Notes under the pieces: model-generated
Database searches by the model: none
Seen by the model: the letters and a program-made list of their open reading frames with translations, nothing else
What the model was told of the DNA's origin: nothing
NCBI GenBank assembly: GCA_049303575.1
Contig: JBAQNH010000002.1
Coordinates: 444,541-508,540, forward strand
DNA from: Microgenomates group bacterium
Lineage (GTDB): Bacteria > Patescibacteriota > Microgenomatia > UBA1400 > MFAQ01
Reading direction: 5' to 3'
DNA: 64,000 bases
Position numbers and translations under genes: made by a program
Shown here: in pieces, positions 1 to 64,000 of the stretch
Position numbering within the stretch: position 1 is the first letter of the stretch
Layout: each line of letters starts with the position of its first letter

Positions 1-85
1 TTATTATGGAGCTAAATTAGATAAGTTTGATATATATCCACTTGTATATGATTATGGTGGAGTGAAGATTTGGAGGTTAAGATAG
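1..85 (+). CDS. 3' end of an upstream gene (last ~27 codons, ...YYGAKLDKFDIYPLVYDYGGVKIWRLR*); function unknown
   Basis: Open frame 2 runs from the window edge to TAG at 83-85. A GGAGG RBS for the next gene lies inside it. Confidence 0.25.
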   Translation, partial: YYGAKLDKFDIYPLVYDYGGVKIWRLR

Positions 86-88
86 TCT

Positions 89-1969
89 ATGTGTGGAATT
101 GCTGGAAAACTCTATTTTGCAAAAGACAAAGAAGTCACTGTTTCTCAGGTAGAGAAAATGACCGAGTCAATTAAACACAGGGGGCCGGATGATGATGGTG
201 TATACATTTCCCCAGACAAAACAGTAGGCCTAGGTCACAGAAGACTTTCCATAATTGATCTCTCACCATTGGGTCATCAGCCGATGAATTATCTAAATAG
301 ATACTGGATTGTATTCAATGGCGAAATTTACAATTACCTAGATGAAAAATCCAAACTAGAAAAGTTTGGATACAATTTTTCCTCTCATTCAGACACTGAA
401 GTAATCATGGCACTATATGACAAGTATGGTTTCAAATGCCTCGATCATTTAAGGGGGATGTTTTCTTTTGCAATCTATGACGAGAAAGAAAAAACAATAT
501 TTTGTGCTAGAGATAGGGTAGGAAAGAAACCATTTAAATACTACACAGACGACAATGTGTTTATTTTTGCCTCTGAACTGAAAGCTATCCTTACTCAAAA
601 AGAATACAAAAAGGAACCAGATTTTGAAGCGATTTATCATTATCTTACTCTTCAATATGTTCCTTCTCCTCTAACTGGTTTTGTTGGAATAAAGAAGCTA
701 GAACCCGCTCATTACCTTTTTATAGATATAAAAACAAGAAAATTAATCAAAAGAAGATACTGGAAACTTAACTACAAAAATAAACTAAATCTTAGTGAGA
801 CAGAGTGGAAAAAGAGGATAATCAGTAAACTCAGGGAATCAGTAAAAATTAGGATGCTAGCTTCTGATGTCCCTGTCGGGGCATTTCTTTCAGGAGGAAC
901 TGACTCAAGTGCAATTGTCGCTATGATGAGTAGTATAAGTAATGCGCCTGTCAAGACATACACAATCAGTTTTGATGAAGAAGAATTTGATGAATCAAAA
1001 TATGCAGAAATGATTTCGAAAGAATTTCATACAGATCACACAATCTTTTCAGTAAAACCTGACGCTATTAGAATACTGCCTTTATTAGTCAAACAATATG
1101 AAGAGCCCTATGCTGACAGCAGTGCTCTACCAACATATTATTTGTCGAAGTTGACAAGAAAAGGGGTTACCGTTGCTCTTAATGGAGACGGGGGAGACGA
1201 AAACTTCGGTGGATATGAACGCTACTCTATCCAGAAAATTGCTCTTTTCCTTGAAAAATTTGGTGTCCTAAATACTCTATTTTTCAAACCAATATCTCGA
1301 ATGATCTTCGAAATAATACCTACTGTTTTTACCGAGAGACTTGCAAGATTATTTTGCATGTTGAATTGGGATTATCGAGAACGGTTCGTGGGATTTTCAG
1401 CTTATTTTACTGAAAAAAACAAATCTCATTTATATAAAAACAAACCTAACCTAAATACCTATAAATATATGTCAAGATTTTTCAATCAATCAAAATTTGT
1501 CGACAAACTTGACAACACAATGTATGGAGATTTTTCGAGCTACTTGCCAGAATGCCTTCTGTCTAAAGTAGATATTGCCACCATGTCAGTCTCGTTAGAA
1601 GGAAGATCACCATTCCTTGACCATGAATTTCTTGAATTAACGGCACAAATTCCAAACAAGCTAAAAATTAAAGGTATAAATCAATTAAAACACATTCTAA
1701 AAGAATCCTTTAGAGGATTAATCCCAGATGAGGTCATGGACAGACCAAAAAGAGGTTTTTCGGTACCTATTCAAAAATGGTTTAAAAATGATTTAAACAA
1801 TTATATTAGGAACATATTACTTTCCAAGAAGTCGAAAACGTCCACTTTGTTCGATCAAAACTACATCAGAGAAATGATAGATAATCACACCAATGGAAAA
1901 GAAAACTATGGTCACAAACTTTGGGCACTATTGACCCTAGAATTATGGTTTAGAGAATATTTTTCATGA
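89..1969 (+). CDS. asnB: Asparagine synthetase B-like glutamine amidotransferase (WbpS-type, likely sugar-acid amidation)
   Basis: N-terminal MCGIAG, where Cys2 is the class-II GATase nucleophile. SGGTDSS PP-loop at ~aa 268. Length 626 aa. GGAGG RBS at ~72. Confidence 0.85.
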   Translation: MCGIAGKLYFAKDKEVTVSQVEKMTESIKHRGPDDDGVYISPDKTVGLGHRRLSIIDLSPLGHQPMNYLNRYWIVFNGEIYNYLDEKSKLEKFGYNFSSHSDTEVIMALYDKYGFKCLDHLRGMFSFAIYDEKEKTIFCARDRVGKKPFKYYTDDNVFIFASELKAILTQKEYKKEPDFEAIYHYLTLQYVPSPLTGFVGIKKLEPAHYLFIDIKTRKLIKRRYWKLNYKNKLNLSETEWKKRIISKLRESVKIRMLASDVPVGAFLSGGTDSSAIVAMMSSISNAPVKTYTISFDEEEFDESKYAEMISKEFHTDHTIFSVKPDAIRILPLLVKQYEEPYADSSALPTYYLSKLTRKGVTVALNGDGGDENFGGYERYSIQKIALFLEKFGVLNTLFFKPISRMIFEIIPTVFTERLARLFCMLNWDYRERFVGFSAYFTEKNKSHLYKNKPNLNTYKYMSRFFNQSKFVDKLDNTMYGDFSSYLPECLLSKVDIATMSVSLEGRSPFLDHEFLELTAQIPNKLKIKGINQLKHILKESFRGLIPDEVMDRPKRGFSVPIQKWFKNDLNNYIRNILLSKKSKTSTLFDQNYIREMIDNHTNGKENYGHKLWALLTLELWFREYFS

Positions 1970-3036
1970 AACTATCACATTTCAAATTTTTATCCGACCC
2001 AATCGACAATAGTGTTCTAAAGCTAACAATATTAAAACAAGTCAAAGACGAAATTGTTGATGGAATATTACTTGGTAAAAGTTGCTGGTACCCTGTCATT
2101 GACGGTGTTCCCAGGATGTTAACAGCTCAATCAAAAATTGAACTACTCCAACGAAAAACTTCATTTTTAAATAAATACAAAAACAAACTTAATCCAAAAA
2201 TAATTACTGAATGGAAACAAAATATCAGGGAAACAAAAAATAAATCACCATTTGAAATACATCAACAAAAAACCGCAGACAGTTTTGCGTACGAATGGAA
2301 GAATATTTATCAAGAAAACTCATTCGAGAAAAATAATTTTTTTCATTTTCTAACACCATTTATAAAAGAGAATGATTTTAACGGAAAAATAACTGTAGAT
2401 ATTGGTTGTGGTTCTGGAAGATTTACCAAGTGGGCGGCACTAGGAGGCGCCAAGGTGGCATTTGGGGTCGATCTTGGAGATAGTGTCGAAGTTGCTTATG
2501 AGATGACGAAAACCTATGGAAATGTCGCCATAATACAGGCCGATATATATGCCCTTCCTCTAAACAGAGTAATAGATATTGCTTACAGTATCGGAGTACT
2601 TCATCACATACCAAAACCAAAACTAGGTTTCTTAAAACTAATCAAAGCGCTTAAGAAAAATGGGAAAATGCTTATTTGGGTATATAGCCGTCGTCACAAC
2701 AATAGGGCAATATATTTGTATGAACCTTTAAGGGCAATTAGTCGACACATTCCCAAACCAATTTTGTACAAGCTGTGTTACATACCGGCTTCTATTGTTC
2801 ACTTGTGGAATTTACTTTGTAAATTGTTTAAGTGGAAAAAAATGCCCTTTTTCTACTACGAAAATTTTTCTTTCAATATGAAGTTAAATGATGCATTTGA
2901 TGTACTGGCAACTCCAAAGAGCAATTATTATTATTCGGAAGAGATTGAAAATTGGTTCAAAGAAGCAAAGCTCAAAAGCATAAAATCATTTGAACATCCG
3001 GAAGCAGGGATTACTTGTATTGGAACATATGTCTAA
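1966..3036 (+). CDS. Class I SAM-dependent methyltransferase with N-terminal Trm112-like module
   Basis: CWYPVIDGVPRML resembles the Trm112/UPF0434 Y-P-I-x-DG-I-P-x-LL motif. VDIGCGSGRFT is motif I. ATGA start/stop overlap with the asnB-like gene. Confidence 0.75.
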   Translation: MKLSHFKFLSDPIDNSVLKLTILKQVKDEIVDGILLGKSCWYPVIDGVPRMLTAQSKIELLQRKTSFLNKYKNKLNPKIITEWKQNIRETKNKSPFEIHQQKTADSFAYEWKNIYQENSFEKNNFFHFLTPFIKENDFNGKITVDIGCGSGRFTKWAALGGAKVAFGVDLGDSVEVAYEMTKTYGNVAIIQADIYALPLNRVIDIAYSIGVLHHIPKPKLGFLKLIKALKKNGKMLIWVYSRRHNNRAIYLYEPLRAISRHIPKPILYKLCYIPASIVHLWNLLCKLFKWKKMPFFYYENFSFNMKLNDAFDVLATPKSNYYYSEEIENWFKEAKLKSIKSFEHPEAGITCIGTYV

Positions 3037-4117
3037 AAAAGTAATAGTTCATTTAATTCAATCGTTAGATAGTGGGGGGTGTGAAAACATGCTTCTACGG
3101 ACGTTGCCACTCATGAAGAAATTCGATCATGTAATAATCACTCTAAACAAAAGAGGAAATCTTGCTGATAAATTTGAGGGAAAAGGAGTCCGAGTTGTAA
3201 ATATCAATCAGAAGAGTCTGGTTGATTTATTCTCATATCGTCGATTAAAAATTAAGATAAAACAATTAAAACCAAATTTAATTATTACTTATTTGTTTCA
3301 TGCAGATTTGATTGGAAGATTGTATCTCCAGTCAATTTCTAAAATAAAGGTTGTCCCATTTTTACGAACAACATACAATCATAAAAATTATTGGCAAGCC
3401 AGGTTATTTGAAAAGCTTACCAAAGGATTGGTTTATGAATATCTTGCAAACTCAGAAGCAGTCAAAGATTATTATGTTAATCAGATAGGAGTCAAAAAAA
3501 ATAATATTACTGTGATTCCAAACGGTATTGATATAGATTATTACAATAGTATTCCAAAAGATCTTACACTTAGGAAGAATATGGGTATCAAACTATCTGA
3601 TACTGTCATAATTTGTGTGGCAAACCTACATGTTAATAAAGGGCACAAATATCTACTAGAAGCCTTTGAGTTGTTATATAAAACGAACAAGAATATTAAA
3701 CTATTACTAGTTGGGGATGGTGTAGAAAAGGAAAATCTCTTGAATCAAATATATAGTTATCATTCAAAAAATTATATTCTCTTTTTAGGAAATAGAAATG
3801 ATGTTCCTTTGCTTCTAAAAATATCAGATATATTTGTTCTTCCAACATTATTTGAAGGAATGAGTAATGCTATCTTAGAAGCGATGGCAGTAGGTTTACC
3901 TGTTATTTCAACCAAGATTCCTGAAAATATTTCGATTTTGGGAGCTAACGATTTAGTAGAATCGGAATCGAGTGAATCTATTTACCAAAAATTATTCCAG
4001 TATCTTTCAGGAGTAAGTTTATCAAATATGATTATAAAACAAAAGAAAATTATTAAATCAAATTTTGATCTCTCAATAGTATCCAAGGATTTTGAAAATT
4101 ATTTACAAGGGAAATGA
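3029..4117 (+). CDS. Glycosyltransferase family 4
   Basis: C-terminal FEGMSNAILEAMAVGLPVISTKIPE is the GT4 EX7E motif. The track ORF starts at 2990; the internal ATG at 3029 removes the overlap with the upstream gene. Confidence 0.8.
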   Translation: MSKKVIVHLIQSLDSGGCENMLLRTLPLMKKFDHVIITLNKRGNLADKFEGKGVRVVNINQKSLVDLFSYRRLKIKIKQLKPNLIITYLFHADLIGRLYLQSISKIKVVPFLRTTYNHKNYWQARLFEKLTKGLVYEYLANSEAVKDYYVNQIGVKKNNITVIPNGIDIDYYNSIPKDLTLRKNMGIKLSDTVIICVANLHVNKGHKYLLEAFELLYKTNKNIKLLLVGDGVEKENLLNQIYSYHSKNYILFLGNRNDVPLLLKISDIFVLPTLFEGMSNAILEAMAVGLPVISTKIPENISILGANDLVESESSESIYQKLFQYLSGVSLSNMIIKQKKIIKSNFDLSIVSKDFENYLQGK

Positions 4118-4845
4118 AACCGACATATATTTTTAGAGTTGATGACATCTGTCCGACAATGAATTGGAAAAACTTTGATCGGCTTGAAGAGATATTTGAT
4201 AAATATAATATAAAACCTATTGTAGGAATAATCCCAGACAATAAAGATACCAAATTACATGTTAATAATCCAAATATTGAATATTGGAAAAGAATGAAAT
4301 TGCTTGTAACAAAGGGGTGGGTAATTGCCCAACACGGTTATCAACACCAATATATTAATAAGGAACCTGGCATGTTAGGTATTACTAATCATAGTGAATT
4401 TTCAAAAATAAAATATTCTGAGCAATATAAGAAAATTTCATCAGGTAAAAAAATATTAGAAAAAAAATTAGGAATAAAAATAAAATGGTGGATGGCACCA
4501 TCTCACAGTTTTGATGAAACCACGTGTAAGGTATTAGTAGATCTCAAATTCAAATATATTACCGATGGAATAGCCCTTTATCCGTATATAAGAAATGGAT
4601 TAATTTGGGTACCACAACAATTATGGAAGCCTGCTAAAAAATTATTTGGAGTCTGGACGATTTGTATACATCCAAACTCAGAGAATGATATGACTTTGTC
4701 CACAATTGAACGTTTTATCGTTAACAACATGATAGGAAATTCAGATATTGACTTGTTAATTCGATATTCAATATTTAATTATCTATATTATATATATTGG
4801 AAAATAATCCATATTATGTCAAGAATTTATGAATTACATAGATAA
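4114..4845 (+). CDS. DUF2334-like putative polysaccharide deacetylase
   Basis: N-terminal FRVDDICP, and HGYQH in the middle, match the DUF2334 pattern from memory. ATGA overlap with the upstream GT. Confidence 0.5.
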   Translation: MKPTYIFRVDDICPTMNWKNFDRLEEIFDKYNIKPIVGIIPDNKDTKLHVNNPNIEYWKRMKLLVTKGWVIAQHGYQHQYINKEPGMLGITNHSEFSKIKYSEQYKKISSGKKILEKKLGIKIKWWMAPSHSFDETTCKVLVDLKFKYITDGIALYPYIRNGLIWVPQQLWKPAKKLFGVWTICIHPNSENDMTLSTIERFIVNNMIGNSDIDLLIRYSIFNYLYYIYWKIIHIMSRIYELHR

Positions 4846-5548
4846 TACATTTCGATATACCAACGCGAGTATTTACGACAGGAGGTCTATAAAACCAATT
4901 GAAAAATATATTAAGTCAATTTGGGATCCAATATTAATCAATACACTTAGAAAGAATATCTCACCGAATGATATTATATGCGATTTAGGTTCTGGAACAT
5001 TTGAATATACACAATATATGGGAATGGCAAAAGAAATATTTGCAGTAGAAATTAACAAGAAAATGATTGATGGAGGAACGAATAAAATTAAACATATTAG
5101 CAATAAAGTAAACATCCTTTGTGAAAACGCGCTTTCTAGTAGTATTGCAAATAAATCTTGTTCAATAGTTTGGATCATAGGATTGTTAGAATATGTTGAC
5201 TTGCATAAAATATTTGATGAAATAGGTCGTGTTAGTAAAAATAAGACGAAGTTATTTATCCAATTTCCTAATCTATTTCATCCATATAATTTTGGTATTA
5301 ATATAATTTATAAAATACTTGGTATACCAATAAAAAAATATCATACATTGTCAGAAGTGAAAACAATCGCACGTCAAAATGGATTTATTCTTAAAAAAAC
5401 AACGAGTAGAGGAATATTTCTACTAGTACCAGAATCAGTTCAAGACAAGCTAATTTGGCTTTGGAAAATACTTGAAAAGGTTGTAAAACCTATACAATCT
5501 ATATTTCCATTAGGAATCAACGTATTCTGTGAGTTTGAGAAAGGATGA
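4829..5548 (+). CDS. Class I SAM-dependent methyltransferase
   Basis: ICDLGSGTFEY is a motif I variant, followed by an acidic residue; a WIIGLLEYV motif II-like segment follows. Confidence 0.6.
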   Translation: MNYIDNTFRYTNASIYDRRSIKPIEKYIKSIWDPILINTLRKNISPNDIICDLGSGTFEYTQYMGMAKEIFAVEINKKMIDGGTNKIKHISNKVNILCENALSSSIANKSCSIVWIIGLLEYVDLHKIFDEIGRVSKNKTKLFIQFPNLFHPYNFGINIIYKILGIPIKKYHTLSEVKTIARQNGFILKKTTSRGIFLLVPESVQDKLIWLWKILEKVVKPIQSIFPLGINVFCEFEKG

Positions 5549-6623
5549 GACTCGACCATTGTTTGGAGATTTGCCTTATATCATGATTTGCACAAACGTA
5601 TTTATAAGCGTTTGATGATTTGGTTTTATATTCTCCTGAATTTCTAAGAAGACGATCAACCTGCTTAATAAATAATCCAAAATCATTATTTGAAAAATAT
5701 CCAAGGTTATATGTAGAAATGAAATTATCGGGGTTAACATTAAGTGATACAACAGGAGTTTTTCCAACACATGCCTGAAGATATACGTTTGGGAATCCTT
5801 CAAATTTAGATGTTCCAACTAATAGTTTAGCTTTATTAAAATACGTTTGTATTTTATCGAACGGAACACTTTCAACAAATTTAAGATTGTTAATATATTT
5901 AGATTCATTATAGATTGTGTTCCAAAGTATACGATTTGATGATTTTGGCATTATCATAACAAACTTATTATCAGGTAGTAATCTACATAATTGTAAAAAT
6001 AAATTTGGTTGTTTTACTTCTCTTGCTGATCCAACCCACAATATATATTCACCCTTTGCCTTGATTGAATTTTCAATATTAATACCATTCCTTATTACAA
6101 TAGAATTTTTATTGTGAAATTTTTTTAGGTCACTTTTTTGCTGTTTGTTTTGAACAATTACGATATCCGCATTTATTAATCCGTATCTATAGACCTGTCC
6201 AAAAAAATATCCCATTAACCTAATTTTTTCATTCGTACAGTCAACGCTACTGGCGGAACGGAATATAAAACGCTTTCCATATATTTTGCAGAATAATGCA
6301 ATTAGTCCTATTTCAAACCCTGCTGAAGATGAAATGAATATATCTGAATCTGCCTTTACAAGAGATTTCCACAATACAAAAGGAACGGCAAGAATATTAA
6401 AAATATTCTTTTTCAATGAAATAGATTTTATTATTTCGATATTCTTCTTCTTTTGATTTACAGTGCCAAAATCACCAACTATAAATTTAATCTTAAAGTT
6501 TTTGTTAGTACTTAATATTTCAGAAATTTGACCAAGTTGCGATTCCGTCCCACCAATTGAAACCGTCGAATCATTCGAAAAATATGAAAACGAAAATAAA
6601 TTTACGAAGCAAATACTTGTCAT
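5517..6623 (-). CDS. Glycosyltransferase family 4
   Basis: SKFEGFPNVYLQACVGKTPVVS is the GT4 E-x7-E region. Last gene of a 10-gene minus-strand operon. Confidence 0.75.
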   Translation of the reverse strand: MTSICFVNLFSFSYFSNDSTVSIGGTESQLGQISEILSTNKNFKIKFIVGDFGTVNQKKKNIEIIKSISLKKNIFNILAVPFVLWKSLVKADSDIFISSSAGFEIGLIALFCKIYGKRFIFRSASSVDCTNEKIRLMGYFFGQVYRYGLINADIVIVQNKQQKSDLKKFHNKNSIVIRNGINIENSIKAKGEYILWVGSAREVKQPNLFLQLCRLLPDNKFVMIMPKSSNRILWNTIYNESKYINNLKFVESVPFDKIQTYFNKAKLLVGTSKFEGFPNVYLQACVGKTPVVSLNVNPDNFISTYNLGYFSNNDFGLFIKQVDRLLRNSGEYKTKSSNAYKYVCANHDIRQISKQWSSLILSQTHRIR

Positions 6624-7378
6624 TTCTTAAGTATTGTAACTATATACGGAGACCACCATTTACAATCTCTAAATGAAATATTTAAGAGACGAGATAACCA
6701 ATCTATAATAATTTGAAATAAATATCCAATTCTTAATAACCATATATTTCCAGAAAACAGCCCAAAGTTAATTCCACCAACATAATCGTTAAATATAATT
6801 TTTAGTTTATATTCTTTTGAAATGTTTTCAAAATATTTAAGGTTCATTACTTCATCGTTGTGAATATTTAAAACTCTTCGATCAAGTATTGTTTGAATAT
6901 ATTTATTAATTCCGTTTAAATTGGGTACAATAATAATTATTAATCCTCTGGGCTTTGTTAAATTTACGTGAATTTTTATAATATCATCTAACATTTTTCC
7001 TCTAAAGTGCTCTATGAAACCTGCTGAAAAAACGACATCGTACTGTATATCATTTTTATACTTGAGAATATTTGATTTGATTAAAGTCGATTTAATATTT
7101 AGATAGTCCAGATTCCTTTTTGAGATTTCTATTGCATTATTGGTATAGTCAAGCCCGTATACTTGATATCCAAATACTGTATGAAAATAATGCATCCAAC
7201 TTCCTGGTGCACAACCAATTTCAAAAAATTCAATTTTTTTCGATTTTGATAATTTATCAATAAATATATTATTTAATCGTAAAAACGGTAAGCTATGTAA
7301 ATTTTCAGTAATTGGAAGCCTTCTTTCTCTTTTATATAACCGATTCCAATATGATTTTGAAGTCATTTCTTCCTTCAT
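6620..7378 (-). CDS. Class I SAM-dependent methyltransferase
   Basis: FFEIGCAPGSWMHYF matches motif I. The gene overlaps its neighbour in the minus-strand operon. Confidence 0.65.
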   Translation of the reverse strand: MKEEMTSKSYWNRLYKRERRLPITENLHSLPFLRLNNIFIDKLSKSKKIEFFEIGCAPGSWMHYFHTVFGYQVYGLDYTNNAIEISKRNLDYLNIKSTLIKSNILKYKNDIQYDVVFSAGFIEHFRGKMLDDIIKIHVNLTKPRGLIIIIVPNLNGINKYIQTILDRRVLNIHNDEVMNLKYFENISKEYKLKIIFNDYVGGINFGLFSGNIWLLRIGYLFQIIIDWLSRLLNISFRDCKWWSPYIVTILKK

Positions 7379-7397
7379 AAGGATAAATTTATTAGAA

Positions 7398-8246
7398 TCA
7401 TTTTTTAAAAAATAGTATCTGATGGCAACCTAAATTATCTGAACTAATAATTTTCTTAACAAAAAATCCTTTGTTGCTAAAATAGTTAATTAATTCGTCA
7501 ACAGAGGCGTATTCGTACGGATAACCGCCAAGCCAATCTTTGATATCTGTCGTAAAAAACATTCCTCTATTGTTGTAGTTTTTGATGTATAAAAATGGAT
7601 TCCTCAAGGTCAGAATGTATCCAAAAACAAACCATATATAGTAAAGATACTCAATAATTTTTTTACCAAACCAACCAGAAGAATTATATGTTTTTTTTAT
7701 CTTAAGCCATAAATCTGATGAACCTGAAAACAATGCACTCAATCCCCGGTTTTTGTTATATATAGCTAATATCAAATAACTATTTTTTTTACATATTTTA
7801 ATAATATTGTTAAAGGCTTGATACATATCTCCGGTGTGATGAAGAACACCCCATGAATAGACAATGTCGAATTTTCCCAACGAATTGACGAATTTTTGAT
7901 TCAATATAGAACCATGTTTTACAAGCCAATTAATGGGATTATCCTCCTGTTGTTTAAGACGATTTACACACTTGATAGAATATTTATCGATATCAACACT
8001 TAGCAGCTTTGCAACCCCAAAACGGTAAGCTGCAAATGAAAACAAACCGCTTCCACATCCAATGTCAATAAATGACTTGTTTTTAAGCTGTGACTTAGAT
8101 ATGAGATCCAACATTGAATTTTCAGCTTGTATGATTTTTTTTGGTGATACTTTATTCAGGTATTCTTGCCAGTTTTCGCCAAAACTAAAATGATCTTTAT
8201 CCTTGTATGAATTTTCATATAATAAATGGTGATCTCTTTTTTTCAT
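7398..8246 (-). CDS. Class I SAM-dependent methyltransferase
   Basis: FIDIGCGSGLFSFAA is motif I; VDID and VYSWGVLHH follow downstream. Confidence 0.75.
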   Translation of the reverse strand: MKKRDHHLLYENSYKDKDHFSFGENWQEYLNKVSPKKIIQAENSMLDLISKSQLKNKSFIDIGCGSGLFSFAAYRFGVAKLLSVDIDKYSIKCVNRLKQQEDNPINWLVKHGSILNQKFVNSLGKFDIVYSWGVLHHTGDMYQAFNNIIKICKKNSYLILAIYNKNRGLSALFSGSSDLWLKIKKTYNSSGWFGKKIIEYLYYIWFVFGYILTLRNPFLYIKNYNNRGMFFTTDIKDWLGGYPYEYASVDELINYFSNKGFFVKKIISSDNLGCHQILFFKK

Positions 8247-8262
8247 GGGAAGTAAAAACTAT

Positions 8263-9561
8263 TTAGTCATTTCTAATTGCTCTTTTAACAAAAGATGATG
8301 TGAAATTTGCCCCCCCCTTATTAAAAGATTTTAATAATTTATCCATATCAGTCCAAAAGATGTCAGAAATATTCTTCTCGCTAAACTGTTCCAATACATA
8401 ATTGCGGCCATTTATTGCGATGCGCTCTAATTCATTTTGATGTCTTTGATAATATTTAATCTTTTCTATCAACATTGAAAAACTGCCATCATATGAAATA
8501 TAATTCAGCCCATTAATCATACCTATTCGTTTATACATATCATCTTCAAGACCAATATAGGCACAACCACACGCCATCCCTTCAAAAACATTTACAGAAG
8601 GCAGACCGACAATTTCTTCTGGACTAATGAACATTTTATATGAATTGTATTTTTCCACAATATTAAATGAAAAATATTTATTTAAAAAATTTGGATAAAA
8701 TTTCTCCAAAATAAAATAAGGTAAATATTTCTTGCAGATTTTAGTTACAAAGGAATCGTTTTTTTTGGCGGTTTTTAAATTGTTGATATCGTCGTATAAA
8801 TATAGTAAAAACTCGATCTGTTTTTGATATTTAGATATTTTTCTATTATCATATAAAGTTTTTCTCATAGGATGCAGATTTTGCCCCTTACCGAAATAGT
8901 CGTTTAGGGGATGGGTAATAGCTTGTGAAATGGTTCCAACTGCCATGCACTTGTCACTTCTATCCGAAAATGTTTGAGTATCTTTAAATCTGGGAGATAA
9001 AGTAAATGGAAGTTGATATACGCTTTTTACGTCTGGAAAAAAATTCATAAAATACATGTTATGTGATATATCATTTTCAGCAAGAAGGAAGCTATTTTTT
9101 ACAGAAGAAAGATATTTAGATATATGATTTGTTCCAACGAAATAATGAGTTAGATGAGTCAAGACTACACCATCATATTTATGGAATTGCATATTGTTAT
9201 TATTTAGAACATATGATCCATCGATGGTTGAATGTGAATAATTTAAAATAATATCTTTTTTGGGGTTTAGATTATCGACATTAAAATACACTTTCACTTT
9301 TAATGGATTAATATTATTGATAATCATCCAAATTAGTAACTCAATGTAGGATATAACTTTTGATAACAACACAAATCTGATTCCTATCCCGTTTAATGAA
9401 GATTTTGAGCCATCAACAATAAATGCTACATCTCTATTTTTACTTAATATGTATTCAGTAATGAAAAAACTATATTTCTTATGACCCTTTCGTGAAATTA
9501 CTAAATCTAAGAGCGTCCTCCCGATTAAATGAACCTGAGGGTTAGATATTACTAATCTCAT
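8263..9561 (-). CDS. CgeB-like / GT1-type glycosyltransferase (C-terminal Glyco_trans_1_2-like domain)
   Basis: C-terminal VFEGMACGCAYIG...LIEKIKYYQRHQNELERIAINGRNYVLEQFS resembles the CgeB/DUF3880 family C-terminal domain. Confidence 0.55.
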   Translation of the reverse strand: MRLVISNPQVHLIGRTLLDLVISRKGHKKYSFFITEYILSKNRDVAFIVDGSKSSLNGIGIRFVLLSKVISYIELLIWMIINNINPLKVKVYFNVDNLNPKKDIILNYSHSTIDGSYVLNNNNMQFHKYDGVVLTHLTHYFVGTNHISKYLSSVKNSFLLAENDISHNMYFMNFFPDVKSVYQLPFTLSPRFKDTQTFSDRSDKCMAVGTISQAITHPLNDYFGKGQNLHPMRKTLYDNRKISKYQKQIEFLLYLYDDINNLKTAKKNDSFVTKICKKYLPYFILEKFYPNFLNKYFSFNIVEKYNSYKMFISPEEIVGLPSVNVFEGMACGCAYIGLEDDMYKRIGMINGLNYISYDGSFSMLIEKIKYYQRHQNELERIAINGRNYVLEQFSEKNISDIFWTDMDKLLKSFNKGGANFTSSFVKRAIRND

Positions 9562-10349
9562 TTTTTAATTAAAAGATAATTCTTTGTAAATTTAGTGTTA
9601 GAGTCAACTTTTATTATCCAATCATCACTAATTTTTTTTAAAAATTTGTCTACCACCCTTCTCAGTCCTGAATCGCAGCCGTAATCGTCAAAAAGGATAT
9701 AAGCTTTATCAGCAATAAGATCTCCGTCAATTAAAATATCGAAAATTTCTATTGCAGATTGGGAAACATCACAATCAATGTGTATAAAACAAAACCCCTT
9801 TACATTTATAGTCATTAGATATTTAAGGATCTCCTGTTTTTGTCTATATAAATATTTTTTTATGTGAATTTGTTTTATTGTTTCAGGATATAAGATATTG
9901 CTATTCAGTACATTTTTTTTACACAATCTTAACGACGTATTATTAAACTGTCCCTTAAAAAACAGTTTGTCTTCATAAGGCAATCCTATAAAACCATCAA
10001 TACCAATCAACTTCTTGTTAATAATCGCGAATCTTTCCATAAAATATGCAATCCAAAGCAATGAAAATCCTCGCCATGATCCAAATTCAATAAATTCACC
10101 CTTCAACCCAGAACACTTACTGATAATTTTTTTAAAGTTTATTAATCGACCAATTTGGTGTTCAAATTCTCTATTACCAGTGTTCTTTATTTTATCGTAA
10201 TATTTTTTATTTAAATCATTAATATTATAAATTAAACTCATCGGCTTTAAACTATCTAACAAATTATATTTTTTTATCCCATTAGCCATTAAATATAATT
10301 TGTTAGAAAGTTTTTCTCCTAAAATATTTTTAATAATCTTTTTTATCAT
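9558..10349 (-). CDS. TylF/MycF-family (macrocin-type) sugar O-methyltransferase
   Basis: GEFIEFGSWRGFSL matches the TylF E-x-G-v-w-R-G motif. HIDCDV...ILFDDYG matches the TylF Mg/SAM region. Confidence 0.6.
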   Translation of the reverse strand: MIKKIIKNILGEKLSNKLYLMANGIKKYNLLDSLKPMSLIYNINDLNKKYYDKIKNTGNREFEHQIGRLINFKKIISKCSGLKGEFIEFGSWRGFSLLWIAYFMERFAIINKKLIGIDGFIGLPYEDKLFFKGQFNNTSLRLCKKNVLNSNILYPETIKQIHIKKYLYRQKQEILKYLMTINVKGFCFIHIDCDVSQSAIEIFDILIDGDLIADKAYILFDDYGCDSGLRRVVDKFLKKISDDWIIKVDSNTKFTKNYLLIKK

Positions 10350-10891
10350 TTTTTTATTTTATCCCAAACACCTGATCTATTAATAAGGCTCAGACTAAAC
10401 AAGTCAAATGGTTCGAAGAATTTTTCCAATATATGAAGGCATGCTTCTGCCACAGCACCCTCACCACCCCTCGCTTTTGTTACGTAGTCTGCCAATTCTT
10501 TTGTTTTATAAAACGCATTTGCAGGAGCGATACTGTATCCTACTTTTTTAAACACCAACGGGTCGTATATTCCGTCGCCCATATATATTGTCTCAGCAAG
10601 GTTGTATCTTTGTTCAATCCATTCAACTCGGTTGAAAGTGCTCACCAAATCTAAAGGAAGCTTCATGTCATCAGCAATCCTTTTCTTTGTTATGGCAAAC
10701 CCATTTTTATCACCGGAAATTGCGTGAATCACTAGTTTATCCTTTAATAAAGATAAAGCATCGTTATCCTCTGGTCCGAATTTTTTCATCACCTTTCCTT
10801 CGGTAGTATAGAAAAACGATCCATCAGTAAAAACACCATCGACATCGAGAATAAGATATTTAGGTTTCGTCATTTTTGTAGTTCTCTCCAT
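10346..10891 (-). CDS. HAD-IIIA phosphatase, KdsC/YrbI family (ulosonate/sugar-phosphate phosphatase)
   Basis: LILDVDGVFTDG is HAD motif I in the KdsC layout. The C-terminal MGDGIYDPLVFKKVGYSIAPANA is KdsC-like. Confidence 0.75.
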   Translation of the reverse strand: MERTTKMTKPKYLILDVDGVFTDGSFFYTTEGKVMKKFGPEDNDALSLLKDKLVIHAISGDKNGFAITKKRIADDMKLPLDLVSTFNRVEWIEQRYNLAETIYMGDGIYDPLVFKKVGYSIAPANAFYKTKELADYVTKARGGEGAVAEACLHILEKFFEPFDLFSLSLINRSGVWDKIKK

Positions 10892-12438
10892 AGATTTAAT
10901 TTACCAAAATAAAATAAGAACAAGTCAAATGGGTGATGATGAAGCGGAGACATATTAAGCCAAATTAGCGCAGAGAGTATTCTTACCTTTTTCTCGTTAA
11001 ATTGATTTTTATCAATAAAGTCAAACAAAACTTTTTGACATTGAACTAAATTTTCTTTTCTCAATATGTCGCAAGAAATCTTTCCTCCCTTTATATCAAT
11101 GGTAAAAAGATTTTCATTTACGATTCCGTGGTTCACTACCAAGTTGTGGTTTAGTTTTGCCAAATCATAATACTTATCACCAGATATGAGCAATCCTCCA
11201 AAATCCTGACGCCAGTCGAGTAGGGAATAGCCAGATTTTGTCTTAATTATATTGTCGAGTATAAAGTCACCATGGAACATACTCTGCTCCGCTTCACACA
11301 ACTCATTAAAATCTAACTTCTTAATTATTTCTTTTATTGAAGGAACAATCTCGCCATTAATAACGTCTTTTTGATCAACAATAGATCTAGAACTAAGAAA
11401 CTTATCTATTCTTTGAATTGTTTTTTTATAATAAAAATCTCTACAAATTGATTTGAACTTTTCATTACCAACCTCTTTAGTTTTTTTCCACAATTTTTTA
11501 TTTGCCCAATTTAAGAACTCTCGAAAGTCATTTGGATTTGCGACAGTTGAATATAGATCGCCTTGTGAATATTTATATTTAAAAAAGTTACTTTTCACAC
11601 CTTCTATTTTTGGAACCAATCCCTTAAGTATCTCTGCTCTTTTTACTCTCTTGGTTATGAGATCTTTATCCGAAAAAAACTTTACAACAAATTTATCAAA
11701 TATAAATATCGATTCTCCAAGCTTATCTAAAATATAAAAAGTATCATTTATTTCCTGTCTTGCTTTTTGTAAACACTCAACGTTTCCAGTGTCGTACCAC
11801 TTTTTAAAATCAACCGCTTTAAAACCAATCTCATTCTTAAACATGACATTTAAAGCCTTCACGTCATTTAATGATGAATCATTAGGATTTTTCTCGTATA
11901 GATTTCCAAGTGAAGACCAAAAGGCTTTAAAGTCGTTTATTCCCACAAGACCAATGTGTAGAAAATCAGGATCAAAATTTCCTTTGTCATATATTTCCTT
12001 AACTTTTTCTTCGATGACATCGAATGAGGAATATGCAGATGACCCTTCTCCTTTAAATCCTCCAATCCAGTTCTGGTTTGGAACCGGAATTTTTTGATCC
12101 ATCACGAGGGTGTCAGCTGCATGATAAATAAACGGACACATAAGAGCTTTCTTCGCCTTCAGCATTGAGTACCCGAGACTAGTTCCTGGACCCTCGTATT
12201 TATCCACTGTCACAAACTCGAAAGTTCTGTCCGGATATACCAGCTCCAAAAAGTCTCTTACCTGATTACCAAAATACCCAAGAGTAATAACAAACTCAGT
12301 TTTTTTTGGATAGGCCTCAATAATGTATGAAATCGCTGGTTTTTTCCCCACCTTAACTAAAGATTTATTCGTATATTGAGTAATTTCACCCAATCTAGAT
12401 CCAGTCCCCGATGTAGTAACTAGTACTTTAAATTTCAT
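10870..12438 (-). CDS. Bifunctional nucleotidyltransferase (N-term) / APH-ChoK-fold kinase (C-term) fusion; substrate unknown
   Basis: N-terminal TTSGTGSRLGE...SLVKVGKKPAISYII is an NTP-transferase G-x-G-T-R-L fold of LicC/RmlA type. C-terminal HGDFILDNII is the Brenner catalytic loop of APH/choline-kinase-like enzymes. Confidence 0.6.
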   Translation of the reverse strand: MKFKVLVTTSGTGSRLGEITQYTNKSLVKVGKKPAISYIIEAYPKKTEFVITLGYFGNQVRDFLELVYPDRTFEFVTVDKYEGPGTSLGYSMLKAKKALMCPFIYHAADTLVMDQKIPVPNQNWIGGFKGEGSSAYSSFDVIEEKVKEIYDKGNFDPDFLHIGLVGINDFKAFWSSLGNLYEKNPNDSSLNDVKALNVMFKNEIGFKAVDFKKWYDTGNVECLQKARQEINDTFYILDKLGESIFIFDKFVVKFFSDKDLITKRVKRAEILKGLVPKIEGVKSNFFKYKYSQGDLYSTVANPNDFREFLNWANKKLWKKTKEVGNEKFKSICRDFYYKKTIQRIDKFLSSRSIVDQKDVINGEIVPSIKEIIKKLDFNELCEAEQSMFHGDFILDNIIKTKSGYSLLDWRQDFGGLLISGDKYYDLAKLNHNLVVNHGIVNENLFTIDIKGGKISCDILRKENLVQCQKVLFDFIDKNQFNEKKVRILSALIWLNMSPLHHHPFDLFLFYFGKLNLWRELQK

Positions 12439-13117
12439 TTTTCAATTTATTATCAATTGTTTTCCTGAACTCTTTGATTTTTACATTAACTTTCACGTCT
12501 GGCTTAAAGATTGAAGATGTACCACAGACAAGAATGTCTGCTCCTGCTTTAATCATTTCTGCTGCAGTATCCGGATTTACTCCACCATCAATTTCAATAA
12601 GAATCTTTTTTCCAGAAGTAATAATCTTTTCTTTCAAGTCCGAAATCTTCTTAAATATTCCAGGAATTACCTTATGTCCAACAATTCCAGGGTTTATAGC
12701 CATTAGCTCGACCATATCCACATCGTCTAGGATGTAGTCGAGAGCATTTAGTGGAGTCGCATAGTTCAAAACTACTCCTGCTTTAACGCCACACTCTCTA
12801 ATCTTTTTTAATGTTAGATGAAGATGTTTGCATGATTCGAAATGAACCGCAATGATATCTGCTCCAGCATCAGCAAACTCTTTAATGTATCTTCCGGGCT
12901 CTTCAGTCATCATATGAACATCGATAGGGAGATGAGAAACCTTCTTTATTGAAGATAATAGTTCAGGGTATAAGCCATATCTGGGAACAAAATTACCATC
13001 CATCATATCGAAATGGATATAATCAATTTTGCCTTTTTCTAAGTTTTTTACTTCTTTCCCAAACTCCAGGTGGTTTGCACAAATTAGAGAAGCTGATAGA
13101 TAGTATCTTTTTTTCAT
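12428..13117 (-). CDS. rpe: Ribulose-phosphate 3-epimerase
   Basis: IHFDMMDGNFVP, DVHMM, GVKAGVVLN, MAINPG, IDGGVN and AGADILVCGTSSIF are the canonical RPE motifs in the canonical order. Confidence 0.9.
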   Translation of the reverse strand: MKKRYYLSASLICANHLEFGKEVKNLEKGKIDYIHFDMMDGNFVPRYGLYPELLSSIKKVSHLPIDVHMMTEEPGRYIKEFADAGADIIAVHFESCKHLHLTLKKIRECGVKAGVVLNYATPLNALDYILDDVDMVELMAINPGIVGHKVIPGIFKKISDLKEKIITSGKKILIEIDGGVNPDTAAEMIKAGADILVCGTSSIFKPDVKVNVKIKEFRKTIDNKLKNEI

Positions 13118-13118
13118 A

Positions 13119-13673
13119 TTATTCCAAATTTGAGTGTCTTTTCCACATTGTTTCGTGAGTTTCTTTCATTTTTTCCATAAGTTCCAAAACCACGGCATCA
13201 TAAAATATTCCCAGACATTGTTCGTTCAAAGTAGTCATTGGTTGAATTGAAGAGAATCCATCAACCGACTTAGTTTTTGATGGGGCTTTTATCTGAACGA
13301 TAATATCAGCAAGTTTTCCAATTCTGGACTTTGGATCTCCTGTAACAAGTAACACTTTCGCTTTGTTTTTTTTGGCAATCAAAACCAAGTCATATATTGT
13401 TTGGGTTTCCCCAGATCCTGAACTGACAATAAATAAGTCTCCCTTACCTATTGAAGGAACCGTTGAGTCTCCCAAGGTATAAGCATTGAGTCCCAAATGA
13501 CCCAATCTCATTCCAAATCCTCTCGTGGCCATTCCTACTCGGCCAGCACCACACAAAACGATTTTATCTGCTTTCAAAATTGATGCCACTAATTGCTTGA
13601 TTTCTTTATTGTTCAAAGAATCTAACACAGTATCAATTTCTCTCAATATTCTTTTAATATAACTACTTATCAT
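13119..13673 (-). CDS. hxlB: SIS-domain sugar-phosphate isomerase, 6-phospho-3-hexuloisomerase (HxlB/PHI)-like
   Basis: CGAGRVGMATRGFGMRLGHLGLNAY, FIVSSGSGETQ and the C-terminal ...ETMWKRHSNLE align closely with remembered B. subtilis HxlB (AGAGRSGLMAKSFAMRLMHMG ... ETMFTHHANLE). Confidence 0.8.
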   Translation of the reverse strand: MISSYIKRILREIDTVLDSLNNKEIKQLVASILKADKIVLCGAGRVGMATRGFGMRLGHLGLNAYTLGDSTVPSIGKGDLFIVSSGSGETQTIYDLVLIAKKNKAKVLLVTGDPKSRIGKLADIIVQIKAPSKTKSVDGFSSIQPMTTLNEQCLGIFYDAVVLELMEKMKETHETMWKRHSNLE

Positions 13674-14997
13674 GTTTAACCAAATAATCTATTGACATAT
13701 TTATATATGATTTAATCAAATACTTTTGAATTATTATTACGATCATAGCATTTAATATGTACAAAATAACTAATGCTTGAACTGAAATAGCGTGAAAGAA
13801 TATTAATAATCCATATGCCAATATATGAAAAATATTTATCAAAGTTTGTAATAATACAAAATGTCGATATATTTCTTTTGATATAGATACAAGAATGTTT
13901 CCATTTATTGATAGATATACATAAAGTGCAGATAAAATTGAAAAACTCAGTACCAGATTTAGATTAATACTATACTTCGCACCAAACAATGAAATTGCAA
14001 CTAATATCACACCAATCATTAATATGATTAAAGGTAGTGAACAAATTAAAAATAATCTGTCGATTTTCTTTACCACTACCCTGTAGTTAATCCCAGAAAT
14101 TGAGGGAAGAAAAACATTAATAAACATTTGAGTTAACTGTGCCATCAGGTTAACTGACACCATATAATATGCACTGTAAATCCCCAAATCAGTGAAGGTT
14201 AAATATTTTACGATAATTAATTTGTCTATCGAATTAAAACCGACAGCTAATACAGTACCAATAAAGATTATCCTACCTAGTGATAATTGTTTTAATAGGG
14301 ATGAAAAATCAAAATGAGTTATATATGGAATAATTTTTTTAAAATAAATTGCCAACAACACCAGAAATCCGAAAATTAGGGATATTACAAAAAAATAATA
14401 GTCATGTCTATTCCCTAAAACAAAAGTAAAATAAAAAATAATTCCCAATATTAAAATCTCAGTAATTTTCCCAAAAAATTGATATCTAAATAAATGTAAA
14501 CCACGAATTATTGAATCAAGAAAGGCTTTATAACCTACCAATAATGAATAAATAAATGCAATTACAAAAAATGATTTTCCCAAAGAAAATCTCAAATTAA
14601 GATAATTTAGAGAAAAAATAAAAATGATTGTCAGCAATATAGAGGAAAGAAAAACAAAAAAAATCGAACTTGAAATTATTTTTTTTCGGTCAGTAATATC
14701 ATTGTTCTTAGATATTGATATCAAACTCGACACATCCAACCCGAATAACATTGGGACAATTAAGATTTGTGCGATTGTGGTAATGAGACTATATTTCCCA
14801 AATTCTTCAGGACCCATTAACCTCCCCGCATAAATATTTATTATCATCATAATTGCTGAGGCAGTAATTCCCCCAGCAACTGACCATGAAAGATGTCTCA
14901 GAAATTTTCTCATTTGATCGCTCATTTCATGCTGAAACAGCTTCAAATGTAAAATTTCGGCAACAGCGACAATACCCTTCTTAATTGTAGAAATCAT
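13663..14997 (-). CDS. Wzx-like polysaccharide flippase (MOP superfamily)
   Basis: A ~12-TM hydrophobic profile over 444 aa with no soluble domain. Its position as first gene of the glycan operon is typical for Wzx. Confidence 0.6.
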   Translation of the reverse strand: MISTIKKGIVAVAEILHLKLFQHEMSDQMRKFLRHLSWSVAGGITASAIMMIINIYAGRLMGPEEFGKYSLITTIAQILIVPMLFGLDVSSLISISKNNDITDRKKIISSSIFFVFLSSILLTIIFIFSLNYLNLRFSLGKSFFVIAFIYSLLVGYKAFLDSIIRGLHLFRYQFFGKITEILILGIIFYFTFVLGNRHDYYFFVISLIFGFLVLLAIYFKKIIPYITHFDFSSLLKQLSLGRIIFIGTVLAVGFNSIDKLIIVKYLTFTDLGIYSAYYMVSVNLMAQLTQMFINVFLPSISGINYRVVVKKIDRLFLICSLPLIILMIGVILVAISLFGAKYSINLNLVLSFSILSALYVYLSINGNILVSISKEIYRHFVLLQTLINIFHILAYGLLIFFHAISVQALVILYILNAMIVIIIQKYLIKSYINMSIDYLVKHDK

Positions 14998-15081
14998 GGA
15001 CTTATTGTATTTTAGTCTATATTTTCCTCATCTACACAGCTATGAGGAATATATAAATTTGAAAAGCTATAATAAAACCAG

Positions 15082-16632
15082 ATGTTTAGGAAATACGCTT
15101 TATATTTTTTTCCAATTTGCCTTTCACTATTAATCTCGATCAACTTTTTTTGGTCAGAATCATTTCTTTCTGGGTTTGATACCCCCTTCTATCTCTCGAC
15201 AATCAGAGATTTTGCTCGAGATGTGCCGAGTATTACCAACTATTTTATTCTTGATCGCTACTTGGTAATTGGGTTTCCAGCGTTACTTTCCAGATTGTTT
15301 AATCTTGATCCTGTGGCGTCATACCGAATCGCAATTACGGTAATTTCTGCAATTATTTCCATTCTTATTTCGAAACTGATGTTCAAGCTAACAAAATCGC
15401 GTCTGGCAGGAATTGCATTGGCATCAGCGGTGATTATTTCTCCATACCTTTTAACGTATTCATACATGCTTTTTGCCAATTACACGAGCTTTGTTATTTT
15501 ATTTGCCTTCTTTGCCATTGAGCTTGGTAAAGAGTTTCGACTTAAAAGTGTTGTTCTCGGGGTGGTACTAGGCTTAATATTTTATATCCACAATTTTTCT
15601 TCAGTGGCTTACAGTCTGGTCGTTGGTCTATATTTCATTTTTAAGTTAATCCTAGAGGACAATAGACTTTCTACTATTAAACGCGCGACCGTTATTTTAC
15701 TCATATCCTGTGTAATTGGTTTTTTCCAGATAATTAAGTATTTTCCAGTGACCCTACCACCATTTTTGACGGTTGCGTCATCGTCTTCGTTCGTCGGTTC
15801 TATTATTAATAAAATCAAAATCATTGCGCCTAGCCAACCAGCTGTATTAGGTGACGAGGTACAAAGAATCAAAGCCACATTTTTAGATGAAACAGGCAAG
15901 TATTGGTTAGTGTATTTTGTTTGTTTCTCATTGTTCGCATTTATCACCAAAAGAAAAGAAATAGTTCTTAATCTAAAAAAGTTTGCATTTCCCCTGGCCC
16001 TATTTATTGTTGGTCTAGTGTTTTCATTTCAACCCCTTGTTGGTCTAAATTTTCTACCGGAAAGATTTATTGGTCTTGTGATAATTTCCACCTTTTTCTT
16101 TTACGCCATTTTCCTGTCACTTTTTTCAAAAAGTAAAGTATTTAAAATTTTGGCCGTATTACCACTCTTGTTTACTTACCTTTCCTCGGACACAAAAATT
16201 CTTAATCGAGGCCCCGTATTCGTAAACGATATGGAAGTCTCTTTTTATCAAAAAATTGCACAAATCGTACCTAAAGAAAATTCATATATTTTACTTCCTA
16301 GTGGCAACTATTACTGGGCAAAATATTATCTTGATGGCTACACTTTTATGCCAGGTGATTACTTTATCGCTTGTGGTATTGTAAAAATACCAGATTATCA
16401 AAATTCTGCTGATGTCGCTTATGCAAAGTTACTATCAGAAAAAAGTGTCGAAGAGGCTCAACTCTTACTAAAAGCAACAAAAAATTCAATATACATGAAT
16501 ATCACGATCAAAAAACTATACATCATTACCAATCATTCAATGAACTGTAGTGAGGGATATGTATTGGACAAGCTAAGTGGTGTAAAACTAATTTTGAACA
16601 AGGATAATTTTTACCTATATGAAGTACTTTAA
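15082..16632 (+). CDS. Polytopic membrane protein with C-terminal soluble domain (candidate GT-C transferase or polymerase)
   Basis: About 11 TM segments, then a ~120 aa hydrophilic C-terminus. Divergent from the minus-strand glycan operon. Confidence 0.4.
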   Translation: MFRKYALYFFPICLSLLISINFFWSESFLSGFDTPFYLSTIRDFARDVPSITNYFILDRYLVIGFPALLSRLFNLDPVASYRIAITVISAIISILISKLMFKLTKSRLAGIALASAVIISPYLLTYSYMLFANYTSFVILFAFFAIELGKEFRLKSVVLGVVLGLIFYIHNFSSVAYSLVVGLYFIFKLILEDNRLSTIKRATVILLISCVIGFFQIIKYFPVTLPPFLTVASSSSFVGSIINKIKIIAPSQPAVLGDEVQRIKATFLDETGKYWLVYFVCFSLFAFITKRKEIVLNLKKFAFPLALFIVGLVFSFQPLVGLNFLPERFIGLVIISTFFFYAIFLSLFSKSKVFKILAVLPLLFTYLSSDTKILNRGPVFVNDMEVSFYQKIAQIVPKENSYILLPSGNYYWAKYYLDGYTFMPGDYFIACGIVKIPDYQNSADVAYAKLLSEKSVEEAQLLLKATKNSIYMNITIKKLYIITNHSMNCSEGYVLDKLSGVKLILNKDNFYLYEVL

Positions 16633-16807
16633 ACCACTCATTTTTGCTCTCACCACCGCAACATTGGATTTTTTCTACCGCGTTCTACGCCACCTTAAGG
16701 TCGATATCTGGTTCTTTGCCATTAGCTTCATGGTCTTTTTGACCATCTTTTTTGTCGTATTTAATAATCAAAAAGAATAATTAGTATCTATCTAGTAAAA
16801 TAAACAG

Positions 16808-17833
16808 ATGACCAAACCCAAAGTCGCTCTAATTGTTGGTGTTACTTCACAAGACGGTTCATACCTAGCCGATCTATTGCTTGAAAAAGGCTACAAAGTC
16901 GTTGGTACGATTCGACGTTCAACATCGACGGTTCAGCCAAACATTGAGCACCTCAAGGGTAAGATTATTCTCGAAGCCGCCGACCTGACTGATCAAGAAT
17001 CTCTCAACAGAGTCATGATTAAATATCAACCTGATGAGGTTTACAATATTGCTGCCCAAAGTGTTCCCGCCGACAGCTGGTCTCACCCCTTCTACACCGG
17101 AGAGGTGACCGCTCTTGGCCCCGTTCGTGTTTTTGAGGCCGTACGTCATTTTTGTCCAAACGCCCGCGTCTATCAAGCCACCTCCCGTGAGATTCTTGGC
17201 GGAGTTGAAGGGGTCGAGCATGCCAACGAAAAAACTCCCATTTTCGCCAACAACCCCTATGGCATTGCCAAGGCCTACGCCCACATGATGATTGATTGTT
17301 ATCGAAAGTCCTACGACATGTTTGTTTGCGGAGGCATTCTTTTTAATCACGAATCACCTCGTCGTTCACTTCACTTTGTCACCCGTAAGATTAGTATGGG
17401 TGTTGCCTGTATTAAGCTTGGTATCAAAAACCCACCTATCAATGAAATAGGTGAACCGTTGATTGACGCAGAAGGCAAACTTCATCTTGGGGATCTCTCG
17501 GCCGTCAGAGATTGGGGTTATGCCAAAGAATACGTTGAGGCTATGTGGCTTATGCTTCAACAACCTACTCCCAAGGATTATGTCATTGGTACTAACACGA
17601 GCTACTCCATTAAAGACGCTTGCAAGGCTGCCTTTGATCATGTTGGTCTTAACTGGGAAGATCACGTCATCTCGGACTCTAAACTTCTAAGACCAACAGA
17701 AATCAAAGCCATGATGGGAGATTCTTCTCTCGCCAAGAAAGAGCTTGGTTGGGAACCACGCACCTTCATGAAAGAGCTTATGGAAATAATGGTTGATAGC
17801 GACATTGCTCTCCTAAAAAAAGAAAACGGATGA
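16808..17833 (+). CDS. gmd: GDP-mannose 4,6-dehydratase
   Basis: ALIVGVTSQDGSYLADLLLEKGYKV Rossmann motif, NPYGIAKAYAHMM Y-x3-K and FNHESPRR are Gmd signatures. GC content rises abruptly at this gene. Confidence 0.9.
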   Translation: MTKPKVALIVGVTSQDGSYLADLLLEKGYKVVGTIRRSTSTVQPNIEHLKGKIILEAADLTDQESLNRVMIKYQPDEVYNIAAQSVPADSWSHPFYTGEVTALGPVRVFEAVRHFCPNARVYQATSREILGGVEGVEHANEKTPIFANNPYGIAKAYAHMMIDCYRKSYDMFVCGGILFNHESPRRSLHFVTRKISMGVACIKLGIKNPPINEIGEPLIDAEGKLHLGDLSAVRDWGYAKEYVEAMWLMLQQPTPKDYVIGTNTSYSIKDACKAAFDHVGLNWEDHVISDSKLLRPTEIKAMMGDSSLAKKELGWEPRTFMKELMEIMVDSDIALLKKENG

Positions 17834-18576
17834 TCCAACTAACCGACGAAGAGATTATCAACCGTTTCAATCTAAATTCCAAAGATAAAATCGTTGATAT
17901 TGGTGGAAGTATGCGTCAGCACGACAATCTGAATATTGATACTTTAGTTGATATTATCAGGCCGGAAGAAGCCCCCTATGGTCCGTCACCGCTTAAAGCA
18001 AAAAACTTCGTTAAATGTGACTTTACTAAACAAAAACTTCCTTTCCTCGATAAACAATTTGACTTTTGTATTTGTACTCACACCATAGAAGATCTCAGCA
18101 ACCCATTTTTCCTTTTGGATGAGATGTCTAGAATTGCCAAACGTGGATATATTTCGACGCCTTCGATGGGAAAAGATATGGTCTTTTCTCACTTGGATTA
18201 CACCAACTGGCTAACGGGAAGCAGGCGCGTTCCTGGTGACGGCCACCACAAGTGGTTTGTTGTTGATCAAAAGGGTGGAATCACCTTAATCCCCAAAAAC
18301 TATCCAATTCTCTATTCCAGCCATTTTAATTTTGTTGGCTGGTCTGGTGAAACAGAAATGCAATATTACTGGGAAAAACAAATCAATTACAAAGAAATAA
18401 ACGATTTGAATATCCACAAACTTATTGATTTTTATCAAAACTATGTCGATAAAAACAAGAAAAAACTAAAAAAATCTTTGGTTGTTATTTTTCTAGACTC
18501 TCCCTTTCATGTTATCAAAGCTCTCATTAAACTTATTCTTAGAAGGGGAAAAGGTTTCGGATATCGTCGAACTTAA
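17830..18576 (+). CDS. Putative class I SAM-dependent methyltransferase
   Basis: IVDIGGS (motif I-like), FDFCICTHTIEDLSNP and MSRIAKRGYIS are present. The gene is wedged between gmd and rmd with ATGA overlap. Confidence 0.45.
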   Translation: MIQLTDEEIINRFNLNSKDKIVDIGGSMRQHDNLNIDTLVDIIRPEEAPYGPSPLKAKNFVKCDFTKQKLPFLDKQFDFCICTHTIEDLSNPFFLLDEMSRIAKRGYISTPSMGKDMVFSHLDYTNWLTGSRRVPGDGHHKWFVVDQKGGITLIPKNYPILYSSHFNFVGWSGETEMQYYWEKQINYKEINDLNIHKLIDFYQNYVDKNKKKLKKSLVVIFLDSPFHVIKALIKLILRRGKGFGYRRT

Positions 18577-18599
18577 ATTATTATCATAAAATATATAAA

Positions 18600-19538
18600 A
18601 TGAAAGAAATTCTAATTACAGGCAGCGAAGGCTTTGCCGGCCAACATCTTTGGAGAGAGCTGAAAAATAATGAGTACGATGTTTTTGGCACAACTCTGAA
18701 TGCTCCGGAAACCGGACTTCCAGAAAATGTTTACGTTTGCGATATTCAAAAACAAGATAACTTGTTCAAATTGATTTCCGAGATAAAACCAGAGGCTATT
18801 TTCCATCTAGCCGCTCAACCAAAACCAGGGCTTTCTTTCAATATTCCCCAAAAAACATTCGAGATCAATACCATTGGCACGTTGAATTTATTGGAATCAG
18901 TTAGAGGCATTCCCAACTACCATCCAAGAATTATTATGATAGGAACGTCGGAAGAACACGGTGTTGTCCATTCAGAAAAACTTCCCATTACCGAAGAAAC
19001 TCCTCTAAATCCCATTAATCCTTATTCTATTAGCAAAACAGCAAACTGGTTTTTAGCCAGAGAATATGTTCAGTCTTTTAATTTTGATATCGTTTATGCC
19101 ACTCCCTTTAACCACACCGGACCGGGACAATCTCTTGGATTTATTGCACCCGACATTGCTTCACAAATTGCCGAAATTGAAAAAGGAATAAAAGAACCTG
19201 TTTTGTTGACGGGTGATCTTTCCTCAAAAAGAGACATCAGTGACGTTCGAGATGTTGTACGTGCATACAGACTTCTCATGGAAAAGGGGAAAACAGGAGA
19301 GCGTTACATCATTTGTTCGGGAAAAAGTGTGTCGATGAGTGAGATAGTATCAAAATTAATTTCACTATCAAAAGTCACCGTTGATCACAAGATTGACCCC
19401 ACTCGCTTTAGACCTTCTGATATACCAGATCTTTACGGTAGTCACGAAAAAATAACCCAAACAACCAGTTGGATACCTGAAATCTCTCTAGAAAAAACTC
19501 TTCAAGATCTCTTGGACTGGTATCGTACAAAAGGGTAA
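18600..19538 (+). CDS. rmd: GDP-4-dehydro-6-deoxy-D-mannose reductase (Rmd-like; GDP-D-rhamnose or GDP-6-deoxy-talose synthase)
   Basis: ITGSEGFAGQHL, FHLAAQ, NPYSISKTANWFLAREY and ATPFNHTGPGQS track remembered Pseudomonas Rmd (TGLSGFVGKHL, NPYAVSKLAAE, ARPFNHIGPGQ). Confidence 0.75.
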   Translation: MKEILITGSEGFAGQHLWRELKNNEYDVFGTTLNAPETGLPENVYVCDIQKQDNLFKLISEIKPEAIFHLAAQPKPGLSFNIPQKTFEINTIGTLNLLESVRGIPNYHPRIIMIGTSEEHGVVHSEKLPITEETPLNPINPYSISKTANWFLAREYVQSFNFDIVYATPFNHTGPGQSLGFIAPDIASQIAEIEKGIKEPVLLTGDLSSKRDISDVRDVVRAYRLLMEKGKTGERYIICSGKSVSMSEIVSKLISLSKVTVDHKIDPTRFRPSDIPDLYGSHEKITQTTSWIPEISLEKTLQDLLDWYRTKG

Positions 19539-19547
19539 GATATAAAA

Positions 19548-20801
19548 GTGGAAAGTATAAAAAAACTTCTCTTGTCACAGACAATTAAGGACACCTTGAT
19601 CAGTTTCATAGGGTTAGGTTTCGCCGCAGTGGTTGGTTTTGTATTCACCATTATTCTCGCCCGCACCCTCGGTCCTGAACAATTTGGGGTCTTTTCTGCT
19701 GTTGTTGCTCTTGTCGCCATTGTCTATAGTCTTGGTGATCTAGGCATCGCCTCTGCACTTATAAACTTTATTCCCAAACTCAAAGATCTACGACCGATAC
19801 TCATCGGTACCTCTTTTTGGTTTGAGATTATCATCGGTATTTTTATTCTTGTCTTGTTTTCCGTTTTTGGAATTTTTCATCAGCAAATCATTCCCGGCTC
19901 TTTGCTTTCTCAGCTACTTATCGCCGGAATTCTCGCCGTTAACTATCTTTTTATTAACTATGTTCAGGGAATCTTTACTGCCGAGAGACGTTTCTTAGGT
20001 TACTCATTTATCCAAATTATTGATGCTGGAGTAAAAATTGTCATTGTTTTGTTTCTATTATCTTTGAGTCGTCTATCTATCGAAACCGCACTCCTCGCCA
20101 ATGTCGTTTCTACAATCATTGCCTTGTTAATTACTTTTGGTAAGGACTTTCTTGGAATAAAACCTTCGTACAATAAGGAAATTCTTGAAAAGCTTTTTCA
20201 TTTTGCCAAATGGATTGCCGTCACCCGATTCTTTTCCGTCTTTATCTCTCGTATTGATATTATTCTTCTCAATCTACTTTCTAGTAGTTTTCAGGCCGGT
20301 ATTTTTGCCGCCGCTAATCGCATTACTCTCCTTTTTTCGCTTTTGGTTTCCAGTTTGGGCGCGGTCATCAACCCTCGTTTTTCCGGTTTCGATTCAAAAG
20401 ACAAAGTTATTTCTTACATCAAAAAGCTTCTTGGACTAATTGTTCTAGTTACCGGGTTGATGCTCATATCTGCTTTACTTGCGAAGCCAATCATTAATAT
20501 TGTCTTCGGAGACAAGTTTGTTGCCGCCATTCCCGTATTCCAGGCCTTAACTGTGGCTATGATCCCCTTTATTTTTTCTATGGCCACCACCTCGGCATTA
20601 ATATATACCTACAATCAAACAAAGTTTATTGCCCAGTTAACAGCCTTTCAGGTCATTCTTATGGTAATAATCGAATTGATTCTCATTCCCTCTCTCGGCT
20701 CTTTCGCCCCCCCCATTGCCCTAGGAATTACCAACACCCTTGCACTTCTTATTACTGGAACCAAACTTTTTCGATTACTTACCAAAAATGAAGACAAATA
20801 A
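19548..20801 (+). CDS. Wzx-like polysaccharide flippase (MOP superfamily)
   Basis: Twelve predicted TM helices across 417 aa with no soluble domain. Confidence 0.6.
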   Translation: MESIKKLLLSQTIKDTLISFIGLGFAAVVGFVFTIILARTLGPEQFGVFSAVVALVAIVYSLGDLGIASALINFIPKLKDLRPILIGTSFWFEIIIGIFILVLFSVFGIFHQQIIPGSLLSQLLIAGILAVNYLFINYVQGIFTAERRFLGYSFIQIIDAGVKIVIVLFLLSLSRLSIETALLANVVSTIIALLITFGKDFLGIKPSYNKEILEKLFHFAKWIAVTRFFSVFISRIDIILLNLLSSSFQAGIFAAANRITLLFSLLVSSLGAVINPRFSGFDSKDKVISYIKKLLGLIVLVTGLMLISALLAKPIINIVFGDKFVAAIPVFQALTVAMIPFIFSMATTSALIYTYNQTKFIAQLTAFQVILMVIIELILIPSLGSFAPPIALGITNTLALLITGTKLFRLLTKNEDK

Positions 20802-21624
20802 AATAGTTGTTCATTGCATAGTTAAAAATGAAGAAAACTTCATTTGGTACGCACTTCAATCTGTTCTTCCTTTTGTTGACAAAATTATGATTTGGGATAC
20901 CGGCTCGGAGGACAAAACCGTGGAAATTATCAAATCCATGGACTCTCCCAAGATAGATTTTGTCGAAAAAGGATCGGTCGACTCGGAAACACACACAAAA
21001 TTGAGAGGAGAGATGTTAGATAAAACAGACAAACAAAAATACCGCTGGCTTTTGATTCTTGATGGTGATGAAATTTGGGGCAAAAAAGAAATAATCAAAA
21101 TGATCGAGATTGCCAACAAGAAAGAACCATCAGCAATTGTCGTGAGAACTATCAACCTGGTTGGTGACATCTACCATAAACTACCGGAGTCGTCAGGAAA
21201 ATACGAAATTGCTGGTCAAAAAGGACACCTTTCAATTAGACTTATCGATCTATCGTTAAAAAATCTTAAGGTAATGAACCCTCATGGCGGTCAGACATAC
21301 ACCACCTCCGGAACCGCCATTCAAAATCTGCCGATTAAAGAATTATTCTTCTCGGAAGAAATCTATTTTTTTCACACCACCCACCTTGAAAGATCTTCTC
21401 TTGATAGTAAAACTCTGAAACGCAGTTTCAAGCGGAAATATGAAATAGGGGAAAAAATAAAAACAAACTCATTACCAGAAATCTTCTTTCAAAAACATCC
21501 TTCAATTGTTCCGGAAGTAACCAAGCCAATGAGTGTGGTTATCTTTCTACGTTGCCTCCTGGAAACCATCCCTAAACGCCTCAAGAGAAAATTTTTCCCA
21601 TCCAAAAAATCCGGCTATATATGA
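20788..21624 (+). CDS. GT2-like glycosyltransferase
   Basis: HCIVKNEENFI...DKIMIWDTGSEDKTVEII matches the GT2 pattern (v.NEe..l...l.s.....DEiiVvDtGStD.T.ei). The track ORF starts at 20740; the ATG at 20788 avoids the overlap. Confidence 0.55.
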   Translation: MKTNKIVVHCIVKNEENFIWYALQSVLPFVDKIMIWDTGSEDKTVEIIKSMDSPKIDFVEKGSVDSETHTKLRGEMLDKTDKQKYRWLLILDGDEIWGKKEIIKMIEIANKKEPSAIVVRTINLVGDIYHKLPESSGKYEIAGQKGHLSIRLIDLSLKNLKVMNPHGGQTYTTSGTAIQNLPIKELFFSEEIYFFHTTHLERSSLDSKTLKRSFKRKYEIGEKIKTNSLPEIFFQKHPSIVPEVTKPMSVVIFLRCLLETIPKRLKRKFFPSKKSGYI

Positions 21625-22382
21625 TTGGTCAAGAAAAATACTATCAGTTGGCAAAAGAAGCCAGTTCACAGATTAAAAATCACCCCGGTCTTTTAACAAT
21701 CCAAAGATTTGCCTCAAAATCTAAAAAAATTCTCGATGTGGGTTGTGGTGAAGGAACTCGTCTCAATTTGTTCTCCGGAAAAGCAAAAAATGGAACCGGT
21801 GTGGATGTCAGCTCTTTTGCTCTTCACAAAGCAAACAAGCAGTACCCTCGCCATAACTTTGTTCTAGTCAAAGATGAGGAGCTCCCTTTCACTTCCAACA
21901 CATTTGACTTGGTTTATACCACGTTTGTTCTCGAACACACCCAAAATCAAGAACTATTTATCAAAGAAATGATTAGAGTAACCAGGGAAGATGGATTGAT
22001 TGCCATTCTCTGTCCCAATTATGGTTCTCCAAATCGCCGTTCACCAGTATCCACAGAAACGCCATTAAAAAAACTGTTACTTGGTTTTCTTCAGGATATT
22101 ATTCCATCGGGAAAATCGTCCTTGTCATTTACCAAGGTTACCCCAAAAAAAATCTTCAAGAACCCCGACGACGACACTACTTGTGAGCCATACTTACTCA
22201 AACTTCAAAGATATGTTTCTCATTTTTCAAATATTAAAATTGAAAAATCCTCTTCACTTTGGGAGATTGACGACCAGGCAAACAGTATTCATCAAAGATT
22301 GTTTAAATATCTTGGAACACAAAACATTTTTCCTTTTAAATACTATGGCCCACAGCTCTTTATTGTTTTAAGAAAGATCTAG
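21621..22382 (+). CDS. Class I SAM-dependent methyltransferase (type 11-like)
   Basis: ILDVGCGEGTRLN is motif I; VDVS and FDLVYTTFVLEH follow downstream. Confidence 0.7.
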   Translation: MIGQEKYYQLAKEASSQIKNHPGLLTIQRFASKSKKILDVGCGEGTRLNLFSGKAKNGTGVDVSSFALHKANKQYPRHNFVLVKDEELPFTSNTFDLVYTTFVLEHTQNQELFIKEMIRVTREDGLIAILCPNYGSPNRRSPVSTETPLKKLLLGFLQDIIPSGKSSLSFTKVTPKKIFKNPDDDTTCEPYLLKLQRYVSHFSNIKIEKSSSLWEIDDQANSIHQRLFKYLGTQNIFPFKYYGPQLFIVLRKI

Positions 22383-23074
22383 TCTTCCAGGTTATATTTC
22401 AAAATACACCACAAAGCCCAGACACCATCTTTCCAATTGATTTTTTTTCCTTGGTCGTAGTTTCTTCCCGAGTAACTAACCCCGATTTCATAAACCCGGC
22501 ACTGCATTCTCGCAATCTTAGCTGTAAACTCCGGTTCCATACCAAAACGATTTTCTTGGAGATTTAGATTGTCGGCAACCTTGCGGGTGAACATCTTATA
22601 CCCCGTTTCCATGTCGGTGAGGTTGATGTTGGTCATCATATTTGATACCAGTGTCAGAAATTTGTTCCCTACCATGTGCCAGTAGTTGAGAACTCGGTGG
22701 GGTCTGTCACCCAGGAAACGAGAGCCGAAAACAACATCTGCCTTTTTGTCTAGAATTGGCTGAAGAAGTAGGGGATACTCCTTCGGGTTGTACTCCAGGT
22801 CGGCGTCTTGGATGATTATGATGTCTCCTGTTATTTCCTTTAGTCCTCGTCTTATGGCCGACCCCTTTCCCTGGTTTTTCTTTTGGAAAAATACTTTTAC
22901 TTTCTTACTTCTTATTTTTTTCAATATTTGAGTCGTACCATCCTTCGAACCATCATCCACCACAATTATCTCCTTGGCTAGTTTTCCAATATTTGCTTTC
23001 AAAACTGCCGAAATAGCCTTTTTGATAAAAGCCTTTTCGTTGTACACCGGCATAATAACTGATAGCTTTTTCAT
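22379..23074 (-). CDS. Polyprenyl-phosphate glycosyltransferase (GT2, DPM1/ArnC/GtrB-like)
   Basis: LSVIMPVYNEK, IIVVDDGSKDGT and IIIQDADLEYNP match the layout of Dpm1-type polyprenol-P-sugar synthases. Confidence 0.8.
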   Translation of the reverse strand: MKKLSVIMPVYNEKAFIKKAISAVLKANIGKLAKEIIVVDDGSKDGTTQILKKIRSKKVKVFFQKKNQGKGSAIRRGLKEITGDIIIIQDADLEYNPKEYPLLLQPILDKKADVVFGSRFLGDRPHRVLNYWHMVGNKFLTLVSNMMTNINLTDMETGYKMFTRKVADNLNLQENRFGMEPEFTAKIARMQCRVYEIGVSYSGRNYDQGKKINWKDGVWALWCILKYNLED

Positions 23075-23099
23075 TCTGGCTCTAGTTTACAATAAGATT

Positions 23100-24185
23100 A
23101 TGAAACTAGCGTTTGTAAATTTCTATTCCGGAATTGCCCAAAGGGGAGGGGAGACCTATGTTAATTCATTAGCCGAAAAACTTTCTCGAAGACATCAGGT
23201 CTATGTTTTCCAGGCGGGGCCGCAAAAAGAAAAAGGATTATATCGGATTGAGGAAATAAAAATTTCCTTTAATCCAAACCATTCTCATTCAAAACTTCCG
23301 GTAACTCACATACTCAAACGTCTCTTTCTAGACTATTTTCACCTCAAAGAACTGATATTTACGATAAAGCTCTTACCCAGACTTTGGAAAATCAAACCGG
23401 ATATTATCTTTCCCCAAAATTCAGGATGGGAAGTATTGTTACTTCGAATGTTTTCTACCATTATTCGCTCCAAGGTAATTGTCGCCGGACAATCCGGTCC
23501 CGGTTGGAACGACAGGATTAATCTTTATGTACGCCCGGATATTTTTGTAGCACTAACCAAAAACCAGGCTAATTGGGCCCAAAGAATCACCCCCTGGAAA
23601 GATCAAAAAATCGTCGTGATACCCAATGGTGTTGATTTGGAAAGATTTTTACCCAAAGGAAAGAAACAAGCCATCAGTCTTTCAAAACCAATAGTACTAG
23701 TAGTAGGTGCCGCCATAAAAAGCAAAAGAATTAAAGACACCATTAGGGCTGTTGCCAGGCTAAAAAATACTTCATTGCTCGTGGCTGGTACCGGTCCTCT
23801 GGAAAAAGATGAAGACCTCCTTGGAAAGAAATTATTGGGAAGTCGATATGAAAGAATTAAGGTAGCTCATGAGGACATGCCCAATATCTATCGCAGCGTT
23901 GATACTTTTACTCTATGTTCCGACAGTAGTGAAGCTTTCGGTATTGTCTACCTCGAAGCTCTCGCATCCGGTCTTCCCTGTGTGGTTACGGATGACGCCA
24001 GCCGTCGGGAAATTCTTAATGATGCCGGCATTTATGTGAAAGATCCAGAAGACCAAAAAGAGTACGCCGACAAGTTAAAGGAAGCCCTTCTCCAAAAATC
24101 ACCCGAAAAATATCTTAAACGGGCAGAAAAATATTCCTGGGACAAAATCGCCGACAAGTATGAAAAAATCCTGGACAAAAAATAG
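23100..24185 (+). CDS. Glycosyltransferase family 4
   Basis: MKLAFVNFYSGIAQRGGETYV at the N-terminus; SEAFGIVYLEALASGLPCVVTD is EX7E. The track ORF starts at 22974, but the ATG at 23100 lies clear of the divergent neighbour. Confidence 0.75.
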   Translation: MKLAFVNFYSGIAQRGGETYVNSLAEKLSRRHQVYVFQAGPQKEKGLYRIEEIKISFNPNHSHSKLPVTHILKRLFLDYFHLKELIFTIKLLPRLWKIKPDIIFPQNSGWEVLLLRMFSTIIRSKVIVAGQSGPGWNDRINLYVRPDIFVALTKNQANWAQRITPWKDQKIVVIPNGVDLERFLPKGKKQAISLSKPIVLVVGAAIKSKRIKDTIRAVARLKNTSLLVAGTGPLEKDEDLLGKKLLGSRYERIKVAHEDMPNIYRSVDTFTLCSDSSEAFGIVYLEALASGLPCVVTDDASRREILNDAGIYVKDPEDQKEYADKLKEALLQKSPEKYLKRAEKYSWDKIADKYEKILDKK

Positions 24186-24852
24186 TCATCAAATCCTGGA
24201 GCAGGCGACTAATCTCGATAATTACAATCGCTGGATTATTTCCATCTTCAAACAATATTTCGGAAATAATATTCTTGAAGTTGGTTCAGGACTTGGTGGT
24301 CTCTCTCAGTATTTACCCCACGTAAATATCACCCTATCTGATGTTCGCACCGATTATTTCAAACATTTAAAGACTCGGTTTGATTACGCAACAGTCAAAT
24401 TAAATATTGAAAAAGGATCACTAGATAAACTAATTAATTCTTACGACACCATATTTTCCTCCAATGTTTTTGAGCATCTTCAAGACGATCGGAAAGCCAT
24501 CAAAAACTGCTTCTCACTCTTAGAGCCGAGAGGAAAATTGTTGCTCTTTGTTCCTGCTCGTCCTGAAATAATAGGACAACTCGACAAAGCCATGGGTCAT
24601 TATCGTCGGTACACCAAAGAAGAATTATCAAAGAAGGCTATCAGCGCAGGATTCAAAATAATCAAAATTAAATACGTTAATTTTCCGGGCTATTTCACTT
24701 GGTGGTTAAGAGGCAGGTTGCCTGCAAAAACAAAATCCGATGGTTTTCTGGCCAAAGCATTCGATACTCTTATCGTTCCACTTTTATATCTAGAAAAACA
24801 CATCACCATTCCTTTTGGCCAAAGTTTGATGTTGGTTACCCAAAAACCTTGA
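24160..24852 (+). CDS. Class I SAM-dependent methyltransferase
   Basis: ILEVGSGLGGLSQYL is motif I, LSDV follows, and FSSNVFEHLQDD is motif II/III. Confidence 0.65.
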   Translation: MKKSWTKNSHQILEQATNLDNYNRWIISIFKQYFGNNILEVGSGLGGLSQYLPHVNITLSDVRTDYFKHLKTRFDYATVKLNIEKGSLDKLINSYDTIFSSNVFEHLQDDRKAIKNCFSLLEPRGKLLLFVPARPEIIGQLDKAMGHYRRYTKEELSKKAISAGFKIIKIKYVNFPGYFTWWLRGRLPAKTKSDGFLAKAFDTLIVPLLYLEKHITIPFGQSLMLVTQKP

Positions 24853-25833
24853 TTACTGTTTTGCCTTAGGAATATTTACTTCCGCTTCCCAAGCCGAAGC
24901 AATTATTTCTTCTATCCCTGGGTATTTAGGAATCCATCCTAACTCCGCTTTGGCTTTTTCGGAGGAAGCCACTAGTCTGGCCGGGTCACCTGCTCGTCTC
25001 TCGCCCATAACTACAGGTACGGGTTTCCCAGTGACTTTTTCTACCGAGGCAATTACTTCTTTTACAGAGTAACCGGCACCATTACCCAAATTAAATTCAT
25101 TGGTGGAAGAAGTTTCCATTTTTTGTATTGCCAAAAGGTGGGCGTCAATCAAGTCGGAGACATGAACATAATCGCGGACACATGTTCCGTCGGGAGTGTC
25201 ATAGTCAGTGCCGAAGATAGCGATGTTTGGTCTCTCTCCTTTGACTACCTGAAAAACTAAGGGAATCAGATGAGACTCCTGAACATGTTGCTCTTTACTC
25301 TGTGTCGTTGCTCCACAAGCGTTAAAGTAGCGGAAAATGGTGTACTTCAGACCGTAGGCTTCGGCATATCTCTTGATTACTTTTTCAAAGAAATACTTTG
25401 ACTCTCCATAAGGATTAATAGGATCCTTTTCGGCACTCTCATTTATTGGCACTATTTTTGGATTACCAAAAACAGCCGCTGTCGATGAAAAAATAATTTT
25501 TTTGACATTGTTCCGCATCATGCCGTCAAGAAGATCCACTCCCTGCCCCAGATTATTTTGGAAATATTTCCCCGGTTCTTTTACTGATTCACCAACTTGA
25601 ATTAATCCCGCAAAATCCAAAACTGTGTCAATCTGGTGTTCTGTAAAAATCTTGTCCAGTAAGGCTCCATCTCCTTTATCGCCTTGGTAAAAAGCAGCTT
25701 TCGGATGAATATTTTCTTTATGACCGGTTTTGAGGTTATCAAGAATTATCACTTCGTCACCTCGATCAATCATTTTTTCTACACAAACGCCTCCAATATA
25801 GCCGGCTCCGCCGACAACTAAATATTTACTCAT
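24853..25833 (-). CDS. galE: UDP-glucose 4-epimerase
   Basis: MSKYLVVGGAGYIGGVCV, the SSTAAVFG region and NPYGESKYFFE (Y-x3-K) are classic GalE motifs. Confidence 0.9.
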   Translation of the reverse strand: MSKYLVVGGAGYIGGVCVEKMIDRGDEVIILDNLKTGHKENIHPKAAFYQGDKGDGALLDKIFTEHQIDTVLDFAGLIQVGESVKEPGKYFQNNLGQGVDLLDGMMRNNVKKIIFSSTAAVFGNPKIVPINESAEKDPINPYGESKYFFEKVIKRYAEAYGLKYTIFRYFNACGATTQSKEQHVQESHLIPLVFQVVKGERPNIAIFGTDYDTPDGTCVRDYVHVSDLIDAHLLAIQKMETSSTNEFNLGNGAGYSVKEVIASVEKVTGKPVPVVMGERRAGDPARLVASSEKAKAELGWIPKYPGIEEIIASAWEAEVNIPKAKQ

Positions 25834-25864
25834 ACTTTATGTTACTACAGCTATAATTGATTTA

Positions 25865-27145
25865 ATGAATTTTTTCGATAATCTGAAAAAGAAATTTCGC
25901 GTCCACAGATATCTGATTTTAATTATTATTTTATTTGCAATCGGTACTTTTTTGAGGCTATACAACTTTCAAAACCGTTTGATTTTTGGTCCAGAACAGG
26001 CAATTTCTTTGATTACCGCTTCCTCGTACCTTGATAAGTTTTCCTTGTTGGGCGAAGTAAATCTTCAAAGAACCACTAGTACGGGTTTAAATCCATTTCA
26101 TGGAGCCTACTTTAATTATTTTCTTGTTCCATTTGTCATCTTATTTAAATTCAACCCCTTACCAATTACTTATTTTTTCTTATTCCTAAACCTCTTTACT
26201 GCTTATCTTTTTTTGTATGTTTCAAACAAGTTATTCGGAAAATTAATGGCTGTATTTGCCCTAATATACTTTTTATTCAGTTCCAAGATGATTCACCACT
26301 CTCTCTTTATATGGAATCTAAATTTTTTGCCCTTACTCGGAATTCTTGTTCTGTGGATACTTGCCAATCTTTATAAAAATCGACAAAAAGTAATCTACCC
26401 TTTCTGGCTAGGTATTATCGGTGGTATTGGTTTCGGTCTCCAATATTTATTTTTACCGTTCATAATTTTTACCTTTGTTCTTTCGATTCTATTGTCAAAA
26501 AAGAAAATCCAATCAATTATTGCCTTTGTTGTCGGAATAATAATTGGAGGCTTATCAATGGTTATTTTTGATCTTCGTCACGATTTTTATTACACAAGAA
26601 CTTTGTGGCAGTACTTTATTGATTCAATCAACAATAGGGTTAATGGCGGAATTCATTACTATGATTTTATGTATCTTTTACCATATCTATTTTTGATTTA
26701 TGCCGCGGTTACAACCGTACTCTACAAGACATGGAAACCACTGTGTTTAATTCCCCTTACCATCTTTATCTTCATTAGCTTAAAATCACCTCAAATTAAT
26801 TACCAAAACTCCACAGGAGTGGCCCCAGGAATCACTCTTAAGGCTCTTGAATCTGCTTCAGCAACTATTGCAGCTGACAACCCTCCAAAAAAATACAATG
26901 TGGTGACTCTCTGGGATTTTGATACTCGTGCTCATACCCTCCGTTACTTTCTAACTAATTACTACAAACGACCTCCCCAAGGAGTGGAAGAATACAAAAA
27001 TATAGATGCTTTATATGCATTTGCTCCAGAAGGCTACAATATTGATAGTCCTAATGTGTATGAACTCAACTCATTCTTTCCATATAAAATTACTGAGTTA
27101 TCATCAAATACCACAGGTTACCGTCTATACAAGCTAACCAAATGA
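25865..27145 (+). CDS. Polytopic membrane protein (candidate GT-C-type transferase)
   Basis: About 10 TM segments followed by a ~110 aa C-terminal soluble region. Sits inside a GT2/GT-C cluster. Confidence 0.4.
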   Translation: MNFFDNLKKKFRVHRYLILIIILFAIGTFLRLYNFQNRLIFGPEQAISLITASSYLDKFSLLGEVNLQRTTSTGLNPFHGAYFNYFLVPFVILFKFNPLPITYFFLFLNLFTAYLFLYVSNKLFGKLMAVFALIYFLFSSKMIHHSLFIWNLNFLPLLGILVLWILANLYKNRQKVIYPFWLGIIGGIGFGLQYLFLPFIIFTFVLSILLSKKKIQSIIAFVVGIIIGGLSMVIFDLRHDFYYTRTLWQYFIDSINNRVNGGIHYYDFMYLLPYLFLIYAAVTTVLYKTWKPLCLIPLTIFIFISLKSPQINYQNSTGVAPGITLKALESASATIAADNPPKKYNVVTLWDFDTRAHTLRYFLTNYYKRPPQGVEEYKNIDALYAFAPEGYNIDSPNVYELNSFFPYKITELSSNTTGYRLYKLTK

Positions 27146-27858
27146 CCCTCACAATTGTCGTCCCTACTCTAAACGAAGAAAAAGATTTATACAAAACGCT
27201 ATCTTCAGTCAAAGACTTGGCCGATGAAATTTTGGTGATTGATTCCGGTTCAACCGATAAAACCATTGAGATAGCTAAAAATTATGGAGCCAGAGTCGTT
27301 AACCATTCATTTACTTCTTTCTCCGACACCAGAAACTTTGGCAACGATGAGGCAAAAGGAAACTGGATACTCTCCATCGAAGCCGATGTTGTTGTCTCCC
27401 AAGAATTAGGGACCGAAATACGTCAAGCCATCGAAGAAAATAAATACTCTGCTTTTTATATTCCCCGTCTCAATCTCATTTGGGGCAAACCAATTCGTCA
27501 TACCGACTGGGGTCCTCGCGACGACTGTCATATCTGGCTCTACCAAAAGGGGAGTGGTGCTTGGCAAAGTCTGGTTCACGAAGAATATGTGACGACAAAA
27601 CCGACCGGCAAACTCAAAAACTACTTGGTTCACAAAAATTACGAAACCATTTCTGAGTTTATCGACAAAGTTGATCGTTATTCCAGTCTGGCCGTCAAAC
27701 AGAAAAACATTTTTCCAAACTGGTGGTTCTTGCGCGACTTTTTCAAACGCTATTTCTACAAGCTTGGTTTCTTGGATGGCTATCACGGTTTGTTTTTAAG
27801 TTATCTGCAATCTGTGTATTACCTTACCCTTACGGTCAAAAACAAAACCAAGCAATGA
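27142..27858 (+). CDS. Glycosyltransferase family 2
   Basis: LTIVVPTLNEEKDL and ILVIDSGSTDKTIEIAK are the GT2 DxD-region architecture. ATGA overlap with the upstream gene. Confidence 0.7.
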   Translation: MTLTIVVPTLNEEKDLYKTLSSVKDLADEILVIDSGSTDKTIEIAKNYGARVVNHSFTSFSDTRNFGNDEAKGNWILSIEADVVVSQELGTEIRQAIEENKYSAFYIPRLNLIWGKPIRHTDWGPRDDCHIWLYQKGSGAWQSLVHEEYVTTKPTGKLKNYLVHKNYETISEFIDKVDRYSSLAVKQKNIFPNWWFLRDFFKRYFYKLGFLDGYHGLFLSYLQSVYYLTLTVKNKTKQ

Positions 27859-29228
27859 TAATTATTATTGCCATTCTAGGGTTAATCCTGCGCCTTGTAC
27901 TCGCCAACCAAAGTTTTTGGTTGGACGAAGGTGCTTCTCTCATGGCCGCCCGTATTCCTCTTGCCCAGTTCTTCGAGTATCTCAAAGCCGACTTCCACCC
28001 ACCCCTTTATTATCTTTTCCTCAAACTTTGGTTACCTTTAGCCGGAAATACCGAGTGGCTCATTCGTCTTCCCGATATTCTCATCGGCACCGCCAGTATT
28101 TATCTCGTCTATCTTCTCAGCAAAAGTATTTTTGGCAATAACTCAAAACTCCCTCTCCTTATGGCCATTCTTCTGTCCCTAAACCCATTCCACATCTACT
28201 ACACTCAAGAACTTCGTATGTACAATTTTTCCACTTTCTTCGTTCTACTTTCTTGGTTGGCTCTCCTTAAAAATAAATATCTATTTGTCGGAATCGCCAA
28301 CTTCCTTAGTATTTTTACTTTTTATGGTGCCGGTTTCAACTTTGTTAGTCAGGGATTGTATCTTCTGTTTTCCAATCGAAAAAATATTTGGCGCTACCTC
28401 ACCTCATTTTTACCTACAGTTCTTGGATTTATTTTCTGGTGGCCAATATTTTCTATCCAGCTTTCAGGCGGGGACTTCATGCAAAATTCTCTACCTGGTT
28501 GGAATCTTCTCTCCGGATCGGCTACCGCCAAGTCATTTCTCTTGATACCAATCAAATTCATCATTGGTCGAGTCAATCTAGAGCCCCAGTCTCTCTACTT
28601 CGCTGTCGGTGGCTTACTTCTGGTTATCTTTTCTTGTTTAATTCTGCTTTCCCTCAAGGACAAAAAAAGTAAACCTCTCTGGTTTTTCTTTCTTACACCA
28701 TTAGTCTTAGCTACCCTCATTAGTTTTAAAACACCCATCCTTGGTTACTGGCGTTATCTTTTTCTTCTCCCTCCATTTTTAATGCTTCTGGCGGCTGGTG
28801 TCTGGCAGCTACCCCGTCGTCTCCGCACACTAGCCATCACTTTTATCAGTCTGGTTTTTGTTTCTGCAAATATCTATTTCTGGGTTTCGCCTCGCTTTCA
28901 AAGAGAGGACTGGCGTGGTTTTACTAGTATGATCAACGGCAAACAAGCCTTAGTCATTCTTCCTTTCTCCGGAGTCTTTGCTCCACTTACTTTCTACCAA
29001 ACCGACGCTTTTTACTACCCCGCCCAACAAAACCTAGGGAAAACCGACGCCGATATTAGTGCTAAGCTTTTGCCTCTGACAAAGAAATATCAAACTATTT
29101 ATGTTATGGAATATCTTTCCGACCTCTCCGATCCGAATCGTAAGATTCTCAATACGGTAAGGGAACTGAAGCAAAAAGAAAAAGCAGTCTATAATTTTAA
29201 TAATCTAGGCCAGGTATACGAGTTCTAG
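27855..29228 (+). CDS. GT-C fold glycosyltransferase, ArnT/PMT (GT39/GT83)-like
   Basis: FWLDEGASLMAARIPL is the DE-motif loop of ArnT/PMT-type enzymes, and the protein is polytopic. The track ORF starts at 27723; the ATG at 27855 gives an ATGA overlap. Confidence 0.6.
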   Translation: MIIIIAILGLILRLVLANQSFWLDEGASLMAARIPLAQFFEYLKADFHPPLYYLFLKLWLPLAGNTEWLIRLPDILIGTASIYLVYLLSKSIFGNNSKLPLLMAILLSLNPFHIYYTQELRMYNFSTFFVLLSWLALLKNKYLFVGIANFLSIFTFYGAGFNFVSQGLYLLFSNRKNIWRYLTSFLPTVLGFIFWWPIFSIQLSGGDFMQNSLPGWNLLSGSATAKSFLLIPIKFIIGRVNLEPQSLYFAVGGLLLVIFSCLILLSLKDKKSKPLWFFFLTPLVLATLISFKTPILGYWRYLFLLPPFLMLLAAGVWQLPRRLRTLAITFISLVFVSANIYFWVSPRFQREDWRGFTSMINGKQALVILPFSGVFAPLTFYQTDAFYYPAQQNLGKTDADISAKLLPLTKKYQTIYVMEYLSDLSDPNRKILNTVRELKQKEKAVYNFNNLGQVYEF

Positions 29229-29234
29229 AAACTT

Positions 29235-30335
29235 ATGAAAATTGCTATTGATATTTCTCAAGCCATTTATGGCACCGGTGTCTCTGTTTACACCAAGAAC
29301 CTCGCCGCTACCCTAATTAAACTCTATCCCGATGACCAGTTCATTCTCTTTGGCGGTTCCTTGCGTCGTAAACAGGAACTTATCTCTCTTGCCAAAAAAC
29401 TCAAAGGCACTCCCAAGATTTATCCTTTCCCCCCTACCTTCATGGACTTAATTTGGAACTCTCTCCATATTTTTCCGGTCGAAAAACTCATCGGCGAAGT
29501 CGACATCATCCACACCTCAGACTGGACCGAACCACCATCCAAACTCCCCAAGGTAACCACCGTTCACGACCTCATTCCCTTCAAGTTTCCTCACACAACG
29601 ACGGAGTCGATCAGAAATACCCACAAAAAACGCCTCGCCTGGGTTATGCGTGAATCAGACAAAATCATTGCCGTTAGTCAGTCCACCAAGGAAGATCTCA
29701 TTTCCATACTCAAGATTCCCGCAGACAAAATCGTTGTTATTTCCGAAGGGGTAGAGGATAGATACTCTCCACAATCCGTCGACATTCAAGAAATTATTAA
29801 AAATCGTTACAAAATCAATGAAGATTTTATTTTTACTCTTTCTACTCTTGAGCCGAGGAAAAATCAGGCAAGGCTTATCAAAGCTTTTCAGCTGGTTAAA
29901 AAAGACTATCCGAATCTCCAGTTAATCATTGGCGGCCGCACTGGCTGGGGTGAGATTCCGGAAGCCGTTGAGGGTGTTTCCATGCCCGGCTACATTCCTG
30001 ACTCTGATCTTCCTGGGCTCTACTCCGGCTGCCTCGCTTTTGTTCTCCCCAGTATTTATGAGGGTTTTGGGCTTTCACCTCTCCAGGCTATGGCTTGTGG
30101 AGCTCCCGTCGCCGTTAGTAATACTAGTAGCCTTCCAGAGGTAGTCGGTGAGGCTGGTGTTCTTTTTGACCCGGAGAGTGTAGAATCTATCGCGACTGGT
30201 ATAATTGAGGCTATCAAAAATAGAAGTAGGCTCAAAGAAAAAAGTCTCGCCCAAGCATCCAAATTCACCTGGGAAAAAACCGCCAAAGAAACCTACAGAG
30301 TCTACCAAGAAGTTCTGTCTAAAAATAATTTATGA
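29235..30335 (+). CDS. Glycosyltransferase family 4
   Basis: YEGFGLSPLQAMACGAPVAVSNTSSLPEV is the GT4 signature. Confidence 0.8.
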   Translation: MKIAIDISQAIYGTGVSVYTKNLAATLIKLYPDDQFILFGGSLRRKQELISLAKKLKGTPKIYPFPPTFMDLIWNSLHIFPVEKLIGEVDIIHTSDWTEPPSKLPKVTTVHDLIPFKFPHTTTESIRNTHKKRLAWVMRESDKIIAVSQSTKEDLISILKIPADKIVVISEGVEDRYSPQSVDIQEIIKNRYKINEDFIFTLSTLEPRKNQARLIKAFQLVKKDYPNLQLIIGGRTGWGEIPEAVEGVSMPGYIPDSDLPGLYSGCLAFVLPSIYEGFGLSPLQAMACGAPVAVSNTSSLPEVVGEAGVLFDPESVESIATGIIEAIKNRSRLKEKSLAQASKFTWEKTAKETYRVYQEVLSKNNL

Positions 30336-31447
30336 ACATCGGATTTGATATTAATGAAGCCAATATTCCCCAAAGAGTCGGCGTCAACCAAGTAGCCTAC
30401 AATATTTTTCTGCACCTAGCCAAACAAATCGCCGAAAACGACAAACTTTTTGCTCTTGGTAAAGAAAGACCTCTGCCGGACATGCCGGTAGGTAACGAAA
30501 AACTCACCTACGAGATTTTTGGTTCCAAAAAAGCTTGGGTTCTCACTAGTCTTACTAAAAGACTCTGGTTTGGCCAACCCAAGATCGATGTTTTATTTTC
30601 CCCTAGTCACTACACACCACTTTTTTCTCCCACAAAGACCGTTATTTATCTCATGGACATGAGTTTTGAACGCTTTGGCACCGAGTACTTCACCGACTAC
30701 GACATCAACCAACTTAAAAAATGGACTCCCTTGTCGGTTAAGAAAGCTAAAAAAGTCCTCACCATTTCCGAGTTTTCCAAAAGCGAGATTATGAAACTCT
30801 ACGGTACATCCTCGGACAAAATTGAAGTAGTTTACCCGGCTTTTGACAAAGAAATCTATCACGGTAAAGTTCCCAAAACTAAAATTGTTTCCGTCAAGAA
30901 AAAATACGGTATTGTCGGCAGCTATCTTCTTTACTGGGGAACCCTTCAACCCCGAAAAAATATTTCCCGTTTGATCGATGCCTTTGCCAAACTGGACAAG
31001 TCCCAACTCAAGCTCGTCATCGCCGGCAAAAAGGGTTGGCTCTACGATCAGATTCTCGAACAGTCAAAAAGACTTGGCATTGAAAACCGCGTTATCTTTA
31101 CCGGGTTTGCTCCCAACGATGACCTTCCCGCCCTCATCAAAGGCAGTCGTGCCTTTGTTCTCCCCAGTCTTTACGAAGGTTTTGGTATGCCTGCCGTTGA
31201 GGCTCAGGCTGTTGGTACCCCCATTGTTGTTTCCAGAGTCAGTAGTCTTCCCGAGGTAGCCGGATCATCCGCGCTTTACATCGAAGACCCCGAGTCTGTT
31301 GACAGTATTAAAACCGCCCTTGAACAGGTACTTGCACTTTCTATCGGTGAAAGGCTTAAACTGATTAAAGAGGGGAAGGAAAATACCAAGCGTTTTGACT
31401 GGGATATCTCCGCTCAAAAAATCTTAAATATATTAAAAACAGTATGA
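30332..31447 (+). CDS. Glycosyltransferase family 4
   Basis: [29 protein letters not shown] is the GT4 signature. ATGA overlap with the upstream gene. Confidence 0.8.
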
Positions 31448-32079
31448 AAATAAGTAACCTCAATATTGGCTCGGACGGTATACAGTTTGTTGACAAAGAT
31501 GGAAACAGACTCGAGACCTCCAAGGCCATTGGTAAAATTACCAATCGTTTCGGAAGTTTCTTTCTTGACCTCTGGCTACTTAAACTTACCTGCGTTGGCC
31601 ACGTCCCATTTCATGGGTATAGAAACTTTTTCTACCGCCTTTCCGGTATCAAAATGGGCAAAGGTTCTACTTTCCATATGGGAGCTAGATTCTTCCTCCC
31701 TAAAAATATTGAGATTGGGGAGGGGACCATCGTCGGTGATCACGCTTTCTTTGACGGCCGCGCCAAAATAAAAATCGGTAAACAAGTTGATATCGCCTCT
31801 CAGGTAATGATCTACAACTCCGAACATGATCTGTCAGATCCTACTTTCAAAGCCATCGAAGAGCCTGTCACCATTGGTGACTACGTTTTTATCGGACCTC
31901 GCGTCATCATCATGCCGGGAGTTAATGTTGGCAACGGTGCCGTCATTGCCGGTGGAGCAGTTGTTACCAAAGACGTCCCAGAAAACACCATTGTTGGTGG
32001 CGTTCCTGCAAAAGAAATTGGACAAAGACCCCTCAAAGTCCAAAATTACAAACTGGGCAGAGCCAGGCTATTTCAATGA
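31444..32079 (+). CDS. Hexapeptide-repeat (LbH) sugar O-acetyltransferase, WcaF/maltose acetyltransferase-like
   Basis: Repeated [LIV]GxxxxI hexapeptides, e.g. [13 protein letters not shown]...[25 protein letters not shown]. Confidence 0.75.
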
Positions 32080-32633
32080 AACTAAAGTATCTTTTAGTCG
32101 GAGCGATCTACCTTCTTGGTTTTGTTTATCTCACCTTACCTACACCGGAAACTCCCGAGCTTTCGCAAGCGGTACGTTCTAACGAGCCCGGCGACACCTG
32201 GCAAAACCCCGATCAAAAAGGTTTTTACACCGACTCCAATAGAGCCCAGGTGATAGGGGAGATGCAGTCAAAATACTCTCTCCAATTTAACGGCTACCCC
32301 CTTCCTTCATACAGACTTAACTACCGTCCCGAAGAAGCCTTTGAAATGGTTCGGGATCAGCTTAATAGTTACTATCTTGAAGAAATTGTTTACCCCCTAA
32401 GAAACTCTCTTTTTGTTAACGGCTGGGAACCGATTCACTCTCCTCGATACGCCGACCGAGAACTCAAAGAAATCCCCATGATTTCTTTCAATGGAATTCC
32501 CTACATCAGCAAGGTCACTCTTAAGCCGGTCAACTCACCAGTCTGGGCGCGTCTTTTAATTTGGACTCTCATCTTTCCGGCTAGTTACTTAGTTTATTTT
32601 TCCTTTAAAAAATCCTTAGACAAAAATGTCTAA
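32076..32633 (+). CDS. Hypothetical bitopic membrane protein
   Basis: N-terminal and C-terminal TM segments flank a ~120 aa hydrophilic domain. No recognisable motif. Confidence 0.35.
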
Positions 32634-33534
32634 ACTCGATCTGTCCATCATCATCGTTTCCTTCAATACTAAGGAAATTCTCACCGACTGTGTTAAATCC
32701 ATTGTCAAATACACCAAAGGCATCGACTACGAAATTATCATCGTTGACAACGACTCCAAAGATGGTTCACTTGAGCGAATCAAAGAACTCGAAAAACAAT
32801 ATCCCCAAATTAATCTCATCGATGCTCAAGCCAATCTTGGTTTCGGCAAAGCCAACAATCTGGGTGCTAAAAAAGCCAAAGGGGAGTACTTACTCCTACT
32901 AAACTCCGACACTCTCATTTTTGATAACGCCATCAAAGAGTCCCTCGAAAGTCTGAAGAAAATTCCCAGTGCCGGAGTCTACTCTTGCAGACTTCTAAAT
33001 TCCGATAAAACAGTTCAGGCATCGGGTGGTCACTTTCCCAACTTCGGCAATGTTTTTGCCTGGCAGTTTTTTATCGACGACCTTCCCTTTATTGGTAACC
33101 TAATCCCCTCCTTCCACCCCCAGGTTTCCTCATATAACCGTAACAAACAAATGGACTGGGTCACCGGAGCATTTATGCTTATTCCCAAAAATGTTTTTGA
33201 CGAAGCAAATGGTTTTGACGAAAACATTTTTATGTATACCGAAGAGATGGAACTTTGCTACCGTCTTAAAAAACTGGGTTACCAAACTATTTACCAAATT
33301 TCCCCATCCATCATTCATCTCGGGGGAGCATCAGGTGGTTCTGTCCTTGCTCTGACTAGCGAAATCAAAAACATGCTTTACTTCTGGAAGAAGCATAAAC
33401 CAAGCTGGCAGCTTTTCTTCATCAAATCCTTCTTCTTTATTGGTTCATTGCTTCGTCTATTAATATTTGGGATAATCAAAGGAGATGAAAAAGCCCGCCG
33501 TGCCTATACACAAGCTCTTGGACTCATTATTTAA
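32626..33534 (+). CDS. Glycosyltransferase family 2 (rhamnosyl/galactosyl-transferase type)
   Basis: LSIIIVSFNTKEIL and YEIIIVDNDSKDGS are present, with a C-terminal EEMELCYRL (ED-motif region). Confidence 0.75.
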   Translation: MSKLDLSIIIVSFNTKEILTDCVKSIVKYTKGIDYEIIIVDNDSKDGSLERIKELEKQYPQINLIDAQANLGFGKANNLGAKKAKGEYLLLLNSDTLIFDNAIKESLESLKKIPSAGVYSCRLLNSDKTVQASGGHFPNFGNVFAWQFFIDDLPFIGNLIPSFHPQVSSYNRNKQMDWVTGAFMLIPKNVFDEANGFDENIFMYTEEMELCYRLKKLGYQTIYQISPSIIHLGGASGGSVLALTSEIKNMLYFWKKHKPSWQLFFIKSFFFIGSLLRLLIFGIIKGDEKARRAYTQALGLII

Positions 33535-34840
33535 GTACGCCTTAGCTGCTGTTCTGGTATTTATTCCACTTTACCCAAAGTTTCCTCTTTTTATACTTCC
33601 TTTTACCTACGTGCAGATTAGAGCCGAAGATTTTTTGATCGCCGCAGTTTGGGGAATCTTCTTTCTCCGTTTATTGTTTACCCGCAAGTTCAAGTTTCCG
33701 CCCTTATCACTGCAAATCGGAATTTTCTTCGTCATAGGTTTACTTTCCGCCATCTCGGCTATTCTAATCACCAAAAATGTTATCCCTACGGCAGTCCTAC
33801 TTCACTACTTCCGCCGGGTTGAATATCTCTCTATCTTTTTCCTAGTCTATGCCGCTGTTGACTCGGCTCAAACTCGCCGCTACTTCTTAGAGCTCGCCAT
33901 TCTCCCCGTTATCGGTGTCTTTTTCTATGGACTGGCCCAGATGTATCTTGGTGCTCCAGTTATTTCCACCATGAACGTCGAGTCCAGCAAGGGAGCAGCC
34001 CTCACTCTCCGCCCTGGTGTGCCTCTCTCTAGTACTTTTGCCGGTCACTACGATCTAGCAGTCTATCTCACCATGATGCTCACCTTCTTTACCGGACTAC
34101 TTTGTTCTCTCAAAAGCCGATTTAAATTGATTCTTTCCTTCGTTGCTTTCCTCGCCACTCTTTGGCTTTTTATGCAAGCCGGTTCCCGTATCGGTCTCTT
34201 GGGTCTATTCTTGTCCATCTCTCTGGTTAGTTTCCTTTACAAAAAATATCTTATCGGAGCCGTTTTGATTATCACTATGTTTGCCTTTATCGCCACCTCG
34301 CCCGGATACATCGACCGCTTCAAGTCCATCATCAACATCTTCACCGCCAAGATGAGTCAAGTATTTACGCCATCGGTTTACGCCGTCTCCGTTACTCCTA
34401 CACCTACTATTACCATCGCTCCAACTCCAACTCCGACACCGGAACCGCTTCGTGCCCTCCAACAAGACACTAGCACCAGTATCCGTTTTGATGTTGAGTG
34501 GCCTCGCGCTCTACGCTCTTTCTACAAAAATCCTTTCCTGGGAACCGGTTATTCTTCCATTACTCTTTCCACCGACAACGACTATCTTCGTGCTCTTGGG
34601 GAAACAGGTCTTCTTGGATTCCTTGCCTTCGTTTCCATAATTCTTGGCCTCTTCATTAAATTAATTAAAAACTTAAAGAACGTTGTTGGCCAAGACAAAC
34701 TACTGACCATCTCTGCTCTGGGAATTCTCGTCGCTTTTGCGACCACCGCCATCTTCCTTGACGTTTTCGAGTCCAGTAAAATTGCCATTCTCTTCTGGGC
34801 TTTCATGGGACTGGCCTTAAGTACCAACAAAAACAGTTAA
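33485..34840 (+). CDS. O-antigen ligase/polymerase family (Wzy_C-like) membrane protein with PT-rich linker
   Basis: Polytopic. The C-terminal GTGYSSITLSTDNDYLRALGETGLLGFLAF matches the O-antigen-ligase motif (GxG...NxYL..l.E.G..G). A PTPTITIAPTPTPTPEP linker is present. The start is uncertain because it overlaps the upstream gene. Confidence 0.6.
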   Translation: MKKPAVPIHKLLDSLFKYALAAVLVFIPLYPKFPLFILPFTYVQIRAEDFLIAAVWGIFFLRLLFTRKFKFPPLSLQIGIFFVIGLLSAISAILITKNVIPTAVLLHYFRRVEYLSIFFLVYAAVDSAQTRRYFLELAILPVIGVFFYGLAQMYLGAPVISTMNVESSKGAALTLRPGVPLSSTFAGHYDLAVYLTMMLTFFTGLLCSLKSRFKLILSFVAFLATLWLFMQAGSRIGLLGLFLSISLVSFLYKKYLIGAVLIITMFAFIATSPGYIDRFKSIINIFTAKMSQVFTPSVYAVSVTPTPTITIAPTPTPTPEPLRALQQDTSTSIRFDVEWPRALRSFYKNPFLGTGYSSITLSTDNDYLRALGETGLLGFLAFVSIILGLFIKLIKNLKNVVGQDKLLTISALGILVAFATTAIFLDVFESSKIAILFWAFMGLALSTNKNS

Positions 34841-34841
34841 T

Positions 34842-36269
34842 ATGCGCAAAATAGATTTTTTGATTGCCCTAATCATCACCGTTATTTGCTTTACGGTCAG
34901 ACTTTACAAGATCGACAATCCCATCGCCGATCAACACTCCTTCCGTCAAGCCGACACCGCTGCTGTTGCCCGAAACTTTATCAAGGAAGGTTTTAATCCG
35001 CTTTTTCCCCAGTCCGACAGTTTTACGGCACTTAGTGAAACTCAGATTCCTAACCCCAAGCGTTACTTTATCAACGAGTTTCCTCTTTACAACTCCATTG
35101 TTGCCCTCGTTTATTACTTCAAAGGAATTAATCCAATCTATGCTCGTCTTGTCAGTATCTTTTTTGCCTCTCTCGGTACTTTCTTCCTTTATTTGATCGG
35201 CAAAAAACTATTCAGTACTAAAGTTGCTGCTCTGGCGGCACTTTTTTATGCTGTTTTACCTTTCAATATCTACTATGGCCGGGTAATTATGCCGGATCCT
35301 ACCTTTATTAGTTTCTCCATCATTTCTTTTTATCTCCTCCTTCGTTTTGTGGACAAACCAAACTTTTTAAGAGGAATTCTCTTTTCTCTGGCCTTCGCTC
35401 TTGCCATGCTCGTCAAACCCTACGCCATTTTCCTTTTTATCCCCTTCGTTTACTGGGTCATAGCGAACCACGGGTTGGGATCACTCAAAAAACCCATGTT
35501 CTATCTTGCCCCAGTGATCGCCATAACTCCACTTCTTCTCTGGCGCTACCACGCCTCACTTTACCCGGAAGGTATTTTTTACTCTTCCTGGCTTCTGAAT
35601 AAATACGACATTAGATTTACCGGAGCTTTTTTCCGCTGGCTAATTTTTGACAGAATGAATCGTCTTATTTTTGCGACCGGAGGTTTTGTCTTATTCTTCT
35701 TCGGTCTGGTGCACTCTCTGCTCTCCAAAAAAGGTTGGCTCATGGTCTCTTGGCTTTTAAGTGTTCTTGCCTACTTCACTGTTTTTGCCGCCGGTAATGT
35801 TCAACATGATTACTACCAGTTACCCATCATGCCAGTTGGCGCTCTTCTTGTCTCTCTCGGTTTCTTTGCCATAATCGACAATGGTAAAAATATTTTTCAA
35901 AAACTCTCTCTGGGAGTTCTCGCTTCGACCCTCATTGTGATTTCCCTTGCCTTTGGTTGGTACGAAGTCCGCGGCTTTTTCAACGTTAACGACTGGAACA
36001 TGGTCGAAGCCGGAAAAAGAGTTGATGAAATTACTCCCCTGGATGCCCTCGTCATTGCTCCTTACCAAACCAACCCGGCCTTCTTGTACCAAACCAACCG
36101 CCATGGCTGGACAATGGGCTATGATATAGAGAAGAAAATTGCCGAAGGGGCCACCTATTATGTCTCAACGAGCTATGATGATGAAGCCAGGGGACTGGAA
36201 AAGAAATATACTCTGGTAGAAAAAAACGACAAATACATCATTATCAAATTGACGGAAACAAAAAAATGA
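34842..36269 (+). CDS. GT-C fold glycosyltransferase, ArnT/PMT (GT39)-like
   Basis: The N-terminal first-loop RQADTAAVARNFIKEG and the polytopic profile over 475 aa are family-typical. Confidence 0.55.
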   Translation: MRKIDFLIALIITVICFTVRLYKIDNPIADQHSFRQADTAAVARNFIKEGFNPLFPQSDSFTALSETQIPNPKRYFINEFPLYNSIVALVYYFKGINPIYARLVSIFFASLGTFFLYLIGKKLFSTKVAALAALFYAVLPFNIYYGRVIMPDPTFISFSIISFYLLLRFVDKPNFLRGILFSLAFALAMLVKPYAIFLFIPFVYWVIANHGLGSLKKPMFYLAPVIAITPLLLWRYHASLYPEGIFYSSWLLNKYDIRFTGAFFRWLIFDRMNRLIFATGGFVLFFFGLVHSLLSKKGWLMVSWLLSVLAYFTVFAAGNVQHDYYQLPIMPVGALLVSLGFFAIIDNGKNIFQKLSLGVLASTLIVISLAFGWYEVRGFFNVNDWNMVEAGKRVDEITPLDALVIAPYQTNPAFLYQTNRHGWTMGYDIEKKIAEGATYYVSTSYDDEARGLEKKYTLVEKNDKYIIIKLTETKK

Positions 36270-37474
36270 AAATATTAATGCTCACTCCATATCTTCCATA
36301 CCCCGACTCTTCCGGTGGGCAGATTAGAACTCTTAACCTGCTCAAATATCTCTGTAAAAATAACGAAATAACCCTCGTTTCCTTAATAAAAAACGAAAAA
36401 GAAAACGAAAACATCAAACACCTTCTCAAATACTGCAAAAAGGTGATTACTTTCCCCCGAAGCTCTACCCCTTGGACCTTAAACAACATCCTCCGCACTG
36501 GTTTCTCTCTCGACCCTTTCCTGATTGTCCGAAACTCCGCCCCCGGAGTCAAAGAGGCTGTTACCAAAGAGTTGGAAAAAGGGGACTACGATTTAATTCA
36601 CGCCGAGACTTTTTACGTGATGCCTTCGCTTCCCAAAACCAATATTCCTACCATTCTTGTCGACCAAACCATCGAGTACCTCGTCTATCAACACTATGTC
36701 AATGAAACCGCACCCTGGTTCCTTCGCCCTCTACTTCAAATTGATGTGGAAAAACTCAAACACTCCGAACGTTTTTACTGGCGCCAAGCCAGTCAGGTAA
36801 TTGCCGTTTCCGTCGCCGACAAAAACGAAATGAACAAACTAGAACCGGATCTTTCTGTTGAAATAGTTCCTAACGGTGTTAACCTCGACCTTTTTCAAAA
36901 GAAAACCAGCTGGAGCTCCAAAGAACCAACCATTCTTTTTGTCAGTAACTTTAAATGGCTCCAAAACATCGAAGCTGCTCATGTTCTCATTAAAAAAGTC
37001 TTCCCCCTAGTTCAAAAAAGTCTTCCCCAATCCAAACTACTCATACTCGGTCAGCACATCACTGAGGATATTAAACAAAGTGCCATTGGTAAAAAAGGAG
37101 TTACCGTCACCCAGATTGCTGATGACGATGTCGATAGTCTCGTCAGGGCATATCATGACTCTTCCGTCTTTGCCTCAACTATCAAGGGACCGGGAGGAAC
37201 TCGTCTCAAAAACTTAGCCGCCATGGCCAGTCAGTTACCCATTGTCTCCACCAAAGTCGGTGTTGAAGGGCTTAAGGTCAAAGACAATATTCACGTTCTC
37301 ATCGGTAACACTCCGGAAAAAATCGCCGATCTCATTATTAAAGTCATCAAGACACCCTCTCTCGCCGAAAAGCTGGCCCTTACTACCCGTCGTCATGTCG
37401 AAGAAAACTTTGACTGGCGTAAGATAGCTAAGAGTCTTGATGCTATTTATCAGAAACTCGGTAAAAATGAGTAA
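36266..37474 (+). CDS. Glycosyltransferase family 4
   Basis: [29 protein letters not shown] is a GT4 N-terminal domain; the C-terminal domain is GT-B. ATGA overlap with the upstream gene. Confidence 0.75.
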
Positions 37475-38384
37475 ATTCAAAAACGATTTAGCCATTGTTA
37501 TCGTCAACTACAACACTCGTCAACTTCTCGACGACTGTTTGGAATCAATCTATCGTGCCGACTCACCCAGCGGAGGACTTCAAGTTATTGTGGTCGATAA
37601 TGCTTCAGTCGATGATTCTATGGACATGGTCTCCAAAAAGTACCCCGGAGTCATTGTCATTAAAAACTCGGAAAATTTAGGTTTTGCCAAAGCTAATAAC
37701 ATCGGTGTCAACGCCGCAGACGCCCGCTATATTCTTTTCTTGAACTCTGACACAGTTATCAAGCGATACAGTCTTGTGAAGCCCTTAAAATACCTCAAGA
37801 CACATCCCCGCGTCGGTGCCGTCACCATCAAGCTTTATCTCAAAGACGGTAGCATCGACTATGACAACCATCGTGGTTATCCTACCCCTTGGAATTCCAT
37901 TTCCAAATTCCTCGGACTGGCTAAACTTTTTCCCGGATCCACTTTCTTTAATGGCTATCACCTAGGGTTCCGCAAGCTGGACAAGATTCATCAAATTCCC
38001 GTTGCTGCTGGTTCATATTTGATGATGCCAACCAAACTTTTCAAGGATATCGGCATGTGGGACGAAACTTATTTCTTCTACGGAGAAGATATCGATCTCT
38101 GTTACCGCATCAATGAAGCCGGTTTCAAAATTATCTACTATCCTAAAGTCAGCACCCTTCATCTTCGTGGAGCAAGCTCTGGTCTGCGCAAAGAAAACGC
38201 CAAAACAGCCGTCTCCGACAAAGCCAACAAAATTAAGATTGCCAAGGCTTCCGCAAAAGCCTGGAAGATCTTTTATCAGAAGTTTTACAGCAAACGTTAT
38301 CCCTTTTTCGTCACCGCTTTAGTTCTTGCCGGAATGGCAATAAAGGGCAGGCTTCGAGTTTGGAAATATCAATTAGGTAAATAA
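37467..38384 (+). CDS. Glycosyltransferase family 2
   Basis: [28 protein letters not shown] and [10 protein letters not shown] are present. The track ORF starts at 37437; the ATG at 37467 is more plausible. Confidence 0.75.
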
Positions 38385-39524
38385 ATGCGCATTGGCATTG
38401 ATGCAAGACTCTATGGTTTAGAACATGCCGGTCTCGGCCGCTATGTAATGCGTTTGGTTGAAGATCTTCTTAAACTGGATAAAAAAAACAACTACGTTTT
38501 GTTTCTTAAAAAGGCTCACGCCGAGAAATTCAAAAACCGTAAAAGAGTCAAAGTAGTTATCACCGACATTCCAATTTACAGTTTTGCTGAACAAACCATT
38601 CTTCCTTTCATCTTTGCTAAAGAAAAACTGGATCTGCTACATGTTCCTCATTTTAATGCCCCCTTGCTTTACAACGGTAAATTAATTCTCACGATTCACG
38701 ACCTTATTAAGCACGACTCCAAAGGTCCGGAAACAACCACTCGAAATCGTTGGCTATACTCCATCAAACGACTGGGTTATCTCACTCTCACGGGTGGCAT
38801 TGCTGGTAGAGCGGACCATATTTTAGTTCCCTCAAACTTTGTCAAGGAAGATGTCGCCAAACGTCTGCATGTGCCTTCTGAGAAGATTACTGTAACCTAC
38901 GAAGCAGCTACCGGTTCCATTAGGGAAGTAGCTCTCACCGATGAGGAAAAAAACAAGTTACTCAACAAGTACCATCTTGTTCAACCCTTTGTCGTCTATA
39001 CCGGCAGTGTCTACCCCCATAAAAATGTTGATGTCCTAGTTGAGGCTATTGAAAAGCACAACCAACATAAAGAAGTTGATTTACAGTTGGCTCTCATCTG
39101 TTCCCGTTCTGTTTTTTGGGAACGTCTTAACCAAAAAATCGTGCAAAAAAATCTTCAGAATCGTATTAAGTTACTCGGGTTCGTTGAAGACGAGGATGTT
39201 TCCAAACTTTACAGTCTAGCTTTGGCTTTAGTTCACCCCAGCAAGATGGAAGGTTTTGGACTCACCGGTCTTGAAGCGATGAGTGTTGGTCTTCCGGTTA
39301 TTTCTTCAAATGCCAGTTGCCTACCGGAAGTTTATGGTGATGCCGCGCTTTACTTTAACCCCGACGACGTTGACGATCTCGTCTCTTGTTTGGAAACATA
39401 TTTGAAAGATCAAGATCTTCGTTTTGCCATGTCCACCAAGGGTTATCAGCAGGCTAGAAAATATTCTTGGCAAAAAATGGCTAAAGAAACTCTTGCCATC
39501 TACAAACAACTTCTCTCCAAATGA
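38385..39524 (+). CDS. Glycosyltransferase family 4
   Basis: MEGFGLTGLEAMSVGLPVISSNASCLPEV is the GT4 signature. Confidence 0.8.
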   Translation: MRIGIDARLYGLEHAGLGRYVMRLVEDLLKLDKKNNYVLFLKKAHAEKFKNRKRVKVVITDIPIYSFAEQTILPFIFAKEKLDLLHVPHFNAPLLYNGKLILTIHDLIKHDSKGPETTTRNRWLYSIKRLGYLTLTGGIAGRADHILVPSNFVKEDVAKRLHVPSEKITVTYEAATGSIREVALTDEEKNKLLNKYHLVQPFVVYTGSVYPHKNVDVLVEAIEKHNQHKEVDLQLALICSRSVFWERLNQKIVQKNLQNRIKLLGFVEDEDVSKLYSLALALVHPSKMEGFGLTGLEAMSVGLPVISSNASCLPEVYGDAALYFNPDDVDDLVSCLETYLKDQDLRFAMSTKGYQQARKYSWQKMAKETLAIYKQLLSK

Positions 39525-40624
39525 AGGTCGCTCTAGTCTACGACCGAGTTAATAAATTTGGAGGAGCCGAAAGAGTACTTCTCACCCTTCATCAAATATT
39601 TCCAGATGCTCCTTTGTACACTCTTGTTTACGACAAAAAATCCGCTCCCTGGGCAAATGACTTTAAAGTAATTCCTAGTTTTATTAATAAGATTGGTTTC
39701 CTCCGAAACAAACACGAGCTACTGGCACCCATTGCCGCTTTAGGGTTTGAGTCACTAGACTTACGTGAATATGATGTCGTTATAAGTATTACGAGCGGTG
39801 ACGCCAAGGCGGTAATCACCAAACCAGGGCAGCTACACATCTGTTACTGTCTTACTCCCACACGTTACTTTTGGAGTGGGGAAGGGGAGTATGTGGGAGA
39901 TATAAAGTTTAAAATTATTCCCAAATGGTTACATAACTATTTTAGAACAACAGACTTACTCATTTCCAAAAGACCGGACAAATATATTGCTATTTCCAAT
40001 GAAGTATTAGACAGAATACAAAAGTATTATCACCGTGAATCATCAATCATTTATCCGTCTATTGATGATAAATTTTACTCAAAAGATTATACTTCTCAAA
40101 AATCTCGAGAATACTACTTAATAGTGAGTAGATTGATTCCATACAAGAAGGTAGATCTCGCCATAAAAGTCTTCAATACGCTAAAGAAACCTCTTATTAT
40201 CGTCGGCACCGGCTCGGAAGCGTCCCATCTTAAAAACCTTGCCGGCTCTACTATTAAATTTGCCGGAGCAGTCGATGATGCCTCTTTAATTAATCTCTAC
40301 AAAGACGCCAAAGCCGTTATCTTTCCTCAAAATGAAGACTATGGTTTGGTTCCTCTGGAAGCCCAAGCTTGCGGTACCCCGGTAATCGCCTACGGCAAAG
40401 GAGGTGCTCTTGAAACCATTGTTAAAAATAAAACAGGTATCTTCTTTGCAGAACAAACGCTTGAGTCACTCAAAGACGCCATTGCTCGTTTTGAAAAACT
40501 TTCCTTCAGTCCCGAGGACTGTCACCGGAACGCTCTTCGTTTCAATAGTCAGACTTTCAAAAAAAACTTTGCCGCCAAAGTAAAAGAACTCTGGTTAAAC
40601 TACCTCGCCGACCCGACCGCTTAA
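39521..40624 (+). CDS. Glycosyltransferase family 4
   Basis: EDYGLVPLEAQACGTPVIAYGKGGALETI is the GT4 signature. ATGA overlap with the upstream gene. Confidence 0.8.
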   Translation: MKVALVYDRVNKFGGAERVLLTLHQIFPDAPLYTLVYDKKSAPWANDFKVIPSFINKIGFLRNKHELLAPIAALGFESLDLREYDVVISITSGDAKAVITKPGQLHICYCLTPTRYFWSGEGEYVGDIKFKIIPKWLHNYFRTTDLLISKRPDKYIAISNEVLDRIQKYYHRESSIIYPSIDDKFYSKDYTSQKSREYYLIVSRLIPYKKVDLAIKVFNTLKKPLIIVGTGSEASHLKNLAGSTIKFAGAVDDASLINLYKDAKAVIFPQNEDYGLVPLEAQACGTPVIAYGKGGALETIVKNKTGIFFAEQTLESLKDAIARFEKLSFSPEDCHRNALRFNSQTFKKNFAAKVKELWLNYLADPTA

Positions 40625-41617
40625 ATCTTTTCGGCAAACCAAGATTCCATCATCGCCCTCAACCACGATTATGTTATCGACACCAATAATGGCAATCTTC
40701 TTTTTGTTGTCACTAATGCAAAAGTTATCTTTTGCCTCAATTTCTTTTACTTCACCCTTTTTGGGTTCGATATTGTTTGCTAGATAATATTTTTCTAAAC
40801 TTTCCCAGGTTCCAAAATCGGTCCACTCAAAAGGTAGTTCGATAACCAGTGAGTCACCTTTGGCATGTACCTGTTTAGTTATTTCTTCGATTGCACCTTT
40901 GGGCATCTTGGCATACTCTTCGACAATATCTGCACCTTTGGAGATTTTAATTAATGGCTCATACCAATCAGGGCGGTAATCGGCAAACATCTTCAGTAAA
41001 TCGTTGGGAGTCATACAGGTATGATTCGCATGTACCAATAACTTCCCAGAACTTAGATTCTCTTTTATTTTTTCCTCTTCATTGCGGTCAACATACTCAG
41101 CTACCTTAAAAATTTTTACTCCGTTTTCTTCGGAAACGAGATCTCCCTTCATTAGGAAATCGACACCTTTAATAAAACGATCGGGAAGAAATCCTCCGGT
41201 GATGTATTTATGTGTTTCCTTTCCCAATTTCTCGGCCAGATCCATCATTTTAAAGATGTTTTCCCCGGGAACTCTCAAGTTATCTACCTGAATTAAAAAA
41301 AATGGTTCATCACCCTTACCCTTTTTAAGTAAAAGCGCGGCGGCCAGTCCTGTTGCCGGTCCCTGGTTACGAGACTCCGGTTCGATAAAAACATTTTCGG
41401 TCACAATCTCTGGTACTAATTTTTTGGCGATCTCGGCCTGTTCTGCATTTGTCTGAAGATATATTTCGCTCGCCGCAAATCTTTTTCTAAGAGTTTCCCA
41501 GTTTAATTCAAACAAGGATTTATCATGAACCAGGGGTAAAAAGTGCTTTGGTAACTTGGGTGAGGAGAGCGGCCACATCTTTGTTCCCACACCTCCGCAA
41601 ATTATTACTGGTATCAT
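40595..41617 (-). CDS. manC: Mannose-1-phosphate guanylyltransferase (NTP-transferase domain only)
   Basis: MIPVIICGGVGTKMWPLSSPKLPKHFLPL resembles the ManC GGxGTRLWPLS...PKQF motif. The 340 aa protein has no cupin domain. Confidence 0.7.
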   Translation of the reverse strand: MIPVIICGGVGTKMWPLSSPKLPKHFLPLVHDKSLFELNWETLRKRFAASEIYLQTNAEQAEIAKKLVPEIVTENVFIEPESRNQGPATGLAAALLLKKGKGDEPFFLIQVDNLRVPGENIFKMMDLAEKLGKETHKYITGGFLPDRFIKGVDFLMKGDLVSEENGVKIFKVAEYVDRNEEEKIKENLSSGKLLVHANHTCMTPNDLLKMFADYRPDWYEPLIKISKGADIVEEYAKMPKGAIEEITKQVHAKGDSLVIELPFEWTDFGTWESLEKYYLANNIEPKKGEVKEIEAKDNFCISDNKKKIAIIGVDNIIVVEGDDGILVCRKDLSGRVGEVV

Positions 41618-41667
41618 AGATTTAATAATATATCACTCAATAAGACAGAACTAACTTAAAATCATTT

Positions 41668-42318
41668 ATGTTTTACGACTTTATTAAAAGAATTATCGAC
41701 ATCGCCGGAGCCATCGTTCTCGCCATTCTTTTTGTTCCCATCTGGATCATTATTCCCATTCTCATAAAGCTCGACTCCAAGGGGCCAATTCTCTACAAGC
41801 CGGAACGCGTGGGTAAAAACGGCAAAATATTTAAGATGTTCAAGTTCCGTTCCATGAAAATGTTTGAGATCAATGGTAAGGCTGTTCACGCGGTGGAGTT
41901 TTGGAAAGCTAACCCCGCTCTCTTTGAAAAATACAAACGCAATGGTTGGAAACTGGAGTTAAACGAAGATCCTCGTATCACCAAACTCGGAAAAATTCTT
42001 CGCCAAACCAGTATTGATGAAATGCCCCAGGTTTTCAATATTTTTTCCGGTGAGATGAGTTTGGTTGGCCCCAGAGCTTACGTTGAGCCGGAACTGGAAG
42101 ATGCTAAAAAACGCTACGCCGAAAACGTCGAGGGACTCATTAAACTCAGTCTTTCGGCCAAACCCGGACTTACCGGTCCATGGCAGGTATCGGGTAGAAA
42201 CGATATCCCCTGGAACCAAAGAGTGGCTATCGATGCCGACTACGCCAAGCGTCGCTCCATAATTTACGACATTTATATTCTCTTTAAGACTCCATTTGCT
42301 ATGATTAGTAAGTGGTGA
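41668..42318 (+). CDS. Polyprenyl-phosphate phosphoglycosyl transferase, small monotopic PglC/WbaP-C type (initiating enzyme)
   Basis: KRIIDIAGAIVLAILFVPIW..., KPERVGKNGKIFKMFKFRSM and the C-terminal PGLTGPWQVSGR match the bacterial sugar-transferase family. Confidence 0.85.
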   Translation: MFYDFIKRIIDIAGAIVLAILFVPIWIIIPILIKLDSKGPILYKPERVGKNGKIFKMFKFRSMKMFEINGKAVHAVEFWKANPALFEKYKRNGWKLELNEDPRITKLGKILRQTSIDEMPQVFNIFSGEMSLVGPRAYVEPELEDAKKRYAENVEGLIKLSLSAKPGLTGPWQVSGRNDIPWNQRVAIDADYAKRRSIIYDIYILFKTPFAMISKW

Positions 42319-42340
42319 TTAACTAATTAAAGACGTTCCT

Positions 42341-44263
42341 ATGGACCAAAATACTCCCATTGCTGAAGATATTGAAAGCAAAATAATTGCAGAAAAACCC
42401 AAGATGAAAAAATTTAAACTTCGTTACATCCTCATTCCTCTAGCCGTAATTCTCGGTCTATTCCTCATCACCGGAGTTTATGGTTTCTTTGCCGCAAGAT
42501 CGATGATGCCCGACATCAACGCCCTCCAAGAAACCGGAACCAAACTCTCTACTGCCTTCCAAGGCCAAGATCTAGCTACCGCTAAGAAGGAAATAAAAAC
42601 TCTTTCGCAACAATTGGCTGATCTGGATACTAAATATCAAAAAGTTCGTTGGACTTTCATTATTCCCCTCGTTGGTAACTACACGAGAGACGGCCAGCAC
42701 GCTCTTAATGCCGGCAAATCTTTGATAAAGTCCCTCGACACCCTCATTGTTTCCGTCTCTCCTTATGCCGACCTCCTTGGTTTTAAAACTGACGAAGCCA
42801 CCCCTTCCGGTCAAACACCCAAAGTTCAGTCCATTGAAGACAGAATTGTTTACATGGCTCAGACCCTGGATCTCATTAGTCCCGATCTGGATAAAATCGG
42901 TGCCGACATGGCCGAAGCTCAAAAAGAACTGGATCTAATTAAAGACACTCGCTACCCGGTAAAGCTTTTTGGTAAAGAAGTTCGCAGCAAGATTACGGCC
43001 ATCAAATCCACCGTTTCCGAGTCTGCTCAGCTTTTAACACAAGCCAAACCTCTCATTAAGCTCCTGCCGGACCTTCTTGGTAATCCTAATGCCAAAACCT
43101 ACATGATTCTTTTCCAAAACGACGCCGAGCTACGACCAACAGGAGGATTTATGACCGCCTATGCTTTCATGAAAGTTACTAAAGGCAAGATCGATCTTCT
43201 CAGTTCCTATGACATCTACGATCTTGATGCTCGCTTCAACAAAAGAGTTCCCGCTCCCGACGCCATCAAAAAATACCTCAACGAGACATATCTCAATCTA
43301 AGAAACTCCAACATGTCTCCCGACTTCAAAGTTTCTATGGATACTTTTTCCAAATACTACAACGACATTCCCGGAATGATTCGACCCGACGGCATTATTG
43401 CCATCGACACTCAGCTCCCAGTCGAGATCTTAAAAGTCATTGGACCCATCGGCGTTGGTGGTTGGGGAAACTTCAGTGCTAACACTGATCCTCGCTGCGA
43501 CTGTCCCCAGGTTGTTTATGCTCTCGAAGAAATTGCCGATCGTCCTACCAACAAAATTGTCATCGGTCGTAAGGCCGTTCTCGGACCCCTTATGCACTCT
43601 ATGATGGCCAATGCCATGGGCAGTCCCAAACACCTCTGGCCAAAACTTCTCAATGTCGCTTTCGACGCCATCAAACAAAAACACTTGTTATTCTATTTCT
43701 TTGAAGAAAAAACTCAGATTGTTGCCGAAGACTTCAATGCTGCCGGTAGAATCACCCCAACAACCTACGACTACCTGCACATCAACGATGCCAATCTCGG
43801 TGGAGCCAAAACCGACATGTTCATTACCCGTGAGGTGGAACAGGAAATCACCGTTGAGGGCGGTACTGTCACCAAAACAGTCAGTATTAGCTACAACAAT
43901 CCTTACAAAGGTAGTAACTGTAATCTGGAAGCCGGCCAGCTATGTTTAAACGGTACTTACCGTGACTACATCCGTCTTTTGGTTCCCAAAGGAAGTACTC
44001 TTATCTCCGTTGTCGGTTCCGAAGTCAAGGAAATAGTTTCCGAAGATCTGGACAAGACTGTCTTTGAAGCCTTCTTTACCATGCGTCCCGAAAGTCAAAG
44101 TAAGATTGTTTTTAAATACACTCTTCCCCCAATGGATCTAACTACGTATCGTCTCTTAATCCAAAAACAACCTGGTACACCCGCCGTCAAAAACACCATC
44201 ATCTTCAATGGCACCGAAACCGTGGTTCAGTTGGACCAAGACAAGGAACTGGTTCTAAACTAA
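42341..44263 (+). CDS. Membrane-anchored extracytoplasmic protein, DUF4012-like
   Basis: A single N-terminal TM. The conserved-looking block ILFQNDAELRPTGGFMTAYAF matches my memory of the DUF4012 hallmark (LFQNNAELRPTGGF). The family name was not checked against a database. Confidence 0.45.
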   Translation: MDQNTPIAEDIESKIIAEKPKMKKFKLRYILIPLAVILGLFLITGVYGFFAARSMMPDINALQETGTKLSTAFQGQDLATAKKEIKTLSQQLADLDTKYQKVRWTFIIPLVGNYTRDGQHALNAGKSLIKSLDTLIVSVSPYADLLGFKTDEATPSGQTPKVQSIEDRIVYMAQTLDLISPDLDKIGADMAEAQKELDLIKDTRYPVKLFGKEVRSKITAIKSTVSESAQLLTQAKPLIKLLPDLLGNPNAKTYMILFQNDAELRPTGGFMTAYAFMKVTKGKIDLLSSYDIYDLDARFNKRVPAPDAIKKYLNETYLNLRNSNMSPDFKVSMDTFSKYYNDIPGMIRPDGIIAIDTQLPVEILKVIGPIGVGGWGNFSANTDPRCDCPQVVYALEEIADRPTNKIVIGRKAVLGPLMHSMMANAMGSPKHLWPKLLNVAFDAIKQKHLLFYFFEEKTQIVAEDFNAAGRITPTTYDYLHINDANLGGAKTDMFITREVEQEITVEGGTVTKTVSISYNNPYKGSNCNLEAGQLCLNGTYRDYIRLLVPKGSTLISVVGSEVKEIVSEDLDKTVFEAFFTMRPESQSKIVFKYTLPPMDLTTYRLLIQKQPGTPAVKNTIIFNGTETVVQLDQDKELVLN

Positions 44264-44267
44264 AAAG

Positions 44268-44807
44268 ATGAGAGCGTCATTTTCCGACACCGGGATTATA
44301 GTAAGGTCCGTTGACTCCGGTGAGGCAGACAAATTTGTTTCCATCATTACCGAAAATCACGGGTTGCAAGACTTTGTTGCCAGGGGTACCAGACGTCTCA
44401 CCTCCAAAAAAGCTCCTCATCTAGATCTTTTTAATCTGGTCAAGTTCCAAAGCGGTAGGGGAGAGCACCCTCACTTTTTGGATCAAGTCGAGTCGATCGC
44501 CTACTTCCCGGAAATCAAAAAAGACTTTGCCAAAGTTGGTCTTTGTCTCACCATCGTCGAAATTCTCACCAACACCCTGCCCATTGAAGTCGAAGATCGG
44601 GAAATCTTTCTCTCCCTCAAATCTTTCCTTGAAGCCGTTGAAAAATCGGACTCCCCCAAAGAAAACAATCGACTTGGTCGAAAATTTGGTCTCTTTTTAC
44701 TTCGTCATCTTGGCTATCCTCTTCCCAAACTACCTCAATCCGCCAAACTCACTACTTACTTTGAGTCCATCATGAGTAAAAAACTCATTGGACCACTTAT
44801 AAAGTAA
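44268..44807 (+). CDS. recO: DNA repair protein RecO (short form lacking a C-terminal Zn finger)
   Basis: GIIVRSVDSGEADKFVSIITENHGLQDFVARGTRRLTSKKA parallels the RecO N-terminal OB fold ([38 protein letters not shown]). FGLFLLRHLGY resembles FELALLGHLGY. Confidence 0.6.
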   Translation: MRASFSDTGIIVRSVDSGEADKFVSIITENHGLQDFVARGTRRLTSKKAPHLDLFNLVKFQSGRGEHPHFLDQVESIAYFPEIKKDFAKVGLCLTIVEILTNTLPIEVEDREIFLSLKSFLEAVEKSDSPKENNRLGRKFGLFLLRHLGYPLPKLPQSAKLTTYFESIMSKKLIGPLIK

Positions 44808-44812
44808 CAAAC

Positions 44813-45706
44813 TTGACGGCAAGTCTCAATTCTTGCGATAATGAGAGGTCTATGAAAATAAAAAATCCGTTAGTTATTGTTCTTCCCGTTATTATTCTCC
44901 TCGTCGCTTTTCTTTTAATTTTTGTTTTTAACAAAAAAACCACGACCACCCAAACAAAAGACATTGAAGCCGGTACTAAACTTCTGGTTAATGAACTGGC
45001 TCTAGCCGAGAGACCCTTCACCCTTCTTGTTCCTCATGCTACTAACAAACTTTTTACCTTTGTTACCATCAATGCCGACAAAGCCAAAGCCGCTACCCTC
45101 GACCTCGAGTATCAATCAGGTGACCTGCTTAAAGGTGCTCGGGCAACGCTCGAAACCCCCATTGTCAGTCCTTACATGAAGGCTATCATTCTTGGTAGTT
45201 GTTCCACGGGAGGCAAGTGTTCCTTTGACAAGGATCTAAAATCCGGAACTTTAAAGTTCAAATTAAACTTCGAAGGTCAAAAGGTGACTCATATTCTCAA
45301 AGGCGATTTTGCTTTTGTCACTGGTCAGAACAACCTCCCCGACGGCAAGGTTATTTTTACCCCTTCCAAAGCTACCGCAAGTGATAACCTCATTCTCCTG
45401 AACTCTTTTGGTTTACCCAAGGCAGTCAGCAAGGAGATTGTTCTCTATCCCATCGTCATCTCCGCCGTTGGCGCCAAAAACATTGTTGGTACTCTCACTG
45501 TCAATCAGTCAGGTGTCACCGGTGCCGAGATTTTCGACGGTCAAAACTACCTCCCGCTAACCTACACCGAAAAAGACGGTTCACTAACAATAGCTTTAAA
45601 CAACAAACCTTGGTCTATGAGCGCCGAAATCGTAAGAGATGACGAAAAGGGAACCAAAGAATCTCTCAATCTCTATCTTCTCGGCCCCATCGTTCTCTAT
45701 AAATAA
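44813..45706 (+). CDS. Hypothetical exported/membrane-anchored protein
   Basis: N-terminal TM (PLVIVLPVIILLVAFLLIFVF) followed by a Thr-rich segment. No recognisable motif. Confidence 0.35.
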   Translation: MTASLNSCDNERSMKIKNPLVIVLPVIILLVAFLLIFVFNKKTTTTQTKDIEAGTKLLVNELALAERPFTLLVPHATNKLFTFVTINADKAKAATLDLEYQSGDLLKGARATLETPIVSPYMKAIILGSCSTGGKCSFDKDLKSGTLKFKLNFEGQKVTHILKGDFAFVTGQNNLPDGKVIFTPSKATASDNLILLNSFGLPKAVSKEIVLYPIVISAVGAKNIVGTLTVNQSGVTGAEIFDGQNYLPLTYTEKDGSLTIALNNKPWSMSAEIVRDDEKGTKESLNLYLLGPIVLYK

Positions 45707-45744
45707 GTGTTATGCTAGATGGAGTGAGAAGGTGTTTCTCTATA

Positions 45745-45895
45745 AATTAAATAGCGTGTGGCCTCACAGGAACCCCCTTTGAGGATACGAGGAAGAAGGT
45801 TGTCGATAATCTGCGGATGCCTTCTGGTTACGCCTTTCTAACCAAAAGGGTACATAGTACCCAAGATCGGTGATTCACAAATCTCACACTAGTTA
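45745..45895 (+). ncRNA. glmS_ribozyme: glmS ribozyme (GlcN6P-dependent self-cleaving riboswitch)
   Basis: AUAGCGUG...GAGGAUACGAGGAAGAAGGUUGUCGAUAAUCUGCGGAUGCCUUCUGG...AACCAAAAGGGUACAUAGUACCCAAG...AUCUCACA aligns block by block with the remembered Bacillus glmS ribozyme (A^GCGCC cleavage site, GACGAGGAUGGAGGUUAUCGAAUUUUCGGCGGAUGCCUCC core, AAACCAAGGGGGUGACUCCUUG pseudoknot arm). It sits immediately 5' of glmS. Confidence 0.8.
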
Positions 45896-45915
45896 TTAAT
45901 TGCTATGCAAAACCT

Positions 45916-47640
45916 ATGTGTGGAATTGTTGGATACCTCAGTCATGAGGAAAAACCTGTTGTCTCAATTTATCGCGGTCTAAAAAGATTGGAGTACCGAG
46001 GATACGATAGTTGGGGAATAGTATATTTTAAAAATAATCGGTTAGTGTCTCAAAAAGAAGTTGGAAAACTTAAGTCAGAGCCGCTGGATCTTCCTGAGTC
46101 GGTGCTGGCCTTGGGTCATACTCGTTGGGCAACCCATGGAGGAATTACTAAGGCAAATTCTCACCCCCAGTTTGACTGTACCGGCAATATTGCTTTGGTT
46201 CATAACGGCATAATTGAAAATTATTATCACCTAAAAAAAGAATTAGCCCAAAGAAAGCATCAAATTGTTTCTGAGACAGACACAGAATTGGTCGCTCATT
46301 TAATTGAGGAAAAGGTAGCGAAGGGGATATCAACAAGAGAAGCGGTGAAACAAGTATTTTTAAGATTAAAAGGGTATAACGCTCTCGTTGTAATGGACAA
46401 AATACAAAAGAGATTGTTTGCCGTAAAAAAGGGCTCGCCCCTTATTCTCGGTCTTAGTCAGAAAGTAAACTGGATTGCCTCCGACATCAATGCCCTAAGT
46501 GAAGCAGAAGAACTAATTGTTCTTCTGGACGATGAGTTGGCCGAAATCAGTGAAAACGGTGTCCGAGTAATAAACGTCAGTGATGGCAGAGAAATTCCCA
46601 AGCAAAGAATAAAAATGGTTGAAATAGAAAAGGAGAGTGAGATGGGAGAATACCAAAGCTTTTTAGAAAAAGAAATTAACGAACAACCCCAAGTTCTGGA
46701 AAGAATTGCCCAAGAAGACGGAGTGCAGATGAAAAAGATAATCGCGTTGGCTAAGAAAATGGATAAGGTGATTTTGGTTGGTTGTGGAACTTCATACTTC
46801 GCCGGATTGGTCGCCGCCGAAAAGCTAATTAAAAAACTTGGTAAGTGGGTAATCACTGTCTTGGCCTCTGAGTTTGATACCTATGCCAGCCTTGTTGACA
46901 AAAAAACTTTAATCATTGTTTTGACACAATCTGGGGAAACGATTGATGTTCTAGACGCCATTACCAAAGCAAAACAAAAAGGAGCCACTATTACCTCAGT
47001 TGTTAACGCCAAATACTCAAGTGTGCAAAGGATCTCTGCTGTTTGTCAGATGCTTTCTTGTGGTGTAGAAAAATGTGTAGCTTCCACGAAATCATTTGTC
47101 GCTCAAATGGCGGTTTTTGACAAAGCTCTTGGAATAGATTTAAGTCAAAGAATTAAAAATGTTAAATGGATTCTCAAAAACAAAAATAAGATTGATCCCC
47201 TGGCAAAAATGATTAGCCAAAAACAACACCTCTTTATCTTAGGTAGAGGCAAGATGTTGCCCCTTGCTCTGGAGGGAGCTTTAAAAATAAAAGAACTCAG
47301 CTATATCCACGCTGAAGGAATGGCTGGAGGCGAACTCAAACACGGAACACTCGCCCTCATCGATAAAGACAGCATTTGTATTGTTCTTGTTTCAAAAGAA
47401 AATACCAACGAAATGCTGGCCTCCTCCTTGGAGGTAAAAGCCAGGGGAGCCAGAGTAATCGGTATTGCTCAAAGCAAAGAAGATGTTTTTGACGAATTTT
47501 TACCCATTAGGGGAAAAGAAGATGATGAACAAACAGAAGCTGTCGTTTGGTTGCAACTACTATCGGAAAAGATTTGTCATCTAAAACATCTTGATCCGGA
47601 CAAGCCGAGAAATCTAGCCAAAAGCGTTACGGTCAAATAA
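45916..47640 (+). CDS. glmS: Glutamine--fructose-6-phosphate aminotransferase
   Basis: MCGIVGY (Cys2 nucleophile), a GHTRWATHG block, and two SIS domains including GCGTSYFAG and SQSGETIDVL; 574 aa. Confidence 0.9.
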   Translation: MCGIVGYLSHEEKPVVSIYRGLKRLEYRGYDSWGIVYFKNNRLVSQKEVGKLKSEPLDLPESVLALGHTRWATHGGITKANSHPQFDCTGNIALVHNGIIENYYHLKKELAQRKHQIVSETDTELVAHLIEEKVAKGISTREAVKQVFLRLKGYNALVVMDKIQKRLFAVKKGSPLILGLSQKVNWIASDINALSEAEELIVLLDDELAEISENGVRVINVSDGREIPKQRIKMVEIEKESEMGEYQSFLEKEINEQPQVLERIAQEDGVQMKKIIALAKKMDKVILVGCGTSYFAGLVAAEKLIKKLGKWVITVLASEFDTYASLVDKKTLIIVLTQSGETIDVLDAITKAKQKGATITSVVNAKYSSVQRISAVCQMLSCGVEKCVASTKSFVAQMAVFDKALGIDLSQRIKNVKWILKNKNKIDPLAKMISQKQHLFILGRGKMLPLALEGALKIKELSYIHAEGMAGGELKHGTLALIDKDSICIVLVSKENTNEMLASSLEVKARGARVIGIAQSKEDVFDEFLPIRGKEDDEQTEAVVWLQLLSEKICHLKHLDPDKPRNLAKSVTVK

Positions 47641-47704
47641 TCCGAACCTAATTCCACCTTTTGAGTTTTTGTTTTGTCTTTTCACATCCCCTTTACACAC
47701 CCCT

Positions 47705-47765
47705 TGACATCATATATATTGTGTAGCATACTGGAAAGTGGTGATGAGTGGTGAAGTATCCTATA
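47705..47765 (+). promoter_or_regulatory. Candidate mraZ promoter plus tandem GTGGTGA direct repeats (possible MraZ operator)
   Basis: TTGACA at 47705-47710, then a 16-17 nt spacer, then a weak CATACT. Directly downstream, AGTGGTGAT and GAGTGGTGAA form a direct repeat with 10-bp periodicity, ~35 nt before the mraZ ATG. Confidence 0.35.
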
Positions 47766-47797
47766 TACCCCCATTCTGAAGCCTGCCAATATGAATT

Positions 47798-48229
47798 ATG
47801 TTTACTGGACGCTACTACCACAATCTAGAAGCCAAGGGGAGATTAGCAATACCCCAGTCCTTCAGGGACGAACTCGGATCAGGTGGCGTAATCACCTGGG
47901 GGCTCGATGGCTGTCTATTTCTTTTCCCCAAATCATACTGGCAGAAGCTTTCCGAGAAGCTGGCCTCGCTCTCACTAACCAACCCAGGAGCCCGAAACTT
48001 GACGCGTATCTTAGTACAGTCCGCCGTGGAATTGAATCTCGACAGTCAGGGTCGGACACTCATACCAGAACATCTCAGAGAACAGGTCAATATAAAAAAA
48101 CAGGTGGTAGTCGCCGGAACCCTTACCAGAATTGAAATCTGGGACAGAGACGCCTATCACGAGCACCTTGATTTAATAGCGCAAACGATTAACCAAGCCG
48201 ACCAAGGCTTAGCCGCAATCGACCTATGA
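47798..48229 (+). CDS. mraZ: Transcriptional regulator MraZ
   Basis: MFTGRYYHNLEAKGRLAIPQSFR (the MraZ DxxxR-type first repeat), a second half with a similar motif, 143 aa, and position as first gene of the dcw cluster. Confidence 0.85.
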   Translation: MFTGRYYHNLEAKGRLAIPQSFRDELGSGGVITWGLDGCLFLFPKSYWQKLSEKLASLSLTNPGARNLTRILVQSAVELNLDSQGRTLIPEHLREQVNIKKQVVVAGTLTRIEIWDRDAYHEHLDLIAQTINQADQGLAAIDL

Positions 48230-49161
48230 CAAACGTAATCGAAAGACACTACTCGGCCTATAAAGGCGAGTTAGCCAAACTCTACAGTTTTAAGAAAGGT
48301 TACCTCTTCTTAGACCTTACTCTAGGGGACGGTGGACACACCCAGGAAGCCTTAGAAGCCGGTTGTCGTGTTGTTTCCTTTGACATCGATGATGAGGCCA
48401 TTAAAAGGGCTATAAGTTTCGTCCCGGAAAAGTTCTCTCCCCAAATTATCGAACCGGAAAATATTTCGGAACTGGCCCCTAAAGACTTTAACTGGATTAT
48501 CATCCACAGTAATTTTACGAAAGTAGAAGAGATTGTTAAAAAGTTAGAACTCCCTCTCTTTGATGGCATCATGGTCGACCTCGGACCTTCCCAATTTCAA
48601 GTTCTTTCCGAAGGCCGTGGCTTTAGCTTTGCCAAAGATGAGCCTCTAGATATGCGTCTTACCAAAGATCTCGGTGTTACCGCCGCCGATCTTCTCGCCG
48701 TCTTAAACGAAGGTGAGTTAGTTGAGTTGTTTACTCTAGGAGACGAACCCTTTGCCAAGCCCCTGGCTCGTATTATTGTCAAACAAAGAACCATAAACCC
48801 AATAAAAACCACCAAACAGCTCGCCGATCTGGTTTTTAAAGTCAAAAAAGGTCGTCCTGGGAGAATTCATCCAGCCACCCAAGTCTTTATGGCTCTCCGC
48901 ATGGTCGTCAATCTTGAACGGGAAAACATCAACCTACTTTTACCCCAACTTCCCCAGCTTCTCAAAAAAGACGGCACCATGGGCATAATTAGCTTTCACT
49001 CAGGTGAAGACAAACTAATTAAAGACTTCATTAAGACCGAAGAAGAAAAGGGTGACATCAGCGCTATTAACGAAAAACCGATTGTTCCTTCGACATCTGA
49101 ATTATTAATCAGTCCTAGAACCAGAAGTGCCAAACTTAGACTCGCTAAAAAAACTAATTAA
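48226..49161 (+). CDS. rsmH: 16S rRNA (cytosine1402-N4)-methyltransferase RsmH/MraW
   Basis: DLTLGDGGHTQ matches the RsmH DxTxGxGGHS motif. The gene follows mraZ with ATGA overlap. Confidence 0.85.
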   Translation: MTNVIERHYSAYKGELAKLYSFKKGYLFLDLTLGDGGHTQEALEAGCRVVSFDIDDEAIKRAISFVPEKFSPQIIEPENISELAPKDFNWIIIHSNFTKVEEIVKKLELPLFDGIMVDLGPSQFQVLSEGRGFSFAKDEPLDMRLTKDLGVTAADLLAVLNEGELVELFTLGDEPFAKPLARIIVKQRTINPIKTTKQLADLVFKVKKGRPGRIHPATQVFMALRMVVNLERENINLLLPQLPQLLKKDGTMGIISFHSGEDKLIKDFIKTEEEKGDISAINEKPIVPSTSELLISPRTRSAKLRLAKKTN

Positions 49162-49435
49162 CTACAAAACCGCGTTCACCATTACCGCGATGGCCTTTGT
49201 TGGCCTTGCCGCCATCAATCTCATCGGTACCAACGCGCTTTCTACAGAAGGCATCGCCGTCAGTGAAGCTGAGACTCAAACCCTAAAACTGGAAAAAGAA
49301 AATCAGATCATTTCTGTTAAGATCGAAGAAGCCTCCCAGCTAAAAAATATTGAAGTACTGGCCGAGAATCGAGGGTTCATAAGATCAAAAAACATTGTCT
49401 TTGTACCCACCGCTCCGACCTTTGCCCAAAGATAA
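49127..49435 (+). CDS. ftsL: FtsL-like small bitopic division protein
   Basis: A single TM (FTITAMAFVGLAAINLIG) followed by a short periplasmic region, positioned between rsmH and ftsI. A plausible alternative start is the ATG at 49190. Confidence 0.5.
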   Translation: MPNLDSLKKLINYKTAFTITAMAFVGLAAINLIGTNALSTEGIAVSEAETQTLKLEKENQIISVKIEEASQLKNIEVLAENRGFIRSKNIVFVPTAPTFAQR

Positions 49436-49438
49436 TCG

Positions 49439-51115
49439 ATGTTAAACTCACAGGGTAATCTCATCCAAAAACGTCTCAAGACAATCATTTTTTTAATCCC
49501 TATTCTTTGTGTGATAATCGTCGGACGCTTATTCTACTGGCAGATCATTCGCGGACCGGAGTTGCAGACAAAAGCCAGCAACCAACACGAAACCACCACT
49601 TATCTTGAAGCCAAAAGAGGCAACATTCTTGATTTTGAAGGCAACATCCTTGCTGGAACCAAAAATCTTTATCATCTTTTTGTTTACAAACCCCAGTTAA
49701 CCATCGGTAACAACGATTTAATTGAAAAACTAATCGAAAATATGGACAAGGAACCGGAAGCAACCGACGAGCCGGATATAAGAGAGTATCTTAAGGGTCG
49801 TTTGGCTTTGGACTCAAACTGGGTTTCTCTCAAACACTATCTCACTCCCGACGCCAAAGACCGGATTGAGAAACTAGGGATTGCCGGGCTTGGATTTGAA
49901 GATGAGTATGTTCGTTTCTATCCCGAAGCCAGTATGTCAGCACACCTCTTGGGTTTTGTTGGTCAAGATGCTGCCGGAGAAGAGCAGGGATATTTTGGTC
50001 TGGAAGGATATCAAGATAGACTTTTACGTGGTCGGGGAGGCAAGATTAGAACCGAAAAAGATGCCAAAGGCAACCCCATCTTAATCGGCAACTACCAGTT
50101 TCTTCATGCCATTGAAGGCAAACCAATCACCACTACAATTAGCAAAAAAATTCAGTACCTTACTGAAAAAATGCTCAAGGAAGGTATCGAAAAATATCAA
50201 GCTTCTGCTGGAAACGTTATCATCCTTGAATCAAAAACAGGCAAAGTAAGAGCCATGGCCTCTTTTCCTAACTATGATCCAGGTAAATTTTCCGAGTTTC
50301 CTAATACCAGTTACAAGAATCCCAATGTTGCCGATCTTTTTGAGCCAGGATCTGTTTTCAAGGTCTTAATCATGGCCGCCGGTCTAAATGAAAAAGTGGT
50401 CGCACCGGAAACTCGATGTGATATCTGTGCTGGATCATTGGTTATTGGTAAGTACGCCATCAAAACTTGGAACGAAGTCTATCACCCCAACACCACCATG
50501 ACCGAAACCATCATAAACTCCGACAATACCGGTATGGTTTTTGTCGCGAGAAAACTGGGTAAGGATAAGTTTGTTGAGTATCTAAAAAAATATGGTCTGG
50601 GAAAGAAAACCGAGATCCAGTTGCAGGAAGAAGTGTCCGGCGTAATTCGCGAATCCAAAGACTATGGTGATATCGATCTGGCTACCAACTCCTTTGGGCA
50701 GGGTATTGCCGTTACTCCCATTCAGCTGGTCGCGGCGGTAAACACCATTGCTAATGATGGTTTCTACCTCAAACCAACCATTATTGAAAAAGAAGTTAGC
50801 AAAGGTAAACCCGTTCTCTCGGTAGAAGCAGTTGACCAAATGACCCAGATCATGATCCAAGCTGTCGATATGGGAGAAGCAAAATGGGCCAAACCTCAGG
50901 GACTGATTGTTGCCGGTAAAACAGGTACCGCCCAGATCCCAATTGAAGGCCATTACGATGCTGAAAAAACTATCGCCAGTTTCATTGGGTTTTTTCCAGC
51001 CAACAACCCGCAGTACACTATGTTAGTGACCCTTCGCGAACCTAAAACGTCACCTTGGGGATCCGAAACCGCCGCTCCTCTCTGGTTTGCAATTGCCAAA
51101 CAATTGCTGCTTTGA
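49439..51115 (+). CDS. ftsI: Penicillin-binding protein 2/3-type transpeptidase (FtsI)
   Basis: N-terminal TM, then GSVFKV (SxxK), SDNTG (SxN) and KTGTA (KTG) in the canonical order. Confidence 0.85.
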   Translation: MLNSQGNLIQKRLKTIIFLIPILCVIIVGRLFYWQIIRGPELQTKASNQHETTTYLEAKRGNILDFEGNILAGTKNLYHLFVYKPQLTIGNNDLIEKLIENMDKEPEATDEPDIREYLKGRLALDSNWVSLKHYLTPDAKDRIEKLGIAGLGFEDEYVRFYPEASMSAHLLGFVGQDAAGEEQGYFGLEGYQDRLLRGRGGKIRTEKDAKGNPILIGNYQFLHAIEGKPITTTISKKIQYLTEKMLKEGIEKYQASAGNVIILESKTGKVRAMASFPNYDPGKFSEFPNTSYKNPNVADLFEPGSVFKVLIMAAGLNEKVVAPETRCDICAGSLVIGKYAIKTWNEVYHPNTTMTETIINSDNTGMVFVARKLGKDKFVEYLKKYGLGKKTEIQLQEEVSGVIRESKDYGDIDLATNSFGQGIAVTPIQLVAAVNTIANDGFYLKPTIIEKEVSKGKPVLSVEAVDQMTQIMIQAVDMGEAKWAKPQGLIVAGKTGTAQIPIEGHYDAEKTIASFIGFFPANNPQYTMLVTLREPKTSPWGSETAAPLWFAIAKQLLL

Positions 51116-51141
51116 CGCCAACACTGTTAAAATATAAACAC

Positions 51142-51507
51142 ATGCAAAATCCATTCAGGATACACAGGATCAGTTTTAAGCACGCCTTTGATGGCTTTGT
51201 TTACTCTGTCCGCACTCAGCCAAATTTTCGCTTTCACCTTCTAGCTACGTTTATAGTCGTCTTGCTCGGTATCTATTTCTCCATCAGTATCATCGAATGG
51301 CTCATTTTGGTTTTTACTATCAACACTGTTCTGGCTGCCGAGATGGTCAATACTTCCATTGAAGCCATGGTTGACCTTATCACTCTCGAACGTAGAGCCG
51401 ACGCCAAAATAGCCAAAGACGTTGCCTCGGCTATGGTTCTTGTCTCTGCTATTCTCTCTATAATCGTCGGTTTAATAATCTTTTTACCCAAAATACTCAA
51501 CTTCTAA
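51142..51507 (+). CDS. dgkA: Diacylglycerol/undecaprenol kinase family protein (DgkA/UdpK)
   Basis: Three TM segments. EMVNTSIEAMVDLIT and AKIAKDVASAMVLVSAI match DgkA catalytic motifs (E..NTAIE..VD, KD.gSaAV). The track ORF starts at 51055; the ATG at 51142 avoids the overlap with ftsI. Confidence 0.7.
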   Translation: MQNPFRIHRISFKHAFDGFVYSVRTQPNFRFHLLATFIVVLLGIYFSISIIEWLILVFTINTVLAAEMVNTSIEAMVDLITLERRADAKIAKDVASAMVLVSAILSIIVGLIIFLPKILNF

Positions 51508-52533
51508 ATGGATTTACTACTTGGAATCTTAATTTTCTCCTTTATCGTTCATGCCTTTGCCATAGTTCCTTTTGTAAATTTCCTTTACCATCTTAAGTTT
51601 TTCAAAAACAAAACGGCTATTTCCAAAGATAAAACCGACGAAGCCTCTGTTCACATTCGTTCAAAATCTAGAACTCCGGAGGGTGGGGGACTACTAATCA
51701 TTGTCATTACCGGTCTCATTTTTGCCTTTGCTCTACCTTTATTAAGACGCTTGGGTTTTGAAATTACCCACGTTTATCCCATAAACGACGAGATTAATGT
51801 TATCTTTTTTACCTTTATTTCCTTTGGTTTACTCGGTCTCTACGACGACATCATCAAATTTTTTGAGTTGGATAGGGAACAGGGTTACACCGGCCTCAAA
51901 ACTCGTTACAAATTTCTCATTCAGGTAACTTTGGGTCTCATCATTGGCGCTATGATGTATCTCAATCTTGGTATCGACATTATTCACATTCCTTTCTTTG
52001 GTGTCATTCATTTTGGTCTTTGGTTTATTCCTCTGGCCGCTTTCCTTGTGGTCACTTTTGCCAACTCTGTAAACATTACCGATGGTATGGATGGTTTGGC
52101 TTCAGGCCTTTTGATGATTAGTCTGTTTGGCTTTCTTTTACTTTCTACTTCTATTCTCGACACCCCCCTTTCCATCTTTATTGCTCTCTGGCTTGGTGGT
52201 CTTATTGCCTTTCTTTATTTCAATGTTTTTCCCGCCCGTCTATTTTTGGGAGACGTTGGAGCCTTAGCTTTCGGTGCCGCTTTTGCCACGGTTGGTTTAC
52301 TTACCGGGAAAGTGATTGCCCTTTTAATTATTGGACTACCTTTCTTAGTTGATGGTTTAAGTAGCGTCCTACAGATTTTCTGGGTAAAAGTATTTCATCG
52401 TCGCATTTTTCCTATTGCCCCGCTCCACTATCTTCTCCTGAAAATTGGTTGGTCTGAACCAAAAATTGTTCAAAGAGCATGGCTTGTCGGCATCATGTTA
52501 GTTATCTTCGGTATCTGGTTAGCCATCATTTAA
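51508..52533 (+). CDS. mraY: Phospho-N-acetylmuramoyl-pentapeptide transferase
   Basis: ANSVNITDGMDGLASG (MraY DD/NxxD), the LGDVGALAFGAAFA region, and ~10 TM segments. Confidence 0.9.
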   Translation: MDLLLGILIFSFIVHAFAIVPFVNFLYHLKFFKNKTAISKDKTDEASVHIRSKSRTPEGGGLLIIVITGLIFAFALPLLRRLGFEITHVYPINDEINVIFFTFISFGLLGLYDDIIKFFELDREQGYTGLKTRYKFLIQVTLGLIIGAMMYLNLGIDIIHIPFFGVIHFGLWFIPLAAFLVVTFANSVNITDGMDGLASGLLMISLFGFLLLSTSILDTPLSIFIALWLGGLIAFLYFNVFPARLFLGDVGALAFGAAFATVGLLTGKVIALLIIGLPFLVDGLSSVLQIFWVKVFHRRIFPIAPLHYLLLKIGWSEPKIVQRAWLVGIMLVIFGIWLAII

Positions 52534-52536
52534 TTT

Positions 52537-53616
52537 ATGCTACGCCTCAAAGGCAATCATAATCGTCTCCCTACGACCATCCTTATTGCTGGAATATTGG
52601 CAGCTTGTTTTGGTCTCGTGGCGATATATGATGCTTCTGTTGTTGATGCTTTCAGGACTTTTGGCGACAAATTTCACTATGTCAAACAACAATCAGTTTG
52701 GATTGTCTTCGGCATTATCGTTGCTTTGATAACCTCAAATATTCCTATGTCCCTTTTCAAAAAATATGCCCACATTCTTTATGGTATTTCACTTTTTCTG
52801 ATGGTCATTGTCCTTATTCCCGGTATCGGTTCAAAGTTTCTTGGTGCAAGACGTTGGATTGATATTGGTTTCACCGTTATCCAACCATCGGAACTTCTTA
52901 AAATTACTCTGGTTATCTATCTTGCCAAATGGCTCGAACAGGAGCGTAGTCTCAAACACTTCCTCATTCTTCTGGCAGTGAATCTAGGTTTGATTATGCT
53001 TCAGCCGGATCTTGGTACCGCCCTCATCACCGTTGGTGTCTCCTTCATGGTTTACTATCTCTCGGGAGCCAAAATCAAGGAAATTTTTTCTTTTAGCGCT
53101 ATCTTGGCTGTAGCCATCAGTGCTTTAATTATTTTTTCTCCTTACCGTATGGACAGGGTAAAAACCTTTATGGATCCAACGACTGACCCCCTAGGTGCTT
53201 CATACCACATCAACCAAGTCCTCTACGGTCTCGGTTCGGGAGGATTCTCCGGTGTTGGTGTTGGTAAATCCCGTCAAAAATATGCCTATCTTCCCGAAGC
53301 CACAACTGACTCTATTTTTGTGATCATCGCCGAGGAGTTTGGTTTCCTTGGTAGCAGTCTCTTTATCCTTACTCTCACCGGACTTCTCCTGGCCTCTTTC
53401 AAGGTCGCCCTGAATGTTCATGATAAATTTGATAAGCTACTGTCTAGTAGTATCACTTTATTATTTTTAATTCAGATATTTGTGAATCTAAGTTCAATGG
53501 TTGCTCTAGTTCCACTCACCGGCGTACCCTTACCCTTCATTTCCTATGGTGGCTCAAGTCTGGTTACCAACTTCATTGCCCTAGGTCTTCTTATTAATAT
53601 CTCCAAAAGAGTATGA
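52537..53616 (+). CDS. ftsW: SEDS-family peptidoglycan glycosyltransferase FtsW/RodA
   Basis: QPSELLKITLVIYLAKWL and the C-terminal PLPFISYGGSSLV are SEDS signature regions. Confidence 0.85.
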   Translation: MLRLKGNHNRLPTTILIAGILAACFGLVAIYDASVVDAFRTFGDKFHYVKQQSVWIVFGIIVALITSNIPMSLFKKYAHILYGISLFLMVIVLIPGIGSKFLGARRWIDIGFTVIQPSELLKITLVIYLAKWLEQERSLKHFLILLAVNLGLIMLQPDLGTALITVGVSFMVYYLSGAKIKEIFSFSAILAVAISALIIFSPYRMDRVKTFMDPTTDPLGASYHINQVLYGLGSGGFSGVGVGKSRQKYAYLPEATTDSIFVIIAEEFGFLGSSLFILTLTGLLLASFKVALNVHDKFDKLLSSSITLLFLIQIFVNLSSMVALVPLTGVPLPFISYGGSSLVTNFIALGLLINISKRV

Positions 53617-54692
53617 AACCCTTAATTGCTTTTACCGGCGGTCACCACAACAGTACCTTAGTAATTGCTAAATCATTTCAAAAAGAAGACTACCCCATTA
53701 TCTGGATCGGCCACAAATTTGCTTCGAAGGGGGATAAATCACTCTCGGCTGAATATCAGGAAATTACCGGATCAGGAATCCATTTTCTGGAACTAAAAAC
53801 CGGCAAGTTTTATCAAAAATTTAACCCACTTGAATGGCTTAAGATTGCCTTCGGTTTCTTCCAGGCCTTTATTTATTTAATAACCTACCGACCAAAATTA
53901 ATCTTTTCTTCTGGTGGTTATCTTTCGGTTCCGGTGGTCATTGTTGGTTGGCTTCTCGGCATTCCCTCAATCACCCATGAACAAACAGTTATTGCCGGTT
54001 GGGCAAACAAAGCCATCTCACCTTTCGTTAAGAAAATTCTTCTAACTCACGTCTCATCACTCCCAAACTTTCCCCAAGAAAAATCTGTTGTTGTTGGTCT
54101 CCCGATAAGGAAAGAACTTTTAAACAATAAATACACCAAAAAATTTGATCCCAAACTTGTCTACATTTCCTGTGGCAAACAAGGTTCTCACACGATAAAC
54201 AAAGCTCTTTTTCCAATTCTTCCCCAACTTGTTAAAAAATTTACGGTAGTCCATCAAACAGGTGCTAATACACTAACCAAAGACTCCGACCGTGCTAGAA
54301 GAATCAAAGAAAAGCTAGGGGAGTACAAAGACCGTTATATTTTTGCCCCTTATTTTTTTGCCGAAGACGCCGCTACTTACATACGCTCCTCGACAATTGT
54401 TGTTGGTCGAGCCGGGGCTCACTCTGTCTACGAACTAATGGTTCTTGAAAAAAAAGCGGTTCTTATTCCTATTCCTTGGGTGTCTCACAATGAACAATTT
54501 TTAAATGCCAAACTCGCCGAAGAACAAATTGGCAGCACTATTCTGGAAGAAAAAGATCTCACCCCGGAGTCTTTATATCAGGCTATCATTGAGTTAGTTA
54601 AACGTCCATCAATCAAGCCATCAACCAAATTAGCGACCAATGCTACAGAGAAGATTACTCAAATCATCCGTGAACACCTCCAAGAGACTTAA
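53613..54692 (+). CDS. murG: UDP-GlcNAc:lipid I N-acetylglucosaminyltransferase MurG
   Basis: FTGGHHNSTL (G-loop) and GGYLSVPVVIVGWLLGIPSITHEQTVIAGWANK, which compares with MurG GGYVSGP...IPVVLHEQN.IAG..NK. Confidence 0.85.
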   Translation: MKPLIAFTGGHHNSTLVIAKSFQKEDYPIIWIGHKFASKGDKSLSAEYQEITGSGIHFLELKTGKFYQKFNPLEWLKIAFGFFQAFIYLITYRPKLIFSSGGYLSVPVVIVGWLLGIPSITHEQTVIAGWANKAISPFVKKILLTHVSSLPNFPQEKSVVVGLPIRKELLNNKYTKKFDPKLVYISCGKQGSHTINKALFPILPQLVKKFTVVHQTGANTLTKDSDRARRIKEKLGEYKDRYIFAPYFFAEDAATYIRSSTIVVGRAGAHSVYELMVLEKKAVLIPIPWVSHNEQFLNAKLAEEQIGSTILEEKDLTPESLYQAIIELVKRPSIKPSTKLATNATEKITQIIREHLQET

Positions 54693-55479
54693 TCGACGCG
54701 CTCGTATCGGTTTGGAAACGTTAAAAATAAACTCCAAGAAATTTTTACCGATTCTTGTCTTGATTCCTCTTATTTTTTTTCTTAATAGTCTTTTTATTAT
54801 CAAAAAAATAAACTGTTCTTTTAACAATGAAGTCTGTCCTCAAGAAATACAAATAGTTCAAAATAATTTGCTTGGTTCAAACTCGCTTTTTATAAATCAA
54901 AAAGATCTACTTACTTTTTTTAAAGCGGTTTATCCGATAGATAATATGAACATCGGCTATCACGCCTTTAACACACTCAATATTAATCTCAAGGGCAACA
55001 ACCCTTACGTCGAGGCGGACGTCTACTTAGTTACTAGCCTTCCCAAGCTCTCCATGGACCAAGCTCCCAGCACTACCGACTCGGCTGGTTGGTGGGTCAA
55101 GCCATCGGGAGAACTGGAGAACTTCGTTCTCACCCAAAAAGGACTGGGTTTTAATCTTTGGGAAAACGGCTCGATGTCTCAAACGGCGACAACGGGAGCC
55201 AATATAAGTTTCATTTTTATCGAAAAACCAACCCCGGAAATAGTGTCTTCGGTCTACAAAATGGTGAGGTTAGTTCTTAAATATCTTGATGTATCCGATA
55301 TTTATATCGTTGGCCGTCGCTCTTTCTTGAGCCGAACAGGTGAACCTGATATCATAATAGGTGTACCTTTTGACGAAGGAAGCTTGGTTTCTGCTTTACA
55401 ATCACTAAGCTACCTCGCTACAATTAAAAAAGACGCAAAAGTGATCGATTTAAGTTTTAAAAATCCGATCATAAGATAA
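54640..55479 (+). CDS. ftsQ: FtsQ/DivIB-like division protein
   Basis: An N-terminal basic stretch and single TM (ILVLIPLIFFLNSLFII), then a POTRA-sized periplasmic domain. Located between murG and ftsA. The start is uncertain because it overlaps the end of murG. Confidence 0.5.
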   Translation: MLQRRLLKSSVNTSKRLNRRARIGLETLKINSKKFLPILVLIPLIFFLNSLFIIKKINCSFNNEVCPQEIQIVQNNLLGSNSLFINQKDLLTFFKAVYPIDNMNIGYHAFNTLNINLKGNNPYVEADVYLVTSLPKLSMDQAPSTTDSAGWWVKPSGELENFVLTQKGLGFNLWENGSMSQTATTGANISFIFIEKPTPEIVSSVYKMVRLVLKYLDVSDIYIVGRRSFLSRTGEPDIIIGVPFDEGSLVSALQSLSYLATIKKDAKVIDLSFKNPIIR

Positions 55480-55483
55480 AAAT

Positions 55484-56758
55484 ATGGCTAAACCACAAGG
55501 AATAAATGCGATTGATATCGGCTCCAGTAAAATTACCTGTTTGATTACTGTTCCCGGTCAAGACGACTCAAAAATTAACTTAGTTGGTGCCGCCACAGTC
55601 ACCAGTCGTGGAGTTAGAAGAGGACAAATTGTCAACATTGAAGAGTGCGTCAGTTCCATTACCGATTGCGTCGAGTCAGCCGAAAGAATGGCCGGGTTTG
55701 GCGTTGACTCTGCTTTTATTTCCATCTCCGGCGAGAATATTTTGTCTCAAAATTCCCAAGGCTTAGTTGCCATTACCGAAACAGAGGGAGAAATTGGTCA
55801 CGACGATGTTTTTCGAGTAATCGAAGCCGCCAGAGCCGTGTCCTTGCCCACCTCTAGAGAAATCATTCATGTTTTACCCCGTGAGTTTATTGTTGATGGT
55901 CAGCATGGCATTAAAGACCCGACCGGTATGTCCGGCGTTCGTTTGGAGACCGAGGCCCATCTCATTACCGGGCTTACTCCTGCTATAAAAAATGTCACTC
56001 GTTGTGTCAATGAACTGGGCGTCAATGTTTCCGGTCTTGTTTTTACCGGTCTTGCTTCTGCCGAGTCGGTTTTAACCGATACGGACAAAGAGCTCGGTGT
56101 AGTTCTCGTCGACATTGGCGGGGGCACTACCAGTGTTTGTATTTATGTTGAAGGCTCCTGTGTTTACTCTGCCGTAATTCCTGTCGGCGCCAAAAAAATC
56201 AGTGATGACATTGCCATAGGTTTACAAATCAGCGTCGATAGTGCTGAAAAAATCAAACACTACTTAGGTAAAGCTAAACATGAAGCCGATCCTTCAGATA
56301 CCAAAAGTCTAGACGAAATTGATCTATCTAAAATTGGTATTACCGAAGACGTCAAAAAAGTTTCTCGCAAAACAATTGTTGAAGGCATAATCAGACCTCG
56401 TCTAAATGAAATCTTCACCATGGTTAACCATGTTATCAAACAGTCCGGTCTCGAAGGTCAGACACCTGCCGGAGTCATCGTCACCGGCGGAGGTGCTCTA
56501 ACTATTAACTGTACCGAAAGTTGCCGACGTGTCATGCAACTCCCAGCCAAGCTAGGTGTCCCAACTGGTCTTCATGGCCTTACTGATGAAATTAACTCTC
56601 CTGTTTACGCCACCTCGGTTGGTCTTGTTCTCTATGGCTATCACCACAAAGAACAACAGTCTGCCCCAAGATTAAAACTGTCTGGTATGATAAAAGGAAT
56701 TCCCGGCAAACAGTTTGTCGGAAAAGCAATCGATTTTATCAAATCATTCTTACCATAA
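55484..56758 (+). CDS. ftsA: Cell division protein FtsA
   Basis: [15 protein letters not shown] (actin-fold phosphate-1) and [15 protein letters not shown] (phosphate-2); 424 aa; directly upstream of ftsZ. Confidence 0.85.
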
Positions 56759-57932
56759 AGTGGGCCTAGTCAAACCGGATACAAACACCTTCGCCAAAAT
56801 AAAAGTCCTCGGAGTTGGAGGAGGCGGTAACAACGCCGTAAACTCCATGATTTCCTCAGGAAAAATCAAAGGAGTTGAGTTTATTGCCGTCAACACTGAT
56901 ATGCAGGCATTAATAAACTCCAATGCCGATATCAAACTTCAGATTGGTGAAAAGGGTACTAAAGGTCTAGGTTCGGGATCAAATCCCGAGATTGGTGCCC
57001 AAGCTGCCGAAGAATCACGCGAAAAAATTAAAGAAGTCCTTATGGGTGCTGATATGGTTTTCATTACTGCCGGTGAAGGTGGCGGAACCGGAACTGGTGC
57101 TGCTCCCATCATCGCTGAAATCTCCAGGAAAGATGTCGGTGCTCTCACCGTTGCTGTCGTTACCAAGCCTTTCCTTTTTGAAGGTGCTCGTCGTCGTGTT
57201 CAAGCCGAGGAGGGGATTGAGAATCTCAAAGATAAAGTTGACACTCTAATTGTCATTCCCAATCAAAGACTGATCGACATGGCCAAAAAAGAACAAACTC
57301 TTCTTGATGCCTTCAAAATGGCCGACTCTGTACTGGGTCAGGGGGTTCAAAGTATCTCCGATCTCATCACTATCCCCGGGCTTGTCAACGTTGACTTTGC
57401 CGATGTCAAAACCGTTATGACCAATGCTGGCTCTGCCCTTATGGGTGTCGGAAGAAGTTCTGGTGAAAAACGTGCCATTATTGCTGCAAACGCTGCTGTT
57501 AGCTCTCCTCTGTTGGAAATCAGTATCGAAGGTGCTCGAGGCATTCTCTTCAATATTGCCGGTAGTAAGAGTTTAACTCTCACCGAAATTAACGAAGCTT
57601 CATCCATCATTACTCAGTCTGCTGATCCAGATGCCAACATCATCTTCGGCACCACAATAAGAGAAGATCTTGGTGATGAAATTCAAATTTCCGTCATCGC
57701 TGCCGGTTTCGATGAAAACCGTCGTCATTTTGGTAGTATCCCTTCCATAAATCCCTATCTCACTCCCAAGCCGGTTATTTCTCAAGAACCGGAGAAGCCA
57801 CTTGATGAATCTGTCGAAGAGTCCCAGCCCTCAGCGCAAGTTAAGCTTGCCGGCAAATACAAAGTGCACCACAACGAGGTCGATATCGAAGACGATCTGG
57901 ACATCCCAGCATTCCTTAGAAATAAATATTAA
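56715..57932 (+). CDS. ftsZ: Cell division GTPase FtsZ
   Basis: [15 protein letters not shown], the tubulin signature [10 protein letters not shown], and the C-terminal DIPAFLRNK conserved peptide. Confidence 0.9.
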
Positions 57933-57941
57933 AATACACAC

Positions 57942-58196
57942 ATGGCTACCAAAAAAACTACCGAAAGTAAAACATTCAAAGTTACCGGAGAATCACTCCT
58001 AAAAACAGTCAAAGAACTAATTGCCGAAGGTAATGTTCGTCATATCACCATTAAAGACAAAAACGACAAAGTTGTTGTCTAATTTCCTCTCACTGTTGGC
58101 GTCGTTGCTACGGCTCTTCTTCCCGTTTTTGCCGCGATAGGTGCCCTGGCTGCACTCATTGGTGAGTGTTCCATCTCCGTCGAGATCGAAAAATAA
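57942..58196 (+). pseudogene. DUF4342-family small protein interrupted by an in-frame TAA at 58080-58082
   Basis: ATG at 57942 gives 46 codons (…GESLLKTVKELIAEGNVRHITIKDKNDKVVV) and then TAA. The same frame continues FPLTVGVVATALLPVFAAIGALAALIGECSISVEIEK*. Both halves together match the remembered DUF4342 layout (...LIxEGNVRRIIIKxExGxTIIEIPLTIGVVG...AAIGAIAAL..KCTIEVE). The stop replaces a single codon. Confidence 0.55.
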
Positions 58197-58236
58197 TTCC
58201 ACTCCCATGCCTGATTAGTTCGGGGTTTTTCTTATT

Positions 58237-58266
58237 TTGACCCGTAAGGACAAAAGGTTGTATGAT
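58237..58266 (+). promoter_or_regulatory. Candidate sigma70-type promoter for the LapA-like/NUDIX genes
   Basis: TTGACC at 58237-58242, an 18-nt spacer, and TATGAT at 58261-58266, about 27 nt upstream of the ATG at 58293. Confidence 0.3.
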
Positions 58267-58292
58267 TGCTATATTAGGGGATTGTAAGCATT

Positions 58293-58637
58293 ATGTTAAT
58301 TTTAATTTTGTTCTTGGTTGTCGGTTCGATTTTGGTATATATATCGAGGTTTAATTTTGTTCCGGTATCGGTCAATTTGGGAATTGTCTCGATCTCAGAT
58401 ATTCCTCTGTTTTATGTAATTGTTGGTTCCTTGATTATTGGTCTTGTTTTGTCATATATTGTTTATTTATTCAATTCCATTTCGACCTCATTTACGCTCC
58501 GCGGAAAAGATAAAGAGATCAAGAAAAACAAGGATGAAGTTCTTGAACTAACCAAACGTGTACACCAGCTAGAGTTGGACAACGAAAAGTTAAAACACTC
58601 TCCAACTAATGAACCTGAAGACGCCAACGCTTTGTGA
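58293..58637 (+). CDS. LapA/YciS-like (DUF1049) small membrane protein with C-terminal coiled coil
   Basis: Two TM segments, then a charged helical tail (KDKEIKKNKDEVLELTKRVHQLELDNEKLK). This architecture is typical for LapA-type proteins. Confidence 0.4.
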   Translation: MLILILFLVVGSILVYISRFNFVPVSVNLGIVSISDIPLFYVIVGSLIIGLVLSYIVYLFNSISTSFTLRGKDKEIKKNKDEVLELTKRVHQLELDNEKLKHSPTNEPEDANAL

Positions 58638-59107
58638 AAACATTACTAGCTAAAATCTGGAAATTTCTCCGTCTACCTAAAGGCATTCAACTGCTGATTA
58701 TGCGTATCTTTCAAGATCAATTTCTTGTTGGGGTAACCGGGGTTATTTTTAACGACAAGAATGAAATTCTTCTTTTCAAGCATAGTTACCGATCGCATTC
58801 CTGGAGTCTACCTGGCGGTTACTTAAAATCTGGTGAACATCCCCGTGAGGGACTGGAAAGAGAAATCAAAGAGGAGTCTGGTTTTGTGGTGAGTGTTGAT
58901 GACTCACTTAAAACTCTTACCGATCGAGACACTGCTCGTCTGGACATGTGTTACACCGGTGTTTTAATTGGTGGTGACTTTCAGCCAACCCACGAGGTTT
59001 CCGAGTATGGTTTCTTTGCCCAAGACAAACTTCCGTTACTTCGAAAAAATCAAATCTTTTTGATTGACGTGGCTCTAAAGCAGCGAATCTCATCCCAGAT
59101 ATCCTGA
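58634..59107 (+). CDS. NUDIX hydrolase
   Basis: Nudix box GGYLKSGEHPREGLEREIKEESG matches Gx5Ex7REUxEExGU. Confidence 0.8.
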   Translation: MKTLLAKIWKFLRLPKGIQLLIMRIFQDQFLVGVTGVIFNDKNEILLFKHSYRSHSWSLPGGYLKSGEHPREGLEREIKEESGFVVSVDDSLKTLTDRDTARLDMCYTGVLIGGDFQPTHEVSEYGFFAQDKLPLLRKNQIFLIDVALKQRISSQIS

Positions 59108-59138
59108 TCCTTCGTCCTTCCCCTCAAAAAGCAATAAC

Positions 59139-59612
59139 CTAATTTAAACTAGCTATGGTGAAGTTTAGATATGAGGCAAACGTCACCCACAAGATATATG
59201 GCACCATTAACCAACTTGCCACTTTATTCACTTTTTCAAACGAGACTATCGTTATCAAGATAAATATCCATAAAACCAGTATTTCCCCAAAAGCCAACCA
59301 AAAGTTTCCCATACCGAAGAAAAGGACAGACCATAAAACATTAAGAACGAGTTGAGCGGCAAACAGCTTCAAAGACATTCGCACCTTATTACTCATTTTT
59401 GTCGACCAGACAAGGTAAAGAGCCACACCCATCATGATAAAAAGAGACGTCCAAACTGGTCCAAACAGCCAAGATGGAGGGATCCATACTGGTCTATTAA
59501 TCGTCAAATACCAGCTTTGGACAGCCGGTGTCGTAAAAAGGGAACCTAAGACTCCAGCCGAAAGGGAAATCGCTAAAGAGAGTAACAATCGCCAAAAACC
59601 TTTTATCTTCAT
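59139..59612 (-). CDS. tspO: TspO/MBR family tryptophan-rich sensory protein
   Basis: WYLTINRPVWIPPSWLFGPVWTSLFIMMGVALYLVW matches the TspO core (WY..L.KP.w.PP..fg.vWt.LY..mg); five TM segments. Confidence 0.8.
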   Translation of the reverse strand: MKIKGFWRLLLSLAISLSAGVLGSLFTTPAVQSWYLTINRPVWIPPSWLFGPVWTSLFIMMGVALYLVWSTKMSNKVRMSLKLFAAQLVLNVLWSVLFFGMGNFWLAFGEILVLWIFILITIVSFEKVNKVASWLMVPYILWVTFASYLNFTIASLN

Positions 59613-59642
59613 ATATCAAGTATATCCCCAAACAAATACTTA

Positions 59643-60026
59643 TCAAGCATGAGCTTCCTCGGCAGCCAAAGCGTCCTCTTTGGTAGCGTGGATTGTACCT
59701 TCCGGGTGGTTTGCCGGAGAGTAGATGGTATAAAGCTTCAGTGGCTCTGTCGTTGAAGAGTTGATGATATTATGGTTAGTTCCTGCAGGCACAACTACTA
59801 CGTCATTGGCCTTAAAAAGGATTTCTTCTCCGTTTAGGATTGCTTTACCTTGTCCAGCCTCAAATCTAAAAAACTGGTCTACGTTTGCGTGAACCTCCAT
59901 ACCTATATCCTCACCAGGCAGCAAACTCATTACCACCAATTGGCTATGTGCCCCTGTAAATAGAACCTTTCTAAAGTTGGTGTTACCAATTGTTTCAGCC
60001 TCAATATCTGTGTAAAATCCTGTCAT
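59643..60026 (-). CDS. Cupin-2 domain protein
   Basis: A ~127 aa beta-barrel pattern with GMEVHANVDQFFRFEAGQG...VVVPAGTNHNIIN, which fits cupin motifs 1 and 2 (G(X)5HXH... / ...PxGxxH.N). Confidence 0.65.
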   Translation of the reverse strand: MTGFYTDIEAETIGNTNFRKVLFTGAHSQLVVMSLLPGEDIGMEVHANVDQFFRFEAGQGKAILNGEEILFKANDVVVVPAGTNHNIINSSTTEPLKLYTIYSPANHPEGTIHATKEDALAAEEAHA

Positions 60027-60091
60027 TTTTGTTTGTTAATTGCTAACTGAAATCATCTTACTACCATTGCTCAAAACCCGCCATTTTTGGT

Positions 60092-60120
60092 TTGACATTT
60101 ATCCTATAATAGAGTACAAT
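60092..60120 (+). promoter_or_regulatory. Candidate sigma70-type promoter giving a leaderless or near-leaderless transcript for the VanW-like gene
   Basis: TTGACA at 60092-60097, a 17-nt spacer, and TACAAT at 60115-60120. The first ATG of the downstream frame with a TM is at 60130, only ~7-10 nt past the predicted TSS. Confidence 0.4.
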
Positions 60121-60129
60121 ACCCACCTT

Positions 60130-60783
60130 ATGATAAAAAACCTGATCTTAAGTTTGTATTTTACGTTGTTCTCCAGCGGGATTCCTGTTGTCCAAAATAT
60201 TCTTCCTCAAAAAGAGAATGTTTTATCTTCTCGAACAATCTCCCTCGAGAATCGTTACCCTTCCCAAAGAGTGAGTGATGTCTTCAAAGACAACATCTTA
60301 CTCAATTTAGCTTATCTTGATGGGCGTGTTAATACAGCCAAAGACATTAACTGGTCTGAGATGGAAAACTCTTTCCGATCAGAATTTACTCTTCAACCCG
60401 ATGAAACTTTTGCCTATCACGACGCAGTTCTTTCCAAGTACGAAGGAAAGGTAGCAAAAACCACCGAGGCTCACTTTAACAGCCAAGACGGTTTCAAAAC
60501 CGATGGCTATCTATACGGAGACGGTGTCTGTCATCTAGCTTCTTTGATAAACTGGGCTGCCAGAGATGCCAACCTGGAGGTTTTAGCTCCCACTAACCAT
60601 AACTTTGCCAACATCCCAGAAGTTCCCAAAGAATATGGTGTGTCTATCTACTACAACCCGGCAAATAAATCTGTTGGTGCAAATCAAAACTTGTACATCA
60701 CCAACAATCAGAACAAACCGATAAACTTTGTTTTTGAATATAAAGATGGACAGCTTTCTGTTACCATTACCACCCAGGCCTAA
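60130..60783 (+). CDS. VanW-like domain membrane-anchored protein
   Basis: N-terminal TM (MIKNLILSLYFTLFSSGIPVV) and GYLYGDGVCHLASLINWAARDANLEV, which resembles the VanW core (G.GVCQ.ST.L..A). The track ORF starts at 60040, only 13 bp from the divergent cupin start, so the ATG at 60130 is preferred. Confidence 0.5.
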   Translation: MIKNLILSLYFTLFSSGIPVVQNILPQKENVLSSRTISLENRYPSQRVSDVFKDNILLNLAYLDGRVNTAKDINWSEMENSFRSEFTLQPDETFAYHDAVLSKYEGKVAKTTEAHFNSQDGFKTDGYLYGDGVCHLASLINWAARDANLEVLAPTNHNFANIPEVPKEYGVSIYYNPANKSVGANQNLYITNNQNKPINFVFEYKDGQLSVTITTQA

Positions 60784-60799
60784 AGTAAACAATAACACC

Positions 60800-60845
60800 A
60801 AAAAGAAGCCAGCTGTTCGTAAGGGCAGATGGCTTCTTCTCTGAT
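60800..60845 (+). terminator. Candidate intrinsic terminator after the VanW-like gene
   Basis: Inverted repeat AAGAAGCCA(N18)TGGCTTCTT right after the stop, followed by CTCTGATTT. The loop is long and the T-tract weak. Confidence 0.3.
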
Positions 60846-61174
60846 TTACACCGAATATCATGAACCAAACACCTTGATATCTTAGCGAGGTGTAAGGACG
60901 GTAACTTACTTCCCGGTTTCTACTGATATGCAACGCACGTACCCCAGAGTGGGATGGTATCCCTAGGCTGCATTACCACTTAAAAGTGCGGTGTACCAAA
61001 AAGAGTTAGAGAGGTCGTAATTTTGTTAACTTATCTCCACCCTCTTTTATGTGGGATTAATTACAATTTACCTAATTTTTAATCATTTGTCAATGGCAAA
61101 TTCCAAGCTACTCTGTAACCAAAATTACCAAATGTCAGAGACTAAATATTTTCTCCAAACGTAACTGCTATAAT

Positions 61175-61360
61175 CAAAAAGTAACAAAAGCGTTTGAGCC
61201 GGGCAATCACCCAGGCAAGCTGGAAGAAGAAAATAGTAGACCTTCCCGGGGAAGCCCGTAATAGCTACAATCAAGTAAAAAATTAGATGGTACCGTCAGA
61301 AAACGATGTTTAATGACTCTAATCCTGAAAGACTTATGTCTTGGCAGGATTTTTTTGGAA
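61175..61360 (+). promoter_or_regulatory. T-box riboswitch leader (Ile, AUC specifier) controlling ileS
   Basis: AAUUAGAUGGUACCGUCAG at 61281-61299 against the T-box consensus AAUUAGGGUGGNACCGCG; its UGGU bulge can pair with tRNA ACCA. A candidate specifier loop GGGCAAUCACCC carries AUC followed by A at 61206-61209. The terminator hairpin CCTGAAAGAC-TTAT-GTCTTGGCAGG is followed by ATTTTTTT at 61324-61357. A TATAAT -10 element lies at 61169-61174. The ileS ATG is at 61368. Confidence 0.7.
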
Positions 61361-61367
61361 TAAAAAA

Positions 61368-64000
61368 ATGAAAAACAAAACCGTAAAACCATTGGAAGTA
61401 CAGTACACTCCTTCAATAATTGAAGAGGAGATCATTGGGTACTGGAAAGAAAATCAAACTTTTGAAAAATCGGTTTCTCAAAGAGACAGCAAAGGCACTT
61501 TTCGCTTCTATGATGGTCCTCCTTTTGTCACCGGCAAGCCTCATTATGGGCATCTTTTAGGGTCAATCATTAAAGACGTTATTCCTCGTTATCAAACCAT
61601 GAAAGGTAAGCATGTCGACAGAGTCTGGGGTTGGGACTGCCACGGTCTTCCTATTGAAAATAAAGTTGAAAAGCTATTGGGAGTCAACTCTAAAAAGGAA
61701 ATTGAAACCCTGGGTATCGATAAATTTGTTTCTGCTTGCAAAACTTATGTTCACGATGTCTCCTCGGAATGGCAATGGTATATCGATAAGGTCGGCCGTT
61801 GGGTTGATATGGAACATTCTTATCGCACCATGGACAAAGACTACATGGAGTCGGTTATCTGGGTTTTTAAACAGCTTTACGAAAAAAACCATGTTTATAA
61901 AGGCAAAAGAGTTTCCCTTTTTTGTCCCAGATGTGAGTCTCCCATCAGTAATTTCGAAATTGCTATGGACAACTCTTACCGAGACGTCACTGACCCTTCG
62001 GTCTTTCTTAAATTTCGAGTAAAAGGTGAAAATCAATTTTTCCTTGCCTGGACAACTACCCCCTGGACACTTCCCAGTAACTTTGCCCTAGCTGTTTCCG
62101 TTGATGATACTTATGTTTTGGTCGAACAAGATAATGTTCAATATATTCTCGCCAAGGCTCGTGTAGAAGAAACTTTGGGTCACGACGGCCTCAGAATAAT
62201 TAAGGAATTTAAAGGTAGTGAACTTGTCGGCAAAGAATATGAACCACTTTATACCTACTATGACTCTACCAAAGCCGACTACAAAGTCTATCCCGCAGAC
62301 TTCGTCTCCATGGAAGATGGTACCGGAATTGTTCATATCGCTCCTGGATTTGGCGAAGACGACACCGAGCTCGGTAAAAAATATGGACTTTCAATGGGGG
62401 AGTCGGTTGATGATACTGGTACTATGGATCCTAAAGTTACTGTCGCCCAAGGCAAATATTTCAAAGCCGCCGACAAATTAGTGCTCGAAGATCTGGTCAA
62501 TAGAGGTTTAATACTAAAGAGCACAAAAATTACTCATAGCTATCCTCACTGTCATCGTTGTGGAACTGCTTTACTCTATAAAAGCCAAATAGCTTGGTAT
62601 ATCAATATTCAAGATATTAAAAGTAAATTAATTGAAACTAACAAAGACATCAACTGGGTCCCCAGTCATTTCAAGGATGGTCGTTTTAAACTGGGTATAG
62701 AGTCTGCTCCGGACTGGTGTATAAGTCGTTCTCGTTACTGGGGGACACCACTTCCCATCTGGGAGTGTGAGTGCGGTGAAAGAATCGTTCCTGGATCAAT
62801 TGCTGATATTGAGAGTCTTTCCGGTCAAAAGGTGAAGGATCTTCATCGTCCGGACATTGACGAAATCTATTTGACCTGTCCCAAGTGTGACAAAAAAGCT
62901 AAACGAGTTCCCGAGGTACTTGACGTTTGGATTGAGTCGGCTTCTATGCCTTATGCACAAGTGCATTACCCTTTTGAAAATGTGGATAAGTTCAAAGATA
63001 GCTTCCCGGCTGACTTTATTACTGAATACACAGGACAACTACGGGCCTGGTTTTACGTTACTCATGTTGTCTCCAATCTATTAATGGACTCTAAAGCGTT
63101 TAAAAACGTCGTGGTTAGCGGTGTCATCATGGGGACCGACGGCCACAAAATGAGCAAGAGTTTAGGAAATTTTCCCGACCCTAAAGACTCACTCCAAAAA
63201 TTTGGTGGCGACTCTCTTAGACTGTATCTTATGGGCAGTTCAATCGCTCTCGGTCAAGACATTATTGTCTCCGAAGAAGACTGGGCAAACGAACTCAAAA
63301 CCACCCTTATGTTACTTTGGAACTCCTACAAATATTTTGTCTCTTATGCTTCTCTCGAAAACTGGGAGCAAAAAACAGAATTTGCCAAAGAACCTGGTGT
63401 TCTAGATCGCTGGATTCTCACGAGGTTGGACGAAACAGTTCTCATGATGGACAACTACCTTAGTGTCTATCAAATTCCCAAAAGCGTGGCCATGCTGAAA
63501 AGTTTCATATCTGATCTTTCCACCTGGTATATTCGCCGTTCTCGTGACCGTGTTGGTCCTAGTGCCCAAGATCAAGCCGACAAAGAAGCTGCCTATATCA
63601 CCATGTCCACCGTTTTTAGTGTTCTTTTCAAAGCCGCGGCTCCAATTATTCCCTTCATTTCAGAGTATCTTTATCGTCATCTTACCGGAGAGGAATCGGT
63701 CCATCTTGAAGACTGGCCAACTGTCAAAAACGACAAGGTAATCGACAAGGAACTTTTGGCTCAAATGGTTCAGATTAGAAGAATTTGTGAAATGGGCAAT
63801 GGGGAGAGAAAGAATCTTGGTCTTCCAATCAAACAAGCCCTAGCCTCAATCACTGTTAAAGGAGAATTTTCCTCACTCAAAGAGGAAAAAGAACTTCTTC
63901 AGTTAATTAAAGAAGAACTAAACGTAGAAGAAGTCTTCTTCGCCGAAGGTAAAGAAGGGGTCAGCTACGACACCGTTATTACCACCGATCTCAAAGACAA
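61368..64000 (+). CDS. ileS: Isoleucyl-tRNA synthetase (type 2), 3'-truncated by the window edge
   Basis: MKNKTVKPLE..., PPFVTGKPHYGHLLG (HIGH-class motif), WDCHGLPIE, HSYPHCHRCGTALLY, DWCISRSRYWGTPLPIW and HKMSKSLGN (KMSKS at 63150) all lie in one open frame reaching position 64000. The ORF track omits it because no stop falls inside the window. Confidence 0.9.
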   Translation, partial: MKNKTVKPLEVQYTPSIIEEEIIGYWKENQTFEKSVSQRDSKGTFRFYDGPPFVTGKPHYGHLLGSIIKDVIPRYQTMKGKHVDRVWGWDCHGLPIENKVEKLLGVNSKKEIETLGIDKFVSACKTYVHDVSSEWQWYIDKVGRWVDMEHSYRTMDKDYMESVIWVFKQLYEKNHVYKGKRVSLFCPRCESPISNFEIAMDNSYRDVTDPSVFLKFRVKGENQFFLAWTTTPWTLPSNFALAVSVDDTYVLVEQDNVQYILAKARVEETLGHDGLRIIKEFKGSELVGKEYEPLYTYYDSTKADYKVYPADFVSMEDGTGIVHIAPGFGEDDTELGKKYGLSMGESVDDTGTMDPKVTVAQGKYFKAADKLVLEDLVNRGLILKSTKITHSYPHCHRCGTALLYKSQIAWYINIQDIKSKLIETNKDINWVPSHFKDGRFKLGIESAPDWCISRSRYWGTPLPIWECECGERIVPGSIADIESLSGQKVKDLHRPDIDEIYLTCPKCDKKAKRVPEVLDVWIESASMPYAQVHYPFENVDKFKDSFPADFITEYTGQLRAWFYVTHVVSNLLMDSKAFKNVVVSGVIMGTDGHKMSKSLGNFPDPKDSLQKFGGDSLRLYLMGSSIALGQDIIVSEEDWANELKTTLMLLWNSYKYFVSYASLENWEQKTEFAKEPGVLDRWILTRLDETVLMMDNYLSVYQIPKSVAMLKSFISDLSTWYIRRSRDRVGPSAQDQADKEAAYITMSTVFSVLFKAAAPIIPFISEYLYRHLTGEESVHLEDWPTVKNDKVIDKELLAQMVQIRRICEMGNGERKNLGLPIKQALASITVKGEFSSLKEEKELLQLIKEELNVEEVFFAEGKEGVSYDTVITTDLKD

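Follow-up and report, generated by a model that had tools for sequence, protein, structure and literature searches.

The dcw cluster of this genome raises the question of what a gene for a DgkA-family lipid kinase does directly upstream of mraY, in a cluster from which the Mur ligase genes are missing. The original prediction was that the kinase gene had been inserted there in place of the mur genes, and that it supplies the lipid carrier for MraY and for the many Und-P-dependent glycosylation enzymes encoded in the window (the whole 64-kb stretch of DNA that was analysed). The predicted gene order, mraZ-rsmH-ftsL(like)-ftsI-dgkA-mraY-ftsW-murG-ftsQ-ftsA-ftsZ, is correct: it is given by the open reading frames and their Pfam/NCBIfam matches, and it recurs under independent gene calls on public contigs with an identical MraY. 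The cluster runs on the + strand (47798-57932) with intergenic distances of -53 to +26 nt (Table 1). Its host is a Collierbacteria-family Microgenomate (CPR), and the cluster is a reduced dcw operon that retains regulators, divisome proteins and the membrane part of PG synthesis (MraY, MurG, FtsW, FtsI).

Table 1. Genes of the cluster and the candidate promoter upstream of it, in window coordinates.
Feature	Position	Strand	Evidence
Two overlapping sigma-70-like promoter matches, candidate	47692-47732	+	10/12 each; glmS-mraZ spacer
mraZ	47798-48229	+	PF02381 5.7e-34; TIGR00242 119 bits, over cutoff
rsmH (mraW)	48226-49161	+	PF01795 6e-67; TIGR00006 215 bits, over cutoff
ftsL-like, tentative	49127-49435	+	102 aa, bitopic; placed between rsmH and ftsI
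ftsI (class B PBP transpeptidase)	49439-51115	+	PF03717 and PF00905 6.7e-69
dgkA-family lipid kinase, Gram-positive (undecaprenol-kinase) type	51142-51507 (ATG start)	+	121 aa; PF01219 8.7e-34
mraY	51508-52533	+	PF00953; TIGR00445 162 bits, under the 192-bit cutoff
ftsW (SEDS glycosyltransferase)	52537-53616	+	PF01098 2.5e-95; TIGR02614 335.7 bits, slightly under the 337.5 cutoff
murG	53613-54692	+	PF03033 and PF04101; TIGR01133 1.5e-45, under cutoff
ftsQ	54640-55479	+	Profile match to PDB FtsQ chains; directly before ftsA
ftsA	55484-56758	+	PF02491 4.5e-30 and PF14450 2.8e-29
ftsZ	56715 (longest ORF) to 57932	+	TIGR00065 412 bits, over cutoff

Two of the labels, FtsL and FtsQ, are weak on single sequences. 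The FtsL-like protein has a single TM helix (residues 16-34) and then a heptad-like stretch, and its label is tentative: the match to NF053549 (FtsL_Actino) reaches 5.5e-4 and 19.8 bits with a cutoff of 55, hhalign gave no match to E. coli FtsL (probability 0.1%), and a later start in public gene calls shortens the product to 81 aa. The FtsQ sequence, with one TM helix at residues 30-48, had no match in a Pfam scan on its own, and when 23 position-equivalent CPR proteins were combined into a profile, it matched solved PDB FtsQ chains with E=4e-6 along almost the whole length (query 21-241 to chain 28-249); hhalign against E. coli FtsQ gave a probability of 90%. The real ftsZ start is probably GTG 56760, which lies two bases past the ftsA stop codon (56756-56758) and agrees with the start in relatives, and the longest ORF of dgkA begins at TTG 51055, overlapping ftsI. 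This dgkA start and the weak labels, together with the metagenomic source, would speak for an artefact of assembly, binning or wrong-start annotation. We consider this extremely improbable, given that the identical order is found in independent Logan, JGI, ENA and NCBI assemblies, including one 1.09-Mb closed genome and 26 GTDB species representatives, and that independent gene calls arrive at the 121-aa DgkA. The artefact was ruled out by these assemblies and by tblastn of the window, which found no Mur homology in any frame.

The predicted absence of Mur ligases was likewise borne out, with no Pfam, phmmer or tblastn signal in either the cluster or the window. Searching the 64-kb window by tblastn with 45 E. 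coli and Microgenomates queries for Mur, Ddl, Alr and MurI gave no match at E<=0.01 in any reading frame, and Pfam scans of the window's other ORFs were likewise negative for Mur ligases, MurA/B, Ddl, Alr and MurI. Nor do mur genes lie within 10 kb of mraY in any of the 28 Collierbacteria-family loci with upstream sequence.

That the kinase stands in place of the Mur genes is contradicted by comparison across Microgenomates. We compared 73 species-level loci, 28 from the Collierbacteria family and 45 from more distant Microgenomates, with MraY identities of 43 to 97%. Synteny bears out the pairing itself: 48 of the 73 have dgkA immediately before mraY and on its strand, namely 26 of the 28 family loci and 22 of the 45 distant ones, which include Chisholm-, Gottesman-, Ames- and Roizmanbacteria. 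The genes flanking the pair vary among loci, and the pairing exceeds chance. In 19 of the 22 distant loci with the pair, mur genes surround it, with murE/murC/murB/murA upstream and, in many, murD downstream, and the pair is therefore older than the removal of the mur genes and independent of it. The pair goes back to the ancestor of a large part of the Microgenomates, and it was later, in the Collierbacteria family, that the cluster lost its mur genes. Thus dgkA does precede mraY as predicted, but as a trait of Microgenomates rather than an insertion peculiar to the window's genome.

The junction of the two genes is tight. In the window the gap is 0 nt, the TAA stop of dgkA being followed at once by the ATG of mraY (TAAATG); in most of the 54 loci with the pair the gap lies between -4 and +11 nt, in four it is +22 to +74 nt, and larger negative values are a product of naive longest-ORF starts. 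Within the family (MraY identity of 67% or more), identity to the window's proteins ranges from 66 to 96% for DgkA and from 67 to 97% for MraY. The pair is absent from about half of the non-Collierbacteria Microgenomates, and in one sub-lineage dgkA is lost (L032) or truncated (L031) with the cluster retained, so coupling of dgkA to mraY is dispensable.

The assignment of the kinase to the DgkA family is secure: it matches PF01219 (DAGK_prokar) over profile positions 1-102 of 102 with 115.9 bits, the cutoff being 22.3, and phmmer matches it to E. coli DgkA structures at 1.5e-7. All six equivalents of E69, N72, E76, D80, K94 and D95, which we take to be the catalytic and nucleotide-binding residues of E. 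coli DgkA, are present, each at least 99% conserved among 143 Microgenomates sequences. The AlphaFold model (pLDDT 91.1) has helices at residues 12-25, 27-46, 50-82 and 85-120, with hydropathy peaks at 33-51 and 97-115, and Foldseek ranked E. coli DgkA first among its matches, though at a non-significant level (E>1, TM 0.51-0.61). To our knowledge, substrate specificity within PF01219 has been established for few proteins only.

The phylogenetic comparison supports placing the kinase among the Gram-positive (undecaprenol-kinase-type) members of its family and not with the proteobacterial DAG kinases. By tblastn it is 41-45% identical to Firmicutes/Bacteroidetes DgkA (E 1e-17 to 1e-19) and 26-33% identical to proteobacterial DgkA (E 1e-3 to 1e-8). 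In a tree built by NJ only, from a small taxon sample, the bipartition between the proteobacterial type and all others, CPR included, appeared in 200/200 bootstraps, and the kinase grouped with sequences of Firmicutes, Actinobacteria and Bacteroidetes; the Gram-positive references were orthologues from S. aureus, Listeria, Bacillus sp. and Brevibacillus rather than the characterised B. subtilis and S. mutans proteins. The kinase also carries the Gram-positive-type signatures SFxHAxxG, NFxxH (AFRQE in the proteobacterial type), VDL (VDR in the proteobacterial type) and AKIAKDVxAGxV, with Gly/Ala where W112 stands. It is known that the sole homologue family of E. coli DGK is the UDPK of Gram-positive bacteria (PMC6408475), and that undecaprenol phosphorylation has been established for two proteins only, those of B. 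subtilis and S. mutans. In B. subtilis, DgkA acts as an undecaprenol kinase and supplies part of the Und-P pool, and a dgkA mutant has only mild phenotypes (PMC5723303). On these sequence comparisons, the window's kinase is probably a polyprenol (undecaprenol) kinase with C55-P as its product.

The alternative is a DAG kinase or a broad-specificity lipid kinase that turns DAG into phosphatidic acid for phospholipids, its place beside mraY being historical and functionally uncoupled. The family is named for DAG kinases, its best-studied member, E. coli DgkA, is one, and the catalytic residues common to both activities are all present, so the sequence is compatible with DAG as substrate. DAG salvage would also be useful, since the sibling lineage Ch65, like most CPR bacteria, is without complete lipid and fatty-acid biosynthesis and must acquire its lipids (PMC7143001), and the lineages that lost or truncated dgkA have kept their cluster. 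We nevertheless hold a DAG kinase to be unlikely, given the kinase's place on the non-proteobacterial side, where the characterised member, that of B. subtilis, phosphorylates undecaprenol. In addition, the stop-start junction has been kept down to ∼44% MraY identity through a reshuffling of the mur genes next to it, which is hard to reconcile with pure hitchhiking.

The observed gene content, junction, conservation and subfamily would instead fit a supply of C55-P to MraY through translational coupling, possibly with salvage of polyprenol, and to this reading we give somewhat better than even chances. The kinase would transfer phosphate from ATP to C55-OH at the cytoplasmic face of the membrane, yielding C55-P. 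We infer that dgkA and mraY share one transcript and are translationally coupled, because their stop and start codons abut, so that the enzyme making the carrier and the enzyme using it would be produced together and inserted side by side. From there C55-P would pass directly into lipid I, then lipid II, and on to FtsW/FtsI. The kinase may also be an entry point for scavenged polyprenol, since relatives lack lipid synthesis of their own. The candidate promoter upstream of mraZ is weak, since the promoter and terminator scans alike gave no enrichment over shuffled sequence; the terminator scan found no convincing intrinsic terminator inside the cluster. As predicted, the window holds many Und-P-dependent glycosylation genes, among them Bac_transf, two Wzx-type flippases, Wzy_C, two PMT_2 and many glycosyltransferases.

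Elsewhere, the gene context of dgkA tracks its substrate, as where a proteobacterial dgkA copy adjoins the gene for a phosphoethanolamine transferase, an enzyme that generates DAG (PMC7559476). The orthologue of Firmicutes and Actinobacteria lies in phoH-ybeY-dgkA-era, and linkage to mraY is therefore no general property of the subfamily.

In sister lineages the mur loci are separate from the minimal cluster; the MAG CAYQLI01 holds a separate mur locus and the minimal cluster together. For the window's own clade, MurE was not found, near-complete contigs included. Two exhaustive MurE searches covered every database protein down to ∼40% identity, and the members of all multi-member clusters but one were enumerated for MurE matches of at least ∼47% identity. 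None of the enumerated MurE proteins lies on the long contigs that carry the clade's DgkA (1.09, 0.91, 0.84, 0.84 and 0.64 Mb), the first of which, at ∼1.09 Mb, corresponds to MFAS01000001, a complete Collierbacteria genome. A single MurE, P0132, was binned with a core-clade cluster; it comes from a bin with two different mraY genes (L029, L077), and neither the protein database nor a scan of metagenome DNA contained a relative at more than 60% identity.

These results, and the mur-free surroundings of mraY in the family loci and the window, could mean that the Mur pathway itself was lost in the window's genus-level clade, which includes the closed 1.09-Mb genome, leaving MraY, MurG, FtsW and FtsI to work on host precursors or on a non-canonical substrate. 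We regard this loss as doubtful. The transpeptidase active site of FtsI is intact (S305xxK, S361xN, K494TG, of the motifs SxxK, SxN and KTG), which implies D-Ala-D-Ala stem peptides; MraY keeps the DD, NxTDGxDG and GD motifs and the first His of the HHH motif, its catalytic motifs being the same as in Microgenomates with mur genes beside mraY; and DgkA and MraY keep the identities given above through the family. Peptidoglycan synthesis is generally reported for CPR bacteria (PMC7143001), the mur loci lie elsewhere in sister lineages that share the minimal cluster, and the search was an indirect one for MurE alone, which a divergent or horizontally replaced MurE below ∼40% identity would escape. 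In its fullest form, a clade that lacks the whole cytoplasmic Mur pathway and keeps dgkA-mraY-ftsW-murG-ftsI would build its wall from scavenged parts, DgkA activating a host-derived polyprenol and MraY loading an imported UDP-MurNAc-peptide or a non-canonical substrate rather than a self-made one. We think this quite improbable; if true, it would be a cell-wall auxotrophy of a type not described for free-standing bacteria.

Set against known systems, the kinase most resembles the Gram-positive undecaprenol kinases (B. subtilis DgkA and its S. mutans homologue), with which it shares PF01219, a length of ∼120 aa, a probable layout of an N-terminal amphipathic helix followed by three TM helices, its side of the tree and the motifs SFxHAxxG, N...H, VDL and AKIAKDVAAGAV-like; its identity to the Bacillus, Listeria, S. 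aureus and Brevibacillus orthologues is 39-45%. The E28-equivalent is Gln in 98% of CPR sequences and Glu, Gln or Asp in Firmicutes. Gene context sets the two apart: the Firmicutes/Actinobacteria gene stands in phoH-ybeY-dgkA-(cdd)-era-recO, whereas the window's stands in a dcw operon, abutting mraY. With E. coli DgkA (a DAG kinase; PDB 2KDC, 3ZE3) the kinase has in common the fold family, the six catalytic residues and, in the AlphaFold model, the four-helix layout, but it is just 24% identical and lacks the proteobacterial AFRQE (E34 to His), VDR (R81 to Leu), SGRAKDMGSAAV and W112. The E. coli gene adjoins plsB and lexA, and other proteobacterial copies lie beside a PEA transferase or a PAP2 phosphatase.

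The canonical dcw cluster of E. coli reads mraZ-rsmH-ftsL-ftsI-murE-murF-mraY-murD-ftsW-murG-murC-ddlB-ftsQ-ftsA-ftsZ. The window's cluster has the same ends (mraZ-rsmH and ftsA-ftsZ), the common genes in the same order and, as in E. coli, overlapping or abutting ORFs on one strand, but it is without murE, murF, murD, murC and ddl. The 17 recognised genes of the dcw cluster do not include a lipid kinase (PMC8871954), and the lipid kinase gene is a conserved member of the Collierbacteria-family cluster outside that set. Other Microgenomates dcw clusters (for example Chisholmbacteria L037; L080/L081) share with the window both the dgkA-mraY junction and the order ftsW-murG-ftsQ-ftsA-ftsZ; they carry murE, (murD), murC, murB, murA and sometimes glmS upstream of dgkA, and often murD after mraY, all of which are missing from the cluster in the Collierbacteria family.

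The 11 ORFs between 47798 and 57932 on the + strand are closely packed, with intergenic distances of -53 to +26 nt, and Pfam and NCBIfam calls identify MraZ, RsmH, a class B PBP (FtsI), a full-length DAGK_prokar protein, MraY, FtsW, MurG, FtsA and FtsZ among their products. The stop codon of dgkA (TAA) directly abuts the ATG of mraY with zero spacing, and independent gene calls on public contigs concur with the dgkA start given in the table; for ftsZ, the GTG at 56760 is the more likely start. The 279-aa protein encoded before ftsA received no Pfam match, and a profile built from 23 position-equivalent proteins of relatives identified it as FtsQ by aligning with solved FtsQ structures over nearly its full length (E=4e-6). 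A bitopic protein of 102 aa is encoded between rsmH and ftsI. Since its FtsL_Actino score is below threshold and comparing profiles with E. coli FtsL gave a negative result, 'ftsL' is a label by position only. Scans for promoters and terminators found no enrichment over shuffled sequence.

By its ends and gene order this is a dcw cluster, from which the embedded Mur ligases are missing. Both the gene order and the missing ligases had been part of the original observation, and the ORFs, the domain calls and tblastn bear them out. Searching all frames of the 64-kb window by tblastn with 45 E. coli and Microgenomates queries for Mur, Ddl, Alr and MurI returned no match, and the cluster leaves no room for further genes, which rules out mur genes concealed by alternative starts or frames.

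Features in and around the dcw cluster of the window
Feature	Coordinates	Strand	Remarks
glmS ribozyme	45742-45900	+	RF00234, 45.6 bits, over the gathering score; upstream of glmS
glmS	45916-47640	+	immediately before mraZ
dgkA	51142-51507	+	start ATG 51142; 121 aa
mraY	51508-52533	+	
LapA-domain protein and NUDIX hydrolase			directly after ftsZ
TspO/MBR family membrane protein	59139-59612		few kb past ftsZ
VanW-like protein	60040-60783		few kb past ftsZ
IleRS-like ORF	61330-64000	+	890 aa; class I aminoacyl-tRNA synthetase HIGH motif; open at right window end; absent from the ORF calls

The cluster is preceded by a 45-kb glycan-biosynthesis region, in which a Pfam scan of essentially all other ORFs found GT1, GT2 and GT4 enzymes, two Wzx-type flippases, Wzy_C, two PMT_2 proteins, a Bac_transf initiating transferase and sugar-nucleotide enzymes. 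Within this region, a block at ~4000-10000 has a GC content of 0.28 versus 0.40-0.45 elsewhere and carries glycosyltransferase and methyltransferase genes, some of them in reverse orientation; possibly this cassette was acquired horizontally. L001 and L007, both close relatives, have the glmS ribozyme too, and none was detected upstream of glmS in Microgenomates of the Beckwith-, Chisholm- or L041-type. Downstream of the cluster, small housekeeping genes are followed by the synthetase ORF that leaves the window. From ~6000 to 64000 the + strand has a persistent excess of C (GC skew -0.05 to -0.25) and the cumulative skew drops monotonically, in agreement with the whole-chromosome strand asymmetry reported for Collierbacteria and the order UBA1400 (PMC7143001).

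To place the kinase, we compared the window DgkA with its homologues by tblastn, where identity reached 41-45% with those of Firmicutes and Bacteroidetes (E about 1e-17 to 1e-19) but only 26-33% with proteobacterial ones (E 1e-3 to 1e-8). An alignment of the window protein, the annotated sequences of the matched records and E. coli DgkA revealed motifs shared with the Gram-positive type, namely SFxHAxxG, NFxxH versus AFRQE in E. coli, VDL versus VDR, AKIAKDVxAGxV versus SGRAKDMGSAAV, and Gly/Ala versus W112. In a neighbour-joining tree the proteobacterial DAG-kinase type separated from all other sequences, including all those from CPR bacteria, in 200/200 bootstraps, and in the comparison proposed with UdpK and DAG kinases the window protein stands apart from the proteobacterial type. 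Tree and motifs together assign the kinase, a PF01219 member, to the Gram-positive, undecaprenol-kinase branch. The catalytic residues of E. coli DgkA (E69, N72, E76, D80, K94 and D95) have equivalents that are invariant among 143 Microgenomates sequences. An AlphaFold model (pLDDT 91) shows a surface helix and three long helices, as expected, and Foldseek ranked E. coli DgkA first with this model, at non-significant scores. In the loci L103 (3001-3940), L110 (538-1479) and L111 (610-1545), dgkA homologues again have lipid-phosphate enzymes as neighbours, namely PAP2 phosphatases in Parabacteroides and Acinetobacter and a phosphoethanolamine-lipid A transferase in Salinivibrio.

The nearest DgkA and MraY sequences come from Candidatus Collierbacteria and other Microgenomates, the closest species representatives by MraY being L006 and L007 (the latter GW2011_GWA2_42_17) at 96-97% identity. 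We fetched 80 species-level loci around MraY and annotated them with the window proteins and E. coli Mur references, defining the Collierbacteria family by MraY identity of at least 67% and more distant Microgenomates by 43-66%. In the synteny check proposed for related genomes, 26 of the 28 family loci having upstream sequence share the window's exact gene order, one of them being the closed 1.09-Mb Collierbacteria genome MFAS01000001 (L016; PMC7143001), and mur genes are missing from the 10 kb around mraY in all 28. Among distant Microgenomates, dgkA immediately precedes mraY in 22/45 loci, and in 19 of these 22 the pair sits amid mur genes, typically in the order ftsI-murE-(murD)-murC-murB-murA-(glmS)-dgkA-mraY-(murD)-ftsW-murG-ftsQ-ftsA-ftsZ. 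For this reason, the pair is older than the departure of the mur genes and has persisted through the reshuffling of its neighbours. The spacing between the two genes is -4 to +11 nt in the majority of loci.

The pair is nevertheless dispensable. It is missing from the annotated Shapiro-, Beckwith- and Curtissbacteria loci and from one Woesebacteria locus, and in a sister sub-lineage dgkA is decaying—L032 has no dgkA, with mraY following ftsI after 28 nt (9972-10001), and in L031 (769-2097) a dgkA truncated after ~86 codons, without TM3 or the K94/D95 region, forms an in-frame fusion with mraY. Separately, in L034 (1-16623; MraY 66% identical), murA, murD, murE, murF and ddl adjoin mraY-ftsW-murG-ftsQ-ftsA-ftsZ, and mraZ, rsmH, ftsL, ftsI and dgkA are missing at the mraY locus; in this lineage the cluster is broken at the dgkA/mraY boundary.

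The proposed search for Mur genes outside the cluster was successful for sister lineages: Collierbacteria RIFOXYB1_FULL_49_13 has a separate mur locus (murE-murD/murB/murC), and the MAG CAYQLI01 contains both a stand-alone mur locus and the minimal cluster. MAG-level links were found for these two alone, and other stand-alone loci of sister lineages read murE-murI-murD/murC...murA-ddl and murE-murA-ddl-murB/murF. For the clade of the window itself, which has been sampled heavily, protein searches with the MurE of L034 and with P0132, a MurE-search match, found no MurE. No match of at least about 47% identity to Microgenomates MurE lies on the clade's long DgkA-bearing contigs (0.64-1.09 Mb, including the closed genome), members having been enumerated for all multi-member match clusters but one. 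The sole candidate, P0132, was binned with a core-clade cluster (ERZ1426840/CAISER01), but this bin is mixed, containing two different mraY genes (L029 and L077), and neither the protein database nor metagenome DNA yielded a relative of P0132 above 60% identity, so we rejected the link as unreliable. The contexts of P0157, P0229, P0143 and P0136 gave no link either. Synteny of the window's right flank (NUDIX, cupin) with the sequence flanking the L090 mur locus was rejected as there are no orthologues, and so was the idea that an altered MraY HHH motif points to a novel substrate, since H-(L/Y)-x-L occurs in all Microgenomates, including those with mur genes.

Since the active sites of FtsI and MraY are intact, we argue that stem-peptide precursors are still in use. 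The Mur pathway of the window's clade is either very divergent or absent, and a divergent or replaced MurE is more likely than genuine loss. A missing MurE in the best-sampled Collierbacteria clade could mean a replaced Mur pathway or true precursor auxotrophy, and it is this question that could most raise the interest of the cluster.

Genomic context and subfamily placement suggest that DgkA most likely phosphorylates undecaprenol (C55-OH) to undecaprenyl phosphate (C55-P). Through the presumed translational coupling of dgkA and mraY, the kinase would be made with and beside the C55-P consumer MraY, after which MurG, FtsW and FtsI would act, and the Und-P-dependent glycan enzymes of the window would share the same C55-P pool. 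The main rival reading, in which DgkA is a DAG kinase, or a lipid kinase of broad specificity, for phospholipid salvage, is compatible with the sequence by itself; retention of the dgkA stop-to-mraY start junction through the deep Microgenomates radiation is independent genomic evidence that would tie this Gram-positive-type enzyme to the lipid II cycle. As an undecaprenol kinase, DgkA could additionally activate scavenged polyprenol, since lipid biosynthesis is incomplete in the sibling lineage Ch65, as it is in most CPR bacteria (PMC7143001). Such lipid auxotrophs may salvage the polyprenol carrier and phosphorylate it again, and not depend solely on synthesis de novo.

None of the papers available to our literature search ties dgkA to either CPR bacteria or the dcw cluster. 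A synteny study (PMC8871954), which lists 17 genes for the cluster, concluded that there was 'likely no gene gain' from the bacterial ancestor onwards. The arrangement described here is a dcw variant without embedded Mur ligases and with dgkA, a conserved non-canonical addition to a cluster usually seen as only losing genes since the last bacterial common ancestor. Homologues of the E. coli DGK have been described as undecaprenol kinases only (PMC6408475), and the Gram-positive enzyme that has been characterised, DgkA of B. subtilis, phosphorylates undecaprenol and feeds the Und-P pool, though the mutants have mild phenotypes, the physiological role of the kinase is still vague and the source of free undecaprenol is not established (PMC5723303). 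In Firmicutes and Actinobacteria dgkA lies in the context phoH-ybeY-dgkA-(cdd)-era-recO, in E. coli it adjoins plsB, and in a Salinivibrio record it stands beside a DAG-producing phosphoethanolamine transferase (phosphoethanolamine-lipid A transferase), whereas in the window it adjoins mraY; the linkage of dgkA to mraY is therefore peculiar to Microgenomates.
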